A stretch of DNA of 64,000 nt, from the NCBI GenBank assembly GCA_965216755.1, contig CBDCGL010000011.1:2944001-3008000 (forward strand), in the 5' to 3' direction. The first letter of the stretch is position 1, and every line of letters begins with the position of its first letter. The stretch is from Alphaproteobacteria bacterium. GTDB taxonomy: Bacteria > Pseudomonadota > Alphaproteobacteria > UBA7887. The translations under genes were made by a program, and so were the position numbers. This document shows positions 1 through 64,000 of the stretch, piece by piece. A model generated the notes under the pieces. That model made no database searches. It saw nothing but the letters and a program-made list of their open reading frames with translations, and was not told the DNA's origin.

Positions 1-10
1 CGCCCTTGTT

Positions 11-1414
11 TTGCCCGCACTCGCGGCATTGCCATTGCTCTTGGTTGGATGTGCTGACGGCCCGCGACCCGCAAACAACCGTGCCTCAGTTGCAGCGCCC
101 GAGCGGAGCGAACAGCCGGCAATTTGGTTTCGCATACGTCAAGAAGTCACAACCCATTACCGGGAGACCATCAGCGAATCTGCCGAAACCACAGTCGAAC
201 GCGAAGAAGCCGAATATGTCGTGACAATAACCCCCGACATGATTTCATTGCGACGGGACCGAGGCGAAGTCATTTACGATTTCTTGGAGAATCAGATGGT
301 CTCCATAGATCACGAAAAATATGAATACGATGAAGTCTCCTTGTATTCTGTTTTGGCATTTAATGACTATGAAAAAGTGTCAAGAGATCGCGGATATAGT
401 GCTTTCATAAACCAAGATAGATCCGAAGAATTGCTTGGAACGCGACAGTTTGATTTGGAATCTCTATTTGGCGGCGATGTTAACGGCGAAGTTGGAAACG
501 AAATAACGCGCGTGTTGGGTGAAAATTCGACAACCCTCTATTATGATGGCGAAGAAGTAACAAGGTTTAATTTGTCGGAACTCAAATTAGAAGAGCCACA
601 TATAAATACATATCGAAAGTATCTCCTGTATGTGCACAGTCTGCATCCGGCAATCGTCGAACGGCTGATCGAAGGAGGTAGACTTTTTAACAACCTTTCA
701 TACCGGACTTACCAAATCTCGCCATACCTGGTTGAGCGGAAGTTGGTCATGGTTGACCACGGTCGGCATAAACGAAAAAGTTCGTACCTGTCGGATGCTT
801 ACGCACCAAAGACGAATGCTGAAAATAGGTTGGATCGCATAATCCAACAGTCTCGCATGAAACAGCCGACTGGGCTCGACATCCAAATGTCTGAACTGCA
901 GCGTTTGCGCGAAGCAGGACAATACATGGATGCCAACGCCATTCTTCACAAGATTTGGCTTCAGCACGGTTTGCCGAAAGCGGGGAGGTGGCGGCACGAA
1001 ATGCAGCGTTTGTTTGATGAATCGCCTCGGGATGTGAGGCTACTAAACGCCGCAATTACGAGCCCACCGGAATCGGAAGATGGTTTGCGCCCGGCAATCG
1101 CTATCATCGATGCCGCAAGGTCAAGACTTGGCGAACGGGGTTACGTTCTGAATGTCTATATGGCCAACTACCATTTAGCGTTGAATGAAGCCAGAATAGC
1201 CGAAGATCTGATGCTCGAGGCGCTGGAGCAGAATCCATTCTTGGTCAGCGTCTACAACGACCTGGGTCAGGTTTATTTTCGCGCCTTCCAAATGCCGTCG
1301 GCGTGGGTCTGCTGGGATCGCATGCGCGAGATTGGTCCGAATCATGAGCAAGTTGCTGCGGTCAACGACTTGGAGCGACAAATCCGCCAGGCCCACCCGA
1401 GCTATTTCAACTGA
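11..1414 (+). CDS. Hypothetical lipoprotein with C-terminal TPR-like repeats (possibly 5'-truncated at the window edge)
   Basis: 467-aa ORF. Hydrophobic stretch ending in a lipobox (LLLVGC). The C-terminus is TPR-like (EALEQNPFLVSVYNDLGQVYF...W). The frame is open back to position 2. Confidence 0.7.
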   Translation: MPALAALPLLLVGCADGPRPANNRASVAAPERSEQPAIWFRIRQEVTTHYRETISESAETTVEREEAEYVVTITPDMISLRRDRGEVIYDFLENQMVSIDHEKYEYDEVSLYSVLAFNDYEKVSRDRGYSAFINQDRSEELLGTRQFDLESLFGGDVNGEVGNEITRVLGENSTTLYYDGEEVTRFNLSELKLEEPHINTYRKYLLYVHSLHPAIVERLIEGGRLFNNLSYRTYQISPYLVERKLVMVDHGRHKRKSSYLSDAYAPKTNAENRLDRIIQQSRMKQPTGLDIQMSELQRLREAGQYMDANAILHKIWLQHGLPKAGRWRHEMQRLFDESPRDVRLLNAAITSPPESEDGLRPAIAIIDAARSRLGERGYVLNVYMANYHLALNEARIAEDLMLEALEQNPFLVSVYNDLGQVYFRAFQMPSAWVCWDRMREIGPNHEQVAAVNDLERQIRQAHPSYFN

Positions 1415-1423
1415 TCGCCGCGC

Positions 1424-2335
1424 CTAAACCCGCCGCGATTCCAGGCGCGCGAGGGTCATGGTGCTGGCGATGATCACCGCAGCGCCGAGCAGGCTCCACC
1501 AGCCCGGCACTTCGCCAAACAGAAAGAAACCGAAAGCACCGGCAAAAATCAGCCTGGTGTAGTCGAACGGCGCCATCGCAGCGGCGTCGGCCATCGCCAG
1601 GCTGCGAATGGTGAAGGTTTGCGCCAGCACGCCGAGCACGCCGATCGTGCACAACAACGACAGTTCGGTCGGGGTCGGCGACCGCCACACCAGAAACGCG
1701 GGGATCGCGGCCAATATGGTCGAAAAGATGCCGAAATAGACCAGGATCGTGAGCGCGCCTTCGGTACGCGCCAAACGTTTGATGGTGATCTGGGTCAAGG
1801 CCATGAACAGGGCACCCAGCACCGCGATTGCGCCGGCCAGCTCCAGCCCGCCGGTCCCCGGGCGCGCCATGATCAGCACGCCGCCAAAGCCGACCAGGGT
1901 CGCCACGATCCGCGACCTGGTCGCGGCCTCGCCCAGCAAGACCACCGCCAAAAGAATCACAAACAGCGGCTTGGTAAAGCTGATCGCGACCGCGGCCGCC
2001 AAGGGCATGTGGCTGATGGCGTAAAAGGCGCACGCCATGGCGCCGACGCCGAGCCCGGCGCGCAGCACCAGCAAGCCCGGTTGGCGGGTACGCAAGACCG
2101 CGCCCCGACCGCGGACCACAAACGGCAACACGATGAGCAACCCAAACAGACAACGGAAAAAAGCGATTTGAAAACTGTCCAGTCGGCCGCCGAGCGATTT
2201 GACCACCGCCCCCATGCAGGAAAAGGTCACGGTCGCCAGCAGCATCCACAAGGCCCCGTGCACATTTGCCGACAGCCGCGCGACGGGCGCGACGGGCGCC
2301 GTGTCAGCCGAAGCTGCGTCGGCGGGGACGGTCAT
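1424..2335 (-). CDS. DMT/EamA family transporter
   Basis: About 10 hydrophobic helices in two EamA repeats (GALWMLLA...FFRCLFG; APFDYTRLIFA...FGEVP). Confidence 0.9.
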   Translation of the reverse strand: MTVPADAASADTAPVAPVARLSANVHGALWMLLATVTFSCMGAVVKSLGGRLDSFQIAFFRCLFGLLIVLPFVVRGRGAVLRTRQPGLLVLRAGLGVGAMACAFYAISHMPLAAAVAISFTKPLFVILLAVVLLGEAATRSRIVATLVGFGGVLIMARPGTGGLELAGAIAVLGALFMALTQITIKRLARTEGALTILVYFGIFSTILAAIPAFLVWRSPTPTELSLLCTIGVLGVLAQTFTIRSLAMADAAAMAPFDYTRLIFAGAFGFFLFGEVPGWWSLLGAAVIIASTMTLARLESRRV

Positions 2336-3255
2336 TGCGGCGGCGCCGGCGGTGTTTGCGCGCGGCGCAAGGCCGCCTCGCGATGGGCGATATAGACCGA
2401 GCTGGCCACGATCACCGCGGCACCGATCCAGGTCCAGCGGTCGGGCACTTCGGCAAAGGCGAAATAGCCGATCAACGCGGCGAACGGCAGGCGCGTGAAA
2501 TCAAGCGGCAATACAGCGGTGATGTCGGCGACGGCGAAGCTGCGCACCACCGCCTGATGCCCCAGGGTCGCCACCAGGCCCAGACCGATCAGCCACAAGA
2601 ACTCGATCGCGCTGGGCGTGGTCCAGACAAAGACTGCCGGCACCAAGGCGATCGGGGTCAACAGGAACGCCAGCCAAAACACGATCGCGTTGGGATGCTC
2701 TGACCCGGCCAAGGTCTTGACGATGGTTTGGCTGACCGCCATCAACAGCGCCGCCGCCAGCACCATGATCGTGCCCGAGGTGAGCTCGACAAGACCAGGC
2801 CGCAAAATGATCATCGCGCCGAAAAAGCCGAGCGCCGTCGCCGTCCAACGGCGCGCCCGCATCACCTCGCCCAGCAACAACACCGCGGCGATCGAGGCGA
2901 ACAGCGGGGTGGTAAAGCTCAACGCCGTCGCTTCGGCCAGCGGCATCACACTGATGCCCGTGAACCACGCCATCATGGCGACCGCCGCGATCGCGGCACG
3001 CAGCACGTGAAGCCCGCGCCGCGCGGTGCGCAGCGACCCCAAGCCGCCCCGCATCAGCCACGGCGTCATCGCGATCATGCCGAACAAACAGCGGAAAAAC
3101 ACGATCAACAAAGGATCCAAACTCGCCGACAAGTGGCGCACGATGCCGTTCATCACCGAAAAGCACGCGCACGCCAGCAGCATCCACAGCGCACCGCGAA
3201 CCATCACGGGCGTCTCGTTGAGCCGCGCCATCACTGCCAGCTTCTCCGGGAACAT
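2332..3255 (-). CDS. DMT/EamA family transporter (tandem paralog)
   Basis: Same motifs as the neighbour (GALWMLLA, FFRCLFG, PLDFTRLPFA...FAEVP). Stop overlaps the next start by 4 bp. Start may be 3255 or 3231. Confidence 0.9.
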   Translation of the reverse strand: MFPEKLAVMARLNETPVMVRGALWMLLACACFSVMNGIVRHLSASLDPLLIVFFRCLFGMIAMTPWLMRGGLGSLRTARRGLHVLRAAIAAVAMMAWFTGISVMPLAEATALSFTTPLFASIAAVLLLGEVMRARRWTATALGFFGAMIILRPGLVELTSGTIMVLAAALLMAVSQTIVKTLAGSEHPNAIVFWLAFLLTPIALVPAVFVWTTPSAIEFLWLIGLGLVATLGHQAVVRSFAVADITAVLPLDFTRLPFAALIGYFAFAEVPDRWTWIGAAVIVASSVYIAHREAALRRAQTPPAPPQ

Positions 3256-3426
3256 GGTCGCTAACCTAGGCGGTCCACGTCCCGCGCACCAGCACCGCTT
3301 TCGTCGCGCCGTCATGCCGGGCGACGCGATAACCGGCGCCAGGCCGGTCGCTGTTTACAAGTGCTTAAGTGCTGTGTGCCAGGGTGCGATCTGTGCAACG
3401 CGGACCCAGAAAAGGAGAATCGGCTC

Positions 3427-3732
3427 GTGACCGATACCGCAACCGCGACGGACGCCAACGAATATGGCGAAATGGAACGTCAAACGCTGGACGCCTTCAC
3501 CCGTTGGCATGCCTTCCATGAATCCCTGATCGATATGGGCGGATTTGCCAATTGGTTGTCTGGTGGCGAACACTCCATCGATCTGGTGACCTTTTTCGCC
3601 CTCGACAGCGAGAATACAGCCAGTTACAAGCAAGCACTCAGTGATCAAGCGGCCTTCCTGGACGGGCTCAAGCAGATGCTTGACGCAACCCGGGAAACGC
3701 TTGAAGGCTTCGAGGCCCAAAAGCAAAGCTAG
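3427..3732 (+). CDS. Small acidic hypothetical protein
   Basis: GTG start preceded by AAGGAG. Co-oriented with scoAB. No recognisable motif. Confidence 0.6.
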   Translation: MTDTATATDANEYGEMERQTLDAFTRWHAFHESLIDMGGFANWLSGGEHSIDLVTFFALDSENTASYKQALSDQAAFLDGLKQMLDATRETLEGFEAQKQS

Positions 3733-3776
3733 CGGCGTCGGCGACCACGGCCGATATTGCCGTGGTATGAGCGCCG

Positions 3777-4472
3777 ATGAACAAAGTCTACCCTGACGCC
3801 GCTGCCGCACTCGACGGACTGCTTCACGACGGCATGACCATCATGGCCGGCGGGTTTGGCCTGTGCGGTATTCCTGAGAACCTGATTTTGGCCCTGCGTG
3901 CCGCCGGCATAGGCAATCTCACTGTTATCAGCAACAATTGCGGGGTCGATGATTTCGGCCTTGGTCTGCTGCTGCAAACTCGCCAAATCAACAAGATGGT
4001 GTCGTCCTATGTGGGCGAGAACAAACTGTTTGAGCAGCAATATCTCGACGGCGATTTAGAGCTCGAGTTCAATCCACAAGGCACGCTGGCCGAGCGCATT
4101 CGCGCTGGCGGCGCCGGTATCGCGGCGTTCTTTACCCCCACAGGCGTTGGCACGATTGTTTCCGACGGCAAGGAAACTCGCGATTTCGGCGGTCGTACCT
4201 ATGTCATGGAGCGCGGCTTGACCGCCGATCTGGCCATCGTCAAGGCGTGGCGCGGCGATCGGCTGGGCAATCTGGTCTATCGTAAGACCGCGCGCAATTT
4301 TAACGCGCCCATGGCAACCGCCGGGCGCGTGACCGTGGCCGAAGTCGAAGAACTGGTCGACGTCGGCAGCCTGGACCCGGATCACATCCACACACCCGGG
4401 ATCTTTGTGCAGCGGGTTATCGCCGGTGCGACCTTTGAAAAACGCATTGAGCGACGTACGGTCAGAACATAA
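3777..4472 (+). CDS. scoA: 3-oxoacid CoA-transferase subunit A
   Basis: Motifs GGFGLCGIPENLI, SSYVGEN, PQGTLAERIRAGGAGI and YRKTARNFN. Confidence 0.95.
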   Translation: MNKVYPDAAAALDGLLHDGMTIMAGGFGLCGIPENLILALRAAGIGNLTVISNNCGVDDFGLGLLLQTRQINKMVSSYVGENKLFEQQYLDGDLELEFNPQGTLAERIRAGGAGIAAFFTPTGVGTIVSDGKETRDFGGRTYVMERGLTADLAIVKAWRGDRLGNLVYRKTARNFNAPMATAGRVTVAEVEELVDVGSLDPDHIHTPGIFVQRVIAGATFEKRIERRTVRT

Positions 4473-4483
4473 CGGAGGCGCCC

Positions 4484-5113
4484 ATGCCCTGGAGCCGAGA
4501 CGATATTTGCCGGCGCGCCGCCGCCGAATTGCATGACGGGTTTTACGTCAATTTGGGCATCGGATTGCCCACCGCGGTAGCCAATTTCGTACCCGACGAC
4601 GTTCATGTCACCTTGCAGAGCGAAAATGGCATGCTCGGCATGGGACCTTTTCCGATGGAAAACGAGGTCGATGCGGATCTGATCAACGCCGGCAAACAGA
4701 CCGTGTCTGAACTGCCCGAGTCGGTTTATTTTGATAGCGCCGAATCGTTTGCCATGATCCGTGGCGGGCATATCGATCTGTCGATCCTCGGCGCCCTGCA
4801 AGTGGCGGAGAATGGCGATCTCGCCAACTGGATGATCCCCGGCAAAATGGTCAAGGGCATGGGCGGCGCCATGGACCTGGTCGCGGGCGTCAAGCGCGTG
4901 GTCGTGCTGATGGATCACAACGCCAAGGACGGCTCGGCCAAGCTCGTGAAAAGCTGCAGTCTGCCGCTGACCGGCGCCGGTGTTGTGGACTTGGTGATTA
5001 CCGATCTGGGCGTGTTTGATTTTACCCCAGACGGCGTGCGCGTCGTCGAGCTGGCGGATAGCGTCACGATCGACGACATTCGCGAACGCAGCGAAGCGGC
5101 GATCGTGCAATAG
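4484..5113 (+). CDS. scoB: 3-oxoacid CoA-transferase subunit B
   Basis: Motifs VNLGIGLPT, catalytic QSENG, DLINAGKQTV and GMGGAMDLV. GGAGG ribosome-binding site. Confidence 0.95.
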   Translation: MPWSRDDICRRAAAELHDGFYVNLGIGLPTAVANFVPDDVHVTLQSENGMLGMGPFPMENEVDADLINAGKQTVSELPESVYFDSAESFAMIRGGHIDLSILGALQVAENGDLANWMIPGKMVKGMGGAMDLVAGVKRVVVLMDHNAKDGSAKLVKSCSLPLTGAGVVDLVITDLGVFDFTPDGVRVVELADSVTIDDIRERSEAAIVQ

Positions 5114-5131
5114 CCGCGGTCGACGCGGCCG

Positions 5132-5650
5132 ATGGGCCCCGAACATTTTCGAACCTTCGCGCGCTACAACGCCTGGGCCAATCGGCGCTTGTATGACGCC
5201 TGCGCGCAATTGTCCGACGCCGATTACACGCGGCCGCGACCGGCCTTTTTTGGCAGCCTACACGGCACACTGAACCACCTTCTGGTCGGCGACCGCGCCT
5301 GGCTTGGGCGGTTGACGGCGACCGACCCCGGAATCATGTCGCTGGATCAAGAGCTCCATGCTGATTTCGCCAGCCTGCGCGCCGCGCGCGAACAGGAAGA
5401 TCGGCGCATCCAGGCATTTGTTGACGCCTTGACCGGCGACGATCTGATCCGGCCCGTGCACTACCGCACCATGACGATGGGTGGCCAAGACCACAACGAC
5501 ACCGTCGCCACCATTCTGACCCATTTGTTCAACCACCAAACCCATCATCGTGGCCAAGCCCATGGTCTTCTCAGCCATGCCGGCGTCGCGCCGCCGCCGC
5601 TGGACCTGATCTATTTCTTGCGCCAGACCAAACCCACCGCTCAGACGTAG
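5132..5650 (+). CDS. DinB family protein
   Basis: Motifs YNAWAN, SLHGTLNH and HLFNHQTHHRGQ (DinB metal-binding His residues). Confidence 0.92.
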   Translation: MGPEHFRTFARYNAWANRRLYDACAQLSDADYTRPRPAFFGSLHGTLNHLLVGDRAWLGRLTATDPGIMSLDQELHADFASLRAAREQEDRRIQAFVDALTGDDLIRPVHYRTMTMGGQDHNDTVATILTHLFNHQTHHRGQAHGLLSHAGVAPPPLDLIYFLRQTKPTAQT

Positions 5651-6885
5651 CGGATGAACATGCTGTTGATGGCGTTGAAGGCGGCAAACAGAAGGTCAAA
5701 ATCGCGCTTGAACGCCGACCACGTCATGCCTCCACGCGCGGCGTCGAGGGCGACCTGGATGTCGGCCAGGGTGCGCGCGCCATCGATCCGCGCCAGAATC
5801 GCCGGCCCCGATCGCGGCAGCGGATAGGTTACCCGCAATCCGTCCAAATCGGCGCTCAGCGGCGCGCCGGGCTTGAGCCCGCGCGCCAGTGCCGGGCCAT
5901 CGCCGTCGCGTAGCACGGGGATCGCGTCAGCTTGATCCGGTTCAGCGACACGGCCGGCCACGGACCCTTTGACCAAATAGACGACATGACGCTTGATCGA
6001 TCCGCTGAACAATTCGGCGGCGGCACAGGCGTCGGGCCAAGGCAATGCGCCAAATTCTGTCACCAGTTTCGGATCGCGGACATAGGTGCGCGGATCATAG
6101 CGGCAGGGTTCGACAAGGACCGTAACCGCCAGTCCGGCGTGGGCGACCAATTCAAACAATTCCGGCACCAGATAGGCGCGGTCGCGGGCGTGTAACAACA
6201 AGTCATAGAGGCCGGCATCGTCGCCATGCAGATGGTCCGCGACATAGGGGTTTCGGGCCAGCCAGTTACTTGCCGGCATGGCGCGCAACAGGCGCCGCAC
6301 CAGGGCCAGTCGTTTGCTGTCGGCGGCGCCTGGGCTGAGCAAATGCACCAGCGCCTGCATGGGATAAACGCCGGTGCGGCCGAGCGCGCCATAGACCATG
6401 ACCCCCATGCCGCCGTCCGGGGCGAGGGCGTCGGCCAGAGTGGCCAGGCCATCGGCGGGATCGCCGAGATGGTGAAGCACGCCACAGCAGTCGATATAGT
6501 CGAACTGGCCATGGCGCGGCGCATCCAGCAAGCTGCCTTCGATAAACCGTATATTGGTGAGCCGGCGAGTTTTGGCGCGCGCTTCGGCAATGGTTTTGGC
6601 GGCCCGCGACAAGTCGAGATAGACTACCTCCGCATCGGCGTCGCACCAGGCCAGTTGTTGAGCCAGCATGATCGCGGCATCGCCTGTGCCGCCGCCCGCG
6701 ATCAACGCCCGAAAAGGTTGTTTGAAATCGCGGCGGCCGCCGAAAACGTAGTGATTGAGTTCGTCCAGATGACTGGGTGAACCGGTAATCAGGCGTTTGG
6801 CTTCGTCGGCCGGATCGCGCGCCGGATAGGGAAATGCCTCATACTGTGCATGCACACGGTTATCGTCGGCCGCCCGATCCGCCAT
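5641..6885 (-). CDS. Class I SAM-dependent methyltransferase
   Basis: QYEAFPYP, glycine motif LIAGGGTGD, and FDYIDCCGVLHHL. Start trimmed to MADRAADD because the longer ORF overlaps the upstream gene. Confidence 0.85.
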   Translation of the reverse strand: MADRAADDNRVHAQYEAFPYPARDPADEAKRLITGSPSHLDELNHYVFGGRRDFKQPFRALIAGGGTGDAAIMLAQQLAWCDADAEVVYLDLSRAAKTIAEARAKTRRLTNIRFIEGSLLDAPRHGQFDYIDCCGVLHHLGDPADGLATLADALAPDGGMGVMVYGALGRTGVYPMQALVHLLSPGAADSKRLALVRRLLRAMPASNWLARNPYVADHLHGDDAGLYDLLLHARDRAYLVPELFELVAHAGLAVTVLVEPCRYDPRTYVRDPKLVTEFGALPWPDACAAAELFSGSIKRHVVYLVKGSVAGRVAEPDQADAIPVLRDGDGPALARGLKPGAPLSADLDGLRVTYPLPRSGPAILARIDGARTLADIQVALDAARGGMTWSAFKRDFDLLFAAFNAINSMFIRYV

Positions 6886-6904
6886 GGTTGAAACGCGCGA
6901 TGAC

Positions 6905-7882
6905 CTAGCCGCGGCCCATGTCGAGGACGACCTTGCCGGTCGAGCGCCGATCGCGCAGCATCCATAACGCCTCGCGCGCTTTGTCCATCGGCAGCAGATG
7001 GGAAATATGTGGCTTGAGACGCCCTTCGGCGTACCAACCCAGCATGGTGTCGAGCGAACGCATGACAACGTCTGGATCGCGCTCCATATAGGCGCCCCAG
7101 AAAAAGCCAACCGCGGCACAGTTCTTGAGCAGCAAATAGTTGGCTGGAATCTGCGGGATCGTGCCGCTGGCGAATCCAATCACGATCAGCCGCCCTTCCC
7201 AATTGATGGCGCGGAGACTTTCCTTGAGCAGGTCACCGCCGACCGGGTCATAGACCACGTCGGCGCCACCGGTCAGTTCCAGAACCCGATCGCGCAGACT
7301 TTCCTTGGTATAGTCGATCAGATGATCGGCGCCGGCGGCTTTGGCGACAGCGAGTTTTTCAGCCGACGACGCGGTGGCGATGACGGTCGCGCCCATTTGT
7401 TTGCCGATTTCGACCGCGGTCAGACCAACCCCGCCGGATGCCCCCAGCACAAGCAGCGTTTCGCCGGCCTGTAAGCGCGCGCGATGGTCCAAGGCACCAT
7501 GAGACGTGCCATATGCCACCGGAAAGGCAGCGGCGTCGGCGAAACTCATCGAATCGGGAATCGGCACAACGCGTTTTGCATCGCACACGGCCTCCTCCGC
7601 ATAGCCGCCGATTGATGTCATGGCCAACACCCGCGTGCCCGGTGCCGGCGCAGTGACACCCTCGCCGCATTCGACGACCACACCCGATGCTTCCATGCCG
7701 GGAATGAATGGCAATTCGGGTCGCGCTTGATATTTCCCCTCGATGATCAGGGTATCGGCGAAATTGATGCCGCAGGCGTGCACTTCCAGGCGCACTTGAC
7801 CGGGGCCGACAACTGGCGCCGGCACATTTTCAACGACAAGGCCATCGGCCCCACGCAATTCCTTGCAAAGCACTGCGCGCAC
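6905..7882 (-). CDS. NADPH:quinone oxidoreductase (zeta-crystallin-like MDR)
   Basis: Motifs CGINFAD, PFIPGMEASG, GASGGVG, VYDPVGG and terminal GKVVL. Confidence 0.92.
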   Translation of the reverse strand: MRAVLCKELRGADGLVVENVPAPVVGPGQVRLEVHACGINFADTLIIEGKYQARPELPFIPGMEASGVVVECGEGVTAPAPGTRVLAMTSIGGYAEEAVCDAKRVVPIPDSMSFADAAAFPVAYGTSHGALDHRARLQAGETLLVLGASGGVGLTAVEIGKQMGATVIATASSAEKLAVAKAAGADHLIDYTKESLRDRVLELTGGADVVYDPVGGDLLKESLRAINWEGRLIVIGFASGTIPQIPANYLLLKNCAAVGFFWGAYMERDPDVVMRSLDTMLGWYAEGRLKPHISHLLPMDKAREALWMLRDRRSTGKVVLDMGRG

Positions 7883-7980
7883 GGCTTTATATCTCCTGCT
7901 GCGATGGTGACGGCCGCTATATTAGAGGCGCGCGCGTGATCCCGCCATGGCAACGGAGGCGGCGGCGGCATGCACACGTG

Positions 7981-8043
7981 GCATGTGCCGAACGAGAGGG
8001 TGCATGTGCCGAACAAGAGGATGAACGTGACGGACAATATGCG
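7981..8043. repeat. 21-bp tandem repeat (two near-identical units plus one degenerate unit)
   Basis: GCATGTGCCGAACGAGAGGGT / GCATGTGCCGAACAAGAGGAT / GAACGTGACGGACAATATGCG. Confidence 0.7.
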
Positions 8044-8602
8044 CGGTTATTTCGCACTGGGCGTCGAGGGTATTTCCAAGCCCATGAACCTGGGCAATGT
8101 CCTGCGTTCCGCTCACGCGTTCGGCGCCAGTTGGGTGTTCACGGTGCGCGCGGATTTTTCGCGTCATCGGGCCAAATCCGACACCACCCTGGTCGCAGAG
8201 AGCGTGCCCTATTACCGCTATGACGCGCCCGAACAGGTTGAATTGCCGCAAGGCTGCGAGCTGATCGGTGTGGAATTGACCGACGCGGCCGTCGATCTGC
8301 CAAGCTTTCGTCACCCGCGCTGCGCCGCCTATGTGCTGGGACCCGAACGCGGTACCTTAAGTGCGGCGATGATCGCGCGTTGCGATCATGTCGTGAAGAT
8401 TCCGACGCGATTTTGTATCAATGTCGGCGTTGCCGGCGCGATTGTCATGTACGACCGCATGATCACGATCGGTCGCTTTGCCGAACGTCCGGTCTCGACT
8501 CGCGGCAAGGCCGTCCCCATGTCACCGCATGTGTTTGGTGCGCCGTTGGTCCGCGATCGCGACCACGGCCGCTACAAACGAAAACCAGAGCAAAAATCCT
8601 GA
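8039..8602 (+). CDS. SpoU/TrmH family RNA methyltransferase
   Basis: Motifs NLGNVLRSAHAFG, VLGPERG and KIPTRFCINV (SPOUT knot). Start may lie upstream inside the tandem repeat. Confidence 0.9.
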   Translation: MRGYFALGVEGISKPMNLGNVLRSAHAFGASWVFTVRADFSRHRAKSDTTLVAESVPYYRYDAPEQVELPQGCELIGVELTDAAVDLPSFRHPRCAAYVLGPERGTLSAAMIARCDHVVKIPTRFCINVGVAGAIVMYDRMITIGRFAERPVSTRGKAVPMSPHVFGAPLVRDRDHGRYKRKPEQKS

Positions 8603-8629
8603 GCCACGAAACGATTGTTGACGTCGAAA

Positions 8630-9190
8630 ATGAAAGAAACGAAACGCCTCGTCTCAACGGCCAAATCGCGACGGCATGTCGCTGCCGCTTTTTTCAGTCT
8701 CGCCCTGGGGGTCGCCCATGTTCACATGGCATCAAACGCACATGCTGAGGACAAAGTGATCGGCATCGAGCGTGATTGGGCGGCCGTCACATTTGAGGAA
8801 AATGGACAATTGGTATGCTACATCGTCAGCCGGCCAACAAAAAGCGCGGGAGAATATACCAAACGCGGCCCCGTCTACGTGCAGGTGACGCGTCGCGCCG
8901 GCGAACCAAACGATGTGGTGAGTTTTCAAGCCGGGTATGCATTCAATCGGTCGGAAACCATCAGCGCCAAAGTCGACGGCAAGGCGTTTGAACTCTATAC
9001 CGATGGGCGCACGCCTGAAACCGCTTGGGCGATCGGCGACGAAGGCGATCGGGCCCTGGTCGGCGCCATGCGCGACGGCGGCAAGCTGGTGATCATCGGT
9101 GTTTCGTCGCGCGGCACCGCAACCACCGACACCTATTCCCTGCTCGGTTTCACCAAGGCCCACGCCATGATTCGCGAGGCGTGCCAATAG
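8630..9190 (+). CDS. Invasion-associated locus B (IalB) family periplasmic protein
   Basis: Signal peptide, DW...CYIVSRP and [18 protein letters not shown]. Conserved position upstream of rlmN in Alphaproteobacteria. Confidence 0.8.
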
Positions 9191-9191
9191 C

Positions 9192-10343
9192 ATGCCCGGC
9201 GATGTCGCCCAGGTTGTCGATTTGGCAGTGGCCCCACCGCTGCCGACCGACGCGTGCCGACCGCTGATCGGCTTGGAGCGCGCAGCCCTGGGCGACGCGC
9301 TCGGCGCCTTAGAGGCGCCCGCCTTTCGCGCCAAGCAGGTTTGGCATTGGCTTTACTATCGCGGCGTACGCGATTTCGACGCCATGGCCACCTTGCCCAA
9401 GCAGATGCGCCAAGCCCTGGCCGCGCGCTATTCCATTGCCCGGCCCGAGGTCAGCCGCCTGCAAATTTCGGCTGATGGCACCCGCAAATGGCTATTGCGG
9501 TTCGCTGACGGACACGAAGCGGAAACCGTCCATATTCCAGAAGACGATCGCGGCGCGCTGTGCATATCGTCGCAGGTGGGCTGCACGCTCACCTGCCGCT
9601 TTTGCCATACCGGTACGCAAAAACTGGTGCGCAATCTGACGGCCGAAGAGATTGTCGCGCAATTGCTGGTCGCCCGTGACACATTGGGGGAATGGCCGTC
9701 GCCGGCGCAGGGTCGCATGATCTCGAACGTCGTGCTGATGGGCATGGGTGAACCCTTGTACAATTTCGACAACGTCGCACGGGCGGTGCGGATTTTCATG
9801 GACGGCGAGGGCATCTCCCTGTCCAAGCGGCGGATCACATTGTCAACGTCCGGCGTGGTACCGATGATCGAACGGTGCGGCCAAGAACTCGGTGTCAATT
9901 TGGCGGTGTCCTTGCACGCGGTCAGCGACGACGTGCGCGACATTTTGGTGCCGATAAATCGCAAATATCCGATCGCCGCGTTGCTGAACGCATGCCGGGC
10001 TTATCCGACCGGCAGCAATGCGCGGCGCATCACATTTGAATATGTCATGTTGGCCGGCGTGAACGACTCAAATGCCGACGCGCGCGCGCTGACGCGATTG
10101 TTGAAAGGCATTCCCGCCAAGGTCAATTTAATCCCCTTCAATCCGTGGCCGGGCGCGCCCTATACATGCTCCAGCAACAACCGGATTCATGCCTTTGCCA
10201 AGATTGTCAACGATGCCGGCTATTCAGCGCCGGTGCGCGTGCCACGCGGCCGCGATATTCTGGCCGCGTGTGGTCAGCTTAAATCCGCCAGCGAACGGGC
10301 CCGTCGGGCGCGCACCGGTTTGGACGCCGGCGCCGCCGTCTGA
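9192..10343 (+). CDS. rlmN: Dual-specificity RNA methyltransferase RlmN (radical SAM)
   Basis: Motifs [34 protein letters not shown] and [12 protein letters not shown]. Confidence 0.97.
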
Positions 10344-10367
10344 ATGTATTGAGACTTGGGAGACCAC

Positions 10368-11591
10368 ATGACCGACGACATCAAGAAAGTGGTGCTGGCC
10401 TATTCCGGCGGCCTGGACACATCGGTCATATTGCGATGGTTGCAGGAAACCTATCGCTGCGAAGTCATCACATTTACCGCCGACCTTGGCCAAGGCGAGG
10501 AATTGGAGCCGGCGCGGGCCAAGGCCGAGATGTTTGGGGTCAAGCAGATCTATATCGAAGATCTGCGCGAGACTTTTGTGCGCGACTATGTATTTCCCAT
10601 GTTCCGCGCCAACGCCATTTATGAAGACACCTATCTTTTGGGGACCTCTATTGCGCGGCCGCTGATCGCCAAACGCCAAATTGAGATCGCCGCGGAGACC
10701 GGCGCCGACGCGGTTTCTCATGGCGCCACCGGCAAAGGCAATGACCAGGTTCGGTTCGAGCTCGGCTATTATGCCCTGCAGCCCAATATTAAGGTCATCG
10801 CGCCATGGCGCGAATGGGATTTGAACTCGCGCACGGCCCTGATCGCCTATGCGGAACAGCATCAGATTCCGATACCGCGCGGCAAGCGCGGCGAGCCGCC
10901 CTATTCGACCGACGCCAATCTGCTGCACATTTCGTATGAAGGCAAAGCCCTCGAGGATCCTTGGCAGGAAGCCGACGAGGAGATGTTTACCCGCAGCGTC
11001 GCGCCCGAGGCGGCGCCCGATACGCCCACCTATGTGGAAATTGATTTTGAACGCGGCGACCCGGTCGCCGTCGACGGCGTCACGTTGGCGCCCGCCGCAC
11101 TGCTGACCCGCCTGAACGAAATGGCCGGCGCCAATGGCATCGGCCGCGCTGATATCGTCGAAAGCCGCTTTGTCGGCATGAAATCCCGCGGCGTGTACGA
11201 GACCCCGGGCGGCACGCTCTGGTTCATTGCGCGTCGGGCAATGGAAAGTCTGACCCTGGATCGCGGCCAAATCCAATTGAAGGACGCCTTGATGCCGCGC
11301 TATGCGGAGCTGGTCTATAACGGATTTTGGTGGTCGCCAGAGCGCGAGGCGCTGCAAGCCGCGATCGACCTGACCCAAAGCGCGGTCACGGGCACCGTGC
11401 GCCTGAAGCTTTACAAGGGCAACGCCATGGTGGTCGGCCGCAAATCGCCTTACAGCCTGTATGACGAAGATGTCGCGACGTTCGAAGAGGATTCGGTCTA
11501 CGACCAGCGCGACGCCGCGGGCTTCATCAAATTGCAGGCTTTGCGGCTGCGCACGCTCAAGGCCCGTCGCGATCCAGATCGCGGCGCATGA
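10368..11591 (+). CDS. argG: Argininosuccinate synthase
   Basis: Motifs [24 protein letters not shown] and [13 protein letters not shown]. Confidence 0.98.
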
Positions 11592-11889
11592 TCTGCAAGA
11601 GCCGCTTCGGGTCGCCGGCCACGCGAACGCGTTTGCGCCGATCCTTGGTGCCGCCGATTAGGGTGAGGCATCGGGCGGGTAGGCGCCAATGCTTGGCCAA
11701 GAGCTTGATCACCGCGGCATTGGCCTTGCCGCCATCGGCTGCGGCGGTTACCCGGACCCGCAATTGGGCGTGGCCGTCGGCATCGATGATGACCCCATCG
11801 ACGGCGGCCCGGCCGGCTTTGGGCGTCACCCGCAGGCGCACCTGAACGCCGTCGGCGTCAGCATGAAACGGCCCGTCGTCGGTTGGCAA
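11557..11889 (-). CDS. yggU: DUF167 (YggU) family protein
   Basis: Motifs RVTPKAGR and [19 protein letters not shown]. Lies downstream of yggT. Confidence 0.88.
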
Positions 11890-11903
11890 GGAGCGGCACT
11901 AGA

Positions 11904-12209
11904 TCAATAGCTGATCACGCCGAGACCGCGCGCCAACCATCCAAGAATGACCACATTCTTCAGGAATATCAGTGCGATGATGGCAACCAGCGGCGACAAG
12001 TCGATGCCCCCGAGATCAGGCAAAAAGCGGCGGATGGGCGCCAGCACCGGCTCGGTCAGCCGGTAGATCACCATCGAAACCGTGTTGACGAAGCGGTTGT
12101 GCATGTTGACCACGTTGAACGCGACCAGCCAACTCAGGATCGCGCCGATGATGAACACCCAGATGTAAAGGTCCACCAACCAGGCCAGGAATTGCAGAAG
12201 TTCGAACAT
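11904..12209 (-). CDS. yggT: YggT family membrane protein
   Basis: Motifs ILSWLVAFNVVN and LTEPVLAPIRRFLPDLGGIDLSP. Confidence 0.95.
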   Translation of the reverse strand: MFELLQFLAWLVDLYIWVFIIGAILSWLVAFNVVNMHNRFVNTVSMVIYRLTEPVLAPIRRFLPDLGGIDLSPLVAIIALIFLKNVVILGWLARGLGVISY

Positions 12210-12348
12210 AGGGAAGGACTGCTGTCTTGTTGGGACGCCGTGCGGGAGAGATGATTAGGCGGCACGACCAGCACACTATAGCACGCCGCTGTGACGCGAA
12301 CCGGAAATGTCGCACGCCAATGGCATTCGAGGCGCCAAATCACGGTGG

Positions 12349-12379
12349 TTGACTTGCGTGGCGACGCCGGTCATATCAT
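12349..12379 (+). promoter_or_regulatory. Putative sigma-70 promoter of the tRNA
   Basis: TTGACT at 12349 and CATATCAT 17 bp downstream, about 40 bp before the tRNA. Confidence 0.35.
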
Positions 12380-12418
12380 CCCGATGGAAGCTTGTCGGCG
12401 GTGACTGTCGGCAACTTT

Positions 12419-12494
<76 letters not shown>

Positions 12495-13040
12495 AATTTC
12501 GTTTGCCGGCAGCCGCCACGCCAACCCTGCCCGCGTGGTTTCGGTTCGAGGATGCGCCTGTCACCTCCAATTCTTTCAGGGGCCTGCCCGGAGACATAGG
12601 TCACATTTTGTACCTAAGACATGGGTGACAAGCACCAGGCAAGCGGGTCACAATTCGGCGTGCGCCCGATGGTGGGCACAGCACCCGCGACCGGTTCCCT
12701 TCCCCCGCGCCTAAGTTCCACGATCGCTTGAGTCAATACGCAGCGCGAACCCAGACACGGCCACACGACAGGATCGCGGCGGCGTGTTATCGGGCCGGCA
12801 AATAAGCGAACACGGGCTTGGTGCGCATCGCTGAACGCAAGGCCGTCATTGCCGGGGTGGGCGCCGCGCCGCGCGGGACCGTCGCGTTGGCGGCATTGGC
12901 GTCGGTTCAGGCGGCGGCATAGGCGCCGCGTCCGCTGTCGATCGAACACTGTACGAAAATACTCGTCACTTTAGACGTTTAGAAATAGCCGAAAACTGAA
13001 GTCGCACACGCTTATTGCGGCGCTCTGCGGGAACGTGGCT

Positions 13041-14910
13041 TTAGTTGTCTTGTGGTGGCTCGGTGGGCACTTCCAGGCCGGCCTTGCGCAAGCCATCCAT
13101 CAAGTCGTCGACAAGATCATCGGGCATGCGACGCTTGACGTACGAGTCACGGGGATCATTGGCGAACTCAGGATGAATGGCGAGGACACGGTTAAGGGTG
13201 GCTTTCGCTGTCTCAAGTTCACCGAGCTGTGCGTAAACCGCCGCTAAGGCTCCCTGGACCATGAAGTTCTGAGGAAGGTCCGCCTTTTGTAACTCGACAA
13301 GAGCCTCGCGATATTCGCCCTTGCGACAAAAGTCGAGAGACAGAGGAAAGTGTATCCAACTTGGATAGGATGGGTTGAGCTGCATCGCCCGGCGAAGCAT
13401 TTCACCACCACGCTCCCACTCACCCGCATAGGACGTCCAATTGCCAAGGTCACCAATCATTGTCGAGTCGTAAGGATTGAGTGCGATTGCCTTGTCGGTC
13501 ATGGCGTAGAACGTGTCCAGCTTTTCTTCGCGCGCGTGGTAAATTCTTGCCAACAGGTAATAGACCTCGTAGTGCAAAGGGTCGAGTTCCCGCGCACGCT
13601 GGGTCGCCGCCAGCGCGCGGTCCAGCGCATTTGGGCGGACATTGATTTCGTAGGTGTGTTCCTCAAGATACATCCAAGCCAGGTTCAGCCAGCCAGGCGC
13701 ATAGTTCGGTGTGTCTTTAACTGCGTTCTCCAGGCAATTGCGTGCTCGGGCATGCAGCTCGATGTTGTAACTGCCAAAATACTGAGTCGCTAACAAGGTA
13801 CAATCATACGGATCTTGGGGGACGGACGGACTGCGGCTCAGCTTTTGGATCTCGGAAAGCCAGATCGGGCCCCCTACGGGCCCCAAACTCCCGACCACTC
13901 GGGCTGTGATCAGGTCCTGCGCGTCAAGAATGCTGATTGACGCGAGGCTATAGTCAAAGGTTTCCGACCATAGGTGGCCTCCGTTGTTTGCCTCGAGCAA
14001 CTGCGTGGTCACACGCAGTTGGCCCTCCAATTCTCGGACGCTGCCTTCCAAAACGTAACCGGCGCCAAGTGCGGTTCCGACTTCGCGCACATCGATCGGT
14101 TTTCCCTTGTACTGCGACGTTGAATTGCGCGCGATTACTATTAGGCTACGAAACTTCGAGAGCCCCGCGATGATATCGTCGGTCAAGCCATCGCTGAACG
14201 CCTCGTCAGCCAGATCGCCGCTCACATTGTCAAAGGGCAAAACAGCAATCGTTGGTCCAGCCCGGAGCGCCAGCTCTGATGTCGGCAGGCTGTCGAACGC
14301 GCCCCCCAGCCAGAATGCCGCGCCGATCACGGCAATGATGGCAAGCGCGCCGCTCCGGCACCGGTCGGGTGCCGTCACTTTCACCGCGCACGCGATAGAC
14401 GCGCACAGGCTTGTCAATGTTCTTGACCGGCTGCTCGCCCAGAAAATCAAACCCGAAATCAAGCTTGCCTTCCACCGCGTCATAGACCGTGCTGGCAATG
14501 CAGATGCCGCCGGCATCAGCCAGCGCTTCCATGCGCGCGGCGATGTTGACGCCGTCGCCATAGATCGTGCCGTCGTCTTCCTCGATGACATCGCCAAGAT
14601 TGACGCCAACCCGCAGTTGCATACGCCGGTGCTCAGGCAGTTCGGCGTTGCGCCCCTCAATGTTTCTCTGAATTTCGACGGCGGCTTGGACCGCTTCGAC
14701 CGCGCTCGCGAACTCAGCCAGGATGTTGTCACCCGGAGCGTTGACGACACGCCCGTCATGCTGGTCGATCACACGTCCGACCGCGGCACGATATTCCTGT
14801 AACGTGGCGACGGTGGCCGCCTCGTCGTCGCGCATCAGGCGCGAATAAGCCACGACGTCCGCGCTGAGAATTGCCGAAAGTTTTCGTTTCGGGCGCTTGG
14901 TATCGGCCAT
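13041..14910 (-). pseudogene. Frameshifted class III nucleotide cyclase - TM - TolB-like - TPR protein
   Basis: The cyclase domain (ADVVAYS, APGD, YGDGVNIAARME) is in the 14230-14910 frame. The TM, TolB (IAVLPF, YVLEGSVR, LWSETFD) and TPR parts are in the 13041-14759 frame. The frame changes near 14345-14390, and the intact paralog at 17988-19883 confirms the architecture. Confidence 0.8.
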
Positions 14911-15135
14911 GACCACCAACCTCCACGGGTCCAGCCGCACATCGACGGTCCGATCAGCATGCTACGACCTGTGTGCGCGGGGATCAATGCAAGCAGAACG
15001 GGCGCCTGTTCGCCCGAATGCGAGCCCTGTGTGAAAACATTCATTGACAGCGGCCAGCCGGTTGCGGCGACAATTGTATTGCTGCACGAACGCGCCGATC
15101 ATTTTGGACGGCGATGAAATGAGGATTTTGGTGAA

Positions 15136-15588
15136 ATGATTGCACTAACAGTTAATGCGACGGCGCACACGGTCGACGTGGCGCCGGATACCCCGCTGCT
15201 GTGGGTGTTGAGAGAACAACTGGGCCTGACCGGAACCAAATATGGCTGTGGAATCGGGGAGTGCGGTGCCTGCAATGTTCACATGAACGGCGAACTGATC
15301 AAGTCGTGCCAAACGTCAATTGGCAAGGCTGCCGGCGCCGACATCACCACGATCGAGGGCTTGGGTAGCGACGGTCTGCACCCCGTTCAGCAGGCGTTTA
15401 TTACAGAGAATGTCACCCAATGCGGCTATTGCATTCCGGGTCAAATCATGACCATCGCCATGATGCTGTATAGCAACCCTGAGCCGACGGATCAGGAGAT
15501 CGATGTTGCTTTGAAAGAAAACTATTGCCGCTGCGGGGCGTACACGCGGATCCGCAAGGCCGTCCACCGTGCCGCTGGTGCGGTTTGA
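15136..15588 (+). CDS. 2Fe-2S small subunit, isoquinoline 1-oxidoreductase alpha-like (IorA/CoxS family)
   Basis: Motifs GTKYGCGIGECGAC, QCGYCIPGQIM and CRCGAY. Confidence 0.93.
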   Translation: MIALTVNATAHTVDVAPDTPLLWVLREQLGLTGTKYGCGIGECGACNVHMNGELIKSCQTSIGKAAGADITTIEGLGSDGLHPVQQAFITENVTQCGYCIPGQIMTIAMMLYSNPEPTDQEIDVALKENYCRCGAYTRIRKAVHRAAGAV

Positions 15589-15604
15589 CGAACGGGAGGC
15601 ACAA

Positions 15605-17839
15605 ATGAACACCATTAGACACGTGACCCGTCGCGACTTCATGAAAACGACCGCTGTCGCTGGGGGCGGTCTCCTGATCGGTCTGCATTTGCCCATCGCC
15701 GGCCGTCCCCTGGGCGCGGCGACCGCTGCAACAGACGGTGCGGTGCTGAACGCGTGGGCTCATATTCACGCCGACAACACCATCACGCTGACCGCCAGCC
15801 AAACCGAGATGGGTCAAGGCCCGACCATGGGCAATTTGATGATGTTTGCTGAAGAAATGGAGTGCGACTGGAACACGGTCACATTCGCCTTCGATACCGG
15901 CCGCGAAGAGTACACCAATCCCCTGTTCGGCTACCAAGGCACCGGGGGGAGTTCGGCGACCACGGGCTTCTGGGATGTCATGCGCACGGCCGGCGCACAA
16001 ACCCGGCATATGCTGATCCAGGCTGCCGCCAAACACTGGGGCGTTGACCCGGTCGACTGTTCGGCCCGCAACAGTGTCGTCACTTATCGTGGGCCCGACG
16101 GCGAGAAAACCGCGACGTTCGGCGAATTGGCCGTACGCGCCGCCGAAGAAACGCCGCCCGAAAATCCGCGCCTGAAATCGCCGGACGAATTCCACTTGAT
16201 CGGCACCGCCGTCAGTCGACTCGACAACGAAGTCAAGGTCACTGGCAAGGCCAAATTTGGTATCGACCACGATCTCGAGGGCATGGTGATCGGCGCGATT
16301 CGCCATGCGCCGTTCGGTGGCACACTCGCGAGCTTCGACGAAGCCGCGGCGATGGCGATGCCCGGAGTCAACGGCGTGGTCGAAGTCGGACACGCGGTCT
16401 ATCCGGAAAACAACACACCGGCGCTGATCGTCACCGCCGACAGCTACTGGCAGGCCGAACAAGGCATGAAGGCCGCCAACCCGCAATGGGATCCCGGCGA
16501 CTGGGGCGATCTGGACAGCGACCATATCTCCCAAACCCTGCTTGGTGCATTGGACAACGAAACCGGCGTGCTGGCCCGGGCCGAGGGCGATGTGGATACC
16601 GCGCTGGATCAGGCCGCCCAAGTGGTCGAGGCGACCTATGAGGTCCCCTATGTCGGCCACGCACCGCTGGAACCCCAAAACTGCCTGGCCGACTTTCGGG
16701 GCGATAGCTTGGAAGTTTGGGCACCAACCCAGTTTCCGGGCGGTGGCTATATCGCCATGGAATTGCTGACCGGCCTGCCGCGAGACAAGATCAAGATCCA
16801 CATGACCTTCACCGGCGGTGGCTTTGGCCGCCGGGCCGAAAACGACTTCATGGAACAGGCCGTGGAAGCTTCGATGAAGCTGAAAAGGCCGGTCAAGCTG
16901 ATCTGGTCGCGCGAAGAGGATATGCAGAATAACTTCAACCGACCCGCCTATGCGGCCAAAATGACCGCCGGTCTGGACGCCGACGGCCAGGCGGTTGCGT
17001 GGCGGCACAAGACCGCCGGGCCGGCGGTGTGGACGTCACCGTATCGGTCGTCGCGGTTGCAGGATGTCTACGCCGATACCGACTGGATCATGGGCGCCAA
17101 GGAAAGCGGCCTTGACGCCGACTCTGTCCAAGGCGCAATGGCCATGGCCTACGCCTTCGCAAACCTGGAGGTCTCGGTTGTCCAGAAAGACTTTCCTGTG
17201 CCGATCGGTCCCTATCGCGCGGTTGGCAATACTCAGGATTCGTTCTTTATGGACTGCTTCCTGGATGAAGTCGCCCACGCCGCCGGGCAGGATCCTTATC
17301 GGTTCCGCCGCGCCTTGCTGGCCGAGCAACCGCGCATGCAAGCCGTGCTTGACCTTGCCGCCGAAAAATCGGGCTGGGATGAGCCACCGGCCAAGGGTCA
17401 CTACCGGGGTATCGCCTTTCATCACAGCTTCGAATCACCGTTCGCGGACGTGGTCGAAATCTCGATCAGGGGCGGCAAACGGGTGACCATTCATCGCATC
17501 GTGCGCGCGGTGGATTGCGGCATCGTGGTCAATCCCGATCAGTGGGATGCCCAAATGCAAAGCGGTGTCGTATGGGGGCTGGCTCATGCGTTTCTTAGCG
17601 AGCACACCGTGAGGTACGCGAAACTGATGCAAAGCAATTACGATACCTACAAATTGCCGCGCATCGGCCAGATGCCGCCCTACGAAGCCTACGCGGTCGA
17701 CAGCAAGAACCCGCCGACTGGCCTGGGTGAACCGGCCTTCACCACAGTGACACCGGCCATATGCAACGCCATCTTCGCCGCGACAGGTAAGCGGATCCGT
17801 ACGCTGCCGCTGAAAAAGCACGGCATGAGCCTCGCCTAA
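15605..17839 (+). CDS. Tat-exported molybdopterin oxidoreductase, isoquinoline 1-oxidoreductase beta-like (IorB family)
   Basis: Tat signal TRRDFMK; motifs EMGQG, GTGGS, HAPLEP, GGGFGRR, AVDCG and GLGEP. GGGAGG ribosome-binding site. Confidence 0.92.
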   Translation: MNTIRHVTRRDFMKTTAVAGGGLLIGLHLPIAGRPLGAATAATDGAVLNAWAHIHADNTITLTASQTEMGQGPTMGNLMMFAEEMECDWNTVTFAFDTGREEYTNPLFGYQGTGGSSATTGFWDVMRTAGAQTRHMLIQAAAKHWGVDPVDCSARNSVVTYRGPDGEKTATFGELAVRAAEETPPENPRLKSPDEFHLIGTAVSRLDNEVKVTGKAKFGIDHDLEGMVIGAIRHAPFGGTLASFDEAAAMAMPGVNGVVEVGHAVYPENNTPALIVTADSYWQAEQGMKAANPQWDPGDWGDLDSDHISQTLLGALDNETGVLARAEGDVDTALDQAAQVVEATYEVPYVGHAPLEPQNCLADFRGDSLEVWAPTQFPGGGYIAMELLTGLPRDKIKIHMTFTGGGFGRRAENDFMEQAVEASMKLKRPVKLIWSREEDMQNNFNRPAYAAKMTAGLDADGQAVAWRHKTAGPAVWTSPYRSSRLQDVYADTDWIMGAKESGLDADSVQGAMAMAYAFANLEVSVVQKDFPVPIGPYRAVGNTQDSFFMDCFLDEVAHAAGQDPYRFRRALLAEQPRMQAVLDLAAEKSGWDEPPAKGHYRGIAFHHSFESPFADVVEISIRGGKRVTIHRIVRAVDCGIVVNPDQWDAQMQSGVVWGLAHAFLSEHTVRYAKLMQSNYDTYKLPRIGQMPPYEAYAVDSKNPPTGLGEPAFTTVTPAICNAIFAATGKRIRTLPLKKHGMSLA

Positions 17840-17987
17840 TCGGGCGATTCCGGGCTGGGTCACCCGATCCCGGCCCGGACCAAGCTTGTTGTCTGACCAA
17901 ATATCCACCTGGTTGAATGGATTAGGCCTATGTCGTACGATTGAAAACCTGAATAGATCCGGCGTTGAAGCGAAACGGTGCGCCGAT

Positions 17988-19883
17988 ATGGTTGAGCCGA
18001 ACGTCAATCGCAAACTGGCGGCAATACTGAGCGCCGACGTCGTCGGCTATTCACGGTTGATGCATGACGACGAGCCGGCAACGGTCGCGTTGTTGAAAGA
18101 TTATCGGGCGGCGGTCGGGCGGGTGATCGAACGCCGCAAGGGCCGGGTAGTCAACGCGCCCGGCGATTCAATCCTCGCCGAATTCCCAAGTGCTGTCGAA
18201 GCCGTGCAAGCGGCTGTCGAAATCCAGCAAAGCGTCCAAGGCCGCAATGTGGAGCTGCCGGAAGATCGACGCATGGCGTTCCGCATTGGCGTCAATCTCG
18301 GTGATGTCATTGAAGAAGACGACGGCACCATCTATGGCGACGGCGTCAATATTGCCGCGCGCATGGAAGCGCTGGCTGATGCTGGCGGCATCTGCATTGC
18401 CAGCACGGTCTACGACGCGGTCGAAGGCAAGCTTGATTGCGGCTTCGACTTCCTCGGCGAACGGCAGGTTAAAAACATTGCCAAGCCGATCAACGTGTAT
18501 CGGGTGCGCGGCGAAGCATCGGCTACGCCGCCGCACCCAAAAAATCCGAAGCGTCGCCGCGCCCTGATCGGTGCTCTTGGTGCGGGGGCCGCATTCCTGA
18601 TTGTGGCAGCCGGGGCATGGTGGTGGATCGCGCGCGAACCGGCACCGCATCCACTAACAACAGCCGCAACTTTGCCAGCCGGTCCATCGATTGCCGTACT
18701 ACCGTTCACTAATCTAAGCGGCGGCCACGACAACGAAAGATTCAGCGACGGGTTGACCGAGTCGATCATCTCTGGATTTTCAAAATTCGATTCGTTCATG
18801 ATCGTCGCACGCAACTCGACCTTCCAATATAAGGGCAAGTCCGTCGATGTTCGCGAGGTCGGCGCGGCGCTCAATGTCCGTTATGTTTTGGAGGGCAGCG
18901 TCCAGCGCTCCGGGGACCGGCTTCGCGTCAGTGCCCAAGCACTTGACGCCGGGAACGGCGATCATTTGTGGTCGGAAACCTATGATCGCGACGTGACAGC
19001 TGCCACGATTCTTGACTTCCAGGACGATATTACAGCGCACGTGGTCAGCAGCCTGGCATCATACGAGGCACCCTTGTGGCAAGCGGAGATCAGAAAGATG
19101 GGTGCCACGAATGCGCGCGATCAAGATAGCTACGGCTGCATACTTCTGTCTCATGTCTTTTTTAATAACTTCACGGGAGATGACCACGAGAGAGCTCGAA
19201 ACTGCCTCGAACAAGCCGTCCAACGAACGCCAACCTATGCGCCCGCATGGATTGAATTGGCATGGATTTACATCACGGAGTACAGATACCAATTCAACCT
19301 GCGCCCCGAGCCGTTGGAGCGTGCTCTCGCCGCTGCTCAACATGCATTGGAGTTGAATCCACAAAACTATTTCGTCTCCTATGGATTAGCGATGATCCAT
19401 TTCAACCGCGAACAAGAGCTCGACTCCTTTTATGCTTTGGCCGAGAAAGCGTTGGACCTTAATCCGTTCGACGCCACCATGATCGCCGAGTTCGGCGCGT
19501 TCATGGCGTATACTGGTGATTGGGACCGGGGCGCAGCGCTGGGACGGAAAGCCATCGCACTCGCGCCGGCTGGTTGGATGTATACAACACTGGCTCTCGA
19601 TCACTATCGCAAGGGTGAATATCGCCAAGCGCTTATTGAGGGCCAAAAGATCAACTTGCCCGAAAGCAATTTCGCCAACGCATTGTTGGCCGCTATCTAT
19701 GGCAAGCTAGGCGACAAAGAAAAGGCGTCTGTTCATCTCAAACGTGTCCTGGCGGTCCAACCGGGATTTGCCGCGGCACCGGGTAGCCTATTCTTGACGC
19801 GTCGCATGACCGAAGATCTCGTCGACTCGCTCATGGACGGCCTGCGCAAAGCGGGGTTGGACGAACTTCGCCCAGCTAATTAG
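17988..19883 (+). CDS. Class III adenylate/guanylate cyclase - TM - TolB-like - TPR protein
   Basis: Motifs ADVVGYS, APGD and YGDGVNIAARME, then a TM helix, IAVLPF, YVLEGSVQ, LWSETYD and TPRs ending GLRKAGL. Confidence 0.92.
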   Translation: MVEPNVNRKLAAILSADVVGYSRLMHDDEPATVALLKDYRAAVGRVIERRKGRVVNAPGDSILAEFPSAVEAVQAAVEIQQSVQGRNVELPEDRRMAFRIGVNLGDVIEEDDGTIYGDGVNIAARMEALADAGGICIASTVYDAVEGKLDCGFDFLGERQVKNIAKPINVYRVRGEASATPPHPKNPKRRRALIGALGAGAAFLIVAAGAWWWIAREPAPHPLTTAATLPAGPSIAVLPFTNLSGGHDNERFSDGLTESIISGFSKFDSFMIVARNSTFQYKGKSVDVREVGAALNVRYVLEGSVQRSGDRLRVSAQALDAGNGDHLWSETYDRDVTAATILDFQDDITAHVVSSLASYEAPLWQAEIRKMGATNARDQDSYGCILLSHVFFNNFTGDDHERARNCLEQAVQRTPTYAPAWIELAWIYITEYRYQFNLRPEPLERALAAAQHALELNPQNYFVSYGLAMIHFNREQELDSFYALAEKALDLNPFDATMIAEFGAFMAYTGDWDRGAALGRKAIALAPAGWMYTTLALDHYRKGEYRQALIEGQKINLPESNFANALLAAIYGKLGDKEKASVHLKRVLAVQPGFAAAPGSLFLTRRMTEDLVDSLMDGLRKAGLDELRPAN

Positions 19884-20226
19884 CGCTACGGCACTCTGAT
19901 GTCGCATCGCTGCTGGTCGCCGCTCTAGAACATGACTCGCGACCGTAGGTGAGCTGAAGCGATCTAAGCTTAAACCAAACCGTCGCGAACGGCGCTTTTG
20001 TACCTGGTTTTGGTGGCCCCCCGGCGCAGCACGCTTCGCTATCCTCTGTCGTTGCAAACCATACATGGTGTTGCACGACGTTCAGTTTTTGCGATAGGCG
20101 AGATCATGAATTCTTGCCCTATTGATAGTGGAGCACTGCCGTTTCTTGCGTGGACTAGCTGTCAACGGCGAGAATGCGGTTGGGCTGCACAAAACGGTCC
20201 GGCCGCGAAAAAGTGGAGGACATGCG

Positions 20227-20685
20227 ATGAAAGTCTTTGCTGGAGTCGCGGCGCTGGCCGCGGCGAGTGCGAATATCGTTTTTGCTGATACAGGTAATGG
20301 CGTTGGATCTTGGGTGGACGTTCCCCATGACGTGATGACGCTACCAAACAAAAACACATACACGATGTCCCGCAGCAGACAGATTTGGTTTAGCGAGAAC
20401 CTCCCCAGGCTGAACAATGTTGCGCTGGACTGTTTCACGACGTGGATCAATGTTAAGGGCTCCGATGAGTTCTTCAGCCGCGGTTGGTGCTCGGGTGTTG
20501 ATGCCGACGGTGATGTGATGTGGTCGGACTTCGACATGGGTGCCGACGGCGGCACTTGGACTTGGAGCGCATTTTACCCGGATGGGCTGTGGGGAACCTG
20601 GACCTGGACATACGATTCCGCGTGGCAGGGCGGTTACATGGTCCGACTGGCCTCGGGTGAAAGCGCCGATGGGGGTAGCATTTAG
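20227..20685 (+). CDS. Secreted Trp-rich hypothetical protein
   Basis: GGAGG ribosome-binding site, signal peptide, two Cys, DADGD motif and a duplicated GTWTW. Confidence 0.65.
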   Translation: MKVFAGVAALAAASANIVFADTGNGVGSWVDVPHDVMTLPNKNTYTMSRSRQIWFSENLPRLNNVALDCFTTWINVKGSDEFFSRGWCSGVDADGDVMWSDFDMGADGGTWTWSAFYPDGLWGTWTWTYDSAWQGGYMVRLASGESADGGSI

Positions 20686-20866
20686 TTCGATAATCGATTT
20701 GCCTGGGCGCAGCGCAAATTCGGCGCGGCGTATGTACCCCTAGAGCCGACCAATCGATATCGCCGGCCCGTCGCCCATTTACCGGGCGACGGATCGGTCT
20801 GCTTGACATTGCGTCGGACCTTCTGCCCGATGTTGGTCTTTCGAGAATAGATCAAAGGACTGGCAC

Positions 20867-21646
20867 ATGGATCTCGGCATCGTCGGCCGCAAGGCCATTG
20901 TGTGTGCATCCAGCAAGGGGCTGGGCCGCGCCTGTGCCATGTCGCTTGCGCGCGAAGGGGTGGATCTTGTCATCAATGCGCGCAGCGCCGAAACATTAGA
21001 GCAGACGGCCGAAGATATCCGTCGCGAAACCGGGGTGACCGTGACCGCGGTCGCCTGTGACATCACCACACCGGCGGGACAAGATCAGCTTCTCGCCGCG
21101 TGTCCCGCGCCCGATATTTTGATCAACAATGCGGGTGGCCCGCCGCCCGGCGATTTTCGCGATTGGGCCCGCGCCGATTGGATTGCGGCCGTGACATCCA
21201 ACATGCTGACGCCGATCGAACTGATGAAGGCGACCGTCGATGGCATGATGGGCCGGGGCTTCGGGCGTATCGTCAACATCACCTCGGCCTCGACCAAGCA
21301 CCCGATCCCCGATCTCGGCATGTCGAACGGGGCGCGCACCGGTTTGGCTGGTTTTGTCGCCGGTCTCGCGCGCGAAACGGTGCGTCGCAATGTGACGATT
21401 AATTGCCTGTTGCCGGGGCCGTTCGTGACCGACCGCATGCGCCAGCACATGACCTACACGGCGCGCCAGCGCGGCCAGGACTTCCAGACATTTGCCGCGC
21501 AAGCGGCGGAACGCAATCCGTCCGGTCGGCTCGGCGACCCCGCGGAATTTGGCGATGCCTGCGCGTTCTTGTGTGCGGCCCAAATGGGCTACGTCACGGG
21601 ACAGCACCTTCTGATGGACGGCGGCAGCTTCCCCGGCACGTTCTAG
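20867..21646 (+). CDS. SDR family oxidoreductase
   Basis: Motifs CASSKGLG, NNAGGPPPG, GRIVNITS and GQHLLMDGG. Confidence 0.92.
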   Translation: MDLGIVGRKAIVCASSKGLGRACAMSLAREGVDLVINARSAETLEQTAEDIRRETGVTVTAVACDITTPAGQDQLLAACPAPDILINNAGGPPPGDFRDWARADWIAAVTSNMLTPIELMKATVDGMMGRGFGRIVNITSASTKHPIPDLGMSNGARTGLAGFVAGLARETVRRNVTINCLLPGPFVTDRMRQHMTYTARQRGQDFQTFAAQAAERNPSGRLGDPAEFGDACAFLCAAQMGYVTGQHLLMDGGSFPGTF

Positions 21647-21872
21647 ATCAACCTTCGATCGGACGGATCCGTTTGAACAAATATACGTTGATCGCTATCA
21701 CACCGCTGGCATATGAAAGACGCCGCCGCGCCAGCCCTCGCCGTGTTTTCTTGACCAGGCGCACGATACAAAATGTGCAGCCGGCGACGGCCGAACCGCA
21801 CACATTGGTCAGAATGTCTTGCCAAGTAATGATGTCGCGCGCGCGCGGATCCGGGGACGGAATCGATCGCGA

Positions 21873-22340
21873 TCAATACTTCGCGTGATCCATGTCATAG
21901 CAACAATCGGTTTCGCCCCACGTTGGCGCGCATGATGGCGCCGACACCGTGCCGTCAGCACAATCAAGTTTGGCCGAACAGGTGACGTCGGCCACAAACC
22001 GCGTACCCGCCGCGATCCGCCGCTTCTCGGTCTCGACACCCAGTTCACCGACCGCGCCGTGGCCTTCTGCCGATCGATAGCACGCGAGAAAACGTTCATA
22101 AGCTGTCACGCCGACGGTCGTGTCAATGCGGCCGTCGCCAATGTCAGGCGTGCCAGCCGCGGCGCTCCATTCCTGCAGGACGCAACTGTCCGGCGGCGGC
22201 GCGCCCTGTGCGCTCTCAAGCGCGGCCGTTTCGACGACGTTTTGCCAACCGTCCGCTGGGCTGCAATTGTCTTGGGCCCAAACAGAACCCGTCAAAACAA
22301 ACATCAACGCGCCGGCAAGCGCGGGCATCACAAGCTGCAT
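21873..22340 (-). CDS. Secreted Cys-rich hypothetical protein (155 aa)
   Basis: GAGGAG ribosome-binding site, signal peptide ending VWA-Q, and 8 Cys including a C-terminal DCCY. Transcribed divergently from the first NosR-like gene. Confidence 0.7.
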   Translation of the reverse strand: MQLVMPALAGALMFVLTGSVWAQDNCSPADGWQNVVETAALESAQGAPPPDSCVLQEWSAAAGTPDIGDGRIDTTVGVTAYERFLACYRSAEGHGAVGELGVETEKRRIAAGTRFVADVTCSAKLDCADGTVSAPSCAPTWGETDCCYDMDHAKY

Positions 22341-22493
22341 GGGGATGGTCTCCTCGGCCGTGTGCAAAAACCGCTTTTTGTCTGTGGATAAGTCTAGCGC
22401 GCCCGGCATTCGCTGTCGAGGCGGTGTCGGTCGCTCTGGATCCGCGCTCGCGCATTCGATAACGTGGCGTCGGTGAGCGCGAGGGATTGCAGC

Positions 22494-24797
22494 ATGCAGA
22501 AGATTTTGGGCCGGTGCGCGGCCGCCATTGTGGTGGCCGCAACGCTGTTGGCGACAGGGTCGATTGTTTCCGTAGGCCAACTCCAAGCGCAGGACGCTGT
22601 TCCAACGCTTTTGGCGCCGAAGCCGACGGACTCGCAAGCGCCGGCGGCGGATACGGCGCCGACAGCCGGGCCCAATCTCGAAACCTATCTGGACGACGCC
22701 CTTTTGGCGATGGTGTACCCCGACGCCGATCGCGTCGGGCCGGTTGAAGGCGAACCGCCGGCCGCGGCGGTTTACAAGGGGGATGACCTTGTCGGCTATG
22801 TGTTCGAGCAATATGACGTGGTGCAAGGGGTCGGATATTCCAAACGCCCTTTTCACATGGTCATCGGCCTCGATTTGAGCGGCCATCTGACCGGCGCGCG
22901 ATTGGCCATGCATGTCGAGCCGATCGCCATTCTTGGTCGCACGGATGACGACTTCCACAAATATGTTGAGCAATTTGCTGGCATAGATATCCGCCGCGGT
23001 GTCAGCGTCATGCTGGATCTTTCCGGCTCGGCGCTGGAAGGCGACAAATTTGCCATGCGTGGTTCGGCGGGCGACGTCTCCAAGTTGACCCCTGTCGATG
23101 CCGTCTCACGCACGACCACCAGCTCGATCCTGTTCAGCGATTCAATCGTGCGCAGCGCGCGGATTATCGCGCGGACGCGCGGCATCGCGTTGGATGCGCG
23201 CGATTTGGGCCAACGGCTGGACATGGAAAGTTTCACTCCGATGCCATGGGTGGCGCTGATCGACGACGGCGCGCTCGCCCATTTGCGCCTGACGATCGCC
23301 GATGTTGCCGCGGCGTTCGCGGCCTTGCCCGACGACGCCAAGGCGCCGCGCAAGGTGCGCCTGTCGCCCGACGACGAGATCTTTGTCGATCTGTACGCGG
23401 CGGTCATTTCACCAGCCGGGATCGGGGTCAATTTGCTCGGCCGCACGTGGTACGACCAGTACATCTCCGGTCGCAATATCGAAGACGTGATTTTGTTCGT
23501 TGCCACCAAGGGTACGTATCGGTTCCACGGCGATGATCCGGCCGATGCCGCCCAGTTCTCGCGGTTGCGGCTCTTTCAAGGCGATACAGAAATCGCGTTC
23601 GGTCCGTCTTTGATGAAAACATTGCCATTTCATCACGCGACCGAAGCCCCGGACCTGGACGAAATCGGCTTGTTCTTTTTCTCCGGCGATGCGGCCCTCG
23701 ATCCAACACGTCCATGGCGTCTGGAGCTTGCCGTGGATGGCGACGGCGACACGCCGGCGCAAGCGATTTTCCCGGTCGACTACACATTGCCCGAGCGGTT
23801 CATATTGGCCCAACCAGAGGTCGAGTCACCAATCGACGCGGCGACCGATGCCATGGTGGCGGACGACGCGTCGATCGGCATCGATTGGCGCCAGTCTTGG
23901 ACCAATCAATCACGCAATATTGTGCTGTTGCTGGTGACGCTCGGTGTGCTCGTGGTGCTGTTGTCGCTGCAAGATCAGATCGCGCGCCGGCGCCGCCTGC
24001 ATCGTTGGCTGCGGATCGGGTTCCTGGCGTGGATTCTGATCTGGTTGGGCTGGTATGCGGGCGCGCAAGTGACCGTGATCAATCTTCTCAACATCGCGCA
24101 ATCAATCGTCTTTGATTTCGACTGGGCGTTTTTCATGGTCGAGCCGCTGATCTTCATCATCACGGCATTTGTCGCGCTGGGTTTGTTCTTTTGGGGGCGT
24201 GCGATCTTTTGTGGCTGGCTCTGTCCGTTTGGCGCGTTGCAGGAATTGCTGAACAACATTGCGACCGCGTTGCGCGTGCCGCAGTGGCGCATTCCAGAAG
24301 GGCTGCATCAACGCGCCATCGCGATCAAATATGTGGCGGTTCTGGCGTTGCTGGGGCTGACATTCTATTCGTTCGATCTGGCCATCATGGGCAGCAATAT
24401 CGAACCATTCAAGGCAGCCATCATCTTTCGTTTCGATGCACCGCTCGCCGCCGTCGCCTATGCCATGATTTTGTTGGTGTGTGGTTTGTTTGTTGAACGC
24501 GCCTATTGTCGCTTTCTTTGTCCGTTGGGTGCCGGTCTGGCGATCTTGGGTCGCGTGCGCATGTTCAATTGGCTCAAGCGTCGCCCTGAGTGCGGCAATC
24601 CGTGCCGCCGTTGTGAACGGGTTTGTCCGACCGGCGCCATTGGCCGCAGTGGCGCTATCGATATGAACGAATGTTTTTATTGCTTGGACTGTCAAGTCAC
24701 CTATTACGACAGTCATGAATGTCCGCCATTGGCGGCGCGCCGCAAGTCTGATCGCGCGCCACTCCAGGGGGCGCCGGTGCCGGCCGCGGCCGAATAG
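22494..24797 (+). CDS. NosR/NirI-like membrane protein (periplasmic FMN-binding-like domain, TM bundle, CxxxCP motifs, 4Fe-4S domain), copy 1
   Basis: HVEPI, DAVSRTT, GWYAGAQ, FCGWLCPFGALQEL, EPFK, YCRFLCPLG, CGNPCRRCERVCP and ECFYCLDCQ. Confidence 0.9.
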   Translation: MQKILGRCAAAIVVAATLLATGSIVSVGQLQAQDAVPTLLAPKPTDSQAPAADTAPTAGPNLETYLDDALLAMVYPDADRVGPVEGEPPAAAVYKGDDLVGYVFEQYDVVQGVGYSKRPFHMVIGLDLSGHLTGARLAMHVEPIAILGRTDDDFHKYVEQFAGIDIRRGVSVMLDLSGSALEGDKFAMRGSAGDVSKLTPVDAVSRTTTSSILFSDSIVRSARIIARTRGIALDARDLGQRLDMESFTPMPWVALIDDGALAHLRLTIADVAAAFAALPDDAKAPRKVRLSPDDEIFVDLYAAVISPAGIGVNLLGRTWYDQYISGRNIEDVILFVATKGTYRFHGDDPADAAQFSRLRLFQGDTEIAFGPSLMKTLPFHHATEAPDLDEIGLFFFSGDAALDPTRPWRLELAVDGDGDTPAQAIFPVDYTLPERFILAQPEVESPIDAATDAMVADDASIGIDWRQSWTNQSRNIVLLLVTLGVLVVLLSLQDQIARRRRLHRWLRIGFLAWILIWLGWYAGAQVTVINLLNIAQSIVFDFDWAFFMVEPLIFIITAFVALGLFFWGRAIFCGWLCPFGALQELLNNIATALRVPQWRIPEGLHQRAIAIKYVAVLALLGLTFYSFDLAIMGSNIEPFKAAIIFRFDAPLAAVAYAMILLVCGLFVERAYCRFLCPLGAGLAILGRVRMFNWLKRRPECGNPCRRCERVCPTGAIGRSGAIDMNECFYCLDCQVTYYDSHECPPLAARRKSDRAPLQGAPVPAAAE

Positions 24798-24878
24798 GGG
24801 CGACCGCCACAGCGCGAAAAAGTGCCGCCGGGCGGCAAGGTTCAGCCTTACCCGGCGGCGTATGCGTATATAGGGTTG

Positions 24879-25409
24879 CTACTCTTTGAAGACGTGAAGA
24901 TCGACCGGGCCGAAGACTTCACTCTCGCGACGCCCCGGCAGCTCCGGATATTCCGCCCAGGTGCGGCTTTGGAAATCGGCCGGCAGAGATTCCGCCACAT
25001 CCGAATACTGCACTTTGACCTTGAAGCGTATTTGGTTCATGGCCTTCGGATCATCCGTGCTGATGCAAGCCGGACCGTGACCGCCAAAATCGTCGGCGCC
25101 TTCCGTGACGCACCATTCCGGCTGCGGGCTGGCGTCGCTGTCCGGCTGCAGTTTCATAATCACGGACTGGCCTTCTTCAGGTCCGCCATTCACGTCCAAC
25201 ACGGCGTAGTAGCTATCTGCGACCCAACGCTCTTCCAAATCCTCGGGCACACCTTTGAGGAACAGAGTATAGCTTGGATATAGACCGCCGAAATACAGGC
25301 GCGCTTGTTCGGATGTGATCGAGACCACTTCGCCGGCCGTTGCCGGCAGCGCTGCCAAAGTCGTCCCGATGACGACAGCCGACGCACAAACCGTGCGCAC
25401 TATGTTCAT
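24879..25409 (-). CDS. Secreted acidic hypothetical protein (176 aa)
   Basis: GGGAGG ribosome-binding site, signal peptide ending ATA-G, and two Cys in the mature part. Lies downstream of the amidohydrolase. Confidence 0.75.
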   Translation of the reverse strand: MNIVRTVCASAVVIGTTLAALPATAGEVVSITSEQARLYFGGLYPSYTLFLKGVPEDLEERWVADSYYAVLDVNGGPEEGQSVIMKLQPDSDASPQPEWCVTEGADDFGGHGPACISTDDPKAMNQIRFKVKVQYSDVAESLPADFQSRTWAEYPELPGRRESEVFGPVDLHVFKE

Positions 25410-25464
25410 TTCACCCTCCCAGAAACCATTATTGGGATTTTCATTGCTCATACAACAATCGTCT

Positions 25465-25510
25465 ACAAAACAAAGTGGGGTCGGACGCAACGCGCCCGCC
25501 CCCACCTTTG
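25465..25510 (-). terminator. Intrinsic terminator-like hairpin after the amidohydrolase
   Basis: On the minus strand, GTGGGGGCGGGCGC-gtt-GCGTCCGACCCCAC followed by TTTGTTTT. Confidence 0.55.
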
Positions 25511-25556
25511 CATGGCACTAGCCCACGGGCATTGCCACGATCGTCACCGAACCGCG

Positions 25557-27068
25557 CTAGGCGGTACGGACGTAACCATAGCGCTTGTTGCTCGGGGCAC
25601 CGCCGGCCTCGCGATAATTGTGCGCGAGTTGTGCCAGCTTGTCCTCTGAGAAGTCCGGCAGATCAGGCATGTTGGTGGCGGAATCCATCGCCAAGCCGTA
25701 AATCCGCGCCGAGTTGAGGCCGAAGATCGCCTGTTTGGTCAGGCTGTTCGGGCCACCAAGCGACGGCAGGCCGTATTTCTCTTGCATGTCTTCCGGAACC
25801 TCGAGGCGACGCATGGCTTCGATCTGCCACTGCGGCGAGCCATACCAGACGGTGTCACTACCCCAGACGACATGATCGGCACCCATGCCGTTGACCAGCG
25901 TACCGATGAACGCAGCCGAGAAGCGCGGATGAGCGACCGCCGAATTGGCAAACGTCGATCCCAGCTCAGCGTAAACATTGGACACGCCGAATTCTTCGGG
26001 GATGCGCGCCAAGTCGCTGGCCCATTTGATGTCGCCGGTTTGTTCGAATTCCGCCCACGCTTGGTCCGGCAATTCGAGGAACGGCCGCAGCGCCGCGTGA
26101 TATTGGACGAAGTTCATTTCCGGCCAATCTTGCGCGGCCTTGCCGACGTCCCACACGGTCGCGTATTCCCACACGCCCTTGAACGATTGCTCGTAATCCG
26201 GCGGCAACAGACCTTTATGTGTACAGATCGTGTTGATGCCCGCCTTCAACGCCTTTTCGTAGAAAGGATACATCAGTTCTTCGTCGTCCAGCCGCCACGG
26301 GTATTTCGATGGCGAGAGCGGATCACCGATCGTGTAAGACTTCCACGAATCCGGCTTATATTGCTCGATGGCACGATCGACTTCATCCATCCAGCCATCT
26401 TGACCCGGCGTGATCACCGAATGACCGAGCATGCGGCGTGTGCCGGCGAAATCATTGACCATGTCGCGGGCGGCGACGATCTGATCATTGTACAACAGAT
26501 ACCAGGTCGGATCGTCGAACGGCGCGCCGCTCAACAACGCCATGGTGGTGTCACTGTTGTACCAAAGTTCACGAACATAGTTTTCGAACTTATAGCGGGT
26601 CAGTGACAGACCTTCTTCCTTGAGCTTTGGATTCCAATGCTCGGCGGCGAATTCACCAAGGCCGAGGATCGCCTCATGAGCAAAATCATCGCGCAGGAAG
26701 TGGGTCTGATCGTCAAAAATGAACTGCCCGGCCAACGCATTGGCCCGCTCCAACATCATTTCCGGGTCGCGCGCTTCGGCTTCTGAGACTTGGAACGTGT
26801 TGGTTCCGTAAATCTCTTTCATGGCCAAGAACGCCGTGGCCATACCGCAGCTGGTCTGCAGGAACTGTCGCCGCGACATGCCGAGATGTTTGGCATTCTC
26901 GTCGGCCAATTCTTTTATGCGCGCTTCGACTTGCTTTTGTTTCGGACTTTGCTTCGGCGGCAGATACTCACCGTTCGATACGATTTGTGTCGGCACCGGT
27001 GAATCGAACTCAAGGTTCTCCGCGCCGTCGACCAACCGCCGTTCTCGTTCGCTTAGCCAGTTAGACAC
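25557..27068 (-). CDS. Amidohydrolase (Amidohydro_2-like TIM barrel) with an internal twin-arginine-like motif
   Basis: FIFDDQTH, ICTHKG, QYHAA, NVYAELG and VWGSD; SRRQFL at about residue 65. GGAGG ribosome-binding site before GTG. Confidence 0.85.
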   Translation of the reverse strand: MSNWLSERERRLVDGAENLEFDSPVPTQIVSNGEYLPPKQSPKQKQVEARIKELADENAKHLGMSRRQFLQTSCGMATAFLAMKEIYGTNTFQVSEAEARDPEMMLERANALAGQFIFDDQTHFLRDDFAHEAILGLGEFAAEHWNPKLKEEGLSLTRYKFENYVRELWYNSDTTMALLSGAPFDDPTWYLLYNDQIVAARDMVNDFAGTRRMLGHSVITPGQDGWMDEVDRAIEQYKPDSWKSYTIGDPLSPSKYPWRLDDEELMYPFYEKALKAGINTICTHKGLLPPDYEQSFKGVWEYATVWDVGKAAQDWPEMNFVQYHAALRPFLELPDQAWAEFEQTGDIKWASDLARIPEEFGVSNVYAELGSTFANSAVAHPRFSAAFIGTLVNGMGADHVVWGSDTVWYGSPQWQIEAMRRLEVPEDMQEKYGLPSLGGPNSLTKQAIFGLNSARIYGLAMDSATNMPDLPDFSEDKLAQLAHNYREAGGAPSNKRYGYVRTA

Positions 27069-27343
27069 GTCTTCTCTCCTCCCAAAGTGACATCACAGAT
27101 CATTACTCTTGGACGCTATAAACGCGGCCCACATCGTGCCCTTTTGAAGGTAACGCCGTCAAAACAAAAAAACGGTGGCGCGATGACCGTTTAGCGCGCC
27201 CGGGACTTGCAGAATGGTTCAATATGGTCTGAAAGTGCGCTAGTGTCGCCCACCTGCGCCGGGCGCAGGAACGCATGGCCGTGGCATAGGTGTCTCAATC
27301 GACGCGGCGGTCTTAAGCGGCGACATGAACGTGGGGCGAGGGT

Positions 27344-29566
27344 GTGACGAGGCAAGCGCGTACGGCGCGGCCCGCAAGGTGGGGCGCGCTTTTTGTTGCG
27401 ATGTGCGTGGCCGTGGCCGGACTGGTCATGCCGACCAGTCCCACGGCTTCGGCGCAAGAAGCTGAAGAATCCTATCCGGTGCCGCTGGCCACCTGGACCA
27501 ATCCGACCACCGGCGCCGCATGGCTCAACTTGGATCTGGTCCAAGCACTGTTTCCCGAAGCCGACGATGTGGGCACGATCGAAAACGACCCGCGCGTGGC
27601 GCCGGTATACGCCAACCGCATTCTGCAAGGTTATACATTTATCACCCGCGACATCACGGAATCGCTGGGTTTTTCATCCTTACCTTTTACCATCGCGGTC
27701 GGTTTGCGGCTTGATGGCACCCTGTCGGGCGCCAGGGTCAAAGAGCATCAAGAGCCGATTATCGATCTGTACATGATCGAAAACACGATCCCCGCCTTTG
27801 CCGACCAATATACAGGCATCGATATCCGCACGCCGGTGCGTGTGCGCCTGACCAAAACACAAGACGCCGGCACGGTCGACGGCATCACGTCGGCGACCGT
27901 CAGTGCGGTTTTGTTCAACGAAGCGATTTTGCGCGCGGCGCGGCTGGTGGCATTGGCCAAGGGTATACGTCTGCATGATCAACCTGTGATGGATATCGTC
28001 GGCTATCGCCCAGCCGGATTCGCGTCGCTGGTTGCCGATGGCACTATCGGGCGCATGCGAATCAGCAAGGATGCGGCGCGCACGGCCGGCGTTGCCGCGC
28101 CCGACTTGTCGCATGATGGCATGGGCAACGATCTCTACATCTATGCCCACGAACGCGACAGCGGCGCCAAGTCGCAACCCACTTTTCCTGATGACTTGGT
28201 GATCGATCTTTATGCGGGCCCCGTCATGGTGCCGACCATCGGTCGGAATCTGCTTGGCGACAAATGGTACGATTTGTTCGTCAGTGGGCGCGATCCAAAC
28301 GCGCTCATGCTGGGGATCATGACCATAGGCCCCTATTCGATCGATGGCGAAAAGCATCTTTCCAGTGGTCCGTTCAGTCGCCTACAGCTTCGCCAAGACG
28401 GCAAGGAATGGCCGCTAACCAAGGACAATTATCGTTATTTGGGCTTCCTGCACGGCACGGACAAACCCCGCTTCGCCGAAATCGGGTTGTTCTGGGTGCC
28501 CGTTGAAAGTGGTATAGATCCGGTCCGCCCGTGGACGTTGCGCCTGTTGGTTGAAAGCGCGGTCGATGGCGCATCGGCGCCATTTGAGCTCACCTATGCG
28601 TTGGGCGACGAGTTCATATTGCAGCCGACCGGGATCGACAATGTCGTGTCAGCAGACAATACACCATTGTGGATGTCGGCGTGGCATTCACAAACCACCA
28701 ACATCGCGATATTGGCGGCGCTTCTGATCATCTTAACGATCATCTTGGTCAACATGGATGCGTTGGCGAAAAAGCCGCGTTGGCTGCAGGCGACACGTTT
28801 GTCCTTCTTGGCGGTCGTCCTTGTCTGGATGGGCTGGTATGCGGGCGCTCAACTCACCATCATCAATGTATTGACGTGGGTGCAGTCGCTGGTCACGGGG
28901 ACCGGTTTGACCGTGTTCTTGTCCGACCCCTTAATCGTTGTATTGGTCGGCTTCGTCCTGGTGACGTTCTTCATTTGGGGGCGCGGTATCTTTTGCGGTT
29001 GGCTGTGCCCATTCGGCGCTTTGCAGGAACTGCTCGGCAAGGCCGCCCAGGCGCTTGGGGTGCGCCAAATCAGTTTGAGCAACCGCGCGCATCAATGGCT
29101 TTGGCCGGTCAAATACGTCGTCTTGCTCGGGTTGGTCGGTTTGTCATTCTATTCCTTGACGATCGCCAACACAGCCGCGGAAGTTGAACCGTTTAAGACC
29201 GCCATCTCACTTCGCTTCGCGCGCGACTGGCCATATGTGGTCTATGCGCTGACCTTGCTGGCGATCGGGCTGACCATCGAACGCGCTTTTTGCCGGTTTT
29301 TGTGTCCGCTGGGCGCTGCGATGGCGATCGGTGGTCGGCTGCGCATACCGCGTTTGCTGAAACGACGCGAGGCGTGTGGTTCACCCTGCCAACTGTGTGC
29401 GCGGCGCTGTCCGATCAACGCCATAAAGCCGGATGGCCAAATCAAAATGGACGAGTGCTTTTATTGCCTGGATTGCCAAGTGCTGTATCACGACCAGCAT
29501 GTTTGCCCGCCATTGGTGCAGTCGGCCAGACGTTCGACACGCAAAACCGTGTCCCAGGCCGCTTGA
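27344..29566 (+). CDS. NosR/NirI-like membrane protein, copy 2
   Basis: HQEPI, DGITSATV, GWYAGAQL, FCGWLCPFGALQEL, EVEPFKT, FCRFLCPLG, CGSPCQLCARRCP and ECFYCLDCQ. Confidence 0.9.
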   Translation: MTRQARTARPARWGALFVAMCVAVAGLVMPTSPTASAQEAEESYPVPLATWTNPTTGAAWLNLDLVQALFPEADDVGTIENDPRVAPVYANRILQGYTFITRDITESLGFSSLPFTIAVGLRLDGTLSGARVKEHQEPIIDLYMIENTIPAFADQYTGIDIRTPVRVRLTKTQDAGTVDGITSATVSAVLFNEAILRAARLVALAKGIRLHDQPVMDIVGYRPAGFASLVADGTIGRMRISKDAARTAGVAAPDLSHDGMGNDLYIYAHERDSGAKSQPTFPDDLVIDLYAGPVMVPTIGRNLLGDKWYDLFVSGRDPNALMLGIMTIGPYSIDGEKHLSSGPFSRLQLRQDGKEWPLTKDNYRYLGFLHGTDKPRFAEIGLFWVPVESGIDPVRPWTLRLLVESAVDGASAPFELTYALGDEFILQPTGIDNVVSADNTPLWMSAWHSQTTNIAILAALLIILTIILVNMDALAKKPRWLQATRLSFLAVVLVWMGWYAGAQLTIINVLTWVQSLVTGTGLTVFLSDPLIVVLVGFVLVTFFIWGRGIFCGWLCPFGALQELLGKAAQALGVRQISLSNRAHQWLWPVKYVVLLGLVGLSFYSLTIANTAAEVEPFKTAISLRFARDWPYVVYALTLLAIGLTIERAFCRFLCPLGAAMAIGGRLRIPRLLKRREACGSPCQLCARRCPINAIKPDGQIKMDECFYCLDCQVLYHDQHVCPPLVQSARRSTRKTVSQAA

Positions 29567-29670
29567 TCGCGGGGTTCTCATGCTTGCCAGCCATGGTGGC
29601 GCGGTTTCGTCGATTCGGATATTAAGGTGACGAAAGCGGTGAGACCGGTCTAAGGGGACAACCGAAGATC

Positions 29671-30441
29671 ATGAACGGACCCGACCATTCGTTGATCTTT
29701 AAGTGGATCCTGGGCAATTCCTTTGCGGGGTTCGGACTTTTTATTGCGTGGCAGCAAGGCTGGCTGTCGCTGGTGGTTGCGAGTGACGCGAGCTATCTAA
29801 GCGTCGTCATGACCGCGATTTTCCTCATTTTTTGGGCCCTGAGCACGTATAAGGCGATCAGCCTGAACCGCGAGGTCAATCGGTTTCGCGCGGGCGCACC
29901 ACACGGGGTCGCCGCCGATTACATGTCCAAAATCCGGCGCGTTGCGGCGCAATCACATGGCGCCAAAGTCGACCAGGCGACGTTCGCCAACAATCTTCAG
30001 GCGCATTTGCTGCTGGCCATACAGCCGGTCAATTTTACCGCGAACTTGCTTATCCTGCTTGGTCTCATCGGCACTGTGATTGGTTTTGTTATCGCCGTTG
30101 GTGGCTTGGGCGACGCGTTGACCGGCGGCGATGGTCCCGAACGCGTGCGCGCCGTCCTCGCCCAAATCGTCAATGGCATGGGCGTGGCGTTGTTCACAAC
30201 CCTGGTCGGCAGCATCCTCGGCGGAATCTGGCTTCAGTTGCACTATCAACTTCTGTTTCGCACCAGCGCCCGTTTGGCACTGGAGATCGTTGAACATGCG
30301 GAGCTCGCAATTCTGCGCGACATGTCGTCGCCAGCCCCGGACACGTTGGCCGAGGCGCGCGACAATTGGTCGGTATCCAGCGCCAAAGCGGCCGGCCAGG
30401 TCGCGGGCGGCGAGCGCATTGCGCGAACTATGGTCCGCTGA
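29671..30441 (+). CDS. MotA/TolQ/ExbB proton-channel family protein
   Basis: The TM motifs LLGLIGTVIG and GMGVALFTTLVG match the ExbB/TolQ channel helices. Four predicted TMs. Confidence 0.88.
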   Translation: MNGPDHSLIFKWILGNSFAGFGLFIAWQQGWLSLVVASDASYLSVVMTAIFLIFWALSTYKAISLNREVNRFRAGAPHGVAADYMSKIRRVAAQSHGAKVDQATFANNLQAHLLLAIQPVNFTANLLILLGLIGTVIGFVIAVGGLGDALTGGDGPERVRAVLAQIVNGMGVALFTTLVGSILGGIWLQLHYQLLFRTSARLALEIVEHAELAILRDMSSPAPDTLAEARDNWSVSSAKAAGQVAGGERIARTMVR

Positions 30442-30451
30442 CTGATCCGCC

Positions 30452-31048
30452 ATGACACCCGTGCTGAATGCCCTCAAGGGCGATACCGAATCAGCCGGCG
30501 TCGCATTTCGCGACGTCTTGTTTCTGATGGTGTTGAGCCTGGTCATCGTCATTTTCCTCATCTCTCTGTTGATCAACCCGCAAGAGGAGGAAGAGGCACC
30601 GCTGCGCACCGATATCGTGATCGAGGCGATGTGGCCGAGTGGCGAGGCGCATGATATCGACCTTTGGGCAATGGGGCCCGACGAGGTTCCGGTCGGATGG
30701 GGACTCAGCTCTGCCGGGCCGTCGCTCAATCTGGAACGCGATGACCGGGGCATCATTAACGACGCCACGACACTGAATTACGAGATCATCACCGTGCGGG
30801 ACAAGACGCCTGGCGAGTATCTTATCAACCTTCACCTTTACAATGAGTTTGAAAGTGTCTTGCCGGTGCCCGTGACGGTTAAAGTCACCGGTCGCGGCGG
30901 CCTCGGCGAGATCTTTTCCGGTGAAGTCAGAATCAATGAACGCAAACAAGAGGTGACGGTTGTCCGGTTTCGGCTCGACGAAGACGGCAATCTGGTCGAA
31001 GACAGCATCAACGACATGTTCAAATGTATTCTCTGTCGAAGGGGATGA
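30452..31048 (+). CDS. Single-TM MotB/ExbD-like partner with a YfaP/DUF2135-like periplasmic domain
   Basis: AFRDVLF places an Asp at the start of the TM helix. The periplasmic part reads W..G..HDIDLW..GP...LERDDRG...E...PGEYLINLHLY. Confidence 0.7.
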   Translation: MTPVLNALKGDTESAGVAFRDVLFLMVLSLVIVIFLISLLINPQEEEEAPLRTDIVIEAMWPSGEAHDIDLWAMGPDEVPVGWGLSSAGPSLNLERDDRGIINDATTLNYEIITVRDKTPGEYLINLHLYNEFESVLPVPVTVKVTGRGGLGEIFSGEVRINERKQEVTVVRFRLDEDGNLVEDSINDMFKCILCRRG

Positions 31049-31076
31049 CCGGTGACGGTGCGGGCGAGCTGATGTT

Positions 31077-31502
31077 ATGGACGCGACCGTCATTCTGATC
31101 CCGGCACTGTGCGCCGCGGCGGTTACATTTTTACTTGCGATGCTATTTATCGAGTGGCGTCGCCACTGGTTCGGATATTGTTTGCTGTTTGGGCTTGCGA
31201 CGACGGCGCTTGGGCTACCCCTCTACGCCATGCGCGATGTGTTGGGCTTGCCGGATCCGGCCCCGGCCGGTGGGACTTACGAGCTGGTTGGATGGAAGAA
31301 CGACGAGTACGCCGATCAGTCATATCTCTTTGTCGCGCGCGAGGGCGAAGTCGTCCCGCGACATTTCGCGGTTGCATTTGATATGGAAAGCGCTTTGCAG
31401 TTGCATCGCTTGGCGGAAAGCGTGGACAGGCTTGATCGCGTGCGAATCTCCATTGAAAGAGGTCAAAATGGTGACACGATTTTCGTCCCGTCGCGCAAAT
31501 AG
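31077..31502 (+). CDS. Small 2-TM hypothetical membrane protein
   Basis: Two hydrophobic helices, then LGLPDPAP.GG.YELV...YLFV...PRHFAV. Operon-like spacing. Confidence 0.7.
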   Translation: MDATVILIPALCAAAVTFLLAMLFIEWRRHWFGYCLLFGLATTALGLPLYAMRDVLGLPDPAPAGGTYELVGWKNDEYADQSYLFVAREGEVVPRHFAVAFDMESALQLHRLAESVDRLDRVRISIERGQNGDTIFVPSRK

Positions 31503-31589
31503 GCGACCTGGCTTGCGTGAGAACGAGCCTATGACCGTTTTGGTGACGACGCGTGATGGGCGCCGACAGCATCATGCGGTGCGACGACC

Positions 31590-32045
31590 GTGAGTCATCT
31601 CATCCTTTACGGCCTGTTTGCCGCGCTGGTGTGTTTCTTGGTCGTTGCCGTTATGACCCGATCACGGCGGCTGCGGACACTCGCGGTGATGGCCGGCGCG
31701 GTCGCACTTTGGCTGCCGTATTTTGCTTTGACCCATGCGCTCGGCAATCCCAATCCGTTCCCGCCAACCGGGAACTTTCAGCTGTTGGCGTCACGTATAG
31801 ATCAAGCCAATGGCGATTGGTACATCCTGATTGACGGATATCGGCAAGCGGGCCCACCGCGCTCGTTTGTCGTGCCACTCCCCGATGTGCATGAGCGCGA
31901 TCTGCCTCGGGGGTCGCCATACGATCCGGCCGACGTTTTCTTGTCGCGCGGTGCGGGCGGCGCGATGGAATTGTTAGAGGTCGACTATTATCCGCCCGAC
32001 CCGCCGAAGGGCACGCGCAATTACGGTCAAATCGGCGCGGAGTAG
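31590..32045 (+). CDS. Small 2-TM hypothetical membrane protein (paralog of 31077-31502)
   Basis: Two hydrophobic helices, then LGNPNPFP.TG.FQLL...YILI...PRSFVV. Confidence 0.7.
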   Translation: MSHLILYGLFAALVCFLVVAVMTRSRRLRTLAVMAGAVALWLPYFALTHALGNPNPFPPTGNFQLLASRIDQANGDWYILIDGYRQAGPPRSFVVPLPDVHERDLPRGSPYDPADVFLSRGAGGAMELLEVDYYPPDPPKGTRNYGQIGAE

Positions 32046-32145
32046 GCGTAAGGGCGTAGGCCGTTCGTGTCCCACCGACGCGAGTCACGACCGCTGCGGT
32101 CCACGGCGAGACGGGCGGCACGCAGGTGACCCGCCGGGAAAATGG

Positions 32146-32174
32146 TTGACCGTGTCTGAGCGACAATTGAAAAT
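32146..32174 (+). promoter_or_regulatory. Possible sigma-70 promoter of the PQQ dehydrogenase
   Basis: TTGACC-N17-GAAAAT in the intergenic region. Confidence 0.3.
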
Positions 32175-32300
32175 CTTTGCGGCTGAATTCACATGAACGT
32201 GCTGCGACTTGCAGTGTCGCATCCAGTGGATGGTTGCTATCAGCCGCAAACTGAGCCAGGAGACGTATGCCAATCTAAGACAACTGGGAGGAAAAAAGGG

Positions 32301-34001
32301 ATGAAGTGGTGGTCCCCGCGATGTTTCATCGCACCAATGGCGCTAATCGTGCCGATTGTATCTGTTGGGATTTCGGCAGAGCTTCAGGCCGGGCCGGTAC
32401 GAGATACGGATTTGCTTGTGCCCGCCGGAGAAGAATGGCTGCATGTAAATGGCAATGCCGAAGGCACGCGCTATAGCACGCTGACGCAAATAAACGCAGG
32501 CAATGTCGGCGAACTGAAAATGGCTTGGCTGTTCAGCACGGGCGGCGATACGTTCCACCAAGCCACGCCAGTGACCCATGACGGCATTGTGTACTTCCCA
32601 CAGTCCTACTCGGTGTTTGCCATCGATGGCCGCACCGGCCGCCGTATCTGGAAGTTCCACGAAGATCCACCGGAGGATTTGGGCGGCGACAATCCCGATC
32701 TGTTCCGTGGCACGCATCGCGGCGTGGCGTTGTACGGCGACAATGTCTACTACCTGACCCAAGACAATAAAATTATCGCGCTTGATCAGAAGACCGGCGA
32801 CGTGGTCATGGAAACCGACCGCCTGCGCGATTATGCCAAGGCCTACGATATGGCCGAGGACGCCAACGGCTATTGGTCGACGGTGGCGCCCATGGCGATT
32901 CCGGGTAAGATCATCGTGCCCATGAATGCCACCGATACGGGTGGGCTGCCCGGCTTTGTGATCGGCGTCGATCCTGATTCCGGTGAGACTCTTTGGGAAT
33001 CCAACATGATTCCGAAAGAGGGCGAGCCGGGCTATGACTCGTGGCCAGGCAACAGCGCCGACTATGGCGGTGGCGGCCCCTGGCTGACCGGATCGTTCGA
33101 CGGGGAAACCAACACCTATTTCACCGGGACGGCCAATGCCATGCCGTGGAATCCCTATGGGCGCGGCGATGGTATGATGGATAATGTTGGCGCGGCAAGT
33201 ATCGTCGCGGTCAACACCGACACGGGCGAAGTCCGATGGCGTTATGTGGTAGTGCCCGGCGATCCGTTCGATTACGACGTGCCGGGTGTGCCAATGATCA
33301 TCACGGTCGGCGGCAGCAAGACGATCGTGCAGCCGAACAAGACCGGCTACATGCATTATCTGGACGCCGCCACGGGTGAATTCCTTAGGGTCGCACGGAT
33401 TTCGGACAAGATCACTTGGGCCGAAGGCTATGGCAAGGATGGGCGGCCGATCAATCAAGTCACGCTGCCGAAAGAAGGCGATCCCCAGATCGAAATCTGG
33501 CCAAGCCTGCTTGGCGCCGTCAATCTCTATCCGAGCGCCTATAATCCGAATACCGGCATGATCTATATGCCAACCCGCCACAAGTCGATGCTGTATGGAT
33601 TCGAAAAGGTCCAGTATCGCGCCAAGGCGGCTAATTTTGGTGCAGTGTTCGAATTCCCGGAAGGCGGCAACGAAATCAATCTTGCCTATGATGTCGAGTC
33701 GGGAACCGAAGTTTGGCGTGACCACAAAGCGACAGACGGCTATGCGGGCGGTATGCTGACCACCGCCGGCAATCTCGTTTTCTATGGCAGCCAAGGCGGT
33801 ATTTTCCACGCTGTCGAGGCCACCACGGGCGAGGTCCTTTACACCTTCAACATGGGCACAACCTTCAAGGCGGGGCCGATGACGTACATGTTGGACGGCA
33901 CCCAGTATGTGGTTGGTTTGGCAGGCCACGTGCCGGGTCTTGGCAATGAAGATCATCCGCTTGAGCCGAATGGCGGCTATTTGTACGCGTTCACGCGTTA
34001 A
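32301..34001 (+). CDS. Periplasmic PQQ-dependent dehydrogenase (8-bladed beta-propeller, divergent alcohol dehydrogenase-like)
   Basis: Signal peptide; RYSTLTQINAGNV, repeated A.D..TG...W Trp-docking motifs, GGGGPW, GTANAMPWN, DPFDYD, GGMLTTAGNLVF and PMTYMLDGTQYV. Confidence 0.92.
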   Translation: MKWWSPRCFIAPMALIVPIVSVGISAELQAGPVRDTDLLVPAGEEWLHVNGNAEGTRYSTLTQINAGNVGELKMAWLFSTGGDTFHQATPVTHDGIVYFPQSYSVFAIDGRTGRRIWKFHEDPPEDLGGDNPDLFRGTHRGVALYGDNVYYLTQDNKIIALDQKTGDVVMETDRLRDYAKAYDMAEDANGYWSTVAPMAIPGKIIVPMNATDTGGLPGFVIGVDPDSGETLWESNMIPKEGEPGYDSWPGNSADYGGGGPWLTGSFDGETNTYFTGTANAMPWNPYGRGDGMMDNVGAASIVAVNTDTGEVRWRYVVVPGDPFDYDVPGVPMIITVGGSKTIVQPNKTGYMHYLDAATGEFLRVARISDKITWAEGYGKDGRPINQVTLPKEGDPQIEIWPSLLGAVNLYPSAYNPNTGMIYMPTRHKSMLYGFEKVQYRAKAANFGAVFEFPEGGNEINLAYDVESGTEVWRDHKATDGYAGGMLTTAGNLVFYGSQGGIFHAVEATTGEVLYTFNMGTTFKAGPMTYMLDGTQYVVGLAGHVPGLGNEDHPLEPNGGYLYAFTR

Positions 34002-34016
34002 ATCGGATGGCATGCG

Positions 34017-34055
34017 GAAAAGGGCACGGGTGCGTTTGCGCACGTGCCCTTTTTC
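34017..34055 (+). terminator. Hairpin/terminator after the PQQ dehydrogenase
   Basis: AAAAGGGCACG...CGTGCCCTTTTT stem followed by a U-tract. Confidence 0.65.
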
Positions 34056-34116
34056 TCGCCATCGCCAGCCATCGGGTAACCGACCTAAGGCCGATCAAAC
34101 GAGGATTGATGGAACG

Positions 34117-34545
34117 ATGACGCAAAAGTCTCGCCGAACCGTCCGGCTTGTTATTTTGGGATTCTGTGTTGTGGCCATGGGCGCGTGGTCGATCGCCGGA
34201 CGCGTGCACGCCTCACCATCTGAGGTTGAATCGTCAAATCCCCTCAGTGGTGACGAAGACGCCATTGAGACGGGGGCACAGCTGTTTGCGGAAAACTGCA
34301 CCCTCTGTCACGGGCGCAAGGCGAACGGCAAAACCGGTCGATGGGCCTCCGCCGATCTGACCAAGTACAGAAAAGGCTATACCCGGTTTCTCAAAATCGT
34401 TCAAAAGGGTGTCGAGCCAAAGCGCGGATCAAACAACCAAATGCCGCCGTGGGAAGAGTTTCTGGATGAGACACAAATCGGAATGATTGGTGCTTATTTG
34501 GAGACTTTGGCCGCGCGCGGCGCAAAGTGGGTTGATCCGAAATAA
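34117..34545 (+). CDS. Class I c-type cytochrome, probable electron acceptor of the PQQ enzyme
   Basis: Signal peptide; NPLSGDEDAIETGAQLFAENCTLCH heme motif and distal Met in NQMPPW. Confidence 0.9.
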   Translation: MTQKSRRTVRLVILGFCVVAMGAWSIAGRVHASPSEVESSNPLSGDEDAIETGAQLFAENCTLCHGRKANGKTGRWASADLTKYRKGYTRFLKIVQKGVEPKRGSNNQMPPWEEFLDETQIGMIGAYLETLAARGAKWVDPK

Positions 34546-34598
34546 AAGTGAGCCGCCGTGTTGCGGACTCGACCGACGCAGTCAAGAGGATCAGAACA

Positions 34599-35009
34599 TT
34601 GGCCACGATCGATGAACGCCTTGGGCGACTGGAAAGACGGGTCAGGTTTTTTCAAGCCACAACGTGTATTTTGTTTCTTTTGGTGACCACGCCGATCGTG
34701 CTCGGCGCAACAACACAGATACCAGAGGTGATTCAAGCGCGCGCCTTCGAAGTGGTTGACGCAAGCGGCAGACCGGTCGTGCAACTGGAGTCAAAGGACG
34801 AAGGCGGCCGCGTTTGGGTGTGGAACAAACGCGGCAAGGTGACGCTTTCGCTGTCCAACGACGAAAACCAAGATGGCGTGTTTCGACTCTATGCGCACAA
34901 GGGCAATCGCGGTTTGCCCTATGTCGTGATTTCCGCTGACGCCGCAGGCGGACGGATCACGATCGAAAGCGACGGTGACGCCCAACGGGTCATCGAACCC
35001 GGCCCTTGA
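34599..35009 (+). CDS. Hypothetical single-TM beta-rich protein
   Basis: AAGAGGA before TTG; short coiled coil, TM helix, then beta-strand repeats (FEVVDASG, LYAHKG). Confidence 0.6.
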   Translation: MATIDERLGRLERRVRFFQATTCILFLLVTTPIVLGATTQIPEVIQARAFEVVDASGRPVVQLESKDEGGRVWVWNKRGKVTLSLSNDENQDGVFRLYAHKGNRGLPYVVISADAAGGRITIESDGDAQRVIEPGP

Positions 35010-35055
35010 ACCCGGCGGGCGGGCCCCATCTGTTCGGCCGGGCTGTGCCCGGATG

Positions 35056-36372
35056 TCATACAAGGACCAAAGCCAATTCTGGCACCAAGATAATCAATAC
35101 CACGACAAGAAGCATGATCACGGCAAACGGAAACGCACCCGCAAAAATATCGAACAAACTGATTTCGTCTGTGGAAAGCGTGCTCTTGATCACGTAGGCG
35201 GCGATGCCCAAAGGCGGGGTCAACAAACCGATTTCAACGCCGATCACTGTGATCACGCCAAACCAAACCAGATCAACGTCAAACGGGGCCAGCATCGGCA
35301 TGAACAACGGCACCACGATCAGAATGATCGACGTGGAATCCAGCACGGTCCCAAGCACCAACAATATGACGACGTAAACGGCGAGCAATCCGTAAAGGCC
35401 GAATTCCGCCGTGGCCACGGCAGTGCCGAGCTGTCCGCTGATCCCTGACAACCCCAGCATGCGGCTGTACATGCTTGCGGCGATAACCAAAAAACAAATC
35501 GACGCGGTGATGTGTCCGGTTTCAATCAGCACATGCCAAAACGCACGCAGATTCAACTTGCCCTTGGCCAACGCGATAACCAGTGCGCCGAGCGCGCCGG
35601 CGGCGCCGGCCTCAGTTGGCGTGAACACGCCACCGTAAATACCGCCGATCACCAGTGCCACCAACAGCCCGATGGGCGCTAGCTTGCCGGCGATTTCTGG
35701 GCCGCTTAAATGGCCGGCATCCGGCGCACCGGCGGATGCCAGCGCGCCGCCGACATAGCCGGGCGTGAATCGCGCCATGGCGATGATCGCCAAACAAAAC
35801 GCCGCCGAAAGAACGATGCCCGGAACGATGGCCGCCAAGAACATATCGCCGACCGATTGCTCGGTCAGCACGGCGTAAATGATCAACAGCAGACTTGGCG
35901 GAATGAGCATGCCGAGGATGGAGCTGCCGGCCACGACGCCGACGGCAAATCGTGGTCGGTAGCCGAACCGCAACATCTCGGGCACTGCCACGCGGGTGAA
36001 GATTGCCGCCGACGCGATGCTGATGCCGGTGATCGCCGCGAACACCGCGTTGGCCGCCACCGTTGCGATTCCCAAGCCGGCGCGCACACGACGAAACGCC
36101 TGATTGGCGACCGCGAACGCATCGCTACCCATGTCGGCGGCGCCAACCAGCAGCCCCATCAAAACAAACAACGGGATGACGCCAAAGATATAGCTAGAAA
36201 TGCTATCCGACGCGGCCAGCGTCAAAAGCTTGACCGCGACGGTCAAGTTGCCCTTGATTGCCCAAACGCCCAGAAACGAAACCAGGGCCAAGACCACAGG
36301 CACATACATGCCGAGGTAAATCAGCGCTAAGATGAGCGCGATGGACGCGACCCCGATTTCAATCCCGGTCAC
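35056..36372 (-). CDS. dctM: TRAP transporter large permease
   Basis: Motifs IPLFVLMG, LGMLIPPS, FTPTEA and GLLTPPLG. Confidence 0.93.
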   Translation of the reverse strand: MTGIEIGVASIALILALIYLGMYVPVVLALVSFLGVWAIKGNLTVAVKLLTLAASDSISSYIFGVIPLFVLMGLLVGAADMGSDAFAVANQAFRRVRAGLGIATVAANAVFAAITGISIASAAIFTRVAVPEMLRFGYRPRFAVGVVAGSSILGMLIPPSLLLIIYAVLTEQSVGDMFLAAIVPGIVLSAAFCLAIIAMARFTPGYVGGALASAGAPDAGHLSGPEIAGKLAPIGLLVALVIGGIYGGVFTPTEAGAAGALGALVIALAKGKLNLRAFWHVLIETGHITASICFLVIAASMYSRMLGLSGISGQLGTAVATAEFGLYGLLAVYVVILLVLGTVLDSTSIILIVVPLFMPMLAPFDVDLVWFGVITVIGVEIGLLTPPLGIAAYVIKSTLSTDEISLFDIFAGAFPFAVIMLLVVVLIILVPELALVLV

Positions 36373-36947
36373 GGGCGTGCGTCATCCCTTGGCCGATCCA
36401 CGCGCGGCGCGCCGTGTGCCAGGTCACGATACAAGAGCAGTGCAAACTGAATCGCCAAGGCCGCGCAGCCGACAACAATGATCAATCGCACGGGCCAAAC
36501 CGGGGCAACGAATATGCCCTGATTGCCGACATAGTGGCCTTTTGTCCAAGCTTGGGTAAAACGCGGCACGCTGCCGTACAGGATAATCAATGACAAAAAC
36601 ACGCCGGTGGCGTTGAACACCGCCGAAAGACCGCGCGCGATTGTCGGCGCGCGATCGCCAATGCGGCTGAATGCTGCATCGGAGCGTGTTAGGCGACCGA
36701 CCCGCAGGGTGTGCGGCAACTGCAGAAAAACGATTCCAACAATCGATAGCTCGACATTTTCCTTTACCCCTGGCACCGGACTGGACAAAAGAAATCGGCC
36801 AAAAATATCGAGGTTGATCAAAACCATCAGGCCAAAGATGCAGGCCGTGCCAACCGCATTGAGCGCGGCGACCACGCCGGCAAACGACCACGGTCGCCAT
36901 GGCGCGGGCGGCGCGGATTGGCTGCCGGTAGATGGCGCGGGGGGCAT
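36369..36947 (-). CDS. dctQ: TRAP transporter small permease
   Basis: Four TMs; DIFGRF...PVPGVKE. Lies between dctP and dctM. Confidence 0.88.
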   Translation of the reverse strand: MPPAPSTGSQSAPPAPWRPWSFAGVVAALNAVGTACIFGLMVLINLDIFGRFLLSSPVPGVKENVELSIVGIVFLQLPHTLRVGRLTRSDAAFSRIGDRAPTIARGLSAVFNATGVFLSLIILYGSVPRFTQAWTKGHYVGNQGIFVAPVWPVRLIIVVGCAALAIQFALLLYRDLAHGAPRVDRPRDDARP

Positions 36948-36962
36948 CGCGATACCGCCGCG

Positions 36963-38057
36963 CTAGCGATCCCAGTCGCGATAGATCGGCTGATCGGCGG
37001 CGCGCATGCTGTCCATGTAGGCTTCAAGTATGGCCCGACCCGGCAGGCCTTGAGATTCCAGGTCATCGGCCCATGCACCGGCAATATCGGGCAAAGCGTT
37101 CGCCCATTGCTTGCGCTGATCCTGCGCCAATTCGAGGATTTCACCACCATTGTCGGTATAGGCCTGCATACCCTTTGTGGCCGTATCGACGACGAATTTG
37201 GCCGACTCATCGCGATAGTCGATGGCGACGTCCCGCAGAACTTCTTGGACGACGGCGGGCAACGTGTCCCACACGTCTTTGTTGACCGTCACGGCGAACG
37301 AATTGACCGCGCCCAGATCGGCCTTGAGGTAATAGGGCGCGACTTCATAGAGCTTGAAGTTGCCGGCGGCTTCCGCCCAAACGATGCAGCCTTCATAGAT
37401 GCCGTTCTTGATGCCGTTGTACCATTCGGCTAGGGTTGAATTGACTCCCGTTGCGCCGATCCCCTCCAGCCACAGCAGGTTCGGTCCCGCGCCGCCGATC
37501 TTCATGCCGTCAAAATCCGCGAGCGCCCGGATCGGTGTCGCGGTCACGACCTGATAGGTGTCAACCGTACCCGTCGCCGCCAGATAGACCTGGTTGTATT
37601 GGTCCCAGCTCTGTTGCATTTCGGGAAAACGCGCCGTCAAGGAATCGATCGTGCGCACCACCAAAGGCAAATCATCGGTCACAAATGGCGTCACGAAGGC
37701 GACGTTGTAGAGCGGCAGTTTGTCGACGTGAAACGGTGTCACAACGATGCCGATATCACCAATCCCGGTCTCGATCGCTTCGAACTCGCCGCGCGGTTTG
37801 ACGACGGTCCCGCTGAATCCCTCGGTCCATGCGATGTCATAGTCACCACCGCGTTCGGCCAGGCGCCGGTCAACTTCGGGCATGAAATAGGCCTGAAACA
37901 TGTGCACCCAAGACGCCACCGGCGAATAGCCGGAAACCGCGGTCAAGCTGATTGTCTCGGCGCGCGCCGCCTCTATGGCCCCGGTCGATAGGGCCAAGAG
38001 CGCCAATCCAATTTTGGCCAGACGCGCCGCATATTTGTTGGCTGGACAATGGCTCAT
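36963..38057 (-). CDS. dctP: TRAP transporter substrate-binding protein
   Basis: Signal peptide; GIGDIG, DFDGMKI and VNKDVWDTLP. Confidence 0.88.
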   Translation of the reverse strand: MSHCPANKYAARLAKIGLALLALSTGAIEAARAETISLTAVSGYSPVASWVHMFQAYFMPEVDRRLAERGGDYDIAWTEGFSGTVVKPRGEFEAIETGIGDIGIVVTPFHVDKLPLYNVAFVTPFVTDDLPLVVRTIDSLTARFPEMQQSWDQYNQVYLAATGTVDTYQVVTATPIRALADFDGMKIGGAGPNLLWLEGIGATGVNSTLAEWYNGIKNGIYEGCIVWAEAAGNFKLYEVAPYYLKADLGAVNSFAVTVNKDVWDTLPAVVQEVLRDVAIDYRDESAKFVVDTATKGMQAYTDNGGEILELAQDQRKQWANALPDIAGAWADDLESQGLPGRAILEAYMDSMRAADQPIYRDWDR

Positions 38058-38134
38058 GGAATCCTTCCCTACGCGCGCGGCCGCCCGCCCGCGGTCAATG
38101 GCCACTGCATTTGCAAGGGGCCCGAACCGTATCT

Positions 38135-39046
38135 TTAGGTCAGCGTGCCTTTCAGCCAGGCAGCCTGTGAGCGGCCCACCTTCGCCAAGTGGTCCTCATC
38201 TGAATAAAGGCTCATATGCGATACGCCCTCGACCACATCCAAGACTTTGTTGGGGTTGGTGATCGCATTGAATGACTGAATCTCCAGATCGGCTGAGGTG
38301 ATGTTGTCGCCTTTCGCAACACTCATCATGACGTCGGTGTCGATAATGCGTTCGCAAAATGGATCGACATTGTAGTCCAACAGCAGTTCGACGGACTCAA
38401 TCGTGTTCCAATGTTCGTGATTGGGCGCTTCGCGCTGTTTGATTTCGTTGAAGATCCGACAGACATGCGGGTACGGCCAAGAACTCAATTCGTTGTAGGG
38501 ATCCGCCGACGACATCGGCATCGTACCGCCTTGGCCGGATTCGAACCGGCGCTGGCGATCTTCTGCGATGGTGGCCATAAGCTCGGCGAAACGGCGTTCG
38601 CCGTGGCAGCGGCGCATGGTCTGGAAGCCGTTGACGACCGGAATCGTGGAAATTGCCCATTTGGCGCGACGATCAGTGGCTGCGGCGACCAGAACATGAC
38701 CGCCGCTATAAGAAATGCCCCATATGCCGACCCGCGCGGGATCACACTCAGGCAGGGTATGGGCAAAGCTTATCGCGTTCTTGTAGTCTTCAATTTGATC
38801 CCACGGATTGATGTGCTGGCGTGGCGCGCCGCCCGACTCGCCAAATCGACGATAGTCGAACAACAAAGTTGCGATCCCAACTTCGTGAAAGAACTTGGCG
38901 TAGTAGGGCATGACAATTTCTTTAGTATAGCACCAACCGCCCGCCATCACCTGCAAGGGCACCGGACCCGATACACCGTCTGGGATCTGCAGCGTGCCGA
39001 CAATATTATCGCCGCAGCTCTTGAATTCGATACGCTTTTCTTGCAT
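38135..39046 (-). CDS. Alpha/beta hydrolase (FrsA/S15-like)
   Basis: FDYRRFGES, nucleophile elbow WGISYSGG, and C-terminal VSHMSLY. GGGAGG ribosome-binding site. Confidence 0.88.
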   Translation of the reverse strand: MQEKRIEFKSCGDNIVGTLQIPDGVSGPVPLQVMAGGWCYTKEIVMPYYAKFFHEVGIATLLFDYRRFGESGGAPRQHINPWDQIEDYKNAISFAHTLPECDPARVGIWGISYSGGHVLVAAATDRRAKWAISTIPVVNGFQTMRRCHGERRFAELMATIAEDRQRRFESGQGGTMPMSSADPYNELSSWPYPHVCRIFNEIKQREAPNHEHWNTIESVELLLDYNVDPFCERIIDTDVMMSVAKGDNITSADLEIQSFNAITNPNKVLDVVEGVSHMSLYSDEDHLAKVGRSQAAWLKGTLT

Positions 39047-39295
39047 CGCATGGACCTCCCAGTTCGTGTTCAGCGACCGGCCACCGGCATCGCCGCGCAC
39101 GCCCTCGCCTTTGGCTTGGCACATGCGCGCCGGCAGCAACCAATCGTGCCACAAGGTTGCGGATCAATTCGTCGCAACTCTTCGTGCGCGGCTATTATGG
39201 CACGAACGCGAGTCAGAATCGGCAGCAATTTGCTGGGGTGTTTCGCGGTCGGTCCTGTCGACGTCAAAACCCGCCCACTCCACCACTGTGCCGCG

Positions 39296-41194
39296 TTACT
39301 CGAGGCCGGCGGCTTGTAGACCTTGGTCGAGAACGGCGCGATGCTCGGCGTCGACGAAATGAGCGGTGAACTGCTCAATGCGAAAAAACGGCCAGGCGGC
39401 GCGCACATCACGTGCGGCCGCCGCGGCGCGATCTTGTTCGCCGAGTTGGGCAAGGGTCGCGGCAAGAACCGCCGGCCGATAATATGGTGGCACGGAAGAA
39501 TCCTTGATCGCGCTGCGCTCAACGGCCTTGAGCGCGTCGGCAAAGTGACCTTCGACATAATGCGCGAGCGCCAAGTGGACCAGCCATCCGGTGCGCAGAT
39601 TCGGATCCAATTTCAAAGCCGTCTCGAGGGAGTCGATCGCGTGCGGGGCGTCGCCCATGTACAGGCGCACAGTGCCGCGCACCGCATGGCTTTCCGCATG
39701 ACTTGGATTGAGAATCACGGCACGATCGACACTATTTAAGGCGCCGGCATAGTCGCCCTTGCCCATCAGGGCCTCGCCCAGCAACCGATAGGCTTCGGCG
39801 TGGGTATCGTCGATGGCGATGGCCTCGCGCGCGAGTTCTTCGCTGCGGTTCAGGCTTGCCTCAAGAAACTCGGTCCAACCGCGCGAAAACGAGTCCTGGT
39901 ACACCTGCCCGAGCCCGACATACGCGCTGGCGTAGTTGCGATCCAGCGTCAGGGCTTGTTCGAAAGCCTTGCGCGCCTGTTCGTTCGCCGCGCGCGTATA
40001 TCGCGAAAGATAGGCCCAGCCATGCAACGCATAATCATAGGCTTCAAGGCTCTTGGTCGGCTTATCAAACGCGCGGTCTTGTTCGATCTTAGTCAATCGG
40101 CCGACCAACGTTGCCGCGACGCGTTGGGTAATTTCTTTCTGAACATTGAACACATCCGCCAGTTCGGCGTCGTAATCTTGCGACCAGAGCAGCAGACCGC
40201 GGCGCGCCTCGGTCAGCTCGACGCTGATCCGCAGGCGCTCGCCGCCGCGCCGGACGTTGCCTGTCAGCAGATACTGAACACCAAGTTTGGTTGCGACTCG
40301 GTCAAGGTCAACTTTGGTGCCCTTGTATTGACTGACCGCGTTGCTGGCGATCACCGCCAGATCGGGATAGCGCCCCAAAGCGCCGATGATATCTTCGGTC
40401 ACGCCATGGCTAAAATAAGCCTGCTCATCATCGCCGCGCATGTCCGCGAAGGGCAGCACCGCGATAAAGGTGCGATTTTCGATGTCACCGATGGTGGCGG
40501 CGGTGTGGGGAGGCGTGAATAGATCGAACACAGTGGGGCGAAGCGCCCAACCCGTAATCAATAGCGCGACAATGGCGGCGATCGCGGCCAGCGCGGTGCC
40601 GAAACGCCGCGGGAGTCGAGGCGTGGAGGTCCGTGGCGCGGCCGTGCCATCGATATCTATGCGATAAACACCCACCGGCTTGGCGATGTTCTTGACGGAT
40701 TTTTCGCCCAGGAAATCGAAACGCGCTTGGACGTGACCATCGACAAAATCGCGAACATTGTTGGACACGCAAATCCCGCCCGGGTCCGCCAGCGCTTCCA
40801 TGCGCGCCGCGATATTGACACCATCGCCATAGACAGTGCCGTCGTCCTGCTCAATCACGTCACCCAAATTGATGCCGATGCGAAACAGCATGCGCCGATC
40901 GGGGGGGAGCGCTTCGTTGCGGGCGCGCAAGTCGATTTGAATGCTGATGGCGGCACGCACCGCCTCGATCGCACTCGGGAACTCGGCCAGGATCGCGTCA
41001 CCGGCAAAGTTGACGATTCGCCCGCCATGGGCCTCAACATGGCCCTCGATTGCGGCCCGACGCGCGGTCAAGGCATGAAGCGTTGCCTCATCGTTGTCGC
41101 CCATCAAGCGTGAGTAGCCGACAACATCTGCGCTCATCAGCGCTGCGAGTTTCCGCTTGGTTTGGCGGCCGCGATCGTAGCTCTCTGATTTCAT
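39296..41194 (-). CDS. Class III adenylate/guanylate cyclase - TM - TolB-like - TPR protein (third paralog)
   Basis: Motifs ADVVGYS, FAGD, YGDGVNIAARME, IAVLPF and LWSQDYD, then TPRs. Confidence 0.92.
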   Translation of the reverse strand: MKSESYDRGRQTKRKLAALMSADVVGYSRLMGDNDEATLHALTARRAAIEGHVEAHGGRIVNFAGDAILAEFPSAIEAVRAAISIQIDLRARNEALPPDRRMLFRIGINLGDVIEQDDGTVYGDGVNIAARMEALADPGGICVSNNVRDFVDGHVQARFDFLGEKSVKNIAKPVGVYRIDIDGTAAPRTSTPRLPRRFGTALAAIAAIVALLITGWALRPTVFDLFTPPHTAATIGDIENRTFIAVLPFADMRGDDEQAYFSHGVTEDIIGALGRYPDLAVIASNAVSQYKGTKVDLDRVATKLGVQYLLTGNVRRGGERLRISVELTEARRGLLLWSQDYDAELADVFNVQKEITQRVAATLVGRLTKIEQDRAFDKPTKSLEAYDYALHGWAYLSRYTRAANEQARKAFEQALTLDRNYASAYVGLGQVYQDSFSRGWTEFLEASLNRSEELAREAIAIDDTHAEAYRLLGEALMGKGDYAGALNSVDRAVILNPSHAESHAVRGTVRLYMGDAPHAIDSLETALKLDPNLRTGWLVHLALAHYVEGHFADALKAVERSAIKDSSVPPYYRPAVLAATLAQLGEQDRAAAAARDVRAAWPFFRIEQFTAHFVDAEHRAVLDQGLQAAGLE

Positions 41195-41273
41195 GAATCT
41201 TTCCGAAGGGTGCCCGCTAGTCTACAATCAAACGCGTGATGGATGAAGCGCGTCAAAACGCGCGGCATCGAGG

Positions 41274-41831
41274 ATGGCTAATAGACTCCGGAGAACGATT
41301 ATCGCTTCGTTGCTAAAGACAGCGATCGGGCGCGTGTTCGTGGGGGCGATCGTAATCTTTGTGGCCGTGATCGCGGTTGTTCTTGTTTTCACGTGGGGGC
41401 CGGAAAGCGACGCCATCGAGAGCCCGTTTGTGGCATCGGTCTCAGGCGTCGCGATATCCGGCTATGACCCGGTCGCCTATTTTACCGAAGGTCGACCGGT
41501 GCAAGGGGTGGCCGAGCACGCGGTGATCTGGCGCGATGCGCGATGGCAATTCATGAACGCTGAGCACAAACGCATGTTCGAACAGAACCCTGAGCGTTTT
41601 GCACCGCAATTTGGCGGCTATTGCGCGGCCTGGATCGCCAGTTCGGGAGAACGGCTGCGGGCGGATCCCGAAGTGTGGACCATCGTCAACAACAAGTTGT
41701 ATCTGAATTTCGATGCGGCGATGCAGCACGAATTCGAAGCCAACGAAGGCACAAACATCTCTAGAGCTGAACGCAATTGGACGGCGCTCGTGCAAAAAGA
41801 GATGCAGCAGACCGACGACGCGGGAAGATGA
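41274..41831 (+). CDS. YHS domain-containing protein (Cys form of the YHS selenoprotein family)
   Basis: Motifs GYDPVAYF, PQFGGYCA and ADPEVWTIVNNKLYLN. Confidence 0.85.
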   Translation: MANRLRRTIIASLLKTAIGRVFVGAIVIFVAVIAVVLVFTWGPESDAIESPFVASVSGVAISGYDPVAYFTEGRPVQGVAEHAVIWRDARWQFMNAEHKRMFEQNPERFAPQFGGYCAAWIASSGERLRADPEVWTIVNNKLYLNFDAAMQHEFEANEGTNISRAERNWTALVQKEMQQTDDAGR

Positions 41832-41917
41832 CTCCGCATTGCCTGCGTGGCTATGATCGACGCTGAGGTGGAGCGCGCTGGCGATCGACAGCTGTGGTTC
41901 CGGAAAGGGTTAGAGAT

Positions 41918-42382
41918 ATGAGAGTTGCGGCGCCGTTCGAACCTGGCATCTCGGTGGTCGATCTTGACCGCACTGTCGCGTTTTATCGTGATGTGCTGGG
42001 CTTGTCGGTCTACAACATTCTCGATGTGCCGCCTGAGAAAAGCGCGCCGCCGGGGCTCGCGGCTAACGGTTATCGAATCGCCCGCTTGGAGACCAGCGAT
42101 GGCCAGCGTCTCAAATTCGCCCAGCCGACCAATCCGCCCGCGTCCGCCAGCACGCGGGACCATGTGCTGGACCGTCAAGGCGGCCCGTGGATCACGTTCA
42201 TTGTCGAGGACCTCGCGGCTCTGGTTGCGCGTCTGAAGGCCGCCGGCGTGCCCTTATTGTCCGCGGAGACTTTCGAAGTTCGTTCGGGCGTCAACATTAT
42301 TTTCGGGCGCGATCCAGAGGGCAATTTTTTGGAATTCGTCGAATATGACGACATCACCAGCTATCGCCCCAAAAACGACTGA
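41918..42382 (+). CDS. VOC/glyoxalase family protein
   Basis: Motifs VVDLDRTVAFYRDVLG and RDPEGNFLEFVE. Confidence 0.88.
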   Translation: MRVAAPFEPGISVVDLDRTVAFYRDVLGLSVYNILDVPPEKSAPPGLAANGYRIARLETSDGQRLKFAQPTNPPASASTRDHVLDRQGGPWITFIVEDLAALVARLKAAGVPLLSAETFEVRSGVNIIFGRDPEGNFLEFVEYDDITSYRPKND

Positions 42383-42451
42383 AACACAAATACCGGCAAA
42401 CGTTTGCCCCTCTGTTGCCGACGCACACCCTTCGCGCGCCTGGCTGCTATA

Positions 42452-42550
42452 TTTCGGTGACAGTTTACTAAATACACAATATGGCGCACCTCCACCAGTT
42501 AGGCATGTAACATATAGTGTATTTAGTAAACTGTCACCGAAACACCGAAA
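42452..42550. repeat. Palindromic MITE/REP-like element, copy 1
   Basis: Perfect 26-bp inverted arms TTTCGGTGACAGTTTACTAAATACAC (42452-42477) and GTGTATTTAGTAAACTGTCACCGAAA (42517-42542), a 39-bp spacer, and a tandem CACCGAAA duplication at the right end. Confidence 0.9.
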
Positions 42551-42566
42551 TATGCATTGCGATGCA

Positions 42567-45365
42567 CTAAGCGACGGCGGCAGCCGACCGAGGCCGTGGG
42601 TCTTCGGCTTCTGCTGCCATGGCACCAAGCATTGCCGACAGTGCATCGAAGCTGACCGGTGGGCTGAACAAATAGCCCTGACATTGATCCGCGCCAAAGG
42701 TGGCGATGCGCTCGAAATGCTGCTCAGTCTCGATGCCCTCGATCACGACGCGCAAGCCCAAATCGTGCGCCATATTGATGGTCGAGCGTACGATCACGGC
42801 ATCGCCCGTATCATCGAGCAAGTGCGCGACGAAGCTCTTGTCGATCTTTAGTTCATCAACCGGCAGGCGCTTCAGATAGGACAGGGATGAATAGCCGGTC
42901 CCGTAGTCGTCGATCGACAGGCCGACGCCCAAATTGCGCAGGTCGTTCAGCACGGCCAAAGCCGCGTCTGGATCGTGCATGACGGCGCTTTCCGTCACTT
43001 CCAATGTTAAGAAGCGCGGATCAACTTTGTGATGTTGAAGCAGGTGCTGCAATCGAACGACGATTTGCGGATCGAGGAGGGTTCTGGGCGACAGGTTGAT
43101 TGCGGCTTCCAGCGCCAAGCCCTGCCCGTGCCATTTGGCCAAGTCGCTCAACACGGTTTCCAAGGTCCACCGGGTCAGCGGCTCGATCAGGCCTGTCTGT
43201 TCAGCATGGATGATAAATTGTTCCGGCGCGACCGGGCCGTGGGTATCATGGGTCCAACGTGACAATGCCTCAACGCCTTTGATCCGGCGGCTCTGAACGT
43301 CGATCTTGGGCTGATACGCTATATCCAGCAGGCCGCTTTCGATGGCCCGGCGCAGTTCACCGGTCAGTGTCAGGAAGCGCATGCTGTTGTGATCCAAATC
43401 CGCATCGTAGCCGGCAATGGTCAACTGCTGACCCTTGGCGATGTACATGGCGACATCTGCGCACTGCAACAGTCTGGTCGCGCTGGTCGCATGTTCCGGG
43501 TACACGGCAACGCCGACACTGCCGCTGATGTCGAGATCCAGGCTGGCGACATTAAATGTCGGCACAAGGCTGTCGACAAGATCTTGCGCGATCTGCCAGG
43601 CGCGCGCCGAGTCGCAGGGTGGCGGCAAGGCCACGGCGAATTCGTCACCACCCAGGCGGCCAATAATGTGCCCCGCCTTAAGTACCGATTGCAGTCGCTC
43701 CGCGACCTGGCGCAACAGTGAATCGCCGATGTGATGGCCGAGCGTATCATTGATATCTTTGAACCGGTTCAGGTCAATCAACAACAACGCCATCGATTCA
43801 CTGCGGGCCTCGGCCGCCACGATCGCTTCGTTGATACGTGTCAGCAGCAGGCGTCGGTTTGGTAAGCCGGTCAGGTCGTCGTGGGTCGCTTGATGTGAAA
43901 GACGTTCTTCGTGCCGTTTCCGTTCGGTGATGTCACGAACGATTGCGGTGACCAACTGTTCGTCCTCTAAGGTGACGTGGCTGATCGAAACTTCGGCGGG
44001 AAAGGTCGTGCCATCGTGCCGACAGGCGATGGTTTCGCGCGATCCCAATTCGGGAGCCGTGCCCGATCCCTGATCGAACGTGCTTGCGAGCTCGGGCAAC
44101 AGACGCTGGATTCGCTGTGCTTCGATTCCCTTGGTATGGCAAGCGAACAGACGGGCTGCCGCCGCATTGGCCGTTTGCACCGTGCCGTCTTGCCGGCATG
44201 TTAGTATGCCGTCGAAACTGCTCTCGACGACATTGCGCATTAACATATCGGCCTGTTGCAATCGCACGCCTTGAGCCAGCAAGGTGAGCGTTTGATCGTC
44301 AATGCGACGCGTCAAGCTGATCACAAACAAGGCAATGGTCAGCACCAGCGTGGGGCTCTGATCGACGATCACCGCGCCGGCCGATTGCATGATCACGCTA
44401 CCCAAGCCTACCACCAGCGGCACGGCGACGGCGATGACCAGCGCCCGCTTCCACGGCCACCGGTCCATGCGATAGGGCAGCAACACCGTCAGCAAGGCCA
44501 GCAGTGCGAAGATCGAAATGGCATGAATGGGGCGCAACGCGCGGCCTGTCACCAGTGATTCGAAACCGAGTGCATGGACAAAAACGCCGCTCAGCGCCCG
44601 ATGAACGGGCACGGCAATCACGTCCTGCAACTCGATCGCCGTCGCGCCAACCAATACCACTTTGTCTTCAAAGGCATCCGGCGCAAAATTGCCATGCAAA
44701 ACATCTATGAACGACACGATTGGGATTGCGTCGACATCGATGCCGTAGTCCAAATAAAACGAAGGCCGTTGATCGACATTGGCCAGTTCCGCCGCCATCG
44801 ACGGCATGGCGCCCAGCGGCGAGCTTTCCCACACGCGCATGGTCCGGACCAGACCGTCGCCCGCCGGCTGCACGTTGATCGACGCCAACCGGGTATGCTG
44901 GCGAAAGCGCTGCAGCGGGCGAACGAAAGTCATAGCTGGTCCGTCGGCGCTATCGACGACATGCTTGAACACCGGCAAGATTACACGGCCGGGATTGGCC
45001 GCGAGTGCGCGTTCGAATGCGGCGTCATCTGTGGCCCCGGACGACGCACTGAAATCAACGTCAAAGCCGATATCGCGCGCGCCTGCGCCGAGCAAGGCCT
45101 CGACAAGCTGGGCGTGATAGCGGCGCGGCCACGGCCATACATCAAGGGAGTCTAGGCTTTTGCGGTCAATGGCAACAACAACCAGATCGCCCGACGGGGC
45201 GTGTTGCGATAGCCGAAAGCGCAGATCTTCAAACGGCCGGTCAATAAAAGCAAGCGAACCGACCAAATACAACACGCCGGTTGCGCACAAGACCAGGCCG
45301 GCGGACAGCCAACGCCGTGTCCGCGACAGGGGTCCTACCGGCCGATTTATCAGTCCGCCCACCAC
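42567..45365 (-). CDS. CHASE2-PAS-GGDEF-EAL diguanylate cyclase/phosphodiesterase
   Basis: CHASE2 motifs WPWPR and DGLVR, 3 TMs, a PAS domain (VRDITERK), intact GGDEF, VEALSRW and DDYGTGYSS. Confidence 0.95.
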   Translation of the reverse strand: MVGGLINRPVGPLSRTRRWLSAGLVLCATGVLYLVGSLAFIDRPFEDLRFRLSQHAPSGDLVVVAIDRKSLDSLDVWPWPRRYHAQLVEALLGAGARDIGFDVDFSASSGATDDAAFERALAANPGRVILPVFKHVVDSADGPAMTFVRPLQRFRQHTRLASINVQPAGDGLVRTMRVWESSPLGAMPSMAAELANVDQRPSFYLDYGIDVDAIPIVSFIDVLHGNFAPDAFEDKVVLVGATAIELQDVIAVPVHRALSGVFVHALGFESLVTGRALRPIHAISIFALLALLTVLLPYRMDRWPWKRALVIAVAVPLVVGLGSVIMQSAGAVIVDQSPTLVLTIALFVISLTRRIDDQTLTLLAQGVRLQQADMLMRNVVESSFDGILTCRQDGTVQTANAAAARLFACHTKGIEAQRIQRLLPELASTFDQGSGTAPELGSRETIACRHDGTTFPAEVSISHVTLEDEQLVTAIVRDITERKRHEERLSHQATHDDLTGLPNRRLLLTRINEAIVAAEARSESMALLLIDLNRFKDINDTLGHHIGDSLLRQVAERLQSVLKAGHIIGRLGGDEFAVALPPPCDSARAWQIAQDLVDSLVPTFNVASLDLDISGSVGVAVYPEHATSATRLLQCADVAMYIAKGQQLTIAGYDADLDHNSMRFLTLTGELRRAIESGLLDIAYQPKIDVQSRRIKGVEALSRWTHDTHGPVAPEQFIIHAEQTGLIEPLTRWTLETVLSDLAKWHGQGLALEAAINLSPRTLLDPQIVVRLQHLLQHHKVDPRFLTLEVTESAVMHDPDAALAVLNDLRNLGVGLSIDDYGTGYSSLSYLKRLPVDELKIDKSFVAHLLDDTGDAVIVRSTINMAHDLGLRVVIEGIETEQHFERIATFGADQCQGYLFSPPVSFDALSAMLGAMAAEAEDPRPRSAAAVA

Positions 45366-45462
45366 GATCGCAACCTTCCTCGGCGCGGCCTATGCCCGTT
45401 GGCGAAAGACCAAAGCGCGCGGCCCGATTGGACTGGGCCACGTGCCCGCGACCCGAATGATC

Positions 45463-46434
45463 TCAGGTACCGTCACCACTATTGCCGCCATTGCCATTGC
45501 CGTTTCCTTGACCCCGGCCTTTGCCGTTGCCGCCGGCATTCGAATGCGGTGGCGGGCCGCCCGCATGGGCGGGTTTGGCGCCGTGGGCCATGCCGATACC
45601 GGCACCAGGACCGCTGTCCGCACCGCTGTTGACGCCCAGTGCATTCTGGACCGCGGCGGCGAGACCGCCGGGTGTCGAAACGGCGCTCTCGCGATCAATC
45701 GAGCCCATCACTGGTGCACCGTTGCTGGCGAGGCCGCCTGTTGCGGCCGCAACGTCGAGGTCCGTTTGGCCCATGGTTTTGCCCAGCCCGCGGGAATCGG
45801 CGTTGGGCCCGGGACCGCCATCATCGGACTGGTCCGACCATGCACCCGGCGATCCGGCACGGTTACCGGAAACGCCGACACCGCGTCCGGCGTCGGAGAC
45901 CGTCGCCGTTTGGCCCGGACGGACCATCTGAACATCTCCGGTCAAGGGTGCGCTGACTTCGACCGCGCCATGCATCACGTGCACGGCGGCACCGACGCTG
46001 TCGACGCTGACCGAGAAGCTGGTACCTTTGACCACGGCGGCCAGATATGGCGTTTGCACTTCGAAATGCTGTTGGGTGCGGCGTTGGATATCGAGAAGCA
46101 GTGTGCCGAGTCTTTGAAAGATGGTGGTCCGCTGTGACGTGCTATCCCCGGCAATTTCAATACGCGTGCCGGGCGCCAGCTCCATTCGAGACTCACCACG
46201 GACCAGCACGGCGCGGCTATGGGCGCCAGCGGTCACGGTGGCGCCCGTTGCGACCGTGTCACCCACTGTGAGCGCGACCTCTGCGCCGCCGAGGCTTGAA
46301 ACCACGTGCCCATTGGTCTCGTCGACCGTCCAGTCGGAGTCACCGGCCTGTGCCGGCTTGGCGCACACGGTGATCACGGCCAGCACCAACAGTGCCGGAA
46401 TTGCGGCCCATTTTGTGGCGAGCATCGTTCTCAT
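45463..46434 (-). CDS. Secreted FecR-domain protein with a Gly/Asn-rich tail
   Basis: Signal peptide; FEVQTPYLAAVVKGTSFSV, V..GAVEV and PGQ; tail GGNGKGRGQGNGNGNGG. GAGGAG ribosome-binding site. Confidence 0.88.
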   Translation of the reverse strand: MRTMLATKWAAIPALLVLAVITVCAKPAQAGDSDWTVDETNGHVVSSLGGAEVALTVGDTVATGATVTAGAHSRAVLVRGESRMELAPGTRIEIAGDSTSQRTTIFQRLGTLLLDIQRRTQQHFEVQTPYLAAVVKGTSFSVSVDSVGAAVHVMHGAVEVSAPLTGDVQMVRPGQTATVSDAGRGVGVSGNRAGSPGAWSDQSDDGGPGPNADSRGLGKTMGQTDLDVAAATGGLASNGAPVMGSIDRESAVSTPGGLAAAVQNALGVNSGADSGPGAGIGMAHGAKPAHAGGPPPHSNAGGNGKGRGQGNGNGNGGNSGDGT

Positions 46435-46770
46435 ATTGTCTCCTCGGCGCTGTCCGCGCGCATGGTCCCTCCCCGGTCCCAAGCTCGTGGTTAACAGAGA
46501 ATTAGGATGATTTGGCGGTAAACAAGGCGCGTTGGTCCACATGGACCCTTCCAATTCGTGACCACCGTCACCCCGGGGGCGATTGGCTTGTCGATCAGCG
46601 GCACGGCCCGCGGATCTCCTTCAGAATTGAACAAATCGAAAGGAAATGTGACCAAGATCACGGCGTTCTTCGCAACAGGGTCCGCGTTTGCAGATGCCGA
46701 CAAATTGCAGAAAATACGCGTCGCATTTTTTGCATATACGACATGCAGGCCGCGTACGGTTGTGTGTCTA

Positions 46771-48540
46771 ATGAACGCCGTGCGTGTCAAAGCCATGCGG
46801 CGTCGCGATGCGGCTTGTCGGCCCATTGTTGGCTGTTGTATTGCCATGGTCGCGGCGATTGGCGCATTGTTGGCGACAGACATTGGCGCGGTGTTTGCGC
46901 AAGCGTCGCCGTCCAATTCGGCCGATCCGGGCGAGATTCGGCGCCGCATCGAACAGCAGCAACTGCCCCAGCCACGGCGCAGCGCCGATCCGGGGCGTCG
47001 CATCGACCTGTATGGTCGGCCGCCGGTCGATATCGCGCCGCGCTGGATGACGCCCGACATCGAACCCCTGTCATTTGTGCTTGCCGCCGTCGTGATCGAC
47101 GGTGCCACGGTATTTTCGCCGGAAGACTTCCGGCCACTTTACGGGCCGCATATGGCCAAACAGATCCGCGATCGTGAGGTCGAAGAGATCCTGGCCGCGA
47201 TCACGGCGCTCTATCGTGACAATGGCTATTTCCTGTCCCGCGCGGTCGCGGCACCGCAGCCGCTCGACCACGGCGTCTTGCGGATTTCGGTGATCGAGGG
47301 CTATGTCAGCCATGTCAGTTTCGACGGGACCGTGCCAGACATGAGCCGGCTCCACCGCATCGCGGCAAAAATGGTCGGCGAGCGGCCGAGCCGACGCGCG
47401 ACATTCGAACGGGCCCTCTATCTGATCAACGATTTGCACGGGCTCTCCGCCGAAGCGGGCTTCACCCCGCATGACGACGACCCGCAGCAGTTCGCAGCGA
47501 CATTTGCCATCGAGCACGATGTTGTCGACGCGGCAGCAGCGATCGACAATCGGGGCACCCGGGCCGTTGGGCGCGACCAGGCCTGGTTGATCGGCGGCCT
47601 CAATGGCGCGTTCGGCCACAGCGAACGTCTGCAATTGCGGTTCTCATCCGTGCCGAGCGCGCCGCGCGAGCTGCTCTTTCTGGAGCTTCTCTATGATCAG
47701 CCCATCGGTGCCGCGGGGACCAGTTTGAGTGCGACCGCGTCGGCCAGCCAGGTCGACGCCGGCGCGGACCTCGCGTTGCTCGAAACCGAAAGCGAATCTC
47801 AATTTATCAGTGTCGGCCTGTCACATCCGTTGATCCGTTCGCGCCGAGAGACACTTTGGCTATCGGGGGCGCTGGAATATCTCGATCTGCGCGAGGAGCG
47901 CCTGGGTCTCCTGAATTTCGAAGATCGTGTTCGATCGGCCCGGTTGGCGCTGCGCTATGTGCGTGACGATGATTTTGACGGTACCACCAGCACAAATTTA
48001 AGCATCGGCCAGGGCCTCGACGTGTTCGGCGCTTCCAAACCCCGCGCCGCCGAATTGTCGCGCCCCGATGGCCGCAGCGATTACACGACGTTCGTCGGCG
48101 AAATCCGTCGTGACCAACATATTTTTGACCAGCTTTATCTTCACCTTGCGGCAACCGGACAACGGTCGACGACGCCGTTGCTGACTTCGGAGGAGTTCGC
48201 CGTCGGTGGCGCCGTCTATGGCCGTGGCTACGATGTCTCCGAGATCGTCGGTGAGCATGGCGCTGCCGCGATGACCGAGCTGCGCTACGGCTGGGAGGTC
48301 AATAGCCGTTGGCTGCAAGCCCTGGAACTGTTTGGGTTCTACGATATTGGCGCGGTCTGGAACGATGGCGATGGCGGTACCACGCGAACGTCCCTGGCCT
48401 CGGCCGGTGGCGGTGTGCGGGTATTGTTTGATCCGTGGGTTTATTTGTCGATTGAACTGGCACAGCCACTGACCCTGACCCCAGGCAACGAGGGCGACAA
48501 GGACCCACGCGTCTTTTTCTCCGTGTCCAGTCGCTTCTAA
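46771..48540 (+). CDS. ShlB/FhaC/HecB (TpsB-like) POTRA-beta-barrel outer membrane protein
   Basis: POTRA motifs (ITALYRDNGYFLS, VIEGYV), DNRG, loop-6 YGRGY, FYDIGAVW, SAGGGVR and terminal Phe. Start uncertain. Confidence 0.9.
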   Translation: MNAVRVKAMRRRDAACRPIVGCCIAMVAAIGALLATDIGAVFAQASPSNSADPGEIRRRIEQQQLPQPRRSADPGRRIDLYGRPPVDIAPRWMTPDIEPLSFVLAAVVIDGATVFSPEDFRPLYGPHMAKQIRDREVEEILAAITALYRDNGYFLSRAVAAPQPLDHGVLRISVIEGYVSHVSFDGTVPDMSRLHRIAAKMVGERPSRRATFERALYLINDLHGLSAEAGFTPHDDDPQQFAATFAIEHDVVDAAAAIDNRGTRAVGRDQAWLIGGLNGAFGHSERLQLRFSSVPSAPRELLFLELLYDQPIGAAGTSLSATASASQVDAGADLALLETESESQFISVGLSHPLIRSRRETLWLSGALEYLDLREERLGLLNFEDRVRSARLALRYVRDDDFDGTTSTNLSIGQGLDVFGASKPRAAELSRPDGRSDYTTFVGEIRRDQHIFDQLYLHLAATGQRSTTPLLTSEEFAVGGAVYGRGYDVSEIVGEHGAAAMTELRYGWEVNSRWLQALELFGFYDIGAVWNDGDGGTTRTSLASAGGGVRVLFDPWVYLSIELAQPLTLTPGNEGDKDPRVFFSVSSRF

Positions 48541-48793
48541 CGCGCGCGCTGGACGTAAGATATATCCCCCGAATCAATGACTTGTGCGGATAGACCCAAA
48601 GCCGGCGCCGCGCCTGTGGCTGGCCTGCAACGGCCGTCTCGCAAGGCGCTGGCGCGCGCCACAAAATCGCATGGCGATTTCACCACAATGTCGTGCAGGG
48701 CATTTTAGCCTAGAACTTGCGCATGAACGCAAGACCCGCCGCTTCGGGAACCCCAGGTGAGCACCAGTCTCGGGGAGCGGTCGATAGAACAAT

Positions 48794-48943
48794 ATGGAAA
48801 GCCTAGTCATGCTACGAACAATCGTATTTTTGGGTGTCCCTCTCATTGCCCTCTGCGTCACGCTTGCCGGCTCGCCCGAATTGGGTGTGGTGACGGCCGT
48901 CACCGGCGGCGGCTGGCTGTGGGCGACGCGCGGAACCGTTTAA
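48794..48943 (+). CDS. Possible 49-aa small membrane protein
   Basis: MESLVMLRTIVFLGVPLIALCVTLAGSPELGVVTAVTGGGWLWATRGTV, a hydrophobic hairpin in a 490-bp gap. Confidence 0.4.
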   Translation: MESLVMLRTIVFLGVPLIALCVTLAGSPELGVVTAVTGGGWLWATRGTV

Positions 48944-49031
48944 CCGGCGGGTTCGGAACGCGTGTACAAATACGTCGCTGTGGCTATTCGCGGCATTTCA
49001 GTCGCGGATAGCCATGGCCTCCCACGGGCGG

Positions 49032-50015
49032 CTACGCGATGCTGTCGGCCCTGATCAGGCCGCGATCAAGCAACATTTGAAACCTGTGAAATGTTTGGCG
49101 AATGCCCTCATCCATGGACACGGCGCCATAGTCTCCGATCGCCGCGCGAAGTGGCGCATCGGAAAGATCCATGGGAAATGGCAAGGCCGCGCCGTCGCAA
49201 CCGAGATCCACGTCGGGGGCCAACGACCGCAAAATATCTAGCCCATCTTCGACGGTCGATGCGCTGCCGTTGATATCGAAAACGGCAGCGAAATCAAGGG
49301 GTTGAGATATCGCCTTGATGAATGCCGCCGCCGCTTCGCCAGCGTGAATATAGGAAACCGGACCTGTAAAGGGCACGGTGTAGGCAGTGCCTGCTGCCGC
49401 CGCCAGGATCGCGACGGTGGTTTTGGATGTCAGCCCCTGGTCGCGTGCCACGCCATAGACCACACCGGGCCGAAATCCGACGCTCGGCACGCCCCAGTCG
49501 GCAAAATAGACCCGAGCAATCATTTCATCACAAAGTTTGTATGCACCGTACAGGGTCGCCTGATAGGGGCTGTCCTCGGCCATACCGTGGGCGGCGATCG
49601 AACTGGCATAGGCGACTCGCGTGATTTCGTGCTGCCGGGCGGCTTCCAGGATGTTTGCTGTCCCGACCACATTGGCGCGCGCGCCGGCGATCGGGTCGGC
49701 TTTGCAAAATGGCACTTGCAACGCGGCCAAATGAATAATCGCCCGAATTTCATGTGTGGCGACCGCGGACATGACCGCATCGCTATCGCCGATGTCGCCT
49801 GTTTGCCACGGTATTTCGGCGAGCGTGCGCTCATCCAGCAGCAATTTGGGCCGGCGTTTGTTGTCGGACAGATCGAACGCCACGGTGGGGACCCTGGCGC
49901 GGGCCAGCAGCGCCAGCGCCCAGCTGCCGATACAACCGCCGGCGCCTGTCACCAGCACCGGCCCGTCAAGATCTTTAACTGAGACCGGAAAATGTTTGAT
50001 CAAACTGTCGCTCAT
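49032..50015 (-). CDS. NAD-dependent epimerase/dehydratase (extended SDR)
   Basis: Motifs VTGAGGCIG, IIHLAA and YGAYK. Confidence 0.92.
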   Translation of the reverse strand: MSDSLIKHFPVSVKDLDGPVLVTGAGGCIGSWALALLARARVPTVAFDLSDNKRRPKLLLDERTLAEIPWQTGDIGDSDAVMSAVATHEIRAIIHLAALQVPFCKADPIAGARANVVGTANILEAARQHEITRVAYASSIAAHGMAEDSPYQATLYGAYKLCDEMIARVYFADWGVPSVGFRPGVVYGVARDQGLTSKTTVAILAAAAGTAYTVPFTGPVSYIHAGEAAAAFIKAISQPLDFAAVFDINGSASTVEDGLDILRSLAPDVDLGCDGAALPFPMDLSDAPLRAAIGDYGAVSMDEGIRQTFHRFQMLLDRGLIRADSIA

Positions 50016-50155
50016 GGTGATGTCCCTCTCGCTTGGCGTTGCCCCCGGTCGGGTTGCATTCGCGCCCCATTTAGGGCATCACCGGCCGCGGAACACGCGC
50101 CGTGACGCCTGTTGTCTGTCGGCGTGACTTGCCCTGATACACATGGGAGTGGCCT

Positions 50156-50500
50156 ATGTCGACGCGCCCGCCGCCGGAAATCAAAGGCTATCACGCCCAC
50201 GTCTACTACGATCCGACCAATCGTGCGCCGGCCGCCGACCTGCGCGCCGCCGTCGAGGGCCGGTTCACGGTCGAAATGGGCCGCTGGCACGACAAGCCGA
50301 TCGGTCCGCATCCGCGCGCCAGCTACCAAATCGCCTTTGCCCCCGATCAGTTCGCGACTTTGGTGCCGTGGTTGGCCGTCAACCGCGCGGGCTTGACCGT
50401 ATTGGTGCATCCACGTACTGGCGATGATCTCGCCGACCACAGCGCCTTTGTCATGTGGCTGGGCGACTCGGAGTCACTCGACCTCGACAAGCTCGCTTAG
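50156..50500 (+). CDS. DOPA 4,5-dioxygenase family protein
   Basis: Motifs YHAHVYY, PIGPHP..SYQ, VLVHP and DH...WLG. Confidence 0.9.
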   Translation: MSTRPPPEIKGYHAHVYYDPTNRAPAADLRAAVEGRFTVEMGRWHDKPIGPHPRASYQIAFAPDQFATLVPWLAVNRAGLTVLVHPRTGDDLADHSAFVMWLGDSESLDLDKLA

Positions 50501-51730
50501 CGCCTTTGCCGCCGGGCATGGCGCGGTCGCCGTCAAGGCACCGGCCAGATCCCGTTCGAGATCGGAAATGTGCTCCAATCCGACCGACAGGCGCAGCAAG
50601 TTGTCGCCGATCCCGAGCCGCCCACGTTCGGCAGCCGGCAACGAGGCGTGGGTGGTGGTCGCGGGATGGGTTATCAGGGTCTTGGCGTCACCCAGGTTGC
50701 TGGCCACATCAATCAGCCGCAAGCTCGACAGGAAACCGGCCACCGCGGCCGCGCCACTTTTGAGCGTGAAACTCATGACGGTGCCGCCGTGCCGCATCTG
50801 GGCCCGCGCCAAAGACGCTTGCGGATGATCGGCCGTCCCCGGGTAGTACACTGTCTCGATGGCAGGCTGGACGCGCAGCCAACCGGCCAAACTTGCCGCG
50901 GTCGCACTTTGCCGATCCACGCGCACCGCCAAAGTCTCCAGCCCCTTAAGTAGAACCCAGGCATTGAACGGGCTTAAAGCCGGCCCGGTGTGCATCAGGA
51001 ACGTGCCGAGCGGTCCACTGCAAAACGCATTCGACCCGAGCACCGCGCCGCCCAGGCAACGACCCTGACCATCAATATGTTTGGTTGCCGAGTACACGAC
51101 GATATCGGCACCCAATTGCAAAGGTCGCTGGCCGCCTGGCGTCGCCATGACATTATCGACGATCACCACGGCGCCGGCCTGGTGCGCCAGCTTCGCGACC
51201 GCCTGAATATCGACCAGTACCAAGGTTGGATTACTGGGTGTTTCGAAAAACACGCAGCGCGTCCGTGGCTGTAGCGCGGCGCGCCACTGGGCAAGCGCGT
51301 GACCGTCGACGAATGTGGTTTGGATGCCGTAGCGGGGCAGCAGCTCGGCCAACACATAGTGGCACGATCCGAACAGGCTGCGTGCCGCGACCACGTGATC
51401 GCCATAGCGCAGCTGACTCATCAAGGCGGCAAACACCGCGGCCATGCCCGTGGCGGTCGCACGGCACGCCTCGGCGCCCTCGATCGCCGCAAGTCGTTGT
51501 TCAAACATGGTCACGGTCGGATTGCCACAGCGCGAATAGACATAGCCCGGCGTGGCGTCGTTGGGGCCCGGATCGTTGTTCGACGGCCGGTTGACGAACG
51601 CGGCGCTCAGCGCCAACGCCTCGCTCACTTCGCCGAAATCGGACCGTATGGCGCCGGCGCGCACCAGTTGGGTTTCAGGGTGCCAACTCTCAGGCGCTCG
51701 GCGATTGGTTTGATTTCGCGGCTGTGTCAT
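50474..51730 (-). CDS. metZ: O-succinylhomoserine sulfhydrylase
   Basis: YSR.GNPTV, FFETPSNP, PLP lysine in YSATKHIDGQGR, NLGDAK and HPATTTH. SAM riboswitch upstream. Confidence 0.9.
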   Translation of the reverse strand: MTQPRNQTNRRAPESWHPETQLVRAGAIRSDFGEVSEALALSAAFVNRPSNNDPGPNDATPGYVYSRCGNPTVTMFEQRLAAIEGAEACRATATGMAAVFAALMSQLRYGDHVVAARSLFGSCHYVLAELLPRYGIQTTFVDGHALAQWRAALQPRTRCVFFETPSNPTLVLVDIQAVAKLAHQAGAVVIVDNVMATPGGQRPLQLGADIVVYSATKHIDGQGRCLGGAVLGSNAFCSGPLGTFLMHTGPALSPFNAWVLLKGLETLAVRVDRQSATAASLAGWLRVQPAIETVYYPGTADHPQASLARAQMRHGGTVMSFTLKSGAAAVAGFLSSLRLIDVASNLGDAKTLITHPATTTHASLPAAERGRLGIGDNLLRLSVGLEHISDLERDLAGALTATAPCPAAKALSELVEVE

Positions 51731-51777
51731 GTGACAGCTCCCCGTTGGACAACACGGGCCCACGGGCGCTCTCCCGT

Positions 51778-51832
51778 GGCGCTTTAGCTTTGGTGTCGCG
51801 GTGCAAGCTGCCCGATCAAATGCCGCGGATCC
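51778..51832 (-). promoter_or_regulatory. SAM-II (SAM_alpha) riboswitch
   Basis: Minus strand CCGCGGCATTTG-ATCGGGCAGCTTGC-ACCGCG-ACACCAAAGCTAAAG. P1 is CGCGG/CCGCG, with the ATTTG, TTGC and GCTAAA signatures, directly upstream of metZ. Confidence 0.78.
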
Positions 51833-52258
51833 AATTCCGGCATGACGCGTTTCGGCGCCACCCAGGGCTGGTCAAACCCGGCGCGCACGTCACACTGTGT
51901 ACGCCACGCGTTTCCTTGATGACGAAGTTACCACAGACTGTCAAGTTTGGCGGGAGATCGCGATTATGCGGATACGCTAATAATTAATAAGCTATTGCGT
52001 CGGGCGGCCCCGAAGGCGGGAGCGATTAGCCTCCGGGGCCGTGACGGACTCTCATGATGCGCAAGCACTATACCCCACCATGTGGCGGTGCCGGCGTGAC
52101 ATTGCGGAATCAAAAACAGGCGCCGGAATGCAGGGCCTGTGACATGGCGGGCGGCGCCGCACGCCGGCCAAATACGGCAAGTGTGGGGCTTGTCACATGA
52201 CCGGCGACAAGTGCATGGTGCTGAAATACCGGGCAATGGAACATAGAGGAGGCTGACG

Positions 52259-53014
52259 ATGGGGTCCGTGTTGGTAGCGTCGACGCCGCGGCCCGGCGTG
52301 CGCGCTCTGGAAATCAATCGGCCGGAAAAGCGCAACGCACTCAGCAACACCGTTATCGGCGCGTTGGCCGACGCCATCACCGTTGCCCAGGACGACGATG
52401 AACTCGGGTGTCTGGTGATCAGCGGCCGCGGTGGCGTTTTTTCGGCCGGGGCGGACATTGCCGAAATGAACGCGCGCGGTGTCGCCGCGATCGACAATCG
52501 GGTACGGATGGACGGTTGGCACATTATTGAGAATTGTCCCAAACCCGTGATCGCGGCGGTTGAAGGCTATGCTTTTGGCGGCGGCAACGAATTGGCGATG
52601 ACCGCGGACTTCATCGTCGCGGCGGCGGATGCGCGGTTCGGTCAGCCGGAAATCAACCTTGGCATTCTGCCGGGTGATGGCGGCACGCAAAGATTGACTC
52701 GCGCTGTCGGCAAGGCACTGGCGATGCGCATGATGCTGACCGGCGAACCCATTGACGCCGCAACCGCCCAACGCGCCGGCCTGGTCGCCGATATCGTGCC
52801 GGCCGGTCAGGCGCTGAGCCGCGCCCTTGACGTCGCCGAAGTGATCGCGACCAAGAACCCTATTGGCACCGCCATGGTGAAACAGGCAGCCACGGCGGCT
52901 TTCGAAGTGCCGCTGACGGCGGGCCTCGTCGCGGAACGCCAAGCCGTGCGGGTGGCCTTTGCGCGTGGCGCGCACGTCGACGCCATGGACGCGTTCGCCA
53001 GCAAGCGCCGCTAG
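52259..53014 (+). CDS. Enoyl-CoA hydratase/isomerase
   Basis: Motifs NRPEKRNAL, FSAGADI, GGGNELA and QPEINLGILPG. Confidence 0.93.
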   Translation: MGSVLVASTPRPGVRALEINRPEKRNALSNTVIGALADAITVAQDDDELGCLVISGRGGVFSAGADIAEMNARGVAAIDNRVRMDGWHIIENCPKPVIAAVEGYAFGGGNELAMTADFIVAAADARFGQPEINLGILPGDGGTQRLTRAVGKALAMRMMLTGEPIDAATAQRAGLVADIVPAGQALSRALDVAEVIATKNPIGTAMVKQAATAAFEVPLTAGLVAERQAVRVAFARGAHVDAMDAFASKRR

Positions 53015-53057
53015 CCGGTGCTGGCTTGTGTATTAACGATAGGAACGGACGAGGGTG

Positions 53058-53498
53058 ATGAGCGAATTCCATGTGCAAGTCGGCGATACGGTAACCTTCA
53101 GCAAAACCGTGGGCGAAAGTGACATCTATCTGTTTGCCGGCATTACCGGCGATCTTTCCGGCAATCACGTGAACGAGGAATATATGCGCGATTCGTCCTT
53201 TGGGCGGCGCATCGCCCATGGTGCGCTGATGGTCGGTTTCATGTCGACCACGTCGACCATGATGATCGAGCGCAGTGTGCGCCAAGGCATCAACGAAACG
53301 CCGGTTTCGCTCGGCTACGATGGCATTCGATTTTTGGCGCCGGTCTATATCAACGACACGGTCACCGTGACCTACACGATCGATTCGATCGATCCATCCA
53401 AGCGCCGGTCGCGCTCGCGGATCGAGGTGCGCAACCAGAATGACGCGCTGGTCGCGGTCGGCCAACATCACCTGAAGTGGGTGGCCAACAGCGCCTGA
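53058..53498 (+). CDS. MaoC family dehydratase
   Basis: Motifs FAGITGD...HV, RIAHGAL and FLAPVYINDTV. Confidence 0.92.
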   Translation: MSEFHVQVGDTVTFSKTVGESDIYLFAGITGDLSGNHVNEEYMRDSSFGRRIAHGALMVGFMSTTSTMMIERSVRQGINETPVSLGYDGIRFLAPVYINDTVTVTYTIDSIDPSKRRSRSRIEVRNQNDALVAVGQHHLKWVANSA

Positions 53499-53613
53499 AT
53501 TCGTGCCATGCATCGTGGTAGGGAGGTGCCGTGGTTGGTTCGGATCATGGCGACGTCGCAGCGATCAATGATAATTGCCGAAAATTAGCAATAAATGAGA
53601 TGGAACGACGGCA

Positions 53614-53802
53614 ATGTCTTGGCTTGCGGCCTTCTTTCGAGACGACTCTGGTCTGACATCGACCGAATATGCGTTTATCGCCGCATTGGTCTCTGTCGCC
53701 GGCATCATCGGCTATCAGATGCTCGGCGGTTCGGTTCTCGCCACGATGCAAGGAATCGTCACCAAACTTTCGGCAGCCGAGCAGACCGCGACGGGTCCAT
53801 AG
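53614..53802 (+). CDS. flp: Flp family type IVb pilin
   Basis: FFRDDSG/LTSTEYAFIAALV: prepilin Gly cleavage site, E+5 and Y+6, then a hydrophobic helix. Confidence 0.85.
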   Translation: MSWLAAFFRDDSGLTSTEYAFIAALVSVAGIIGYQMLGGSVLATMQGIVTKLSAAEQTATGP

Positions 53803-53871
53803 CCCAAGTCGCGCGCGCCGCGAAGCATTTTTGTCAAAAAAATGAAATTGGCGTGTCGGCGGACACCGGCG

Positions 53872-54372
53872 TTACGCCGCGTGACGTGACGCCAGCTCGG
53901 CGACCAGCGACTGCAGGTCGCCGGAAATGAGGTTCATCAGCCGGGCGCGTGTGCCGGGCTCGGCGAAATACCATCCGCCGCGCGCCAGGGCTTGGTTGTC
54001 GGCCTGGCTCTGTTCCAGGCGCGCCTGGCGCCAAGGTTCCCACCGCGCGGGGTCCGCCGCAAAGGCGGCATGAGCGCTGGTTTGGGCTTCGGCCAGTGCG
54101 GCGCCGGCGTCACCGCCGGTATCGCGCACCTCGCGGTAGTCACAAAGGGCTGCGGGGGTCAAATCCAAGGCACGCGCCAACGCTTCGTCATAGCTGTCGT
54201 TGGGCATGCACAGCCCGGCCGAATCGAGTAAAAACATCAGGGCGCGTTTGATCGTTTCGGCATCCGCGCGACGGTCCGGATCGGCCAGCTCCGCTTCGGC
54301 TGCCCGGGTGGCAAACGCGACGTCCAAGAGCAGCAAGCGCTCGATCAGGGCATCGGGCACGGTCGCGACCAT
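53872..54372 (-). CDS. Hypothetical alpha-helical protein
   Basis: ORF with a GGAG ribosome-binding site and high-GC codon usage like its neighbours. No recognised motif. Confidence 0.6.
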   Translation of the reverse strand: MVATVPDALIERLLLLDVAFATRAAEAELADPDRRADAETIKRALMFLLDSAGLCMPNDSYDEALARALDLTPAALCDYREVRDTGGDAGAALAEAQTSAHAAFAADPARWEPWRQARLEQSQADNQALARGGWYFAEPGTRARLMNLISGDLQSLVAELASRHAA

Positions 54373-54691
54373 CGGGCACTCCAAAAGAAATCGAGGCACG
54401 GACCGACACGATGGCAGGCAAAACGCGACCCTGCCGCCATGTCACCGGTCATGGCATCAGACACGCGCAGCGCCCGGCAGGTGCCGGTATTGTCGATGAA
54501 TATTTGGCCGGTCCCGAGCCTTTCCCTATGGAATTGCGCCCAAACTCGATCGCGTGTGATCGGCGTCACACGGAATTCCAGGTTGAGCAGGCATCATTAG
54601 TGGGTCCGGTTGCATCGCGCCAAGAAGCCCATGCGGTTTTACCGCCGCGATGGTGTCGTGATCGCTATCGACCAAGGGATGGAGACGCAAA

Positions 54692-54892
54692 ATGCCACGC
54701 CAATGTTATCGCCAAATAGGCGCCGCGTTTTCTCGGTTTTTGAATGATGAAGCGGGTGCGACGGCGCTCGAATACGGTTTTCTCATCGCCTTGGTTTCGA
54801 TTGTCTTGATCAGCGCATTGCAGTCTTTCGGATCAACCTTGATCGGTGTGTTCTTGCCGATCGGAGATGAATTGAGCAACTCGGTATCCTGA
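54692..54892 (+). CDS. flp: Flp family type IVb pilin
   Basis: FLNDEAG/ATALEYGFLIALVSIV. GGAG ribosome-binding site. Confidence 0.88.
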   Translation: MPRQCYRQIGAAFSRFLNDEAGATALEYGFLIALVSIVLISALQSFGSTLIGVFLPIGDELSNSVS

Positions 54893-55210
54893 TCCTTTGG
54901 CGGCGGCAAAATGCCGGGGTCGCGGCGTGCCGATACGCTGGCGGGGGCCCTGAGTCGCAAAAATCGGCGGTTCGCGGGCGGTATATCGGGCCGCCAATCC
55001 ATGCAATACGCGCATTCAACACGACATGCTTGGCATTTGCCGCAAGACCCGTACTCTCCACATACAGACGGTTGCGGTGCTCCCTTGCCGCTGCCGGTTC
55101 ATCATAGACGTATCGCATCATTTTGATGTCGAAGGCGCATATGCTGTGCGTCACGGTGGAGTGGACCCTGTTGCGCTGGGAAGGGCCGCAAGGGCGCCGG
55201 AGGCTTCGGA

Positions 55211-55522
55211 TTGGCAAATCGACCAGACAAGAACGACGAAGAACGGCTCTATCAGAAATTCCAAGAACAGGATTGGATCAGTCGCGGCAAGGCCCAGGCC
55301 AGCCGCACACAGCCGCGCGCCGACGAAACGCCCGCGGTCCCAACGGCACAGGGGGCGCCATCGATCCCGGATGCGGACTGCGATAGCCAGATCGATGCGG
55401 CGGAACCAATCCTCGACAAGTATATCGCCGCGGCACGATGGTCGGCGATTGCCGCAAGCGCGTGCGCAGTCGCAGCCTTTTGCGCGGCCATCTCGGCAAT
55501 ATTCACAATCGCAATATCTTAG
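55211..55522 (+). CDS. Hypothetical protein with a C-terminal TM anchor
   Basis: GGAGG 7 nt before TTG; hydrophobic C-terminal helix. Confidence 0.55.
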   Translation: MANRPDKNDEERLYQKFQEQDWISRGKAQASRTQPRADETPAVPTAQGAPSIPDADCDSQIDAAEPILDKYIAAARWSAIAASACAVAAFCAAISAIFTIAIS

Positions 55523-55821
55523 ATTCGTTGATGCCAATTGCGTTTCATGCGAACGCCTATACCAACGCATCATGCATTCTAAAGATGCAAGTAGTGTAAG
55601 AGCTGCGCGGGCGGAAATAGCACCTACGGTTCATTGAATTCGCCGAACGAATTGTTTTCCGATTTTCGGAGTTGGTTGATTATCGCTCCATTGGATTGAT
55701 TGTGTTGCTTTTGCAGCACGTTTGGGTGCATTTTTCGAAATGAACATATGCGCAAAGTGGGTACTTCATGCTGACGAATCAGGATTATGTTCCGGCGAAG
55801 AAGAGCCATAGGCAGCTTGCA

Positions 55822-56496
55822 ATGCGAATTTTGGTTGCGGACGATCACGCGATCTACAGAGCCGGCTTGACGCCCCTGCTCGATCAGCTCGGCGATGATG
55901 TCGAAGTCCGGGAAGCCGGCAGCTTTGACGAGGCCGTGGATTTGTTGGCCAAGGATTCGGGCTATGATTTGATTGTTCTGGATCTGCTAATGCCGTCCAT
56001 GGGGCGTTTCGAAGGTCTGGAGGCGGTGCGACGCGCGGCCCCGGATGTGCCGTTAATTGTGGTGTCGATGATCGAAGCACGGCGCGACGTGTTGCGCGCT
56101 GTTGAGCTGGGAGCCATGGGATACATCCCGAAGACTGCCAGCGGCACCGACATTCTCAAGGCCGTGCGCCGGGTGCTGGACGGCGAAATCTGGATTCCAA
56201 AGGCGCTGCTGGAAGGCGAGGATGAGTCGCCGCCGCTGCCGATCCAGGAGCCAGCACTGACCTACGACGAACTGCCCGAAAATGATCCTCGTGCCCGGCT
56301 GACCGGCCGCCAGCGGCAGGTCTTGTCGATGTTGGCCGAAGGCATGCCGAACGCCGAAATCGCCGACCGTTTGTCTTTGTCAGAGAACACCGTCAAGCTC
56401 TACGTGTCGGCAGTTTTGAAAGCGCTGAATGTCTCCAACCGAACGGAGGCGGCCTTGTTGGCCGCGAATTTGGAGAAGAACGTGCGGCGCCATTAG
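55822..56496 (+). CDS. NarL/LuxR family response regulator
   Basis: Receiver motifs ILVADDH, LDLLMP and GYIPK; HTH LT.RQ..VL...N.EIA..L.LSENTVK. Confidence 0.95.
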   Translation: MRILVADDHAIYRAGLTPLLDQLGDDVEVREAGSFDEAVDLLAKDSGYDLIVLDLLMPSMGRFEGLEAVRRAAPDVPLIVVSMIEARRDVLRAVELGAMGYIPKTASGTDILKAVRRVLDGEIWIPKALLEGEDESPPLPIQEPALTYDELPENDPRARLTGRQRQVLSMLAEGMPNAEIADRLSLSENTVKLYVSAVLKALNVSNRTEAALLAANLEKNVRRH

Positions 56497-56508
56497 ACTT
56501 TCAGTTCT

Positions 56509-56605
56509 CTCGGTGACTCGGTGACAGTTTACTAAATACACTACGTTTTGGGTATCGAGTTTGTTGTCCACCATATTTGGTGTATTTAGTAAACTGTCAC
56601 CGAAA
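56509..56605. repeat. Palindromic MITE/REP-like element, copy 2
   Basis: Arms TCGGTGACAGTTTACTAAATACAC (56518-56541) and GTGTATTTAGTAAACTGTCACCGAAA (56580-56605), a 38-bp spacer, and a tandem CTCGGTGA duplication at the left end. Confidence 0.9.
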
Positions 56606-56613
56606 TTTTGGAA

Positions 56614-57780
56614 TTAGGGGTCGGCACGCACCGCGGTTTCTAACGCTGTCCGTAATCTCGCCGGGTCAATTGGTTTTTGAAGGACCAGAATATCGGGGTC
56701 TTGTTCGTCGTGGTCGACCGGGTCGCCGGTAATGATTAGGGCCGGGATGGCGCGGCCCGCCGCCCGGCGTAGGCGGTGAATTGTTTCCAAGCCTGAGGCA
56801 CCGGGCAGGCGCCGGTCCGCGACGACCACGTCCAACGGTGTCGTCAGTGCCGCCGCAGCGGCGAGAGCCTCCATCGACGACGAAGCTGGAACGACGACGG
56901 CACCCCAATGCTCCAGCAGTGTGGTGGTCGCGTCCAGCACCGCGCCGTCATCTTCAACGACCATGATTGTGCGTCCGTCAAGCTGACCCGCGCGGGCCCG
57001 CCGCAGTTGCGCAACATGCTGGTCTGGTGTGCCACGGTCGACGCACGGCAGACGCAGGGCAAAAAGCGACCCACGGCTCGCTACGGAACGGACAACGATT
57101 TCATGGCCAAGTAATTCGGCCAAACGGTCGGCAATGGCCAAACCCAAGCCGAGACCACTTTCGGCCGCCGTGGTTGGTAGGCGCCGAAAGGCTTCGAAGG
57201 TCGTCGCGATCTTGTCATCCGGAATGCCGATACCGGTGTCCCAGACTTCGATTTGGCAGCTGTCCCCGTGACGTCGCAAACCCACCAATATGCGCCCGCG
57301 ATCGGTAAAACGAATGGCATTGGCGACAAAGATCGCAATGATCCGTTCGGCCCAAATTGGATCGGAATCAAGCACCAGGCGCGACGGTACAGTGCGCAGC
57401 GACAGTCCCTTGACCTCGGCGCGGCCGCGATGCGATGCGGCGATACCATCGAGCAGACGTTGTGCCCGGAACGGCTCGACATCGGGTTGGATCGTGCCGG
57501 CTTCAAGGCGGCTCAGATCGATCAGCGACGTGAGCAGCTCATCGGTGGTTCGGGCGGCCAACTCCATGCGATCGAGCAAACGGTTCCGCGCGGTCGTGTC
57601 CATTTCGTTGCGTGCGGCGTCGAGCAGCAAATGCACGGCCTGAAGCGGTTGACGAATGTCGTGGGCCGCGGCCGCGAACAAGCCCAACCCAGCCGTCGCG
57701 GTATAGCCACTTGTCGCGTCGGTGCCAGCGTCGTCTCTTGTCGGCATTTGCGGATCGCCTCTGTTGGGATGTTGTTCCAT
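56614..57780 (-). CDS. Hybrid histidine kinase (HisKA-HATPase-REC) with no evident sensor domain
   Basis: AAHDIRQPLQA, ANAIRFT, DTGIGI and GLGLGLAI; receiver VVEDD...VADRRLPG...KP. Confidence 0.9.
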   Translation of the reverse strand: MEQHPNRGDPQMPTRDDAGTDATSGYTATAGLGLFAAAAHDIRQPLQAVHLLLDAARNEMDTTARNRLLDRMELAARTTDELLTSLIDLSRLEAGTIQPDVEPFRAQRLLDGIAASHRGRAEVKGLSLRTVPSRLVLDSDPIWAERIIAIFVANAIRFTDRGRILVGLRRHGDSCQIEVWDTGIGIPDDKIATTFEAFRRLPTTAAESGLGLGLAIADRLAELLGHEIVVRSVASRGSLFALRLPCVDRGTPDQHVAQLRRARAGQLDGRTIMVVEDDGAVLDATTTLLEHWGAVVVPASSSMEALAAAAALTTPLDVVVADRRLPGASGLETIHRLRRAAGRAIPALIITGDPVDHDEQDPDILVLQKPIDPARLRTALETAVRADP

Positions 57781-58057
57781 ATGCGTAGACGGTCGCGCCG
57801 TTTCTACCTTGATCTAAGTGTGGGTAATTCGGCGGGCACCGGGCCAAAAGGATCACGTCTCCGGGTACAATTTGCGCAGAGCAGAGGCAACTTAGGCGCG
57901 CCGAGCATGGCTCCCCAGCGCAATCGATCAGTTGATTTGCGGCCGTCAGGTAAAGTATCACCCTCGCGCAGACGTGCTGCTCTGCGTATTTTTCGACCGC
58001 CGCGGACACGCGGACTTAGAGTGAGCAACGTACAGCGTGCCCGCAGAACTTCGCATA

Positions 58058-59743
58058 ATGGCTAGGCTCCATGGTCGGGCCTCCAACCCGGGCGGCGCCG
58101 AGCGCGCACGCCGCGCGATGTGTGCGGCGGCGTTGGGCATGGCGCAATGGGTTGTCCTGCCGCCGGTATCCCACGCCGACGATGCCGCCCTGCTGCGGCG
58201 GATCGAGGAGCAGGATCGCACCATCGCCGACCAAGATGCGCGCATCGAAGAGCTGGAGCGGACGCTGCGCCAAGTCCTCGATCGTTTAGATGACGATGGT
58301 GCGGCAGTGGCTCCGGTCGCGGCGCCAACACAACAACCATCACAGCCGGCCCCCGAAGTCGCTAGGCCCGCCGAACCCACGCCATCGCAAGGCCCGCAAG
58401 GGACGCCCGCGCCAACAGCCGTGGACGCCGAAGCCACCGCGAACAAAGACGATGAATTTGATCCGTTCGCTCAGCCCACCGCGGCGCGCGCCTATGATCC
58501 AGAGCGAGGCTTTTTCGGCCCCCTGCCGCGCCTGAAAACAGATGATGGCCGCTATTCGATCGGTCTGTTCGGCTTGTTGGAGACCGATGTGGCGTTGTAC
58601 GACCAAGACGCCCAGGGCGACAATGAAACCACGCAGTCCCTGGCCGCGGACCTGTCCAGCGGGAGTGGCCTCAGGCGCGCCACGCTGGGCGTCAGCGGCC
58701 TGATCGACCGCGACTGGATTTACGCGTTTTCCTATGACTTCGCCGATCGTGGCGAAACACCCGCAGATGGCATCCGCGCCGGTTTGGTCATTTACCGCGG
58801 CTTCGACCCGATTTGGCTGGTCGCCGGTCAACAGGGCAATAGTGTTGGCATGGACGCTTCCACGCGATCGCCCGGCCGGCTGTTCATGGAAGCCGCGTCG
58901 CCCGCCAATCTCGCGTTTGCCGCCGGCACGCCGACCCTCGGCTTGTCCGGTGTGCTCCGTACCAAAAACTATTTTGGCCGCGTGGGCGTGTTCGGCGAGC
59001 CGCTCGACAAGACTTCAGACAGTGACGAGGGTTGGGGCATCCATGGCCGCGGCGTATGGATACCTATTGCTGATCGGAACCGTACACTGGCACTCGGCGG
59101 TTCCGCCTTTTGGCGTGAACCCAATACCGAGCGTGGTGTTGGGAATGTGGGCAATGTCAGCGGCTTTCAGATCCGGTCACGGCCCAGTTTCACGATCGAT
59201 GACACCCGTTTGGTCGATACCGGCATTATTCCGCGAATAGACGATTACTACTATCTTGGCGCCGAAGCCGCCGCCGTTTATGGACCGTTCTCGCTGCAAG
59301 GCGAATACGCACATGTCGGCCTCAATCGCAAGAATGGTCCGAATGAGGTCGCGTTCCAAGATCTTGCTTTCGACGGTTACTATGTTCAGGGCAGCTATTT
59401 CCTGACCGGCGAATCGCGCAATTTCTATCCCCGGTTTGGGACGTTCTGGCGGGTTCAGCCGGCTTCCGACTTCAGCTTGTCGTCCGGCAATTGGGGCGCG
59501 TGGGAAGTGGCGTTGCGTTATAGCTCGTTGGATTTGGACGACGGCGTCGCCAACCTGGCAGGCGGTGGCATCCGCGGCGGCGTTTTGGAGAACTATTCCG
59601 TCGGGCTCAATTGGTATTTGAATGCTTTTGTGCGTGTGATGATGAACTACGTCCATTCGGACGCAGACAATCTCAGCGACACAGGCCTGAGCGAAGGCGA
59701 CGTGGTCGATTCCTTTGGCGTGCGTTTGCAAATCGAATGGTAG
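58058..59743 (+). CDS. OprO/OprP family phosphate-selective porin
   Basis: N-terminal coiled coil; RRATLG, FMEAA, GPFSLQGEY, SYFLTGE, GAWEVALRY, GLNWYLN and terminal W. Start uncertain. Confidence 0.88.
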   Translation: MARLHGRASNPGGAERARRAMCAAALGMAQWVVLPPVSHADDAALLRRIEEQDRTIADQDARIEELERTLRQVLDRLDDDGAAVAPVAAPTQQPSQPAPEVARPAEPTPSQGPQGTPAPTAVDAEATANKDDEFDPFAQPTAARAYDPERGFFGPLPRLKTDDGRYSIGLFGLLETDVALYDQDAQGDNETTQSLAADLSSGSGLRRATLGVSGLIDRDWIYAFSYDFADRGETPADGIRAGLVIYRGFDPIWLVAGQQGNSVGMDASTRSPGRLFMEAASPANLAFAAGTPTLGLSGVLRTKNYFGRVGVFGEPLDKTSDSDEGWGIHGRGVWIPIADRNRTLALGGSAFWREPNTERGVGNVGNVSGFQIRSRPSFTIDDTRLVDTGIIPRIDDYYYLGAEAAAVYGPFSLQGEYAHVGLNRKNGPNEVAFQDLAFDGYYVQGSYFLTGESRNFYPRFGTFWRVQPASDFSLSSGNWGAWEVALRYSSLDLDDGVANLAGGGIRGGVLENYSVGLNWYLNAFVRVMMNYVHSDADNLSDTGLSEGDVVDSFGVRLQIEW

Positions 59744-59753
59744 TCGCGGTCCG

Positions 59754-60320
59754 CTACTCACCACCCAAATAAGGTCCCTCGCCCGCCAAACGGGCGAATT
59801 GGGTCGCGAAATTGGCCAGTGCTAGGCGTCCGGCTCCGGTGCGCGACAAGACCTTGCGGACGGTCCTACTGGCCTGGTCTGTTAGCCATACGCCGCGCAA
59901 CGCCTGATCTTGCGTCGAGGCGTCGACGGTCGCGCGCGTTGCCAGCGCGTTGGCCGGGAACGTCATGTTTGTGCTTGCGCTGGCCGCCGTGACGATCCAG
60001 GCCTGCGTCAATTCGCCAGTGTCCAAGGTGCGGTTGCCGTTGAAATCATAGGCCTCAAGCCAGCGTAACGGTGCAATAACGGTCGGCAGATAAAGCCGCG
60101 CGCTCGGCAGAACCGGATCACCGAAACCAATCTCGGGCAATGGTGCAACCACATCTGCCCACGCTTGCGCCGCACCACTATCCCCCGACAGCCACAGCGC
60201 GTCGACATCCAACCGCGGGTAGTTCTCGACCGCCACGCAGCCGGTGCCCAGCAGCAACAACCCGGCGACCACAAACTTCGTCATTCGCCGCTGGCGCGGC
60301 TGGATCGGTTGTTTTTTCAC
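59754..60320 (-). CDS. Hypothetical lipoprotein with one EF-hand-like loop
   Basis: Lipobox-like LLLGTGC; DFNGNRTLDTGE loop. Confidence 0.6.
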   Translation of the reverse strand: MKKQPIQPRQRRMTKFVVAGLLLLGTGCVAVENYPRLDVDALWLSGDSGAAQAWADVVAPLPEIGFGDPVLPSARLYLPTVIAPLRWLEAYDFNGNRTLDTGELTQAWIVTAASASTNMTFPANALATRATVDASTQDQALRGVWLTDQASRTVRKVLSRTGAGRLALANFATQFARLAGEGPYLGGE

Positions 60321-60615
60321 GCTAGATCCTTGTTTAGGACGAGGTCACAAACGACCGGAAGACGCGGACGGCAATTGCGCCGCGCGACCGATGGGGCAGA
60401 CTAAGCAATTGAACACGCCATTCCTATCGCCTGTTCGCGCCAATCCACTGGATATGTGCGAAAAGGTGCCTCAGGCATCCAAGTCCACGGACTTGGTGGC
60501 GGCGATTCGGGTTGAGGCCCTGGATCTTGCGGTGATACGCGCGATTCTCTTGGGGCAGGCCGGTGGCGCGGAGATTATTCGTTTTCCCAGGCGGCCCAAG
60601 ACCCCCTGATCGACA

Positions 60616-61137
60616 TCAGAACTTGATCCAACTTTGGCTCTGGTCCGGTGGTCGGCTGAGCAAAGCAATGATGCGCGCGCGCACGGCGTCGACTTCTGAC
60701 GCCATATGCGGGTTATTGCGGCGATAGGTATCGACGTGGTTCCAGACGCGCGCGCGGGTAGCCGGATTCTTGCGCATATGTCGAACCGCATCGTCAATCG
60801 CTATGCGCCGTTCTCGCGTGTTCAAATGAGAAACCGCGCGCAACACGAGGATCGTGCCGGCCATCTCGGGATTGCTTTTCCGATGCGCTCGGTCGTCCTC
60901 ATCGCCGCCGAACCGCCGGCGCACCGCATCGAGCGGCGTCGTGGCGTCGGGCCGATCACGATACGGGTTGGCGAGCAATCCTTCGAGGCTGAGCAGATTG
61001 TCGCTGCCTTCTTTTCCAACTTCGTCGGCCCTGGCGGGTGAGGCGACCATGACTGCGGCGATCAAGGCCAAGTTCCGCAAACATGCCAAAAGGTGTGACG
61101 AGTTGATCAACGGTAACGTCCTGCCGGTGACGGTCAC
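60616..61137 (-). CDS. Hypothetical exported protein
   Basis: Signal-like LALIAAVMVASPARA-D. No recognised domain; start uncertain. Confidence 0.5.
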   Translation of the reverse strand: MTVTGRTLPLINSSHLLACLRNLALIAAVMVASPARADEVGKEGSDNLLSLEGLLANPYRDRPDATTPLDAVRRRFGGDEDDRAHRKSNPEMAGTILVLRAVSHLNTRERRIAIDDAVRHMRKNPATRARVWNHVDTYRRNNPHMASEVDAVRARIIALLSRPPDQSQSWIKF

Positions 61138-61222
61138 GCGGTCCTCTGCCCGTAGGGGCCGGGTCGAGGACCCGCCCTATGGACTTATGCGGTGCGGTGC
61201 AGGCGGACAAGTCGCGCCGGGA

Positions 61223-61945
61223 TCACGATAGCGCCGTGGCGACGAACGCGGGATAGGTTTTGGCCAGCGTCTCGCGCACCGGTCCGCGAATCAGCGCGCG
61301 TTCGGCGTCGCTCACGGCCAGCGTCTCAGGCACGGTATTGGGATACGCGAACGCGAAGCCGGTCGAGTCGATGACCTCATCCAGAGTGACACCGGGATGC
61401 AGGCTTTCCAGGCTGAATGCGCCGGCCTCTTGGTCAAATGTCATGACCGCCTTGCCGGTCACCAGAGCTTCGGGTCCACCGGGTCGATAGCCGCCTGCGG
61501 GGCCGCTTCCGGGGGCGCTGATAAAATCCACCCGCGGCACCAACACCCGGCGCGAATGTTCTTCGCGAAACAAAATCACCCGTGGCACCACGTAGTACAG
61601 GTAACCCGATCCGAACGAACCCGGAAAGCGCACGCGTGTGTCGGGGTAGTCGCCAACGCCAACCAAATTTATGTTGCCGGCGCCGTCGATCTGGCCGCCT
61701 GATAGAAAAAACGCGTCGACACGGCCGCTGCCGGCCAAATCGAACACTTCTCGCCCGCCGTCTGTGAGCGGAAAATGGGTTTGGCTGCCCAGAATGATGA
61801 CCCGGGTGGCCCCCTGGCTTTGGGCTTCGACCAGCAGCGCGGCAGCGGCGGGAATGGGCGAAATGGCGCCGACAACGACCAGGCGCAGCCCGGCAATACG
61901 CCGCGCCAGTATGGCGATCAGAAGCTCGCGATGATGATCAACCAT
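61223..61945 (-). CDS. CoA-transferase-like beta subunit (GctB/PcaJ fold)
   Basis: Motifs FFLSGGQIDGAGNINL, FPGSFGS, VDFISAPG and SLHPGVT..EV...TG. Confidence 0.85.
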   Translation of the reverse strand: MVDHHRELLIAILARRIAGLRLVVVGAISPIPAAAALLVEAQSQGATRVIILGSQTHFPLTDGGREVFDLAGSGRVDAFFLSGGQIDGAGNINLVGVGDYPDTRVRFPGSFGSGYLYYVVPRVILFREEHSRRVLVPRVDFISAPGSGPAGGYRPGGPEALVTGKAVMTFDQEAGAFSLESLHPGVTLDEVIDSTGFAFAYPNTVPETLAVSDAERALIRGPVRETLAKTYPAFVATALS

Positions 61946-61972
61946 CGACCTGGCCGCACGAATTGCCCCGAA

Positions 61973-62812
61973 TTATTCGGCGGCCATTGCGGCACCGAAG
62001 ACGGTCCGATCAAGATAGGCATCGAAACCATCCTGTGTGCGCGCGGCCGCAACGTAATCCTTCATGTGCGCGTCGTCGGCCGGGTAAAGGTCGGCGAAAG
62101 CCAGCGGCCAGGCGCCGTGGTCGGCTTCAGCGACCGCATCGATATAAATGTTTGGCACGGTCCCAGCTGCCGTGACCGGATCATCGAGCAAGTTGCCATC
62201 GACCAGGGTTTCGACGGTGACCAGACTATGGCGCGCGGCATGGGCCATGGTCATCAATTCGCGCCGCAGCCCCACCCACACATTGCCGTGGCGATCGCCG
62301 CGTGGCGCATGAAATAGCGCGATATCCGGTGTGATCGCGGGGATCAGGACGATTGGATCGGCGACGGAATCCTCGGCGAATGGATTGTTGATGGTGCGCC
62401 AATCCGGGCGATGGCGTACCAGATCGGATCCGATCAAACCGCGCAACGGCATGAACGGAACGCCTTTTTCGGCCGCTTGCAAGCCGGCGTGAAGGGCTGG
62501 ACAGGTCGTGTCTTGGACCCGCAACCGGCCGTTTTCCACAGCCGCCCGAAAACGCGGCGCGCCGCCATACTCGCCCAAAGTGACGGCCGCCGTTTCCAAT
62601 CCCGCAACGCAGCCGGCGCCAATCAGCCAATCAGCCATTAGGCCGCAAGTGGGGCCGCCGATTAGATGCAGGTTCTTGGCGCCACGGCGAATCAAGGCGC
62701 CGGTGGCGGCCATCGGCACACCATTCGCATCGGTAGGAGCCACCAAGCTGCTGCCATCGGCGACCATGGCCGCGAGTTCGTCAATATTCACAATAGGTTG
62801 GTGATGATCCAT
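61973..62812 (-). CDS. CoA-transferase-like alpha subunit (GctA/PcaI fold)
   Basis: Motifs DWLIGAGCV, LQAAEKGVPFMP, PAITPDIALFHAPRGDRHGN and VTVE. Confidence 0.87.
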   Translation of the reverse strand: MDHHQPIVNIDELAAMVADGSSLVAPTDANGVPMAATGALIRRGAKNLHLIGGPTCGLMADWLIGAGCVAGLETAAVTLGEYGGAPRFRAAVENGRLRVQDTTCPALHAGLQAAEKGVPFMPLRGLIGSDLVRHRPDWRTINNPFAEDSVADPIVLIPAITPDIALFHAPRGDRHGNVWVGLRRELMTMAHAARHSLVTVETLVDGNLLDDPVTAAGTVPNIYIDAVAEADHGAWPLAFADLYPADDAHMKDYVAAARTQDGFDAYLDRTVFGAAMAAE

Positions 62813-63139
62813 GGGGCCTCCGTGGGCGCTAAACCTGGCCGCGCCCTATGGCGTGAAGCCTATGGTTTTCCGGCGCCGTATGCAAATCGTTGTGCGGTGC
62901 GCTTTACGCCGCGCAGCCGCTCGAAGGTCGCAGGGCTGCTCTGCGGCGGGTCACACTTGTGCCTGAAACGCCAAGGATCTAGCTATGTCATAGGGAAGTT
63001 GTTTTGTGCTTTAGATTGAACGCATGTTCGCGCTTCACAGCGCCCGGAGGTAAAGTTTGAGTATGGTCCGGAAAGGTGCGGCGTAGATGGATCGATTTTT
63101 TCGCTTATTCGCAAAAAGGGCTAACGCGAAGGTGATTGG

Positions 63140-64000
63140 ATGGTAAAGGGGCGGAACGTCTTGTTCAGCCTCGGTGTTATCGCAGCCTTGGCCATCGGCG
63201 GTGTTTATGGCGCGGATTGGTGGGAGCGCCAGCAGTACATCGTCACCACAGACAATGCTTATGTGCGCGCCCATCTGACCGTGATCAGTCCGGAAATCGA
63301 CGCCCATGTCGAAACCGTTCATGTGGTCGCCAACGACTTTGTCCGTGCGGGTGACATACTGGTCACGTTTAGCGCCAGTTCATACGAAGCAGCGGTTGAC
63401 ACCGCGCGCGCCGAGCTCGCCGCCGCCGAGGCGGATCTGACCAACGGTCAAGCATCAATCGAGAATGTCACCGCGCGGCGCCAATTGCAGCATGCCTTGA
63501 TCGCCCAGGCCGACGCACGCCTTGCTTCGGAACGCGCCGCGGCGGAGCAAGCCGGCCGCGATCTGGAACGCTATGAACGGCTCATGGAACGGCAGACCGG
63601 CAGTCGGCAAAAGTTCGAAGAGGCCCTGACCGCGCGGCGTCAGGCGACCGCGGCTGTCGCACGGGCTGAAGCGGAGCAGCAGGCCGCGCGCGAAGCACTG
63701 ACGGTGATCGACAGCGAAATGGGCCAGATGGACGCTGACATCGCGCGCCGTCAGGCCATGGTCGCCCGGGCAGAGGCGCGCTTGGACCAGGCCGAGCTGG
63801 CATTGTCGGACACGTTGGTGATTTCGCCGGTTGACGGCTTCATCGGCAATCGCAAGGTCGAACCGGGCATGTATATGGAAGCCGGTTGGCCCATGATGTC
63901 CGTGATTCCAACCTCGGAAATTTGGGTGACGGCGAATTTTAAGGAAACGCAAGTGCGTCGCTTACGGTCTGGCCAGATCGCGGAACTGAGAATCGATGCC
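63140..64000 (+). CDS. HlyD/EmrA family membrane fusion protein (3'-truncated by the window end)
   Basis: MVKGRNVLF, a TM helix, then TTDNAYV...V..GD.L...ISPVDG...WVTANFKETQ...GQ...IDA. Absent from the ORF track because it has no stop. Confidence 0.9.
   Translation, partial: MVKGRNVLFSLGVIAALAIGGVYGADWWERQQYIVTTDNAYVRAHLTVISPEIDAHVETVHVVANDFVRAGDILVTFSASSYEAAVDTARAELAAAEADLTNGQASIENVTARRQLQHALIAQADARLASERAAAEQAGRDLERYERLMERQTGSRQKFEEALTARRQATAAVARAEAEQQAAREALTVIDSEMGQMDADIARRQAMVARAEARLDQAELALSDTLVISPVDGFIGNRKVEPGMYMEAGWPMMSVIPTSEIWVTANFKETQVRRLRSGQIAELRIDA

Follow-up and report, generated by a model that had tools for sequence, protein, structure and literature searches.

Comparative evidence for a motor-like gene cassette linked to a divergent PQQ dehydrogenase, beside a NosR-bracketed amidohydrolase operon

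Gene content of the locus

The region lies in a 64,000-nucleotide stretch of an alphaproteobacterial genome (contig CBDCGL010000011.1), which we call the window and whose numbering we use throughout. Profile searches of the window genes (Pfam at E ≤ 0.01, and NCBIfam), together with their translations, confirmed the gene content that a first-pass annotation had listed, with every gene at the same coordinates. We assign these genes to unit A (22464–29566) and unit B (29671–34545), with further genes on either side:

21873 to about 22343, minus strand: Cys-rich secreted protein, about 156 aa from an internal Met, 8 Cys; divergent from NosR-like 1
22464–24797, plus strand: NosR-like 1 (unit A); Fer4_5; NF046105 at 574 bits, under the cut-off of 1000
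24879–25505, minus strand: Sec208 (unit A), small secreted protein of 208 aa, second gene of the amidohydrolase operon; no Pfam family at E ≤ 0.01
25557–27068, minus strand: twin-arginine amidohydrolase-fold enzyme (unit A); Amidohydro_2 (PF04909), 29.6 bits
27344–29566, plus strand: NosR-like 2 (unit A); Fer4_5; weak FMN_bind match, 18.7 bits; NF046105 at 610 bits
29671–30441, plus strand: subunit A (unit B, cassette), MotA/ExbB/TolQ-family channel protein; MotA_ExbB (PF01618), 31.2 bits
30452–31048, plus strand: subunit B (unit B, cassette), Asp-TM protein; single N-in TM helix with D21, periplasmic domain
31077–31502, plus strand: subunit C1 (unit B, cassette); two TM helices and a small periplasmic beta-beta-beta-alpha-beta-beta domain (model pLDDT 81.3)
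31590–32045, plus strand: subunit C2 (unit B, cassette), 2-TM paralogue of C1
32193–34001 (ORF; likely start 32301), plus strand: divergent PQQ dehydrogenase (unit B); PF01011, 202.8 bits; signal peptide
33907–34545 (ORF; likely start 34117), plus strand: class I cytochrome c (unit B); PF13442, 39.7 bits; signal peptide; CTLCH
34548–35009, plus strand: membrane-anchored TM protein of 153 aa; no Pfam family at E ≤ 0.01
35056–38105, minus strand: TRAP transporter DctM, DctQ and DctP, convergent on the cluster
38135–39154, minus strand: cytoplasmic alpha/beta hydrolase without signal peptide

The starts at 32301, 34117 and about 22343 were revised from the translations, that of the PQQ dehydrogenase being chosen with its signal peptide, and the true start of NosR-like 1 is probably later than that of its ORF because the latter overlaps the upstream gene. 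As first annotated, the window contains none of nosZ, nirS, apbE and tonB, and a TonB-dependent receptor gene is absent from it too; all of these lie elsewhere in the genome. A genome search of the kind that annotation had proposed recovered nosZ and nirS, each accompanied by a gene of its own (nosR for nosZ; for nirS a NirI-like gene, divergently transcribed from it), a single apbE, and pqqC, and the genome's only TonB-dependent receptor has its own ExbB and TonB beside it.

Judged by sequence comparison, membership of the outermost genes in any unit is doubtful. The Cys-rich protein matches no Pfam family at E ≤ 0.01, and its membership is in doubt because orthologues of NosR-like 1 do not have it as a neighbour (no tblastn match in L137, L172 and L173). 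The protein at 34548–35009 gave no tblastn match in any fetched locus and has no paralogue in the genome, and neither gene was found beside the orthologous genes of other genomes searched. The convergent TRAP transporter and hydrolase are present as first described, but their synteny is conserved only in the closest relative (70–81% identity, directly after C2 in L058), and they are probably a neighbour of the cluster, not part of it.

Two separately conserved gene sets

NosR-like 1 has its N-terminal domain in the periplasm; its membrane domain carries two CX3CP motifs, and two ferredoxin-type Cys clusters lie in the cytoplasm. The window genes are two of 12 NosR-like paralogues in the genome, every one of which retains the pair of CX3CP motifs and the pair of Cys clusters. 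Their flavinylation motifs are variants (SRTT in NosR-like 1, TSAT in NosR-like 2), and these departures from SGAT are conserved in both clades. The first-pass annotation had raised the possibility that the two proteins group with true NosR and NirI while nosZ or nirS lies elsewhere; the latter is the case, but in a quick tree the window proteins form their own clades, sister to NosR plus NirI and outside that clade.

Between the two NosR-like genes lies an enzyme predicted from its sequence to be exported and to have a TIM-barrel metal-dependent amidohydrolase fold. The twin-arginine motif noted at first pass is present (RRQFLQ), with a conserved 60-aa extension N-terminal to it, and R66, R67, D119, H123, H284, H324 and D405 are invariant in alignment A8. 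Its relatives, more than 5000, are named only "predicted TIM-barrel fold metal-dependent hydrolase" or "amidohydrolase", and a sequence search for a solved relative found none. Sec208 directly follows the enzyme at all 12 family loci whose amidohydrolase is 76% or more identical, and at two of three such loci in another family.

By conservation, the NosR-like genes belong with this operon. Orthologues of NosR-like 1 (57–80% identity) converge on it in L137, L139, L140, L143, L172 and L173, members of the NosR-like 2 clade are divergent from the amidohydrolase gene, as here, in L131, L137, L145–L147 and L172, and the full bracket recurs in three genera of the family. NosR-like 2 lies 105 bp upstream of the cassette in the present genome only: its orthologues (66–71% identity) in four genomes of one genus have neither amidohydrolase nor cassette within 9 kb, and the cassette is nowhere near them in five of five fetched loci (L128–L132).

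These comparisons bear on the first-pass reading of the 13 kb as one periplasmic redox system of thirteen genes, in which twin NosR-like conduits and a motor serve a quinoprotein. NosR-like 2, the cassette, the PQQ enzyme and the cytochrome do share one strand with gaps of 10–255 bp; a NosR-like gene of a different clade is convergent to the cassette–PQQ locus in L050, L051 and L052; and elsewhere in the present genome a NosR-like paralogue sits directly upstream of a PQQ gene (L016). There is published precedent as well, excerpts of PMC8238504 linking NosR/NapH-like proteins to PQQ alcohol oxidases and reporting NapH-like proteins clustered with ExaA in 172 genomes. The general proposal that NosR-like conduits serve enzymes other than NosZ and NirS was already in print, and the accompanying statement that no such combination had been characterised holds for the pairing of a motor cassette with a PQQ dehydrogenase, which we did not find described in the literature searched, but not for the NosR/NapH–PQQ link. 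Against a single system, NosR-like 2 orthologues and the cassette are unlinked in those five loci, any NosR-like gene occurs at only three of 18 orthologous cassette loci, both window clades are conserved around the amidohydrolase operon, and some adjacency by chance is to be expected with 12 paralogues in a genome (per segment, 0.033 within 5 kb). We consider a single system quite improbable. Because relatives conserve each gene set independently, the 13 kb is best described, from these genome comparisons, as two separately conserved gene sets side by side. Across genomes the cassette is linked to the PQQ dehydrogenase and cytochrome c, but the whole 13-kb set is not; among the relatives compared, the two units adjoin in the present genome only, and we give moderate credence to their juxtaposition being specific to it.

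Unit A would thus comprise an exported amidohydrolase-fold metalloenzyme and a small secreted partner, bracketed by two NosR-like flavo-iron-sulfur membrane proteins that may either carry electrons to or from the enzyme or control its expression, as with NosR–NosZ and NirI–NirS. To our knowledge, amidohydrolases are not redox enzymes; this, the amidohydrolase–Sec208 pairs in another family with no NosR-like gene within 8 kb, and the non-canonical flavinylation motifs count against this reading of unit A. NosR and NirI were first described as being needed for transcription, and the NosR-like proteins could mainly be membrane-bound transcription regulators of neighbouring operons rather than electron conduits, a reading compatible with two juxtaposed units. 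The NCBIfam name "transcriptional regulator NosR", the divergence of NosR-like 2 from the amidohydrolase gene (resembling that of the NirI-like gene from nirS) and the conserved departures from SGAT favour it, but the complete redox motifs in every paralogue do not, and we regard it as unlikely.

The cassette and a linked quinoprotein

Subunit A (256 aa) is predicted to cross the membrane with four helices, its cytoplasmic loop is short, and the motifs LxxLGLxGTVxGF and ALxTTLxG are invariant in alignment A7. Its other profile matches are weak: MotA (8gqy, E 0.0013) and ZorA chains. The ZorA matches (NCBIfam E 0.0027; PADLOC E 3e-6; a PDB profile) could point to a Zorya-like anti-phage system, but they are limited to a 56-residue channel core, ZorA models span 461–1063 positions, B and C lack any PADLOC match, and no ZorC- or ZorD-like genes were seen with Pfam or PADLOC, making such a system extremely unlikely.

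In subunit B, D21 at the cytoplasmic end of the TM helix is nearly invariant among 23 sequences (alignment A1), and a periplasmic acidic cluster (D68, D70, R96, D97, D98, D104, N109, E111) is invariant. The AF2 model (pLDDT 82.1) has TerD-family chains as its top Foldseek matches (E 2.5e-5 to 9.3e-4), with VIA Z scores of 11.0, 9.9, 9.6 and 8.2 (best match of any other fold, 6.0), and these matches span the whole periplasmic domain, which is therefore predicted to be a TerD-like beta-sandwich. The likeness is structural only (6–14% identity, no Pfam TerD match). TerD is described as binding Ca2+ (2kxt; excerpts of PMC8123226), and by analogy the domain probably binds metal in a Ca2+-type manner. 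Since the acidic cluster is also invariant in generic cassettes, it is not lanthanide-specific.

The two 2-TM proteins proved to be paralogues, as first suggested (alignments A3 for both, A5 for C1 and A6 for C2), and generic three-gene cassettes have a single C gene homologous to both (C1 against generic C, blastp E 4e-5 in a small database). Subunits B, C1 and C2 match no Pfam family at E ≤ 0.01, and neither B nor C matches the ExbD, TonB_C or TolA models. The order A-B-C1-C2 is kept in L037–L041 and L043, and also in 11 of 18 orthologous public loci.

Relatives of subunit B number 372 in a set of 185,579 species genomes; at E ≤ 1e-3 there are 2384 as cluster representatives, and 41 of 301 sampled genomes of the class carry one. 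A adjoins B in 76 of 80 public loci; a homologous third 2-TM gene follows in the ten distant loci extracted and aligned, and likewise in a second cassette of the present genome. The cassette belongs to a large, widespread A-B-C family as yet without a name, of which we take it, with moderate confidence, to be a specialised member; our sources give only "hypothetical protein" and no Pfam family. In Azospirillum, Meinhardsimonia and others, generic cassettes stand alone as operons surrounded by housekeeping genes. A PQQ gene lies within 10 kb at only two of 62 distant loci, and Pfam annotation of 12 of these showed unrelated housekeeping neighbours. A specific tie to quinoproteins therefore cannot hold for the whole family.

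The cassette adjoins the PQQ dehydrogenase gene in 11 of 18 orthologous public loci, five of the other seven being contig fragments too short to judge adjacency, and the cytochrome c gene lies 3' of the PQQ gene in ten of the 11 public loci that hold it. Arrangements are co-directional, divergent or convergent (the last in L174, from a different family), and linked loci span GC 0.30 to 0.64. Among 23 family genomes, cassette and PQQ orthologue are both present in 12, both absent in eight and discordant in three, all of them incomplete; in another genus one genome has both and a congener neither. Other cassette clades adjoin other PQQ paralogues (L045, with matching coordinates in four genomes; L114; L120), and the genome's second cassette is 4.1 kb from a PQQ gene (chance for a random segment, 0.035). 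The tie between the motor-like module and the divergent PQQ dehydrogenase with its cytochrome c, proposed at first pass, is upheld by the adjacency and the phyletic pattern, and on this comparative evidence we regard the linkage as genuine.

The dehydrogenase scores 373 bits against TIGR03075, under the cut-off of 480, and its best solved relative is quinoprotein ethanol dehydrogenase 6zcv (269 bits). In a motif table of 12 paralogues and 10 orthologues, it retains the lanthanide-type D-x-D signature and the Asn of GTANA; the vicinal Cys-Cys is missing, and the GAEYG of paralogues is replaced by NATDTGG. The cytochrome c, at 37.6 bits against TIGR04494 (PedF; cut-off 122), is presumed to be its electron acceptor.

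The cassette could instead do general work in the envelope, as a Tol-like or stress-related machine, and be linked to the PQQ enzyme through shared regulation or joint horizontal transfer without that enzyme being its direct client. The stand-alone generic operons and the scarcity of PQQ genes at distant loci fit this, as do six genomes of one genus in which cassette and PQQ orthologue are 0.2–1.6 Mb apart or on separate contigs, and a relative, 92% complete, with the cassette but no PQQ orthologue; in another, 88% complete, the PQQ enzyme is present and an orthologous cassette is missing. Yet the linkage survives three gene orders and that range of GC, the presence of the one tracks that of the other within the family as well as in a second one, and the association recurs between other cassette clades and other PQQ paralogues. 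We rate a general machine as possible, if on the unlikely side.

A proposed role for the cassette

Our leading interpretation, which we hold at about even confidence, is a juxtaposition in which unit B would be an ion-driven envelope machine serving a quinoprotein and unit A a NosR-bracketed amidohydrolase. Subunit A would be an ion channel of the MotA/ExbB/TolQ type. B would resemble MotB and ExbD, crossing the membrane once with its conserved Asp in the TM helix and carrying in the periplasm a TerD-like beta-sandwich that probably binds metal in the Ca2+ manner. C, duplicated here, would take the place that TolA or TonB has in the gene order, with two TM helices and a small domain in the periplasm. 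By analogy with the solved MotAB, ExbBD and TolQR complexes, which the cassette resembles in the PF01618 match of A, the near-invariant D21 of B and the order A-B-C, we infer that A and B would form a stator unit driven by ion-motive force, which would use B and C to do mechanical work in the periplasm.

Such a machine might energise outer-membrane uptake of the dehydrogenase's substrate, of PQQ or of a lanthanide chelate, in the manner of TonB/ExbBD. The order A-B-C parallels exbB-exbD-tonB, the terminal tail of generic C proteins is Pro-rich, a TonB-dependent receptor lies near one locus (L064), and TonB-dependent uptake of PQQ and lanthanides is described for other bacteria in excerpts of bioRxiv 10.1101/2022.06.07.495086 and PMC9301485. 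However, a receptor gene occurs at no other annotated cassette locus, neither B nor C resembles the known partner models, and with pqqC present PQQ import is not needed. Since the genome's sole receptor already has its own ExbB and TonB, we consider uptake very improbable.

In the present clade, the cassette appears to co-evolve with a divergent periplasmic PQQ dehydrogenase of lanthanide-type D-x-D and a cytochrome c, so we take its client to be the quinoprotein or something that the quinoprotein needs. Our best guess is that the cassette serves lanthanide/calcium-type quinoproteins, and its likeliest role would be energy-coupled maturation or metal (Ca/lanthanide) handling of the quinoprotein rather than outer-membrane uptake.

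Anatomy of the region

The genes that the first-pass annotation listed for the 13-kb cluster at 21873-35009 were borne out by ORF listing and family scans, which gave the following features:

22464-24797, NosR-like 1 (NF046105, 574.4 bits, cut-off 1000)
Next after the amidohydrolase gene, 208-aa secreted protein (Sec208)
25557-27068, minus strand, Amidohydro_2 protein (amidohydrolase) with an RRQFLQ motif (PF04909, 29.6 bits)
27344-29566, NosR-like 2 (NF046105, 609.8 bits, cut-off 1000)
29671-30441, MotA_ExbB protein, subunit A (PF01618, 31.2 bits)
30452-31048, 31077-31502 and 31590-32045, three small membrane proteins without a Pfam family, subunits B, C1 and C2
32193-34001, PQQ propeller protein (PF01011, 202.8 bits), likely true start 32301
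33907-34545, cytochrome c (CTLCH; PF13442, 39.7 bits), likely true start 34117
At the end of the region, convergent, TRAP transporter and alpha/beta hydrolase

With high confidence, these genes form two units: unit A (22464-29566), in which two NosR-like genes bracket the amidohydrolase and Sec208 genes, and unit B (29671-34545), comprising the cassette A-B-C1-C2, the PQQ dehydrogenase and the cytochrome c. The first-pass annotation had read the whole cluster as one periplasmic redox system serving a quinoprotein or another metalloenzyme, an interpretation that is partly supported. The proposed link between motor and quinoprotein stands, whereas the NosR-like proteins are not conserved partners of the motor but of the amidohydrolase operon, and the joining of units A and B is peculiar to the source genome. 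Co-occurrence across taxa divides along the same line: cassette and PQQ enzyme recur together, but a cassette lies near NosR-like 2 orthologues at none of the five loci fetched.

We also considered whether the TRAP transporter and hydrolase import and process the product of the dehydrogenase; because their synteny is kept in one close relative only and the hydrolase, which has no signal peptide, is cytoplasmic, we treat them as mere neighbours. Promoter and terminator scans of the region returned sites no more numerous than in shuffles. Two paralogous adenylate/guanylate cyclase-TPR proteins (17886-19883, plus strand; 39296-41194, minus strand) bracket the region and have weak matches near relatives' loci, and a gene upstream (15569-17839, plus strand) encodes a twin-arginine molybdopterin-binding oxidoreductase subunit (MoCoBD_1, MoCoBD_2).

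NosR-like proteins and the amidohydrolase operon

The source genome (5.0 Mb, 99.8% complete) holds 12 full-length NosR-like genes and 12 PQQ-dehydrogenase genes. Of the usual clients reported as missing from the window, nosZ, nirS and apbE are encoded elsewhere in the genome: nosZ (1122.8 bits) is found 1.28 Mb away, directly preceded by a NosR-like gene and followed by nosD, nosY and nosL; nirS has its own NirI-like gene, divergently transcribed from it; and the single apbE adjoins another NosR-like gene, 730 kb from the window pair. The genome also carries pqqC.

Both CX3CP membrane motifs and both C-terminal ferredoxin-type Cys clusters are intact in all 12 NosR-like paralogues, the window pair included. 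The flavinylation motif reads SGAT in most paralogues, TSAT in NosR-like 2 and SRTT in NosR-like 1, with each variant kept in the respective orthologues. PF12801 is present in both window proteins; FMN_bind reaches 18.7 bits in NosR-like 2 (cut-off 22) and has no match in NosR-like 1. Neither protein attains the 1000-bit cut-off of NF046105 (the NosR equivalog), which is strict for this lineage because even the nosZ-linked copy reaches only 835.6 bits. In a quick maximum-likelihood tree with SH-aLRT support only, the nosZ-linked and nirS-linked copies pair, and the NosR-like 1 and NosR-like 2 clades are sisters of each other and jointly sister to that pair, which places the window proteins in clades of their own outside the true NosR/NirI group.

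The expansion is family-wide, with at least one strong NosR-like match in 20 of 22 relatives and three or four in most. Neighbourhoods of further paralogues are varied, such as a hemerythrin gene directly downstream (locus L018), a PQQ dehydrogenase with a family-3 solute-binding protein (L016), a second, paralogous Amidohydro_2 gene in divergent orientation (L013), and a betaine-type ABC transporter upstream with apbE downstream (L020). Transposase, integrase or conjugation genes adjoin several paralogues (L014, L017, L018, L019) and also the nos cluster.

Identity of the amidohydrolase to its counterparts in other genera is 84-89%, against only 66-71% for NosR-like 2. Among the family loci, 12 encode an amidohydrolase at 76% identity or more; Sec208 directly follows the enzyme in all 12, and 8 of them have a NosR-like gene within their 1.5-kb flanks. 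The NosR-like 1 type is convergent on the operon at four loci (L137, L139, L140, L143), and the NosR-like 2 type is divergent from the amidohydrolase at L137 and L145-L147 and in the closest relative (L131). In a wider view, a third genus (L172) has the complete bracket of two NosR-like genes, so that the twin arrangement reported by the first-pass annotation is both real and conserved; at L173 a NosR-like 1 orthologue lies 1.6 kb past the secreted-protein gene. In another family, no NosR-like gene lies within 8-9 kb of the amidohydrolase (79% identity) and its secreted protein. Since the bracket is kept around the amidohydrolase operon across loci, we conclude that the conserved partner of the NosR-like proteins is that operon, not the motor.

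The enzyme itself passes the PF04909 gathering threshold (29.6 vs. 26.4 bits) and belongs to a family of more than 5000 members with generic names only; a search against PDB sequences gave no match at E <= 1. Invariant in its alignment are the twin-arginine pair and D119, H123, H284, H324 and D405, of which the latter five are probably metal ligands. A conserved 60-residue N-terminal extension (WLSERE...PTQIVSNGEYLPP...; 25557-27068, product residues 1-65), of unusual length for a Tat signal, precedes the twin-arginine motif and may be a chaperone-binding or membrane-anchoring segment.

The NosR-like part of the region is a further member of an already known class. As in the NapH-like flavinylated systems (NosR, NirI, PceC) described in the available portions of Meheust et al. 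2021 (PMC8238504), the window pair are PF12801 iron-sulfur membrane proteins with an N-terminal extracytosolic domain, from a group that pairs in modular fashion with various periplasmic enzymes. They differ in having variant flavinylation motifs, in belonging to a family at 12 copies per genome, and in their conserved partner, an amidohydrolase-fold enzyme with a small secreted protein, which goes unnamed in those portions of the text. A link between a NosR-like protein and an amidohydrolase is undescribed in the literature searched, a body that covers few subscription journals and does not extend to the supplementary neighbour tables of PMC8238504. The bracket around an exported hydrolase-fold enzyme widens the client list of NosR/NapH-like proteins to a fold not normally redox-active, and the 12-fold expansion in one genome offers a good setting in which to study conduit specificity.

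Linkage of the cassette to a PQQ dehydrogenase

Of the 22 other genomes in the family, 13 encode an orthologue of B (61-67% identity), and the six orthologous loci fetched from family genomes all read A-B-C1-C2. Across public species genomes A adjoins B in 76 of 80 loci, which we divided into an orthologous group (18 loci, B at least 56% identical) and the remaining 62, termed distant. Distant loci carry an A-B cassette, followed in the ten that were extracted and aligned by a third gene of ~172 aa; its product can be aligned with C1 and C2 and shares their build, a pair of TM helices, an LG-P-P turn and then a small domain. The neighbours of 12 annotated distant cassettes are unrelated housekeeping genes. 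Carriers of the generic cassette include Azospirillum and Meinhardsimonia xiamenensis (L070, L071, L094, L098). Counted with the narrow alignment A2, B has 372 relatives in 185,579 species genomes. Its cluster representatives number 2384 at E <= 1e-3, 41 of 301 genomes sampled from the class carry it, and all copies with names are called "hypothetical protein".

Of the 18 orthologous public loci, 11 have a PQQ dehydrogenase orthologue (47-56% identity) and a cytochrome c adjoining the cassette. Two of the remaining seven (L061, L063) are negative, and five are fragments whose contig stops within ~0.8 kb of the cassette or does not reach far enough to judge. The adjacency is kept in differing orientations, co-directional in the window, L048 and L049, divergent in L050, L051, L053-L057, L062 and L064, and convergent in L174, from a genome of a different family. 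Presence and absence also run together: among 23 genomes of the family, 12 have both the cassette and the PQQ orthologue and eight have neither, with two cassette-only genomes (92% and 70% complete) and one PQQ-only genome (88% complete), while in the same sample all 18 genomes of other families lack both. In the other family noted above, one genome has both and its congener neither. Beyond the orthologous group, a PQQ gene adjoins a paralogous cassette that has two B genes at L045 (an arrangement matched by coordinates in four genomes of a single genus), a PQQ gene lies 2 kb upstream of the cassette at L114 and L120, and 4.1 kb separate the second cassette of the source genome from a PQQ gene with a cytochrome c, the chance of a random segment lying as near a PQQ gene being 0.035. 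Against the link, six genomes of one genus have the PQQ orthologue 0.2-1.6 Mb away from the cassette or on another contig, and any PQQ gene is found at only 2 of the 62 distant loci.

The second cassette of the source genome (L022, G000:C11:4212000-4230000) is of the generic A-B-C type, with a single C, and is neighboured by a SoxYZ fusion, a metallo-beta-lactamase-fold protein, Sel1-repeat proteins, a LolA-like protein, an MMPL transporter and a Peripla_BP_6 binding protein. A PCu(A)C copper-chaperone gene directly follows C2 at L037:11479-11943 and L039:8248-8745, both from the genus in which the cassette is apart from the PQQ gene. The PQQ-cytochrome c operon is extended in L054, L055, L056, L064 and L174 (also L048, L050 and L051) by genes absent from the source genome, encoding a His-rich helical protein of 210-260 aa (in some), a secreted protein of ~173 aa and a membrane-anchored TPR protein of ~350 aa. 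Cassette, PQQ gene and cytochrome c also occur together on contigs of GC 0.30-0.32 (L057 and L062, one labelled Pelagibacterales), and further cassette copies occur in MAGs labelled SAR324 and Tectimicrobiota, pointing to either horizontal transfer of the set or mis-binning.

A NosR-like gene stands beside the cassette in only three of the 18 orthologous loci (L050, L051, L052), and its clade differs from those of both window proteins. At L016, in the source genome, a NosR-like paralogue lies directly upstream of another PQQ gene, which fits the clustering reported in the accessible part of PMC8238504, where NapH-like proteins cluster with nirS in 133 genomes and with the PQQ alcohol oxidase ExaA in 172, with independent origins. 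Together, these loci and that published portion indicate a loose, recurrent affinity between NosR-like proteins and quinoproteins that was already known. A MotA/ExbB-like cassette tied to a PQQ dehydrogenase is undescribed in the literature searched, in which subscription journals are mostly uncovered, and the cassette-quinoprotein link is a stator-motor variant new to that literature.

The best solved relative of the PQQ enzyme is the quinoprotein ethanol dehydrogenase 6zcv (269 bits), which we take to be PedH. Its propeller passes PF01011 at 202.8 bits, and TIGR03075 scores 372.7 bits, under the cut-off of 480. A vicinal Cys-Cys, present in 7 of the 11 other PQQ paralogues of the source genome, is absent from the window enzyme and all ten orthologues (FFTGKHRG-like instead of CC). 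In the same eleven sequences NATDTGG replaces the GAEYG of the paralogues and WPSLLGxVN replaces CPxxGGKxW, with the Asn of GTANA and the D-Y-D motif kept; the latter, FDYD in the window enzyme and [WY]DYD in every orthologue, aligns with WDFD of 6zcv. All 12 PQQ paralogues of the source genome have D-x-D, the lanthanide-type signature in which a further Asp stands two residues past the catalytic one, yet the genome encodes only one TonB-dependent receptor. The available portion of a preprint (bioRxiv 10.1101/2020.02.25.964783) describes this further Asp as essential to lanthanide enzymes. The cytochrome c is a generic class I protein (PF13442), with TIGR04494 (PedF/XoxG) at 37.6 bits, under the cut-off of 122. 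Like lanthanide-type quinoproteins (PedH/ExaF/XoxF with PedF/XoxG), the window enzyme combines an eight-bladed propeller, D-x-D and the metal-site Asn with a class I cytochrome c gene next to it; unlike them, it lacks Cys-Cys, has NATDTGG for GAEYG at the metal-binding Glu, and has its gene beside a motor cassette instead of the partner genes known from such enzymes.

Cassette subunits and a possible function

Subunit A passes PF01618 at 31.2 bits (threshold 22.9), as do the A genes of relatives. Its profile gave only weak matches in the PDB, to MotA (E = 0.0013) and ZorA-type chains. Membership in the Zorya defence system (ZorAB), which calls for a long ZorA with a tail together with ZorB and ZorC/D/E, was considered on this basis, but ZorA models match A only at residues 124-190, PADLOC matches just a 56-residue channel core, and B and C have no PADLOC match.

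Subunit B has a single TM helix in which D21 is at least 90% conserved among 23 sequences. Its AlphaFold model (pLDDT 82.1) consists of a TM helix (13-41) and a beta-sandwich, and the best structural matches of this model are four chains of the TerD family (Foldseek E = 2.5e-5 to 9.3e-4). For residues 49-198, VIA-align gave Z scores of 11.0, 9.9, 9.6 and 8.2 against these chains over 135-141 aligned residues (141 residues at rmsd 4.7 for the best), compared with 6.0 for the next other fold, so that the periplasmic domain of B is predicted to be TerD-like in fold. In sequence, none of the 23 members matches Pfam TerD at E <= 10, identity to TerD is 6-14%, ExbD/TolR (PF02472) and OmpA-like domains are absent among the matches at that threshold, and the B profile found nothing significant among PDB sequences. 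A YfaP/DUF2135 identity, a lead from a homologue, was set aside, with DUF2135 matching weakly in 5 of 23 members (best E = 0.048) and the fold search leading to TerD. TerD proteins are soluble and cytoplasmic. B would share with them its predicted fold and a conserved acidic cluster (invariant D68, D70, D97, D98, D104, N109 and E111), but has no detectable sequence similarity to them, and its domain sits in the periplasm, anchored by a TM helix of the stator type. TerD binds Ca2+, according to the title of 2kxt and available parts of PMC8123226.

The model of C1 (pLDDT 81.3) comprises a helical hairpin and a small beta-beta-beta-alpha-beta-beta domain. With the whole model, a wide VIA search aligned the helical hairpin alone (residues 1-57), and Foldseek gave no match at E <= 0.001, the best being small OB-like barrels at 0.09. 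C1 and C2 have no Pfam match, TonB_C and TolA included.

Taken together, the cassette resembles the stator complexes MotAB, ExbB-ExbD-TonB and TolQ-TolR-TolA in the MotA_ExbB channel domain of A, in the single-pass B, whose TM helix bears an Asp at its cytoplasmic end, and in adjacent A-B-C genes, as in tolQRA and exbBD-tonB. It departs from them in that A has four predicted TM helices but a short cytoplasmic loop, the periplasmic domain of B is predicted to be TerD-like rather than ExbD/TolR-like or OmpA-like, C has two TM helices with a small beta-rich domain, and there is no evident rotor, receptor or Pal partner. Motors of the stator type are known to power flagella, gliding, TonB-dependent uptake, Tol-Pal and Zorya defence. 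A recent survey, in the part available, lists many non-flagellar MotA-type stator homologues of unknown function (PMC12505986).

By analogy with these complexes, A and B would form an ion-driven unit and C may act as its transducing partner. The cassette might then mature or supply the quinoprotein, a role suggested by the linkage of cassette and PQQ gene, the Ca-type fold predicted for B and the metal-dependent active site of the enzyme; our confidence in this function is low to moderate. MxaRSACKL, a set of membrane-associated accessory proteins for energy-dependent Ca2+ insertion into methanol dehydrogenase, is a precedent for energy-dependent metal loading of a periplasmic PQQ dehydrogenase, but its families are unrelated (MoxR ATPase, vWA proteins) and it is driven by ATP, not ions. 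Complex prediction between the periplasmic parts of B, C1 or C2 and the mature PQQ enzyme scored 0.00, which is not evidence either way. We consider it unlikely that the cassette powers TonB-like uptake across the outer membrane, because the sole TonB-dependent receptor of the genome is flanked by its own ExbB and TonB.

A maturation or supply role could take the specific form of a new periplasmic machine driven by ion-motive force, in which B would capture Ca2+ or a lanthanide and rotation or pulling would load or exchange metal (or PQQ) in quinoproteins. We hold this form to be improbable; if true, it would give MotAB/ExbBD-type motors a soluble-enzyme client and provide a lanthanide route independent of TonB-dependent receptors. 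The A-B-C family, with its TerD-like B and two-TM third subunit, spans several thousand sequence clusters and is nameless, and having a concrete candidate client makes it testable. If the client relation holds, this would be the first stator-type motor tied to a soluble periplasmic enzyme, and it would bear on metal supply in marine bacteria that are rich in lanthanide-type quinoproteins and almost without TonB-dependent receptors.

Follow-up and report, generated by a model that had tools for sequence, protein, structure and literature searches.

What kind of membrane machine is encoded by four consecutive genes, g1 to g4, that lie between a NosR-like gene and a PQQ-dependent alcohol dehydrogenase gene in an alphaproteobacterial contig, and on what does it act? 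We addressed this question in a 64,000-nucleotide stretch of DNA, hereafter the window, for which a preliminary description had proposed an orphan ion-motive-force module. All four claimed ORFs are present, on the + strand and in the order g1-g2-g3-g4, with the boundaries given in Table 1, and every motif quoted for them was recovered (GLIGTVIG, GVALFTTLVG, AFRDVLF, the W..DIDLW..P..RDD.G...PGEY string and CILC).

Table 1. Features of the cassette and of its neighbours (window coordinates)
Feature	Position	Strand	Basis
NosR-like membrane FMN/4Fe-4S protein, 105 bases 5′ of g1	27344..29566	+	Fer4_5, FMN_bind, NCBIfam
g1, A subunit, MotA/ExbB/TolQ-family membrane protein, 256 aa	29671..30441	+	Pfam PF01618
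g2, B subunit, 198 aa, one predicted TM helix and periplasmic beta-sandwich	30452..31048	+	AF2 model, family search
Asp21 codon (GAC) of g2, cytoplasmic third of the predicted TM helix	30512..30514	+	Conservation
Conserved polar/aromatic cluster of the g2 periplasmic domain	30632..30973	+	151 sequences, invariant or ≥92%
g3, C subunit, 141 aa, two predicted TM helices and periplasmic domain	31077..31502	+	AF2 model, orthologue alignment
g4, C′ subunit, 151 aa, g3 paralogue with the same 2-TM layout	31590..32045	+	BLASTP, locus comparison
PQQ-dependent alcohol dehydrogenase, lanthanide D-x-D motif (D-Y-D)	32193..34001	+	Pfam PQQ, 202.8 bits
c-type cytochrome, start codon uncertain	33907..34545	+	Pfam Cytochrome_CBB3, 39.7 bits; Cytochrom_C, 30.2 bits

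The members of the cassette are genuine genes. Both g1 and g2 have a coding-like codon-position GC, and a long antisense ORF opposite g1 and g2 (29953-30768) returned zero Pfam matches. GC content is 0.576-0.587 in the cassette against 0.57-0.63 in its flanks, with no compositional break. A scan for promoters and terminators was uninformative: promoter-like sites were rarer than in shuffled sequences and terminator-like sites were not above chance. A search of g1-g4 against NCBIfam yielded nothing useful, and none of the papers surfaced by full-text literature searches describes the module. Our results indicate that g1-g4 represent an undescribed branch of the MotA/ExbB class, kin to proton-driven membrane machines and equipped with an odd periplasmic partner. 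The expression "separate stator-like family" used in the preliminary description is a fair one, given a MotA/ExbB-family g1, an Asp conserved across the g2 family and a distinct periplasmic domain.

By profile match, g1 belongs to the MotA/ExbB family, as had been proposed for the first gene from its channel helices: it scored 31.2 bits against PF01618 (MotA_ExbB; cut-off 22.9) over residues 120-205. Its hydropathy profile reveals three strongly hydrophobic segments and a weaker, conserved N-terminal one, with a spacing of only ~55 residues between the second and the third. The motifs GLIGTVIG and GVALFTTLVG occupy residues 131-138 and 171-180, respectively, and the positions invariant in 27 g1 relatives are G131-L-I-G-T135-V, G138, F139, G169, M170, A173, L174, T176, T177 and G180. 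The g1 family profile A3 matched the solved MotA structure 8gqy weakly (E 2.6e-4, 23.9 bits), in an alignment that places GLIGTViGF and GMgvALfTTLvG (TM3/TM4 motifs) on the MotA channel helices.

The second gene begins 10 bases past g1. In its AF2 model (mean pLDDT 87.7), a short cytoplasmic N-terminus precedes a TM helix, modelled at residues 12-41, and a beta-sandwich spanning residues ~55-175. AFRDVLF corresponds to residues 18-24 and contains Asp21, for which a position equivalent to the essential Asp of MotB, ExbD and TolR had been suggested. Alignments support the conservation of this residue: the column holds Asp in 30 of 31 aligned sequences and Glu in the other one, and Asp in 141 of 151 relatives (the remainder being 5 gaps, 2 Asn and 3 other residues). 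An equivalent Asp was found in all five phage and Azospirillum B proteins that were read. At E≤1e-3, the g2 family comprises 2523 representative clusters. Apart from the TM Asp pattern, homology of g2 to ExbD, TolR or MotB was undetectable with Pfam and NCBIfam. The CILC string near the C-terminus, previously listed as a feature, recurs in just 1 of 30 aligned relatives and is not a family trait.

The periplasmic domain of g2 had been described as neither OmpA-like nor ExbD-like, in agreement with the lack of OmpA and ExbD/TolR matches for g2 (Pfam, NCBIfam) and for 31 relatives (Pfam, E≤1). In the AF2 model it is a beta-sandwich whose nearest solved folds are TerD-type calcium-binding sandwiches. 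Foldseek returned six PDB matches at E≤1e-3 (TM 0.33-0.52), five of which are TerD-type or calcium-bound sandwiches (2qng, 2qz7 chains A and B, 3ibz and 2lge); comparisons with 2qng, 2qz7, 3ibz and 2kxt gave E values of 2.7e-5 to 1.6e-3, TM of 0.43-0.52 and 12-17% identity. TerD-annotated proteins are also among the significant viral matches to g2. No TerD row was obtained for the 31 relatives in Pfam at E≤1, nor when the g2 profile was searched against PDB sequences at E≤10. Because the likeness to TerD is structural only, with no Pfam TerD match behind it, cation binding by g2 can only be inferred. The putative cation or ligand site would coincide with the conserved cluster, which is composed of W61, D68, D70, W72, R96, D97, D98, G100, D104, N109, E111, R116, N126, H128, E167 and T169 and whose motifs are also readable in the phage copies. 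A TerD-like sandwich describes the domain better than the likeness to YfaP/DUF2135 suggested earlier: DUF2135 (PF09906) scored 14.2 bits on g2, below its cut-off of 22, and gave sub-threshold rows at E≤1 for 5 of 31 relatives, while the nearest named Atlas cluster bearing on this point (score 0.82) is a lead only. A marginal match of the g2 profile to an Internalin K repeat in the PDB (E 0.0016) involves a generic beta-hairpin only and was discarded as meaningless.

The two small proteins g3 and g4 share 27% identity over 124 residues (pairwise BLASTP E 1e-7) and the same TM layout, which bears out their description as paralogues. The AF2 model of g3 is mediocre (mean pLDDT 70.3). It places TM helices at residues 4-26 and 31-55, followed by a short Pro-rich stretch and a beta1-2-3/alpha/beta4-5 domain of apparently OB-like topology; this domain measures ~90 residues in g3 and g4. 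No PDB match to g3 reached E≤1e-3 with Foldseek, the best rows being OB folds at E ~0.1. Because a homologue search with g3 retrieved g3 itself only, its alignment relies on 11 sequences, all taken from related loci, in which G57, P59, G66, G72, W73, E77, P94, F101, A106, L107 and L109 are invariant. PHROGs gave a marginal row for g3 (E 7.5e-4).

Comparison with other genomes revealed a recurring A-B-C unit made of a g1-like, a g2-like and one g3/g4-like gene. Sixteen related loci were found using the narrow alignment A2, a sample that is thus biased towards the marine clade to which the window belongs and in which C is duplicated; their record titles name SAR324, Rhodospirillaceae, Alphaproteobacteria, Pelagibacterales and Tectimicrobiota. 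A g1 homologue lies 5′ of a g2 homologue in 14/16 loci, and distinct g3-type and g4-type orthologues are likewise present in 14/16. This recurrence of the g1-g2-g3-g4 order is more than chance. An Azospirillum chromid carries two A-B-C modules (Azospirillum A against PF01618, 34.0 bits), and B homologues occur in 27-29 Rhizobium/Sinorhizobium phage records, with full A-B-C sets in all four rhizobiophages inspected. The phage A proteins are only 113-147 aa long and have no cytoplasmic domain; three of them scored 27.3, 23.2 and 20.1 bits against PF01618 and the fourth gave no match, such that two of four pass the cut-off of 22.9 and one falls just below it. The steady presence of g3/g4-type genes with A and B, phages included, speaks for their membership of the module and for nothing further. 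In marine loci, a TM+TPR protein (family 5) and a ~175 aa protein (family 6) recur near the cassette; neither has a homologue in the window, and for this reason they were not counted as parts.

The synteny of the cassette extends to the dehydrogenase gene that follows it in the window, the start of which is probably downstream of 32193. The best solved relatives of this enzyme are 6zcv/6zcw (E 6e-79), with FDYDVPG aligned to their DFD. A passage in PMC11996626 gives an extra Asp two residues past the catalytic Asp (D-x-D) as the mark of lanthanide-dependent PQQ alcohol dehydrogenases. Judged by this motif, the window enzyme is of the lanthanide type, and D-Y-D is found in 11/11 cassette-linked PQQ dehydrogenases. 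A PQQ dehydrogenase gene lies ≤6 kb from the cassette in 11/16 loci, in three arrangements: divergent and upstream in eight, co-directional and downstream as in the window in two, co-directional and upstream in one. The c-type cytochrome, whose gene adjoins the PQQ gene in 10/16 loci, is likely the electron acceptor of the dehydrogenase. On the other side of the cassette, the NosR-like protein scored 609.8 bits against NCBIfam TransRegNosR, under the 1000-bit cut-off; a second copy is found at 22464-24797, and in loci L003, L004 and L005 the cassette likewise adjoins NosR-like genes. Since the g2 family is large and the A-B-C unit widespread, and since the cassette shows synteny here with a gene cluster of a lanthanide-type PQQ dehydrogenase, the label "orphan" fails. 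The PQQ link is missing in both Azospirillum modules, in the inspected phages and in loci L013 and L015, and thus does not reflect a general function of the family; the adjacency could be synteny that a single clade has inherited.

The reading that we favour, with about even confidence, is that g1-g4 encode a MotAB-like ion-driven complex working at the periplasmic face, with the PQQ dehydrogenase/cytochrome c system as its client here. In a MotAB/ExbBD-style build, presumably a 5:2 assembly, g1 would form the ion-conducting outer ring and g2 would supply the central TM helix, in which Asp21 would bind and release the coupling ion, most likely H+; ion flow would then move g1 relative to g2. 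The acidic and aromatic pocket of the TerD-like sandwich is probably a site for a Ca2+-type cation or for a cation-dependent ligand. For g3 and g4, the likeliest role is that of peripheral subunits set in motion by the ring, with their small OB-like domains exposed near the membrane. The extramembrane mass is predicted to be all periplasmic and membrane-proximal, and the phage A proteins are devoid of a cytoplasmic domain, which argues that the work is done on the periplasmic side of the inner membrane, as opposed to the cytoplasm or the outer membrane. For the lineage of the window, the client would probably be the adjacent lanthanide-type dehydrogenase with its cytochrome c. A complex prediction for g1 (residues 1-215), g2 and g3, with g3 as partner, at a 1:1:1 ratio that is not the native stoichiometry, gave scores of 0.13 and 0.10, where the mark is 0.32, and weighs neither way on binding.

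A Tol-like general envelope module is an unlikely explanation, although one that deserves consideration. The g2 sandwich would then be a cation-dependent peptidoglycan or glycan anchor in the role of the OmpA-like domain of MotB, g3 and g4 would have the cell wall or envelope proteins close to the membrane as their targets, and the PQQ adjacency would be inherited synteny. This interpretation is consistent with the fact that the module stands alone in Azospirillum, where both copies are surrounded by housekeeping genes and module 1 adjoins genes for an N-acetylmuramoyl-L-alanine amidase and a BON-domain protein, and with the TM+TPR protein that 7 marine loci encode next to the cassette. The invariant Trp and the Asp/Asn/Glu cluster of g2 would also suit a Ca-dependent sugar site, and the OB folds that make up the best structural rows of g3 are a class that includes sugar binders; weak CBM60 rows in 2 of 31 relatives (E 0.15) point the same way. 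However, no peptidoglycan- or carbohydrate-binding family was significant for g2 or its relatives, and a PQQ linkage that is rearranged yet kept across differently named lineages is hard to blame on inertia alone.

We consider it improbable that the cassette is a domesticated, phage-derived conflict module, involved in superinfection exclusion, control of membrane potential during infection or Zorya-like sensing, and placed here incidentally. The abundance of B homologues in rhizobial phages points in this direction, as do the position of the A-B-C sets amid early/DNA-metabolism genes in all four phages, the trypsin-like peptidase near 3 of these 4 sets and the fact that, of the three Atlas clusters nearest to g3, two are entirely viral. 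The ZorA models of PADLOC moreover matched g1 weakly, at best with 23.8 bits over 56 residues. Against these observations, effectors, nucleases and a long tail of the ZorA type are lacking, PADLOC gave no rows for g2-g4, PHROGs has no family for A or B, the window ORFs scanned include no phage genes near the cassette, its GC is unbroken, and both Azospirillum copies sit in housekeeping surroundings. That g1 and g2 are an ordinary ExbBD/TolQR pair whose TonB/TolA is encoded elsewhere in the genome, a view already disfavoured, is very improbable even though g1 falls in the same Pfam family, for g2 has no ExbD/TolR domain, g1-g4 match none of the NCBIfam ExbB, TolQ, ExbD and TolR models, g2-type partners constitute a large family of their own and the module always brings its own third component.

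Besides the favoured reading of an ion-driven complex at the periplasmic face, we put forward as a long shot that A-B-C is a metal-handling machine, in which the pocket of B would capture Ca2+/Ln3+ and ion-driven movement would load or exchange the metal of periplasmic enzymes. The client here would be the lanthanide-type PQQ dehydrogenase and the duplicated C proteins would be adaptors, while the minimal phage version would manipulate periplasmic cation or membrane-potential homeostasis in the course of infection. To our knowledge, no account exists of how organisms without known lut or lanmodulin genes supply or service their periplasmic lanthanide enzymes. Because the cassette of marine bacteria keeps its place next to lanthanide-type PQQ dehydrogenase genes, it is a concrete candidate for this task. 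The MotA/ExbB motor class would also gain another output from an additional large branch whose periplasmic architecture differs. This branch brings its own third subunit and phage-borne versions whose A is cut to ~113-147 residues, which would be the smallest natural A subunits on hand for mechanistic study.

The MotA/ExbB superfamily powers flagella, TonB-dependent import, Tol-Pal envelope maintenance, gliding and Zorya defence, and the periplasmic domains of canonical B subunits bind peptidoglycan or a partner protein. The cassette resembles ExbB-ExbD-TonB and TolQ-TolR-TolA in having an A protein of the same Pfam family with a compact cytoplasmic part, a B protein with one TM helix and an Asp near its cytoplasmic end encoded just 3′ of A, and a third membrane-anchored component bearing a periplasmic domain. 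It differs from them in the TerD-like sandwich that g2 is predicted to carry in place of the ExbD/TolR fold, and in g3 and g4, which unlike TonB and TolA have two TM helices, an OB-like domain and no long linker to the outer membrane; TonB and TolA consist of a single TM helix, a long Pro-rich linker and a C-terminal domain. The preliminary description had asked about a cognate TonB/TolA, and no TonB_C, TolA or Pal-type gene is present among the 64 window ORFs scanned, nor is a TonB-dependent receptor gene linked in the window. With MotA-MotB/PomA-PomB, the cassette shares an Asp-bearing B helix, a number of hydrophobic segments in g1 close to the four of MotA, and MotA 8gqy as the best solved match of the g1 family. 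The torque-generating cytoplasmic domain of MotA is nevertheless absent (~55 residues in g1, none in phage A), g2 has neither the OmpA-like peptidoglycan-binding domain nor the plug-linker of MotB, and no flagellar genes are nearby.

The likeness to ZorA-ZorB is limited to weak local matches of g1 over the channel helices and to the fact that both are non-flagellar, phage-linked members of the superfamily. The NCBIfam ZorA model scored 16.7 bits on g1 (cut-off 500), the 256 residues of g1 contrast with ZorA model lengths of 461-1063, g2 matches no ZorB model and ZorC/D/E-type effectors are absent. A functional analogy can be drawn with MxaACKL/MxaRS, membrane-associated accessory genes near the calcium-dependent methanol dehydrogenase that are needed for metal insertion, in that a membrane accessory set is clustered with a periplasmic PQQ dehydrogenase. 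The families are unrelated (MoxR ATPase, vWA proteins), and no Mxa-type accessory family recurs in the loci examined. Finally, TerD proteins offer the nearest fold to the g2 domain, among PDB entries as among viral models, and many conserved acidic residues are found in both despite the absence of a sequence-level match. TerD proteins are soluble, cytoplasmic or membrane-associated products of ter operons, unlike g2, in which the sandwich is fused to an Asp-bearing TM helix and encoded beside a MotA/ExbB gene.

The preliminary description of four consecutive genes was confirmed, and all the motifs it cited were found in the open reading frames (ORFs) of g1 (A subunit), g2 (B subunit), g3 (C) and g4 (C′). 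The two small 2-TM proteins, g3 and g4, share 27% identity (pairwise E 1e-7). GC content by codon position was coding-like for g1 (0.61/0.45/0.72) and g2 (0.61/0.37/0.69). An antisense ORF overlapping both genes outranked them in a crude gene caller; it shows a weaker codon-position GC contrast and no Pfam match, and since g1 and g2 are conserved elsewhere, we rejected it as a shadow ORF.

Coordinates of the cassette, its neighbours in the window and the related modules
Feature	Location	Strand	Remarks
Cassette, g1-g4	29671-32045	+	four ORFs; intergenic gaps of 10, 28 and 87 bases
g1 (A)	29671-30441	+	256 aa; Pfam MotA_ExbB
g2 (B)	30452-31048	+	198 aa; one strongly hydrophobic segment
g3 (C)	31077-31502	+	141 aa; paralogue of g4
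g4 (C′)	31590-32045	+	151 aa; paralogue of g3
Antisense ORF	29953-30768	-	271 aa; rejected
2Fe-2S and molybdopterin oxidoreductase pair	15136-17839		upstream
Cyclase-TPR fusions	17886-19883; 39296-41194		adenylate/guanylate cyclase domain
Two NosR-like genes	22464-29566		777 and 740 aa; FMN_bind/Fer4_5
Amidohydro_2 gene	25557-27068	-	TAT signal; divergent
Promoter-like site	32146-32174		before PQQ dehydrogenase ORF
PQQ alcohol dehydrogenase, then c-type cytochrome	32193-34545	+	ORFs 32193-34001 and 33907-34545; overlap 33907-34001
TRAP transporter DctPQM	35056-38105	-	just downstream of PQQ cluster
L013 (SAR324 MAG), second cassette	4613-7607		order B′-A-B-C-C′
L015 (SAR324), solo B variant	2341-3132		263 aa
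L015, cyclase-TPR homologue	3852-5762		near solo B variant
A. brasilense Sp7 p1, module 1 (L019)	A 7025-7852; B 7839-8450; C 8447-8968		single C
A. brasilense Sp7 p1, module 2 (L022)	A 5303-5956; B; C 6611-7147
Phage 16-3 (L018)	4208-6069		p038/p040/p042; B homologue p040
Phage RHph_X2_25			HNH endonuclease gene between B and C
Phage P10VF			191-193
Phage RHph_N3_19			065-067

The A subunit exceeds the Pfam MotA_ExbB cut-off (31.2 bits against 22.9), and PF01618 was detected in nearly all of the 221 relatives retrieved by a word-indexed search. Residues invariant among 27 aligned relatives map to two hydrophobic helices (GLIGTVxGF; GMxxALxTTxxG plus W187), and it is precisely over these helices that the g1-family profile matches solved MotA (8gqy, E 2.6e-4). 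The same profile matched ZorA only marginally, and the ZorA rows obtained for g1 in NCBIfam and PADLOC were weak and local. Unlike MotA, which carries a torque domain, g1 has only about 55 residues between its second and third hydrophobic segments, which leaves no room for a domain of that type.

The coupling proton binds D32 of MotB, D25 of ExbD and D23 of TolR, and D21 in the transmembrane helix of g2 sits at what we take to be the same position. The preliminary description had placed an Asp there, and its conservation is now established: among 31 relatives, F19 is invariant, and D21 is replaced only once, by Glu. Searching 1.84 billion representative proteins with a profile gave 2523 clusters at E<=1e-3, of which 830 reach E<=1e-30; the proteins are about 150-320 aa long. 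A word-indexed search with g2 recovered only 142 relatives. In an alignment of the window protein with the best 150 of the 2523 representatives, Asp stands at position 21 in 141 of 151 sequences (5 gaps, 2 Asn, 3 other residues), W61, D68, D70, D97 and E111 are invariant, and conservation is 92% or higher for W72, R96, D98, G100, D104, N109, R116, G121, N126, H128, E167 and T169.

The AlphaFold2 model of g2 (mean pLDDT 87.7) places a helix (residues 12-41) ahead of a domain built entirely of beta structure. Foldseek returned six PDB matches at E<=1e-3, five of which are TerD-type or calcium-bound sandwiches (2qng, 2qz7 chains A and B, 3ibz and 2lge), the next match being a calcium-binding TerD (2kxt, E 1.6e-3); TM scores of the structural matches range from 0.33 to 0.52 and identities from 10 to 17%. 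Viral models agree with the PDB on this fold, with proteins annotated as TerD-like among the matches. By sequence, neither Pfam (g2 and 31 relatives) nor the PDB gave a TerD, OmpA or ExbD match, in line with the original view that the periplasmic domain is neither OmpA-like nor ExbD-like. Given the fold class and the types of residue, it is reasonable to infer that the putative pocket of g2 binds a cation of the calcium type or a ligand, for instance a glycan, whose binding depends on a cation. The stator-like reading stands in part: the superfamily features of A and B support it, while the proposed YfaP/DUF2135 likeness stays below threshold (14.2 bits against 22 for g2, with sub-threshold rows in 5 of 31 relatives) and the CILC terminus is common to only 1 of 30 relatives. 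DUF2135 is the nearest named Atlas cluster of g2 (score 0.82).

In the g3 model (pLDDT 70.3), two TM helices precede a beta1-beta2-beta3-alpha-beta4-beta5 domain whose predicted topology is that of an OB-fold; OB folds also head the structural search with g3, none of them significantly. Basic loops join the two helices (WRRHW in g3, TRSRRLR in g4), which by the positive-inside rule suggests that the C-terminal domains are periplasmic. Because g3-type and g4-type orthologues stay distinct across related loci, the duplication is older than the divergence of the window's clade. Two of the three Atlas clusters nearest to g3 are wholly viral.

A genome scan based on a narrow alignment, hence biased towards close relatives, identified 16 related loci (L001-L016) in MAGs titled SAR324, Rhodospirillaceae, Alphaproteobacteria, Pelagibacterales and Tectimicrobiota, whose features were counted by tblastn with the window proteins as queries. 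A g1 homologue lies upstream of the g2 homologue in 14/16 loci (absent from L015 and from L002, whose contig ends 90 bases upstream), and both g3-like and g4-like genes lie downstream in 14/16 (absent from L015 and the truncated L016). A PQQ dehydrogenase gene occurs within 6 kb in 11 loci, divergent upstream in eight, co-directional downstream as in the window in two and co-directional upstream in one; a c-type cytochrome gene adjoins it in 10 of the 16. Three of the five loci devoid of the PQQ gene are cut at a contig end (L005, L011, L012), and L013 and L015 lack it despite sufficient flank. In the second cassette of L013, A is preceded by an additional B paralogue; the solo B variant of L015, with a charged C-terminal extension, directly follows a TonB-dependent receptor gene and has no A or C nearby. 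Two further families, each recurring in seven marine loci, adjoin the cassette or the PQQ cluster and have no homologue in the window: TM+TPR proteins (about 350 aa; L001, L007, L009, L010, L011, L012, L014) and, encoded after cytochrome c, unannotated proteins (about 175 aa; L001, L003, L007, L009, L010, L014, L016).

The closest solved structures to the window PQQ dehydrogenase are 6zcv/6zcw (E 6e-79), whose DFD is matched in the alignment by FDYDVPG of the window enzyme. According to PMC11996626, 6ZCW is the lanthanide-dependent PedH and D-x-D is diagnostic of lanthanide binding; its main text mentions none of ExbB, MotA, NosR and SAR324. D-Y-D is present in 11/11 cassette-linked enzymes (10 loci and the window, leaving out a truncated copy in L006). 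The overlap of the dehydrogenase and cytochrome ORFs implies that at least one start codon was called too early.

Other genes of the region were also noted. The two NosR-like proteins score 574 and 610 bits against NCBIfam NosR, under its 1000-bit cut-off, and no nosZ is in view near them in the window; between their genes lie the amidohydrolase gene and that of a 208-aa protein without family. NosR-like genes also stand beside the cassette in 3/16 loci (L003-L005) and an amidohydrolase gene in 2/16 (L007, L013), a recurrence pointing to a conserved periplasmic redox cluster of larger extent. The oxidoreductase pair and the TRAP transporter are consistent with a region for the oxidation of small organic compounds.

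The distribution of the cassette, a question raised at the outset, extends to Azospirillum and to phages. Among plasmids, tblastn matched only seven Azospirillum chromids, at two places each, and the fetched flanks of neither module contain a PQQ dehydrogenase; module 1 neighbours Amidase_3, BON-domain, purU-like and phyR-like genes. The phage search matched 27 records (29 with a gammaproteobacterial query), phage 16-3 among them, all of Rhizobium or Sinorhizobium phages. A, B and C occur in order in the four phages inspected, at times with intervening small ORFs or an HNH endonuclease gene, and a trypsin-like peptidase is encoded nearby in three. Phage B copies retain the TM Asp, DxDLW and RDDxG motifs, and phage A proteins (113-147 aa) comprise little beyond TM helices.

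These results support the view of A-B-C as a separate branch within the MotA/ExbB superfamily, with channel helices in A, a conserved Asp in B and an obligatory third, 2-TM component. Phage A proteins have essentially no cytoplasmic mass, and the linkers of B and C are too short to span the periplasm. It follows that the output must be delivered near the inner membrane, on its periplasmic side. For the clade that includes the window, the persistence of the PQQ linkage, though rearranged, points to the putative lanthanide-type dehydrogenase and its cytochrome as client, a role that can be neither ancestral nor general given the Azospirillum and phage modules. The cassette can be tied to lanthanide-dependent metabolism in the periplasm in a specific and testable way, and its presence in phages was unexpected. 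We found no published description of the module, and no mention of DUF2135, in the openly searchable literature. The sections of PMC12505986 covered here describe non-flagellar "GIT" relatives of stators, a heterogeneous set whose B domains are compact and which bear DUF appendages, a description that does not include the architecture of the cassette.
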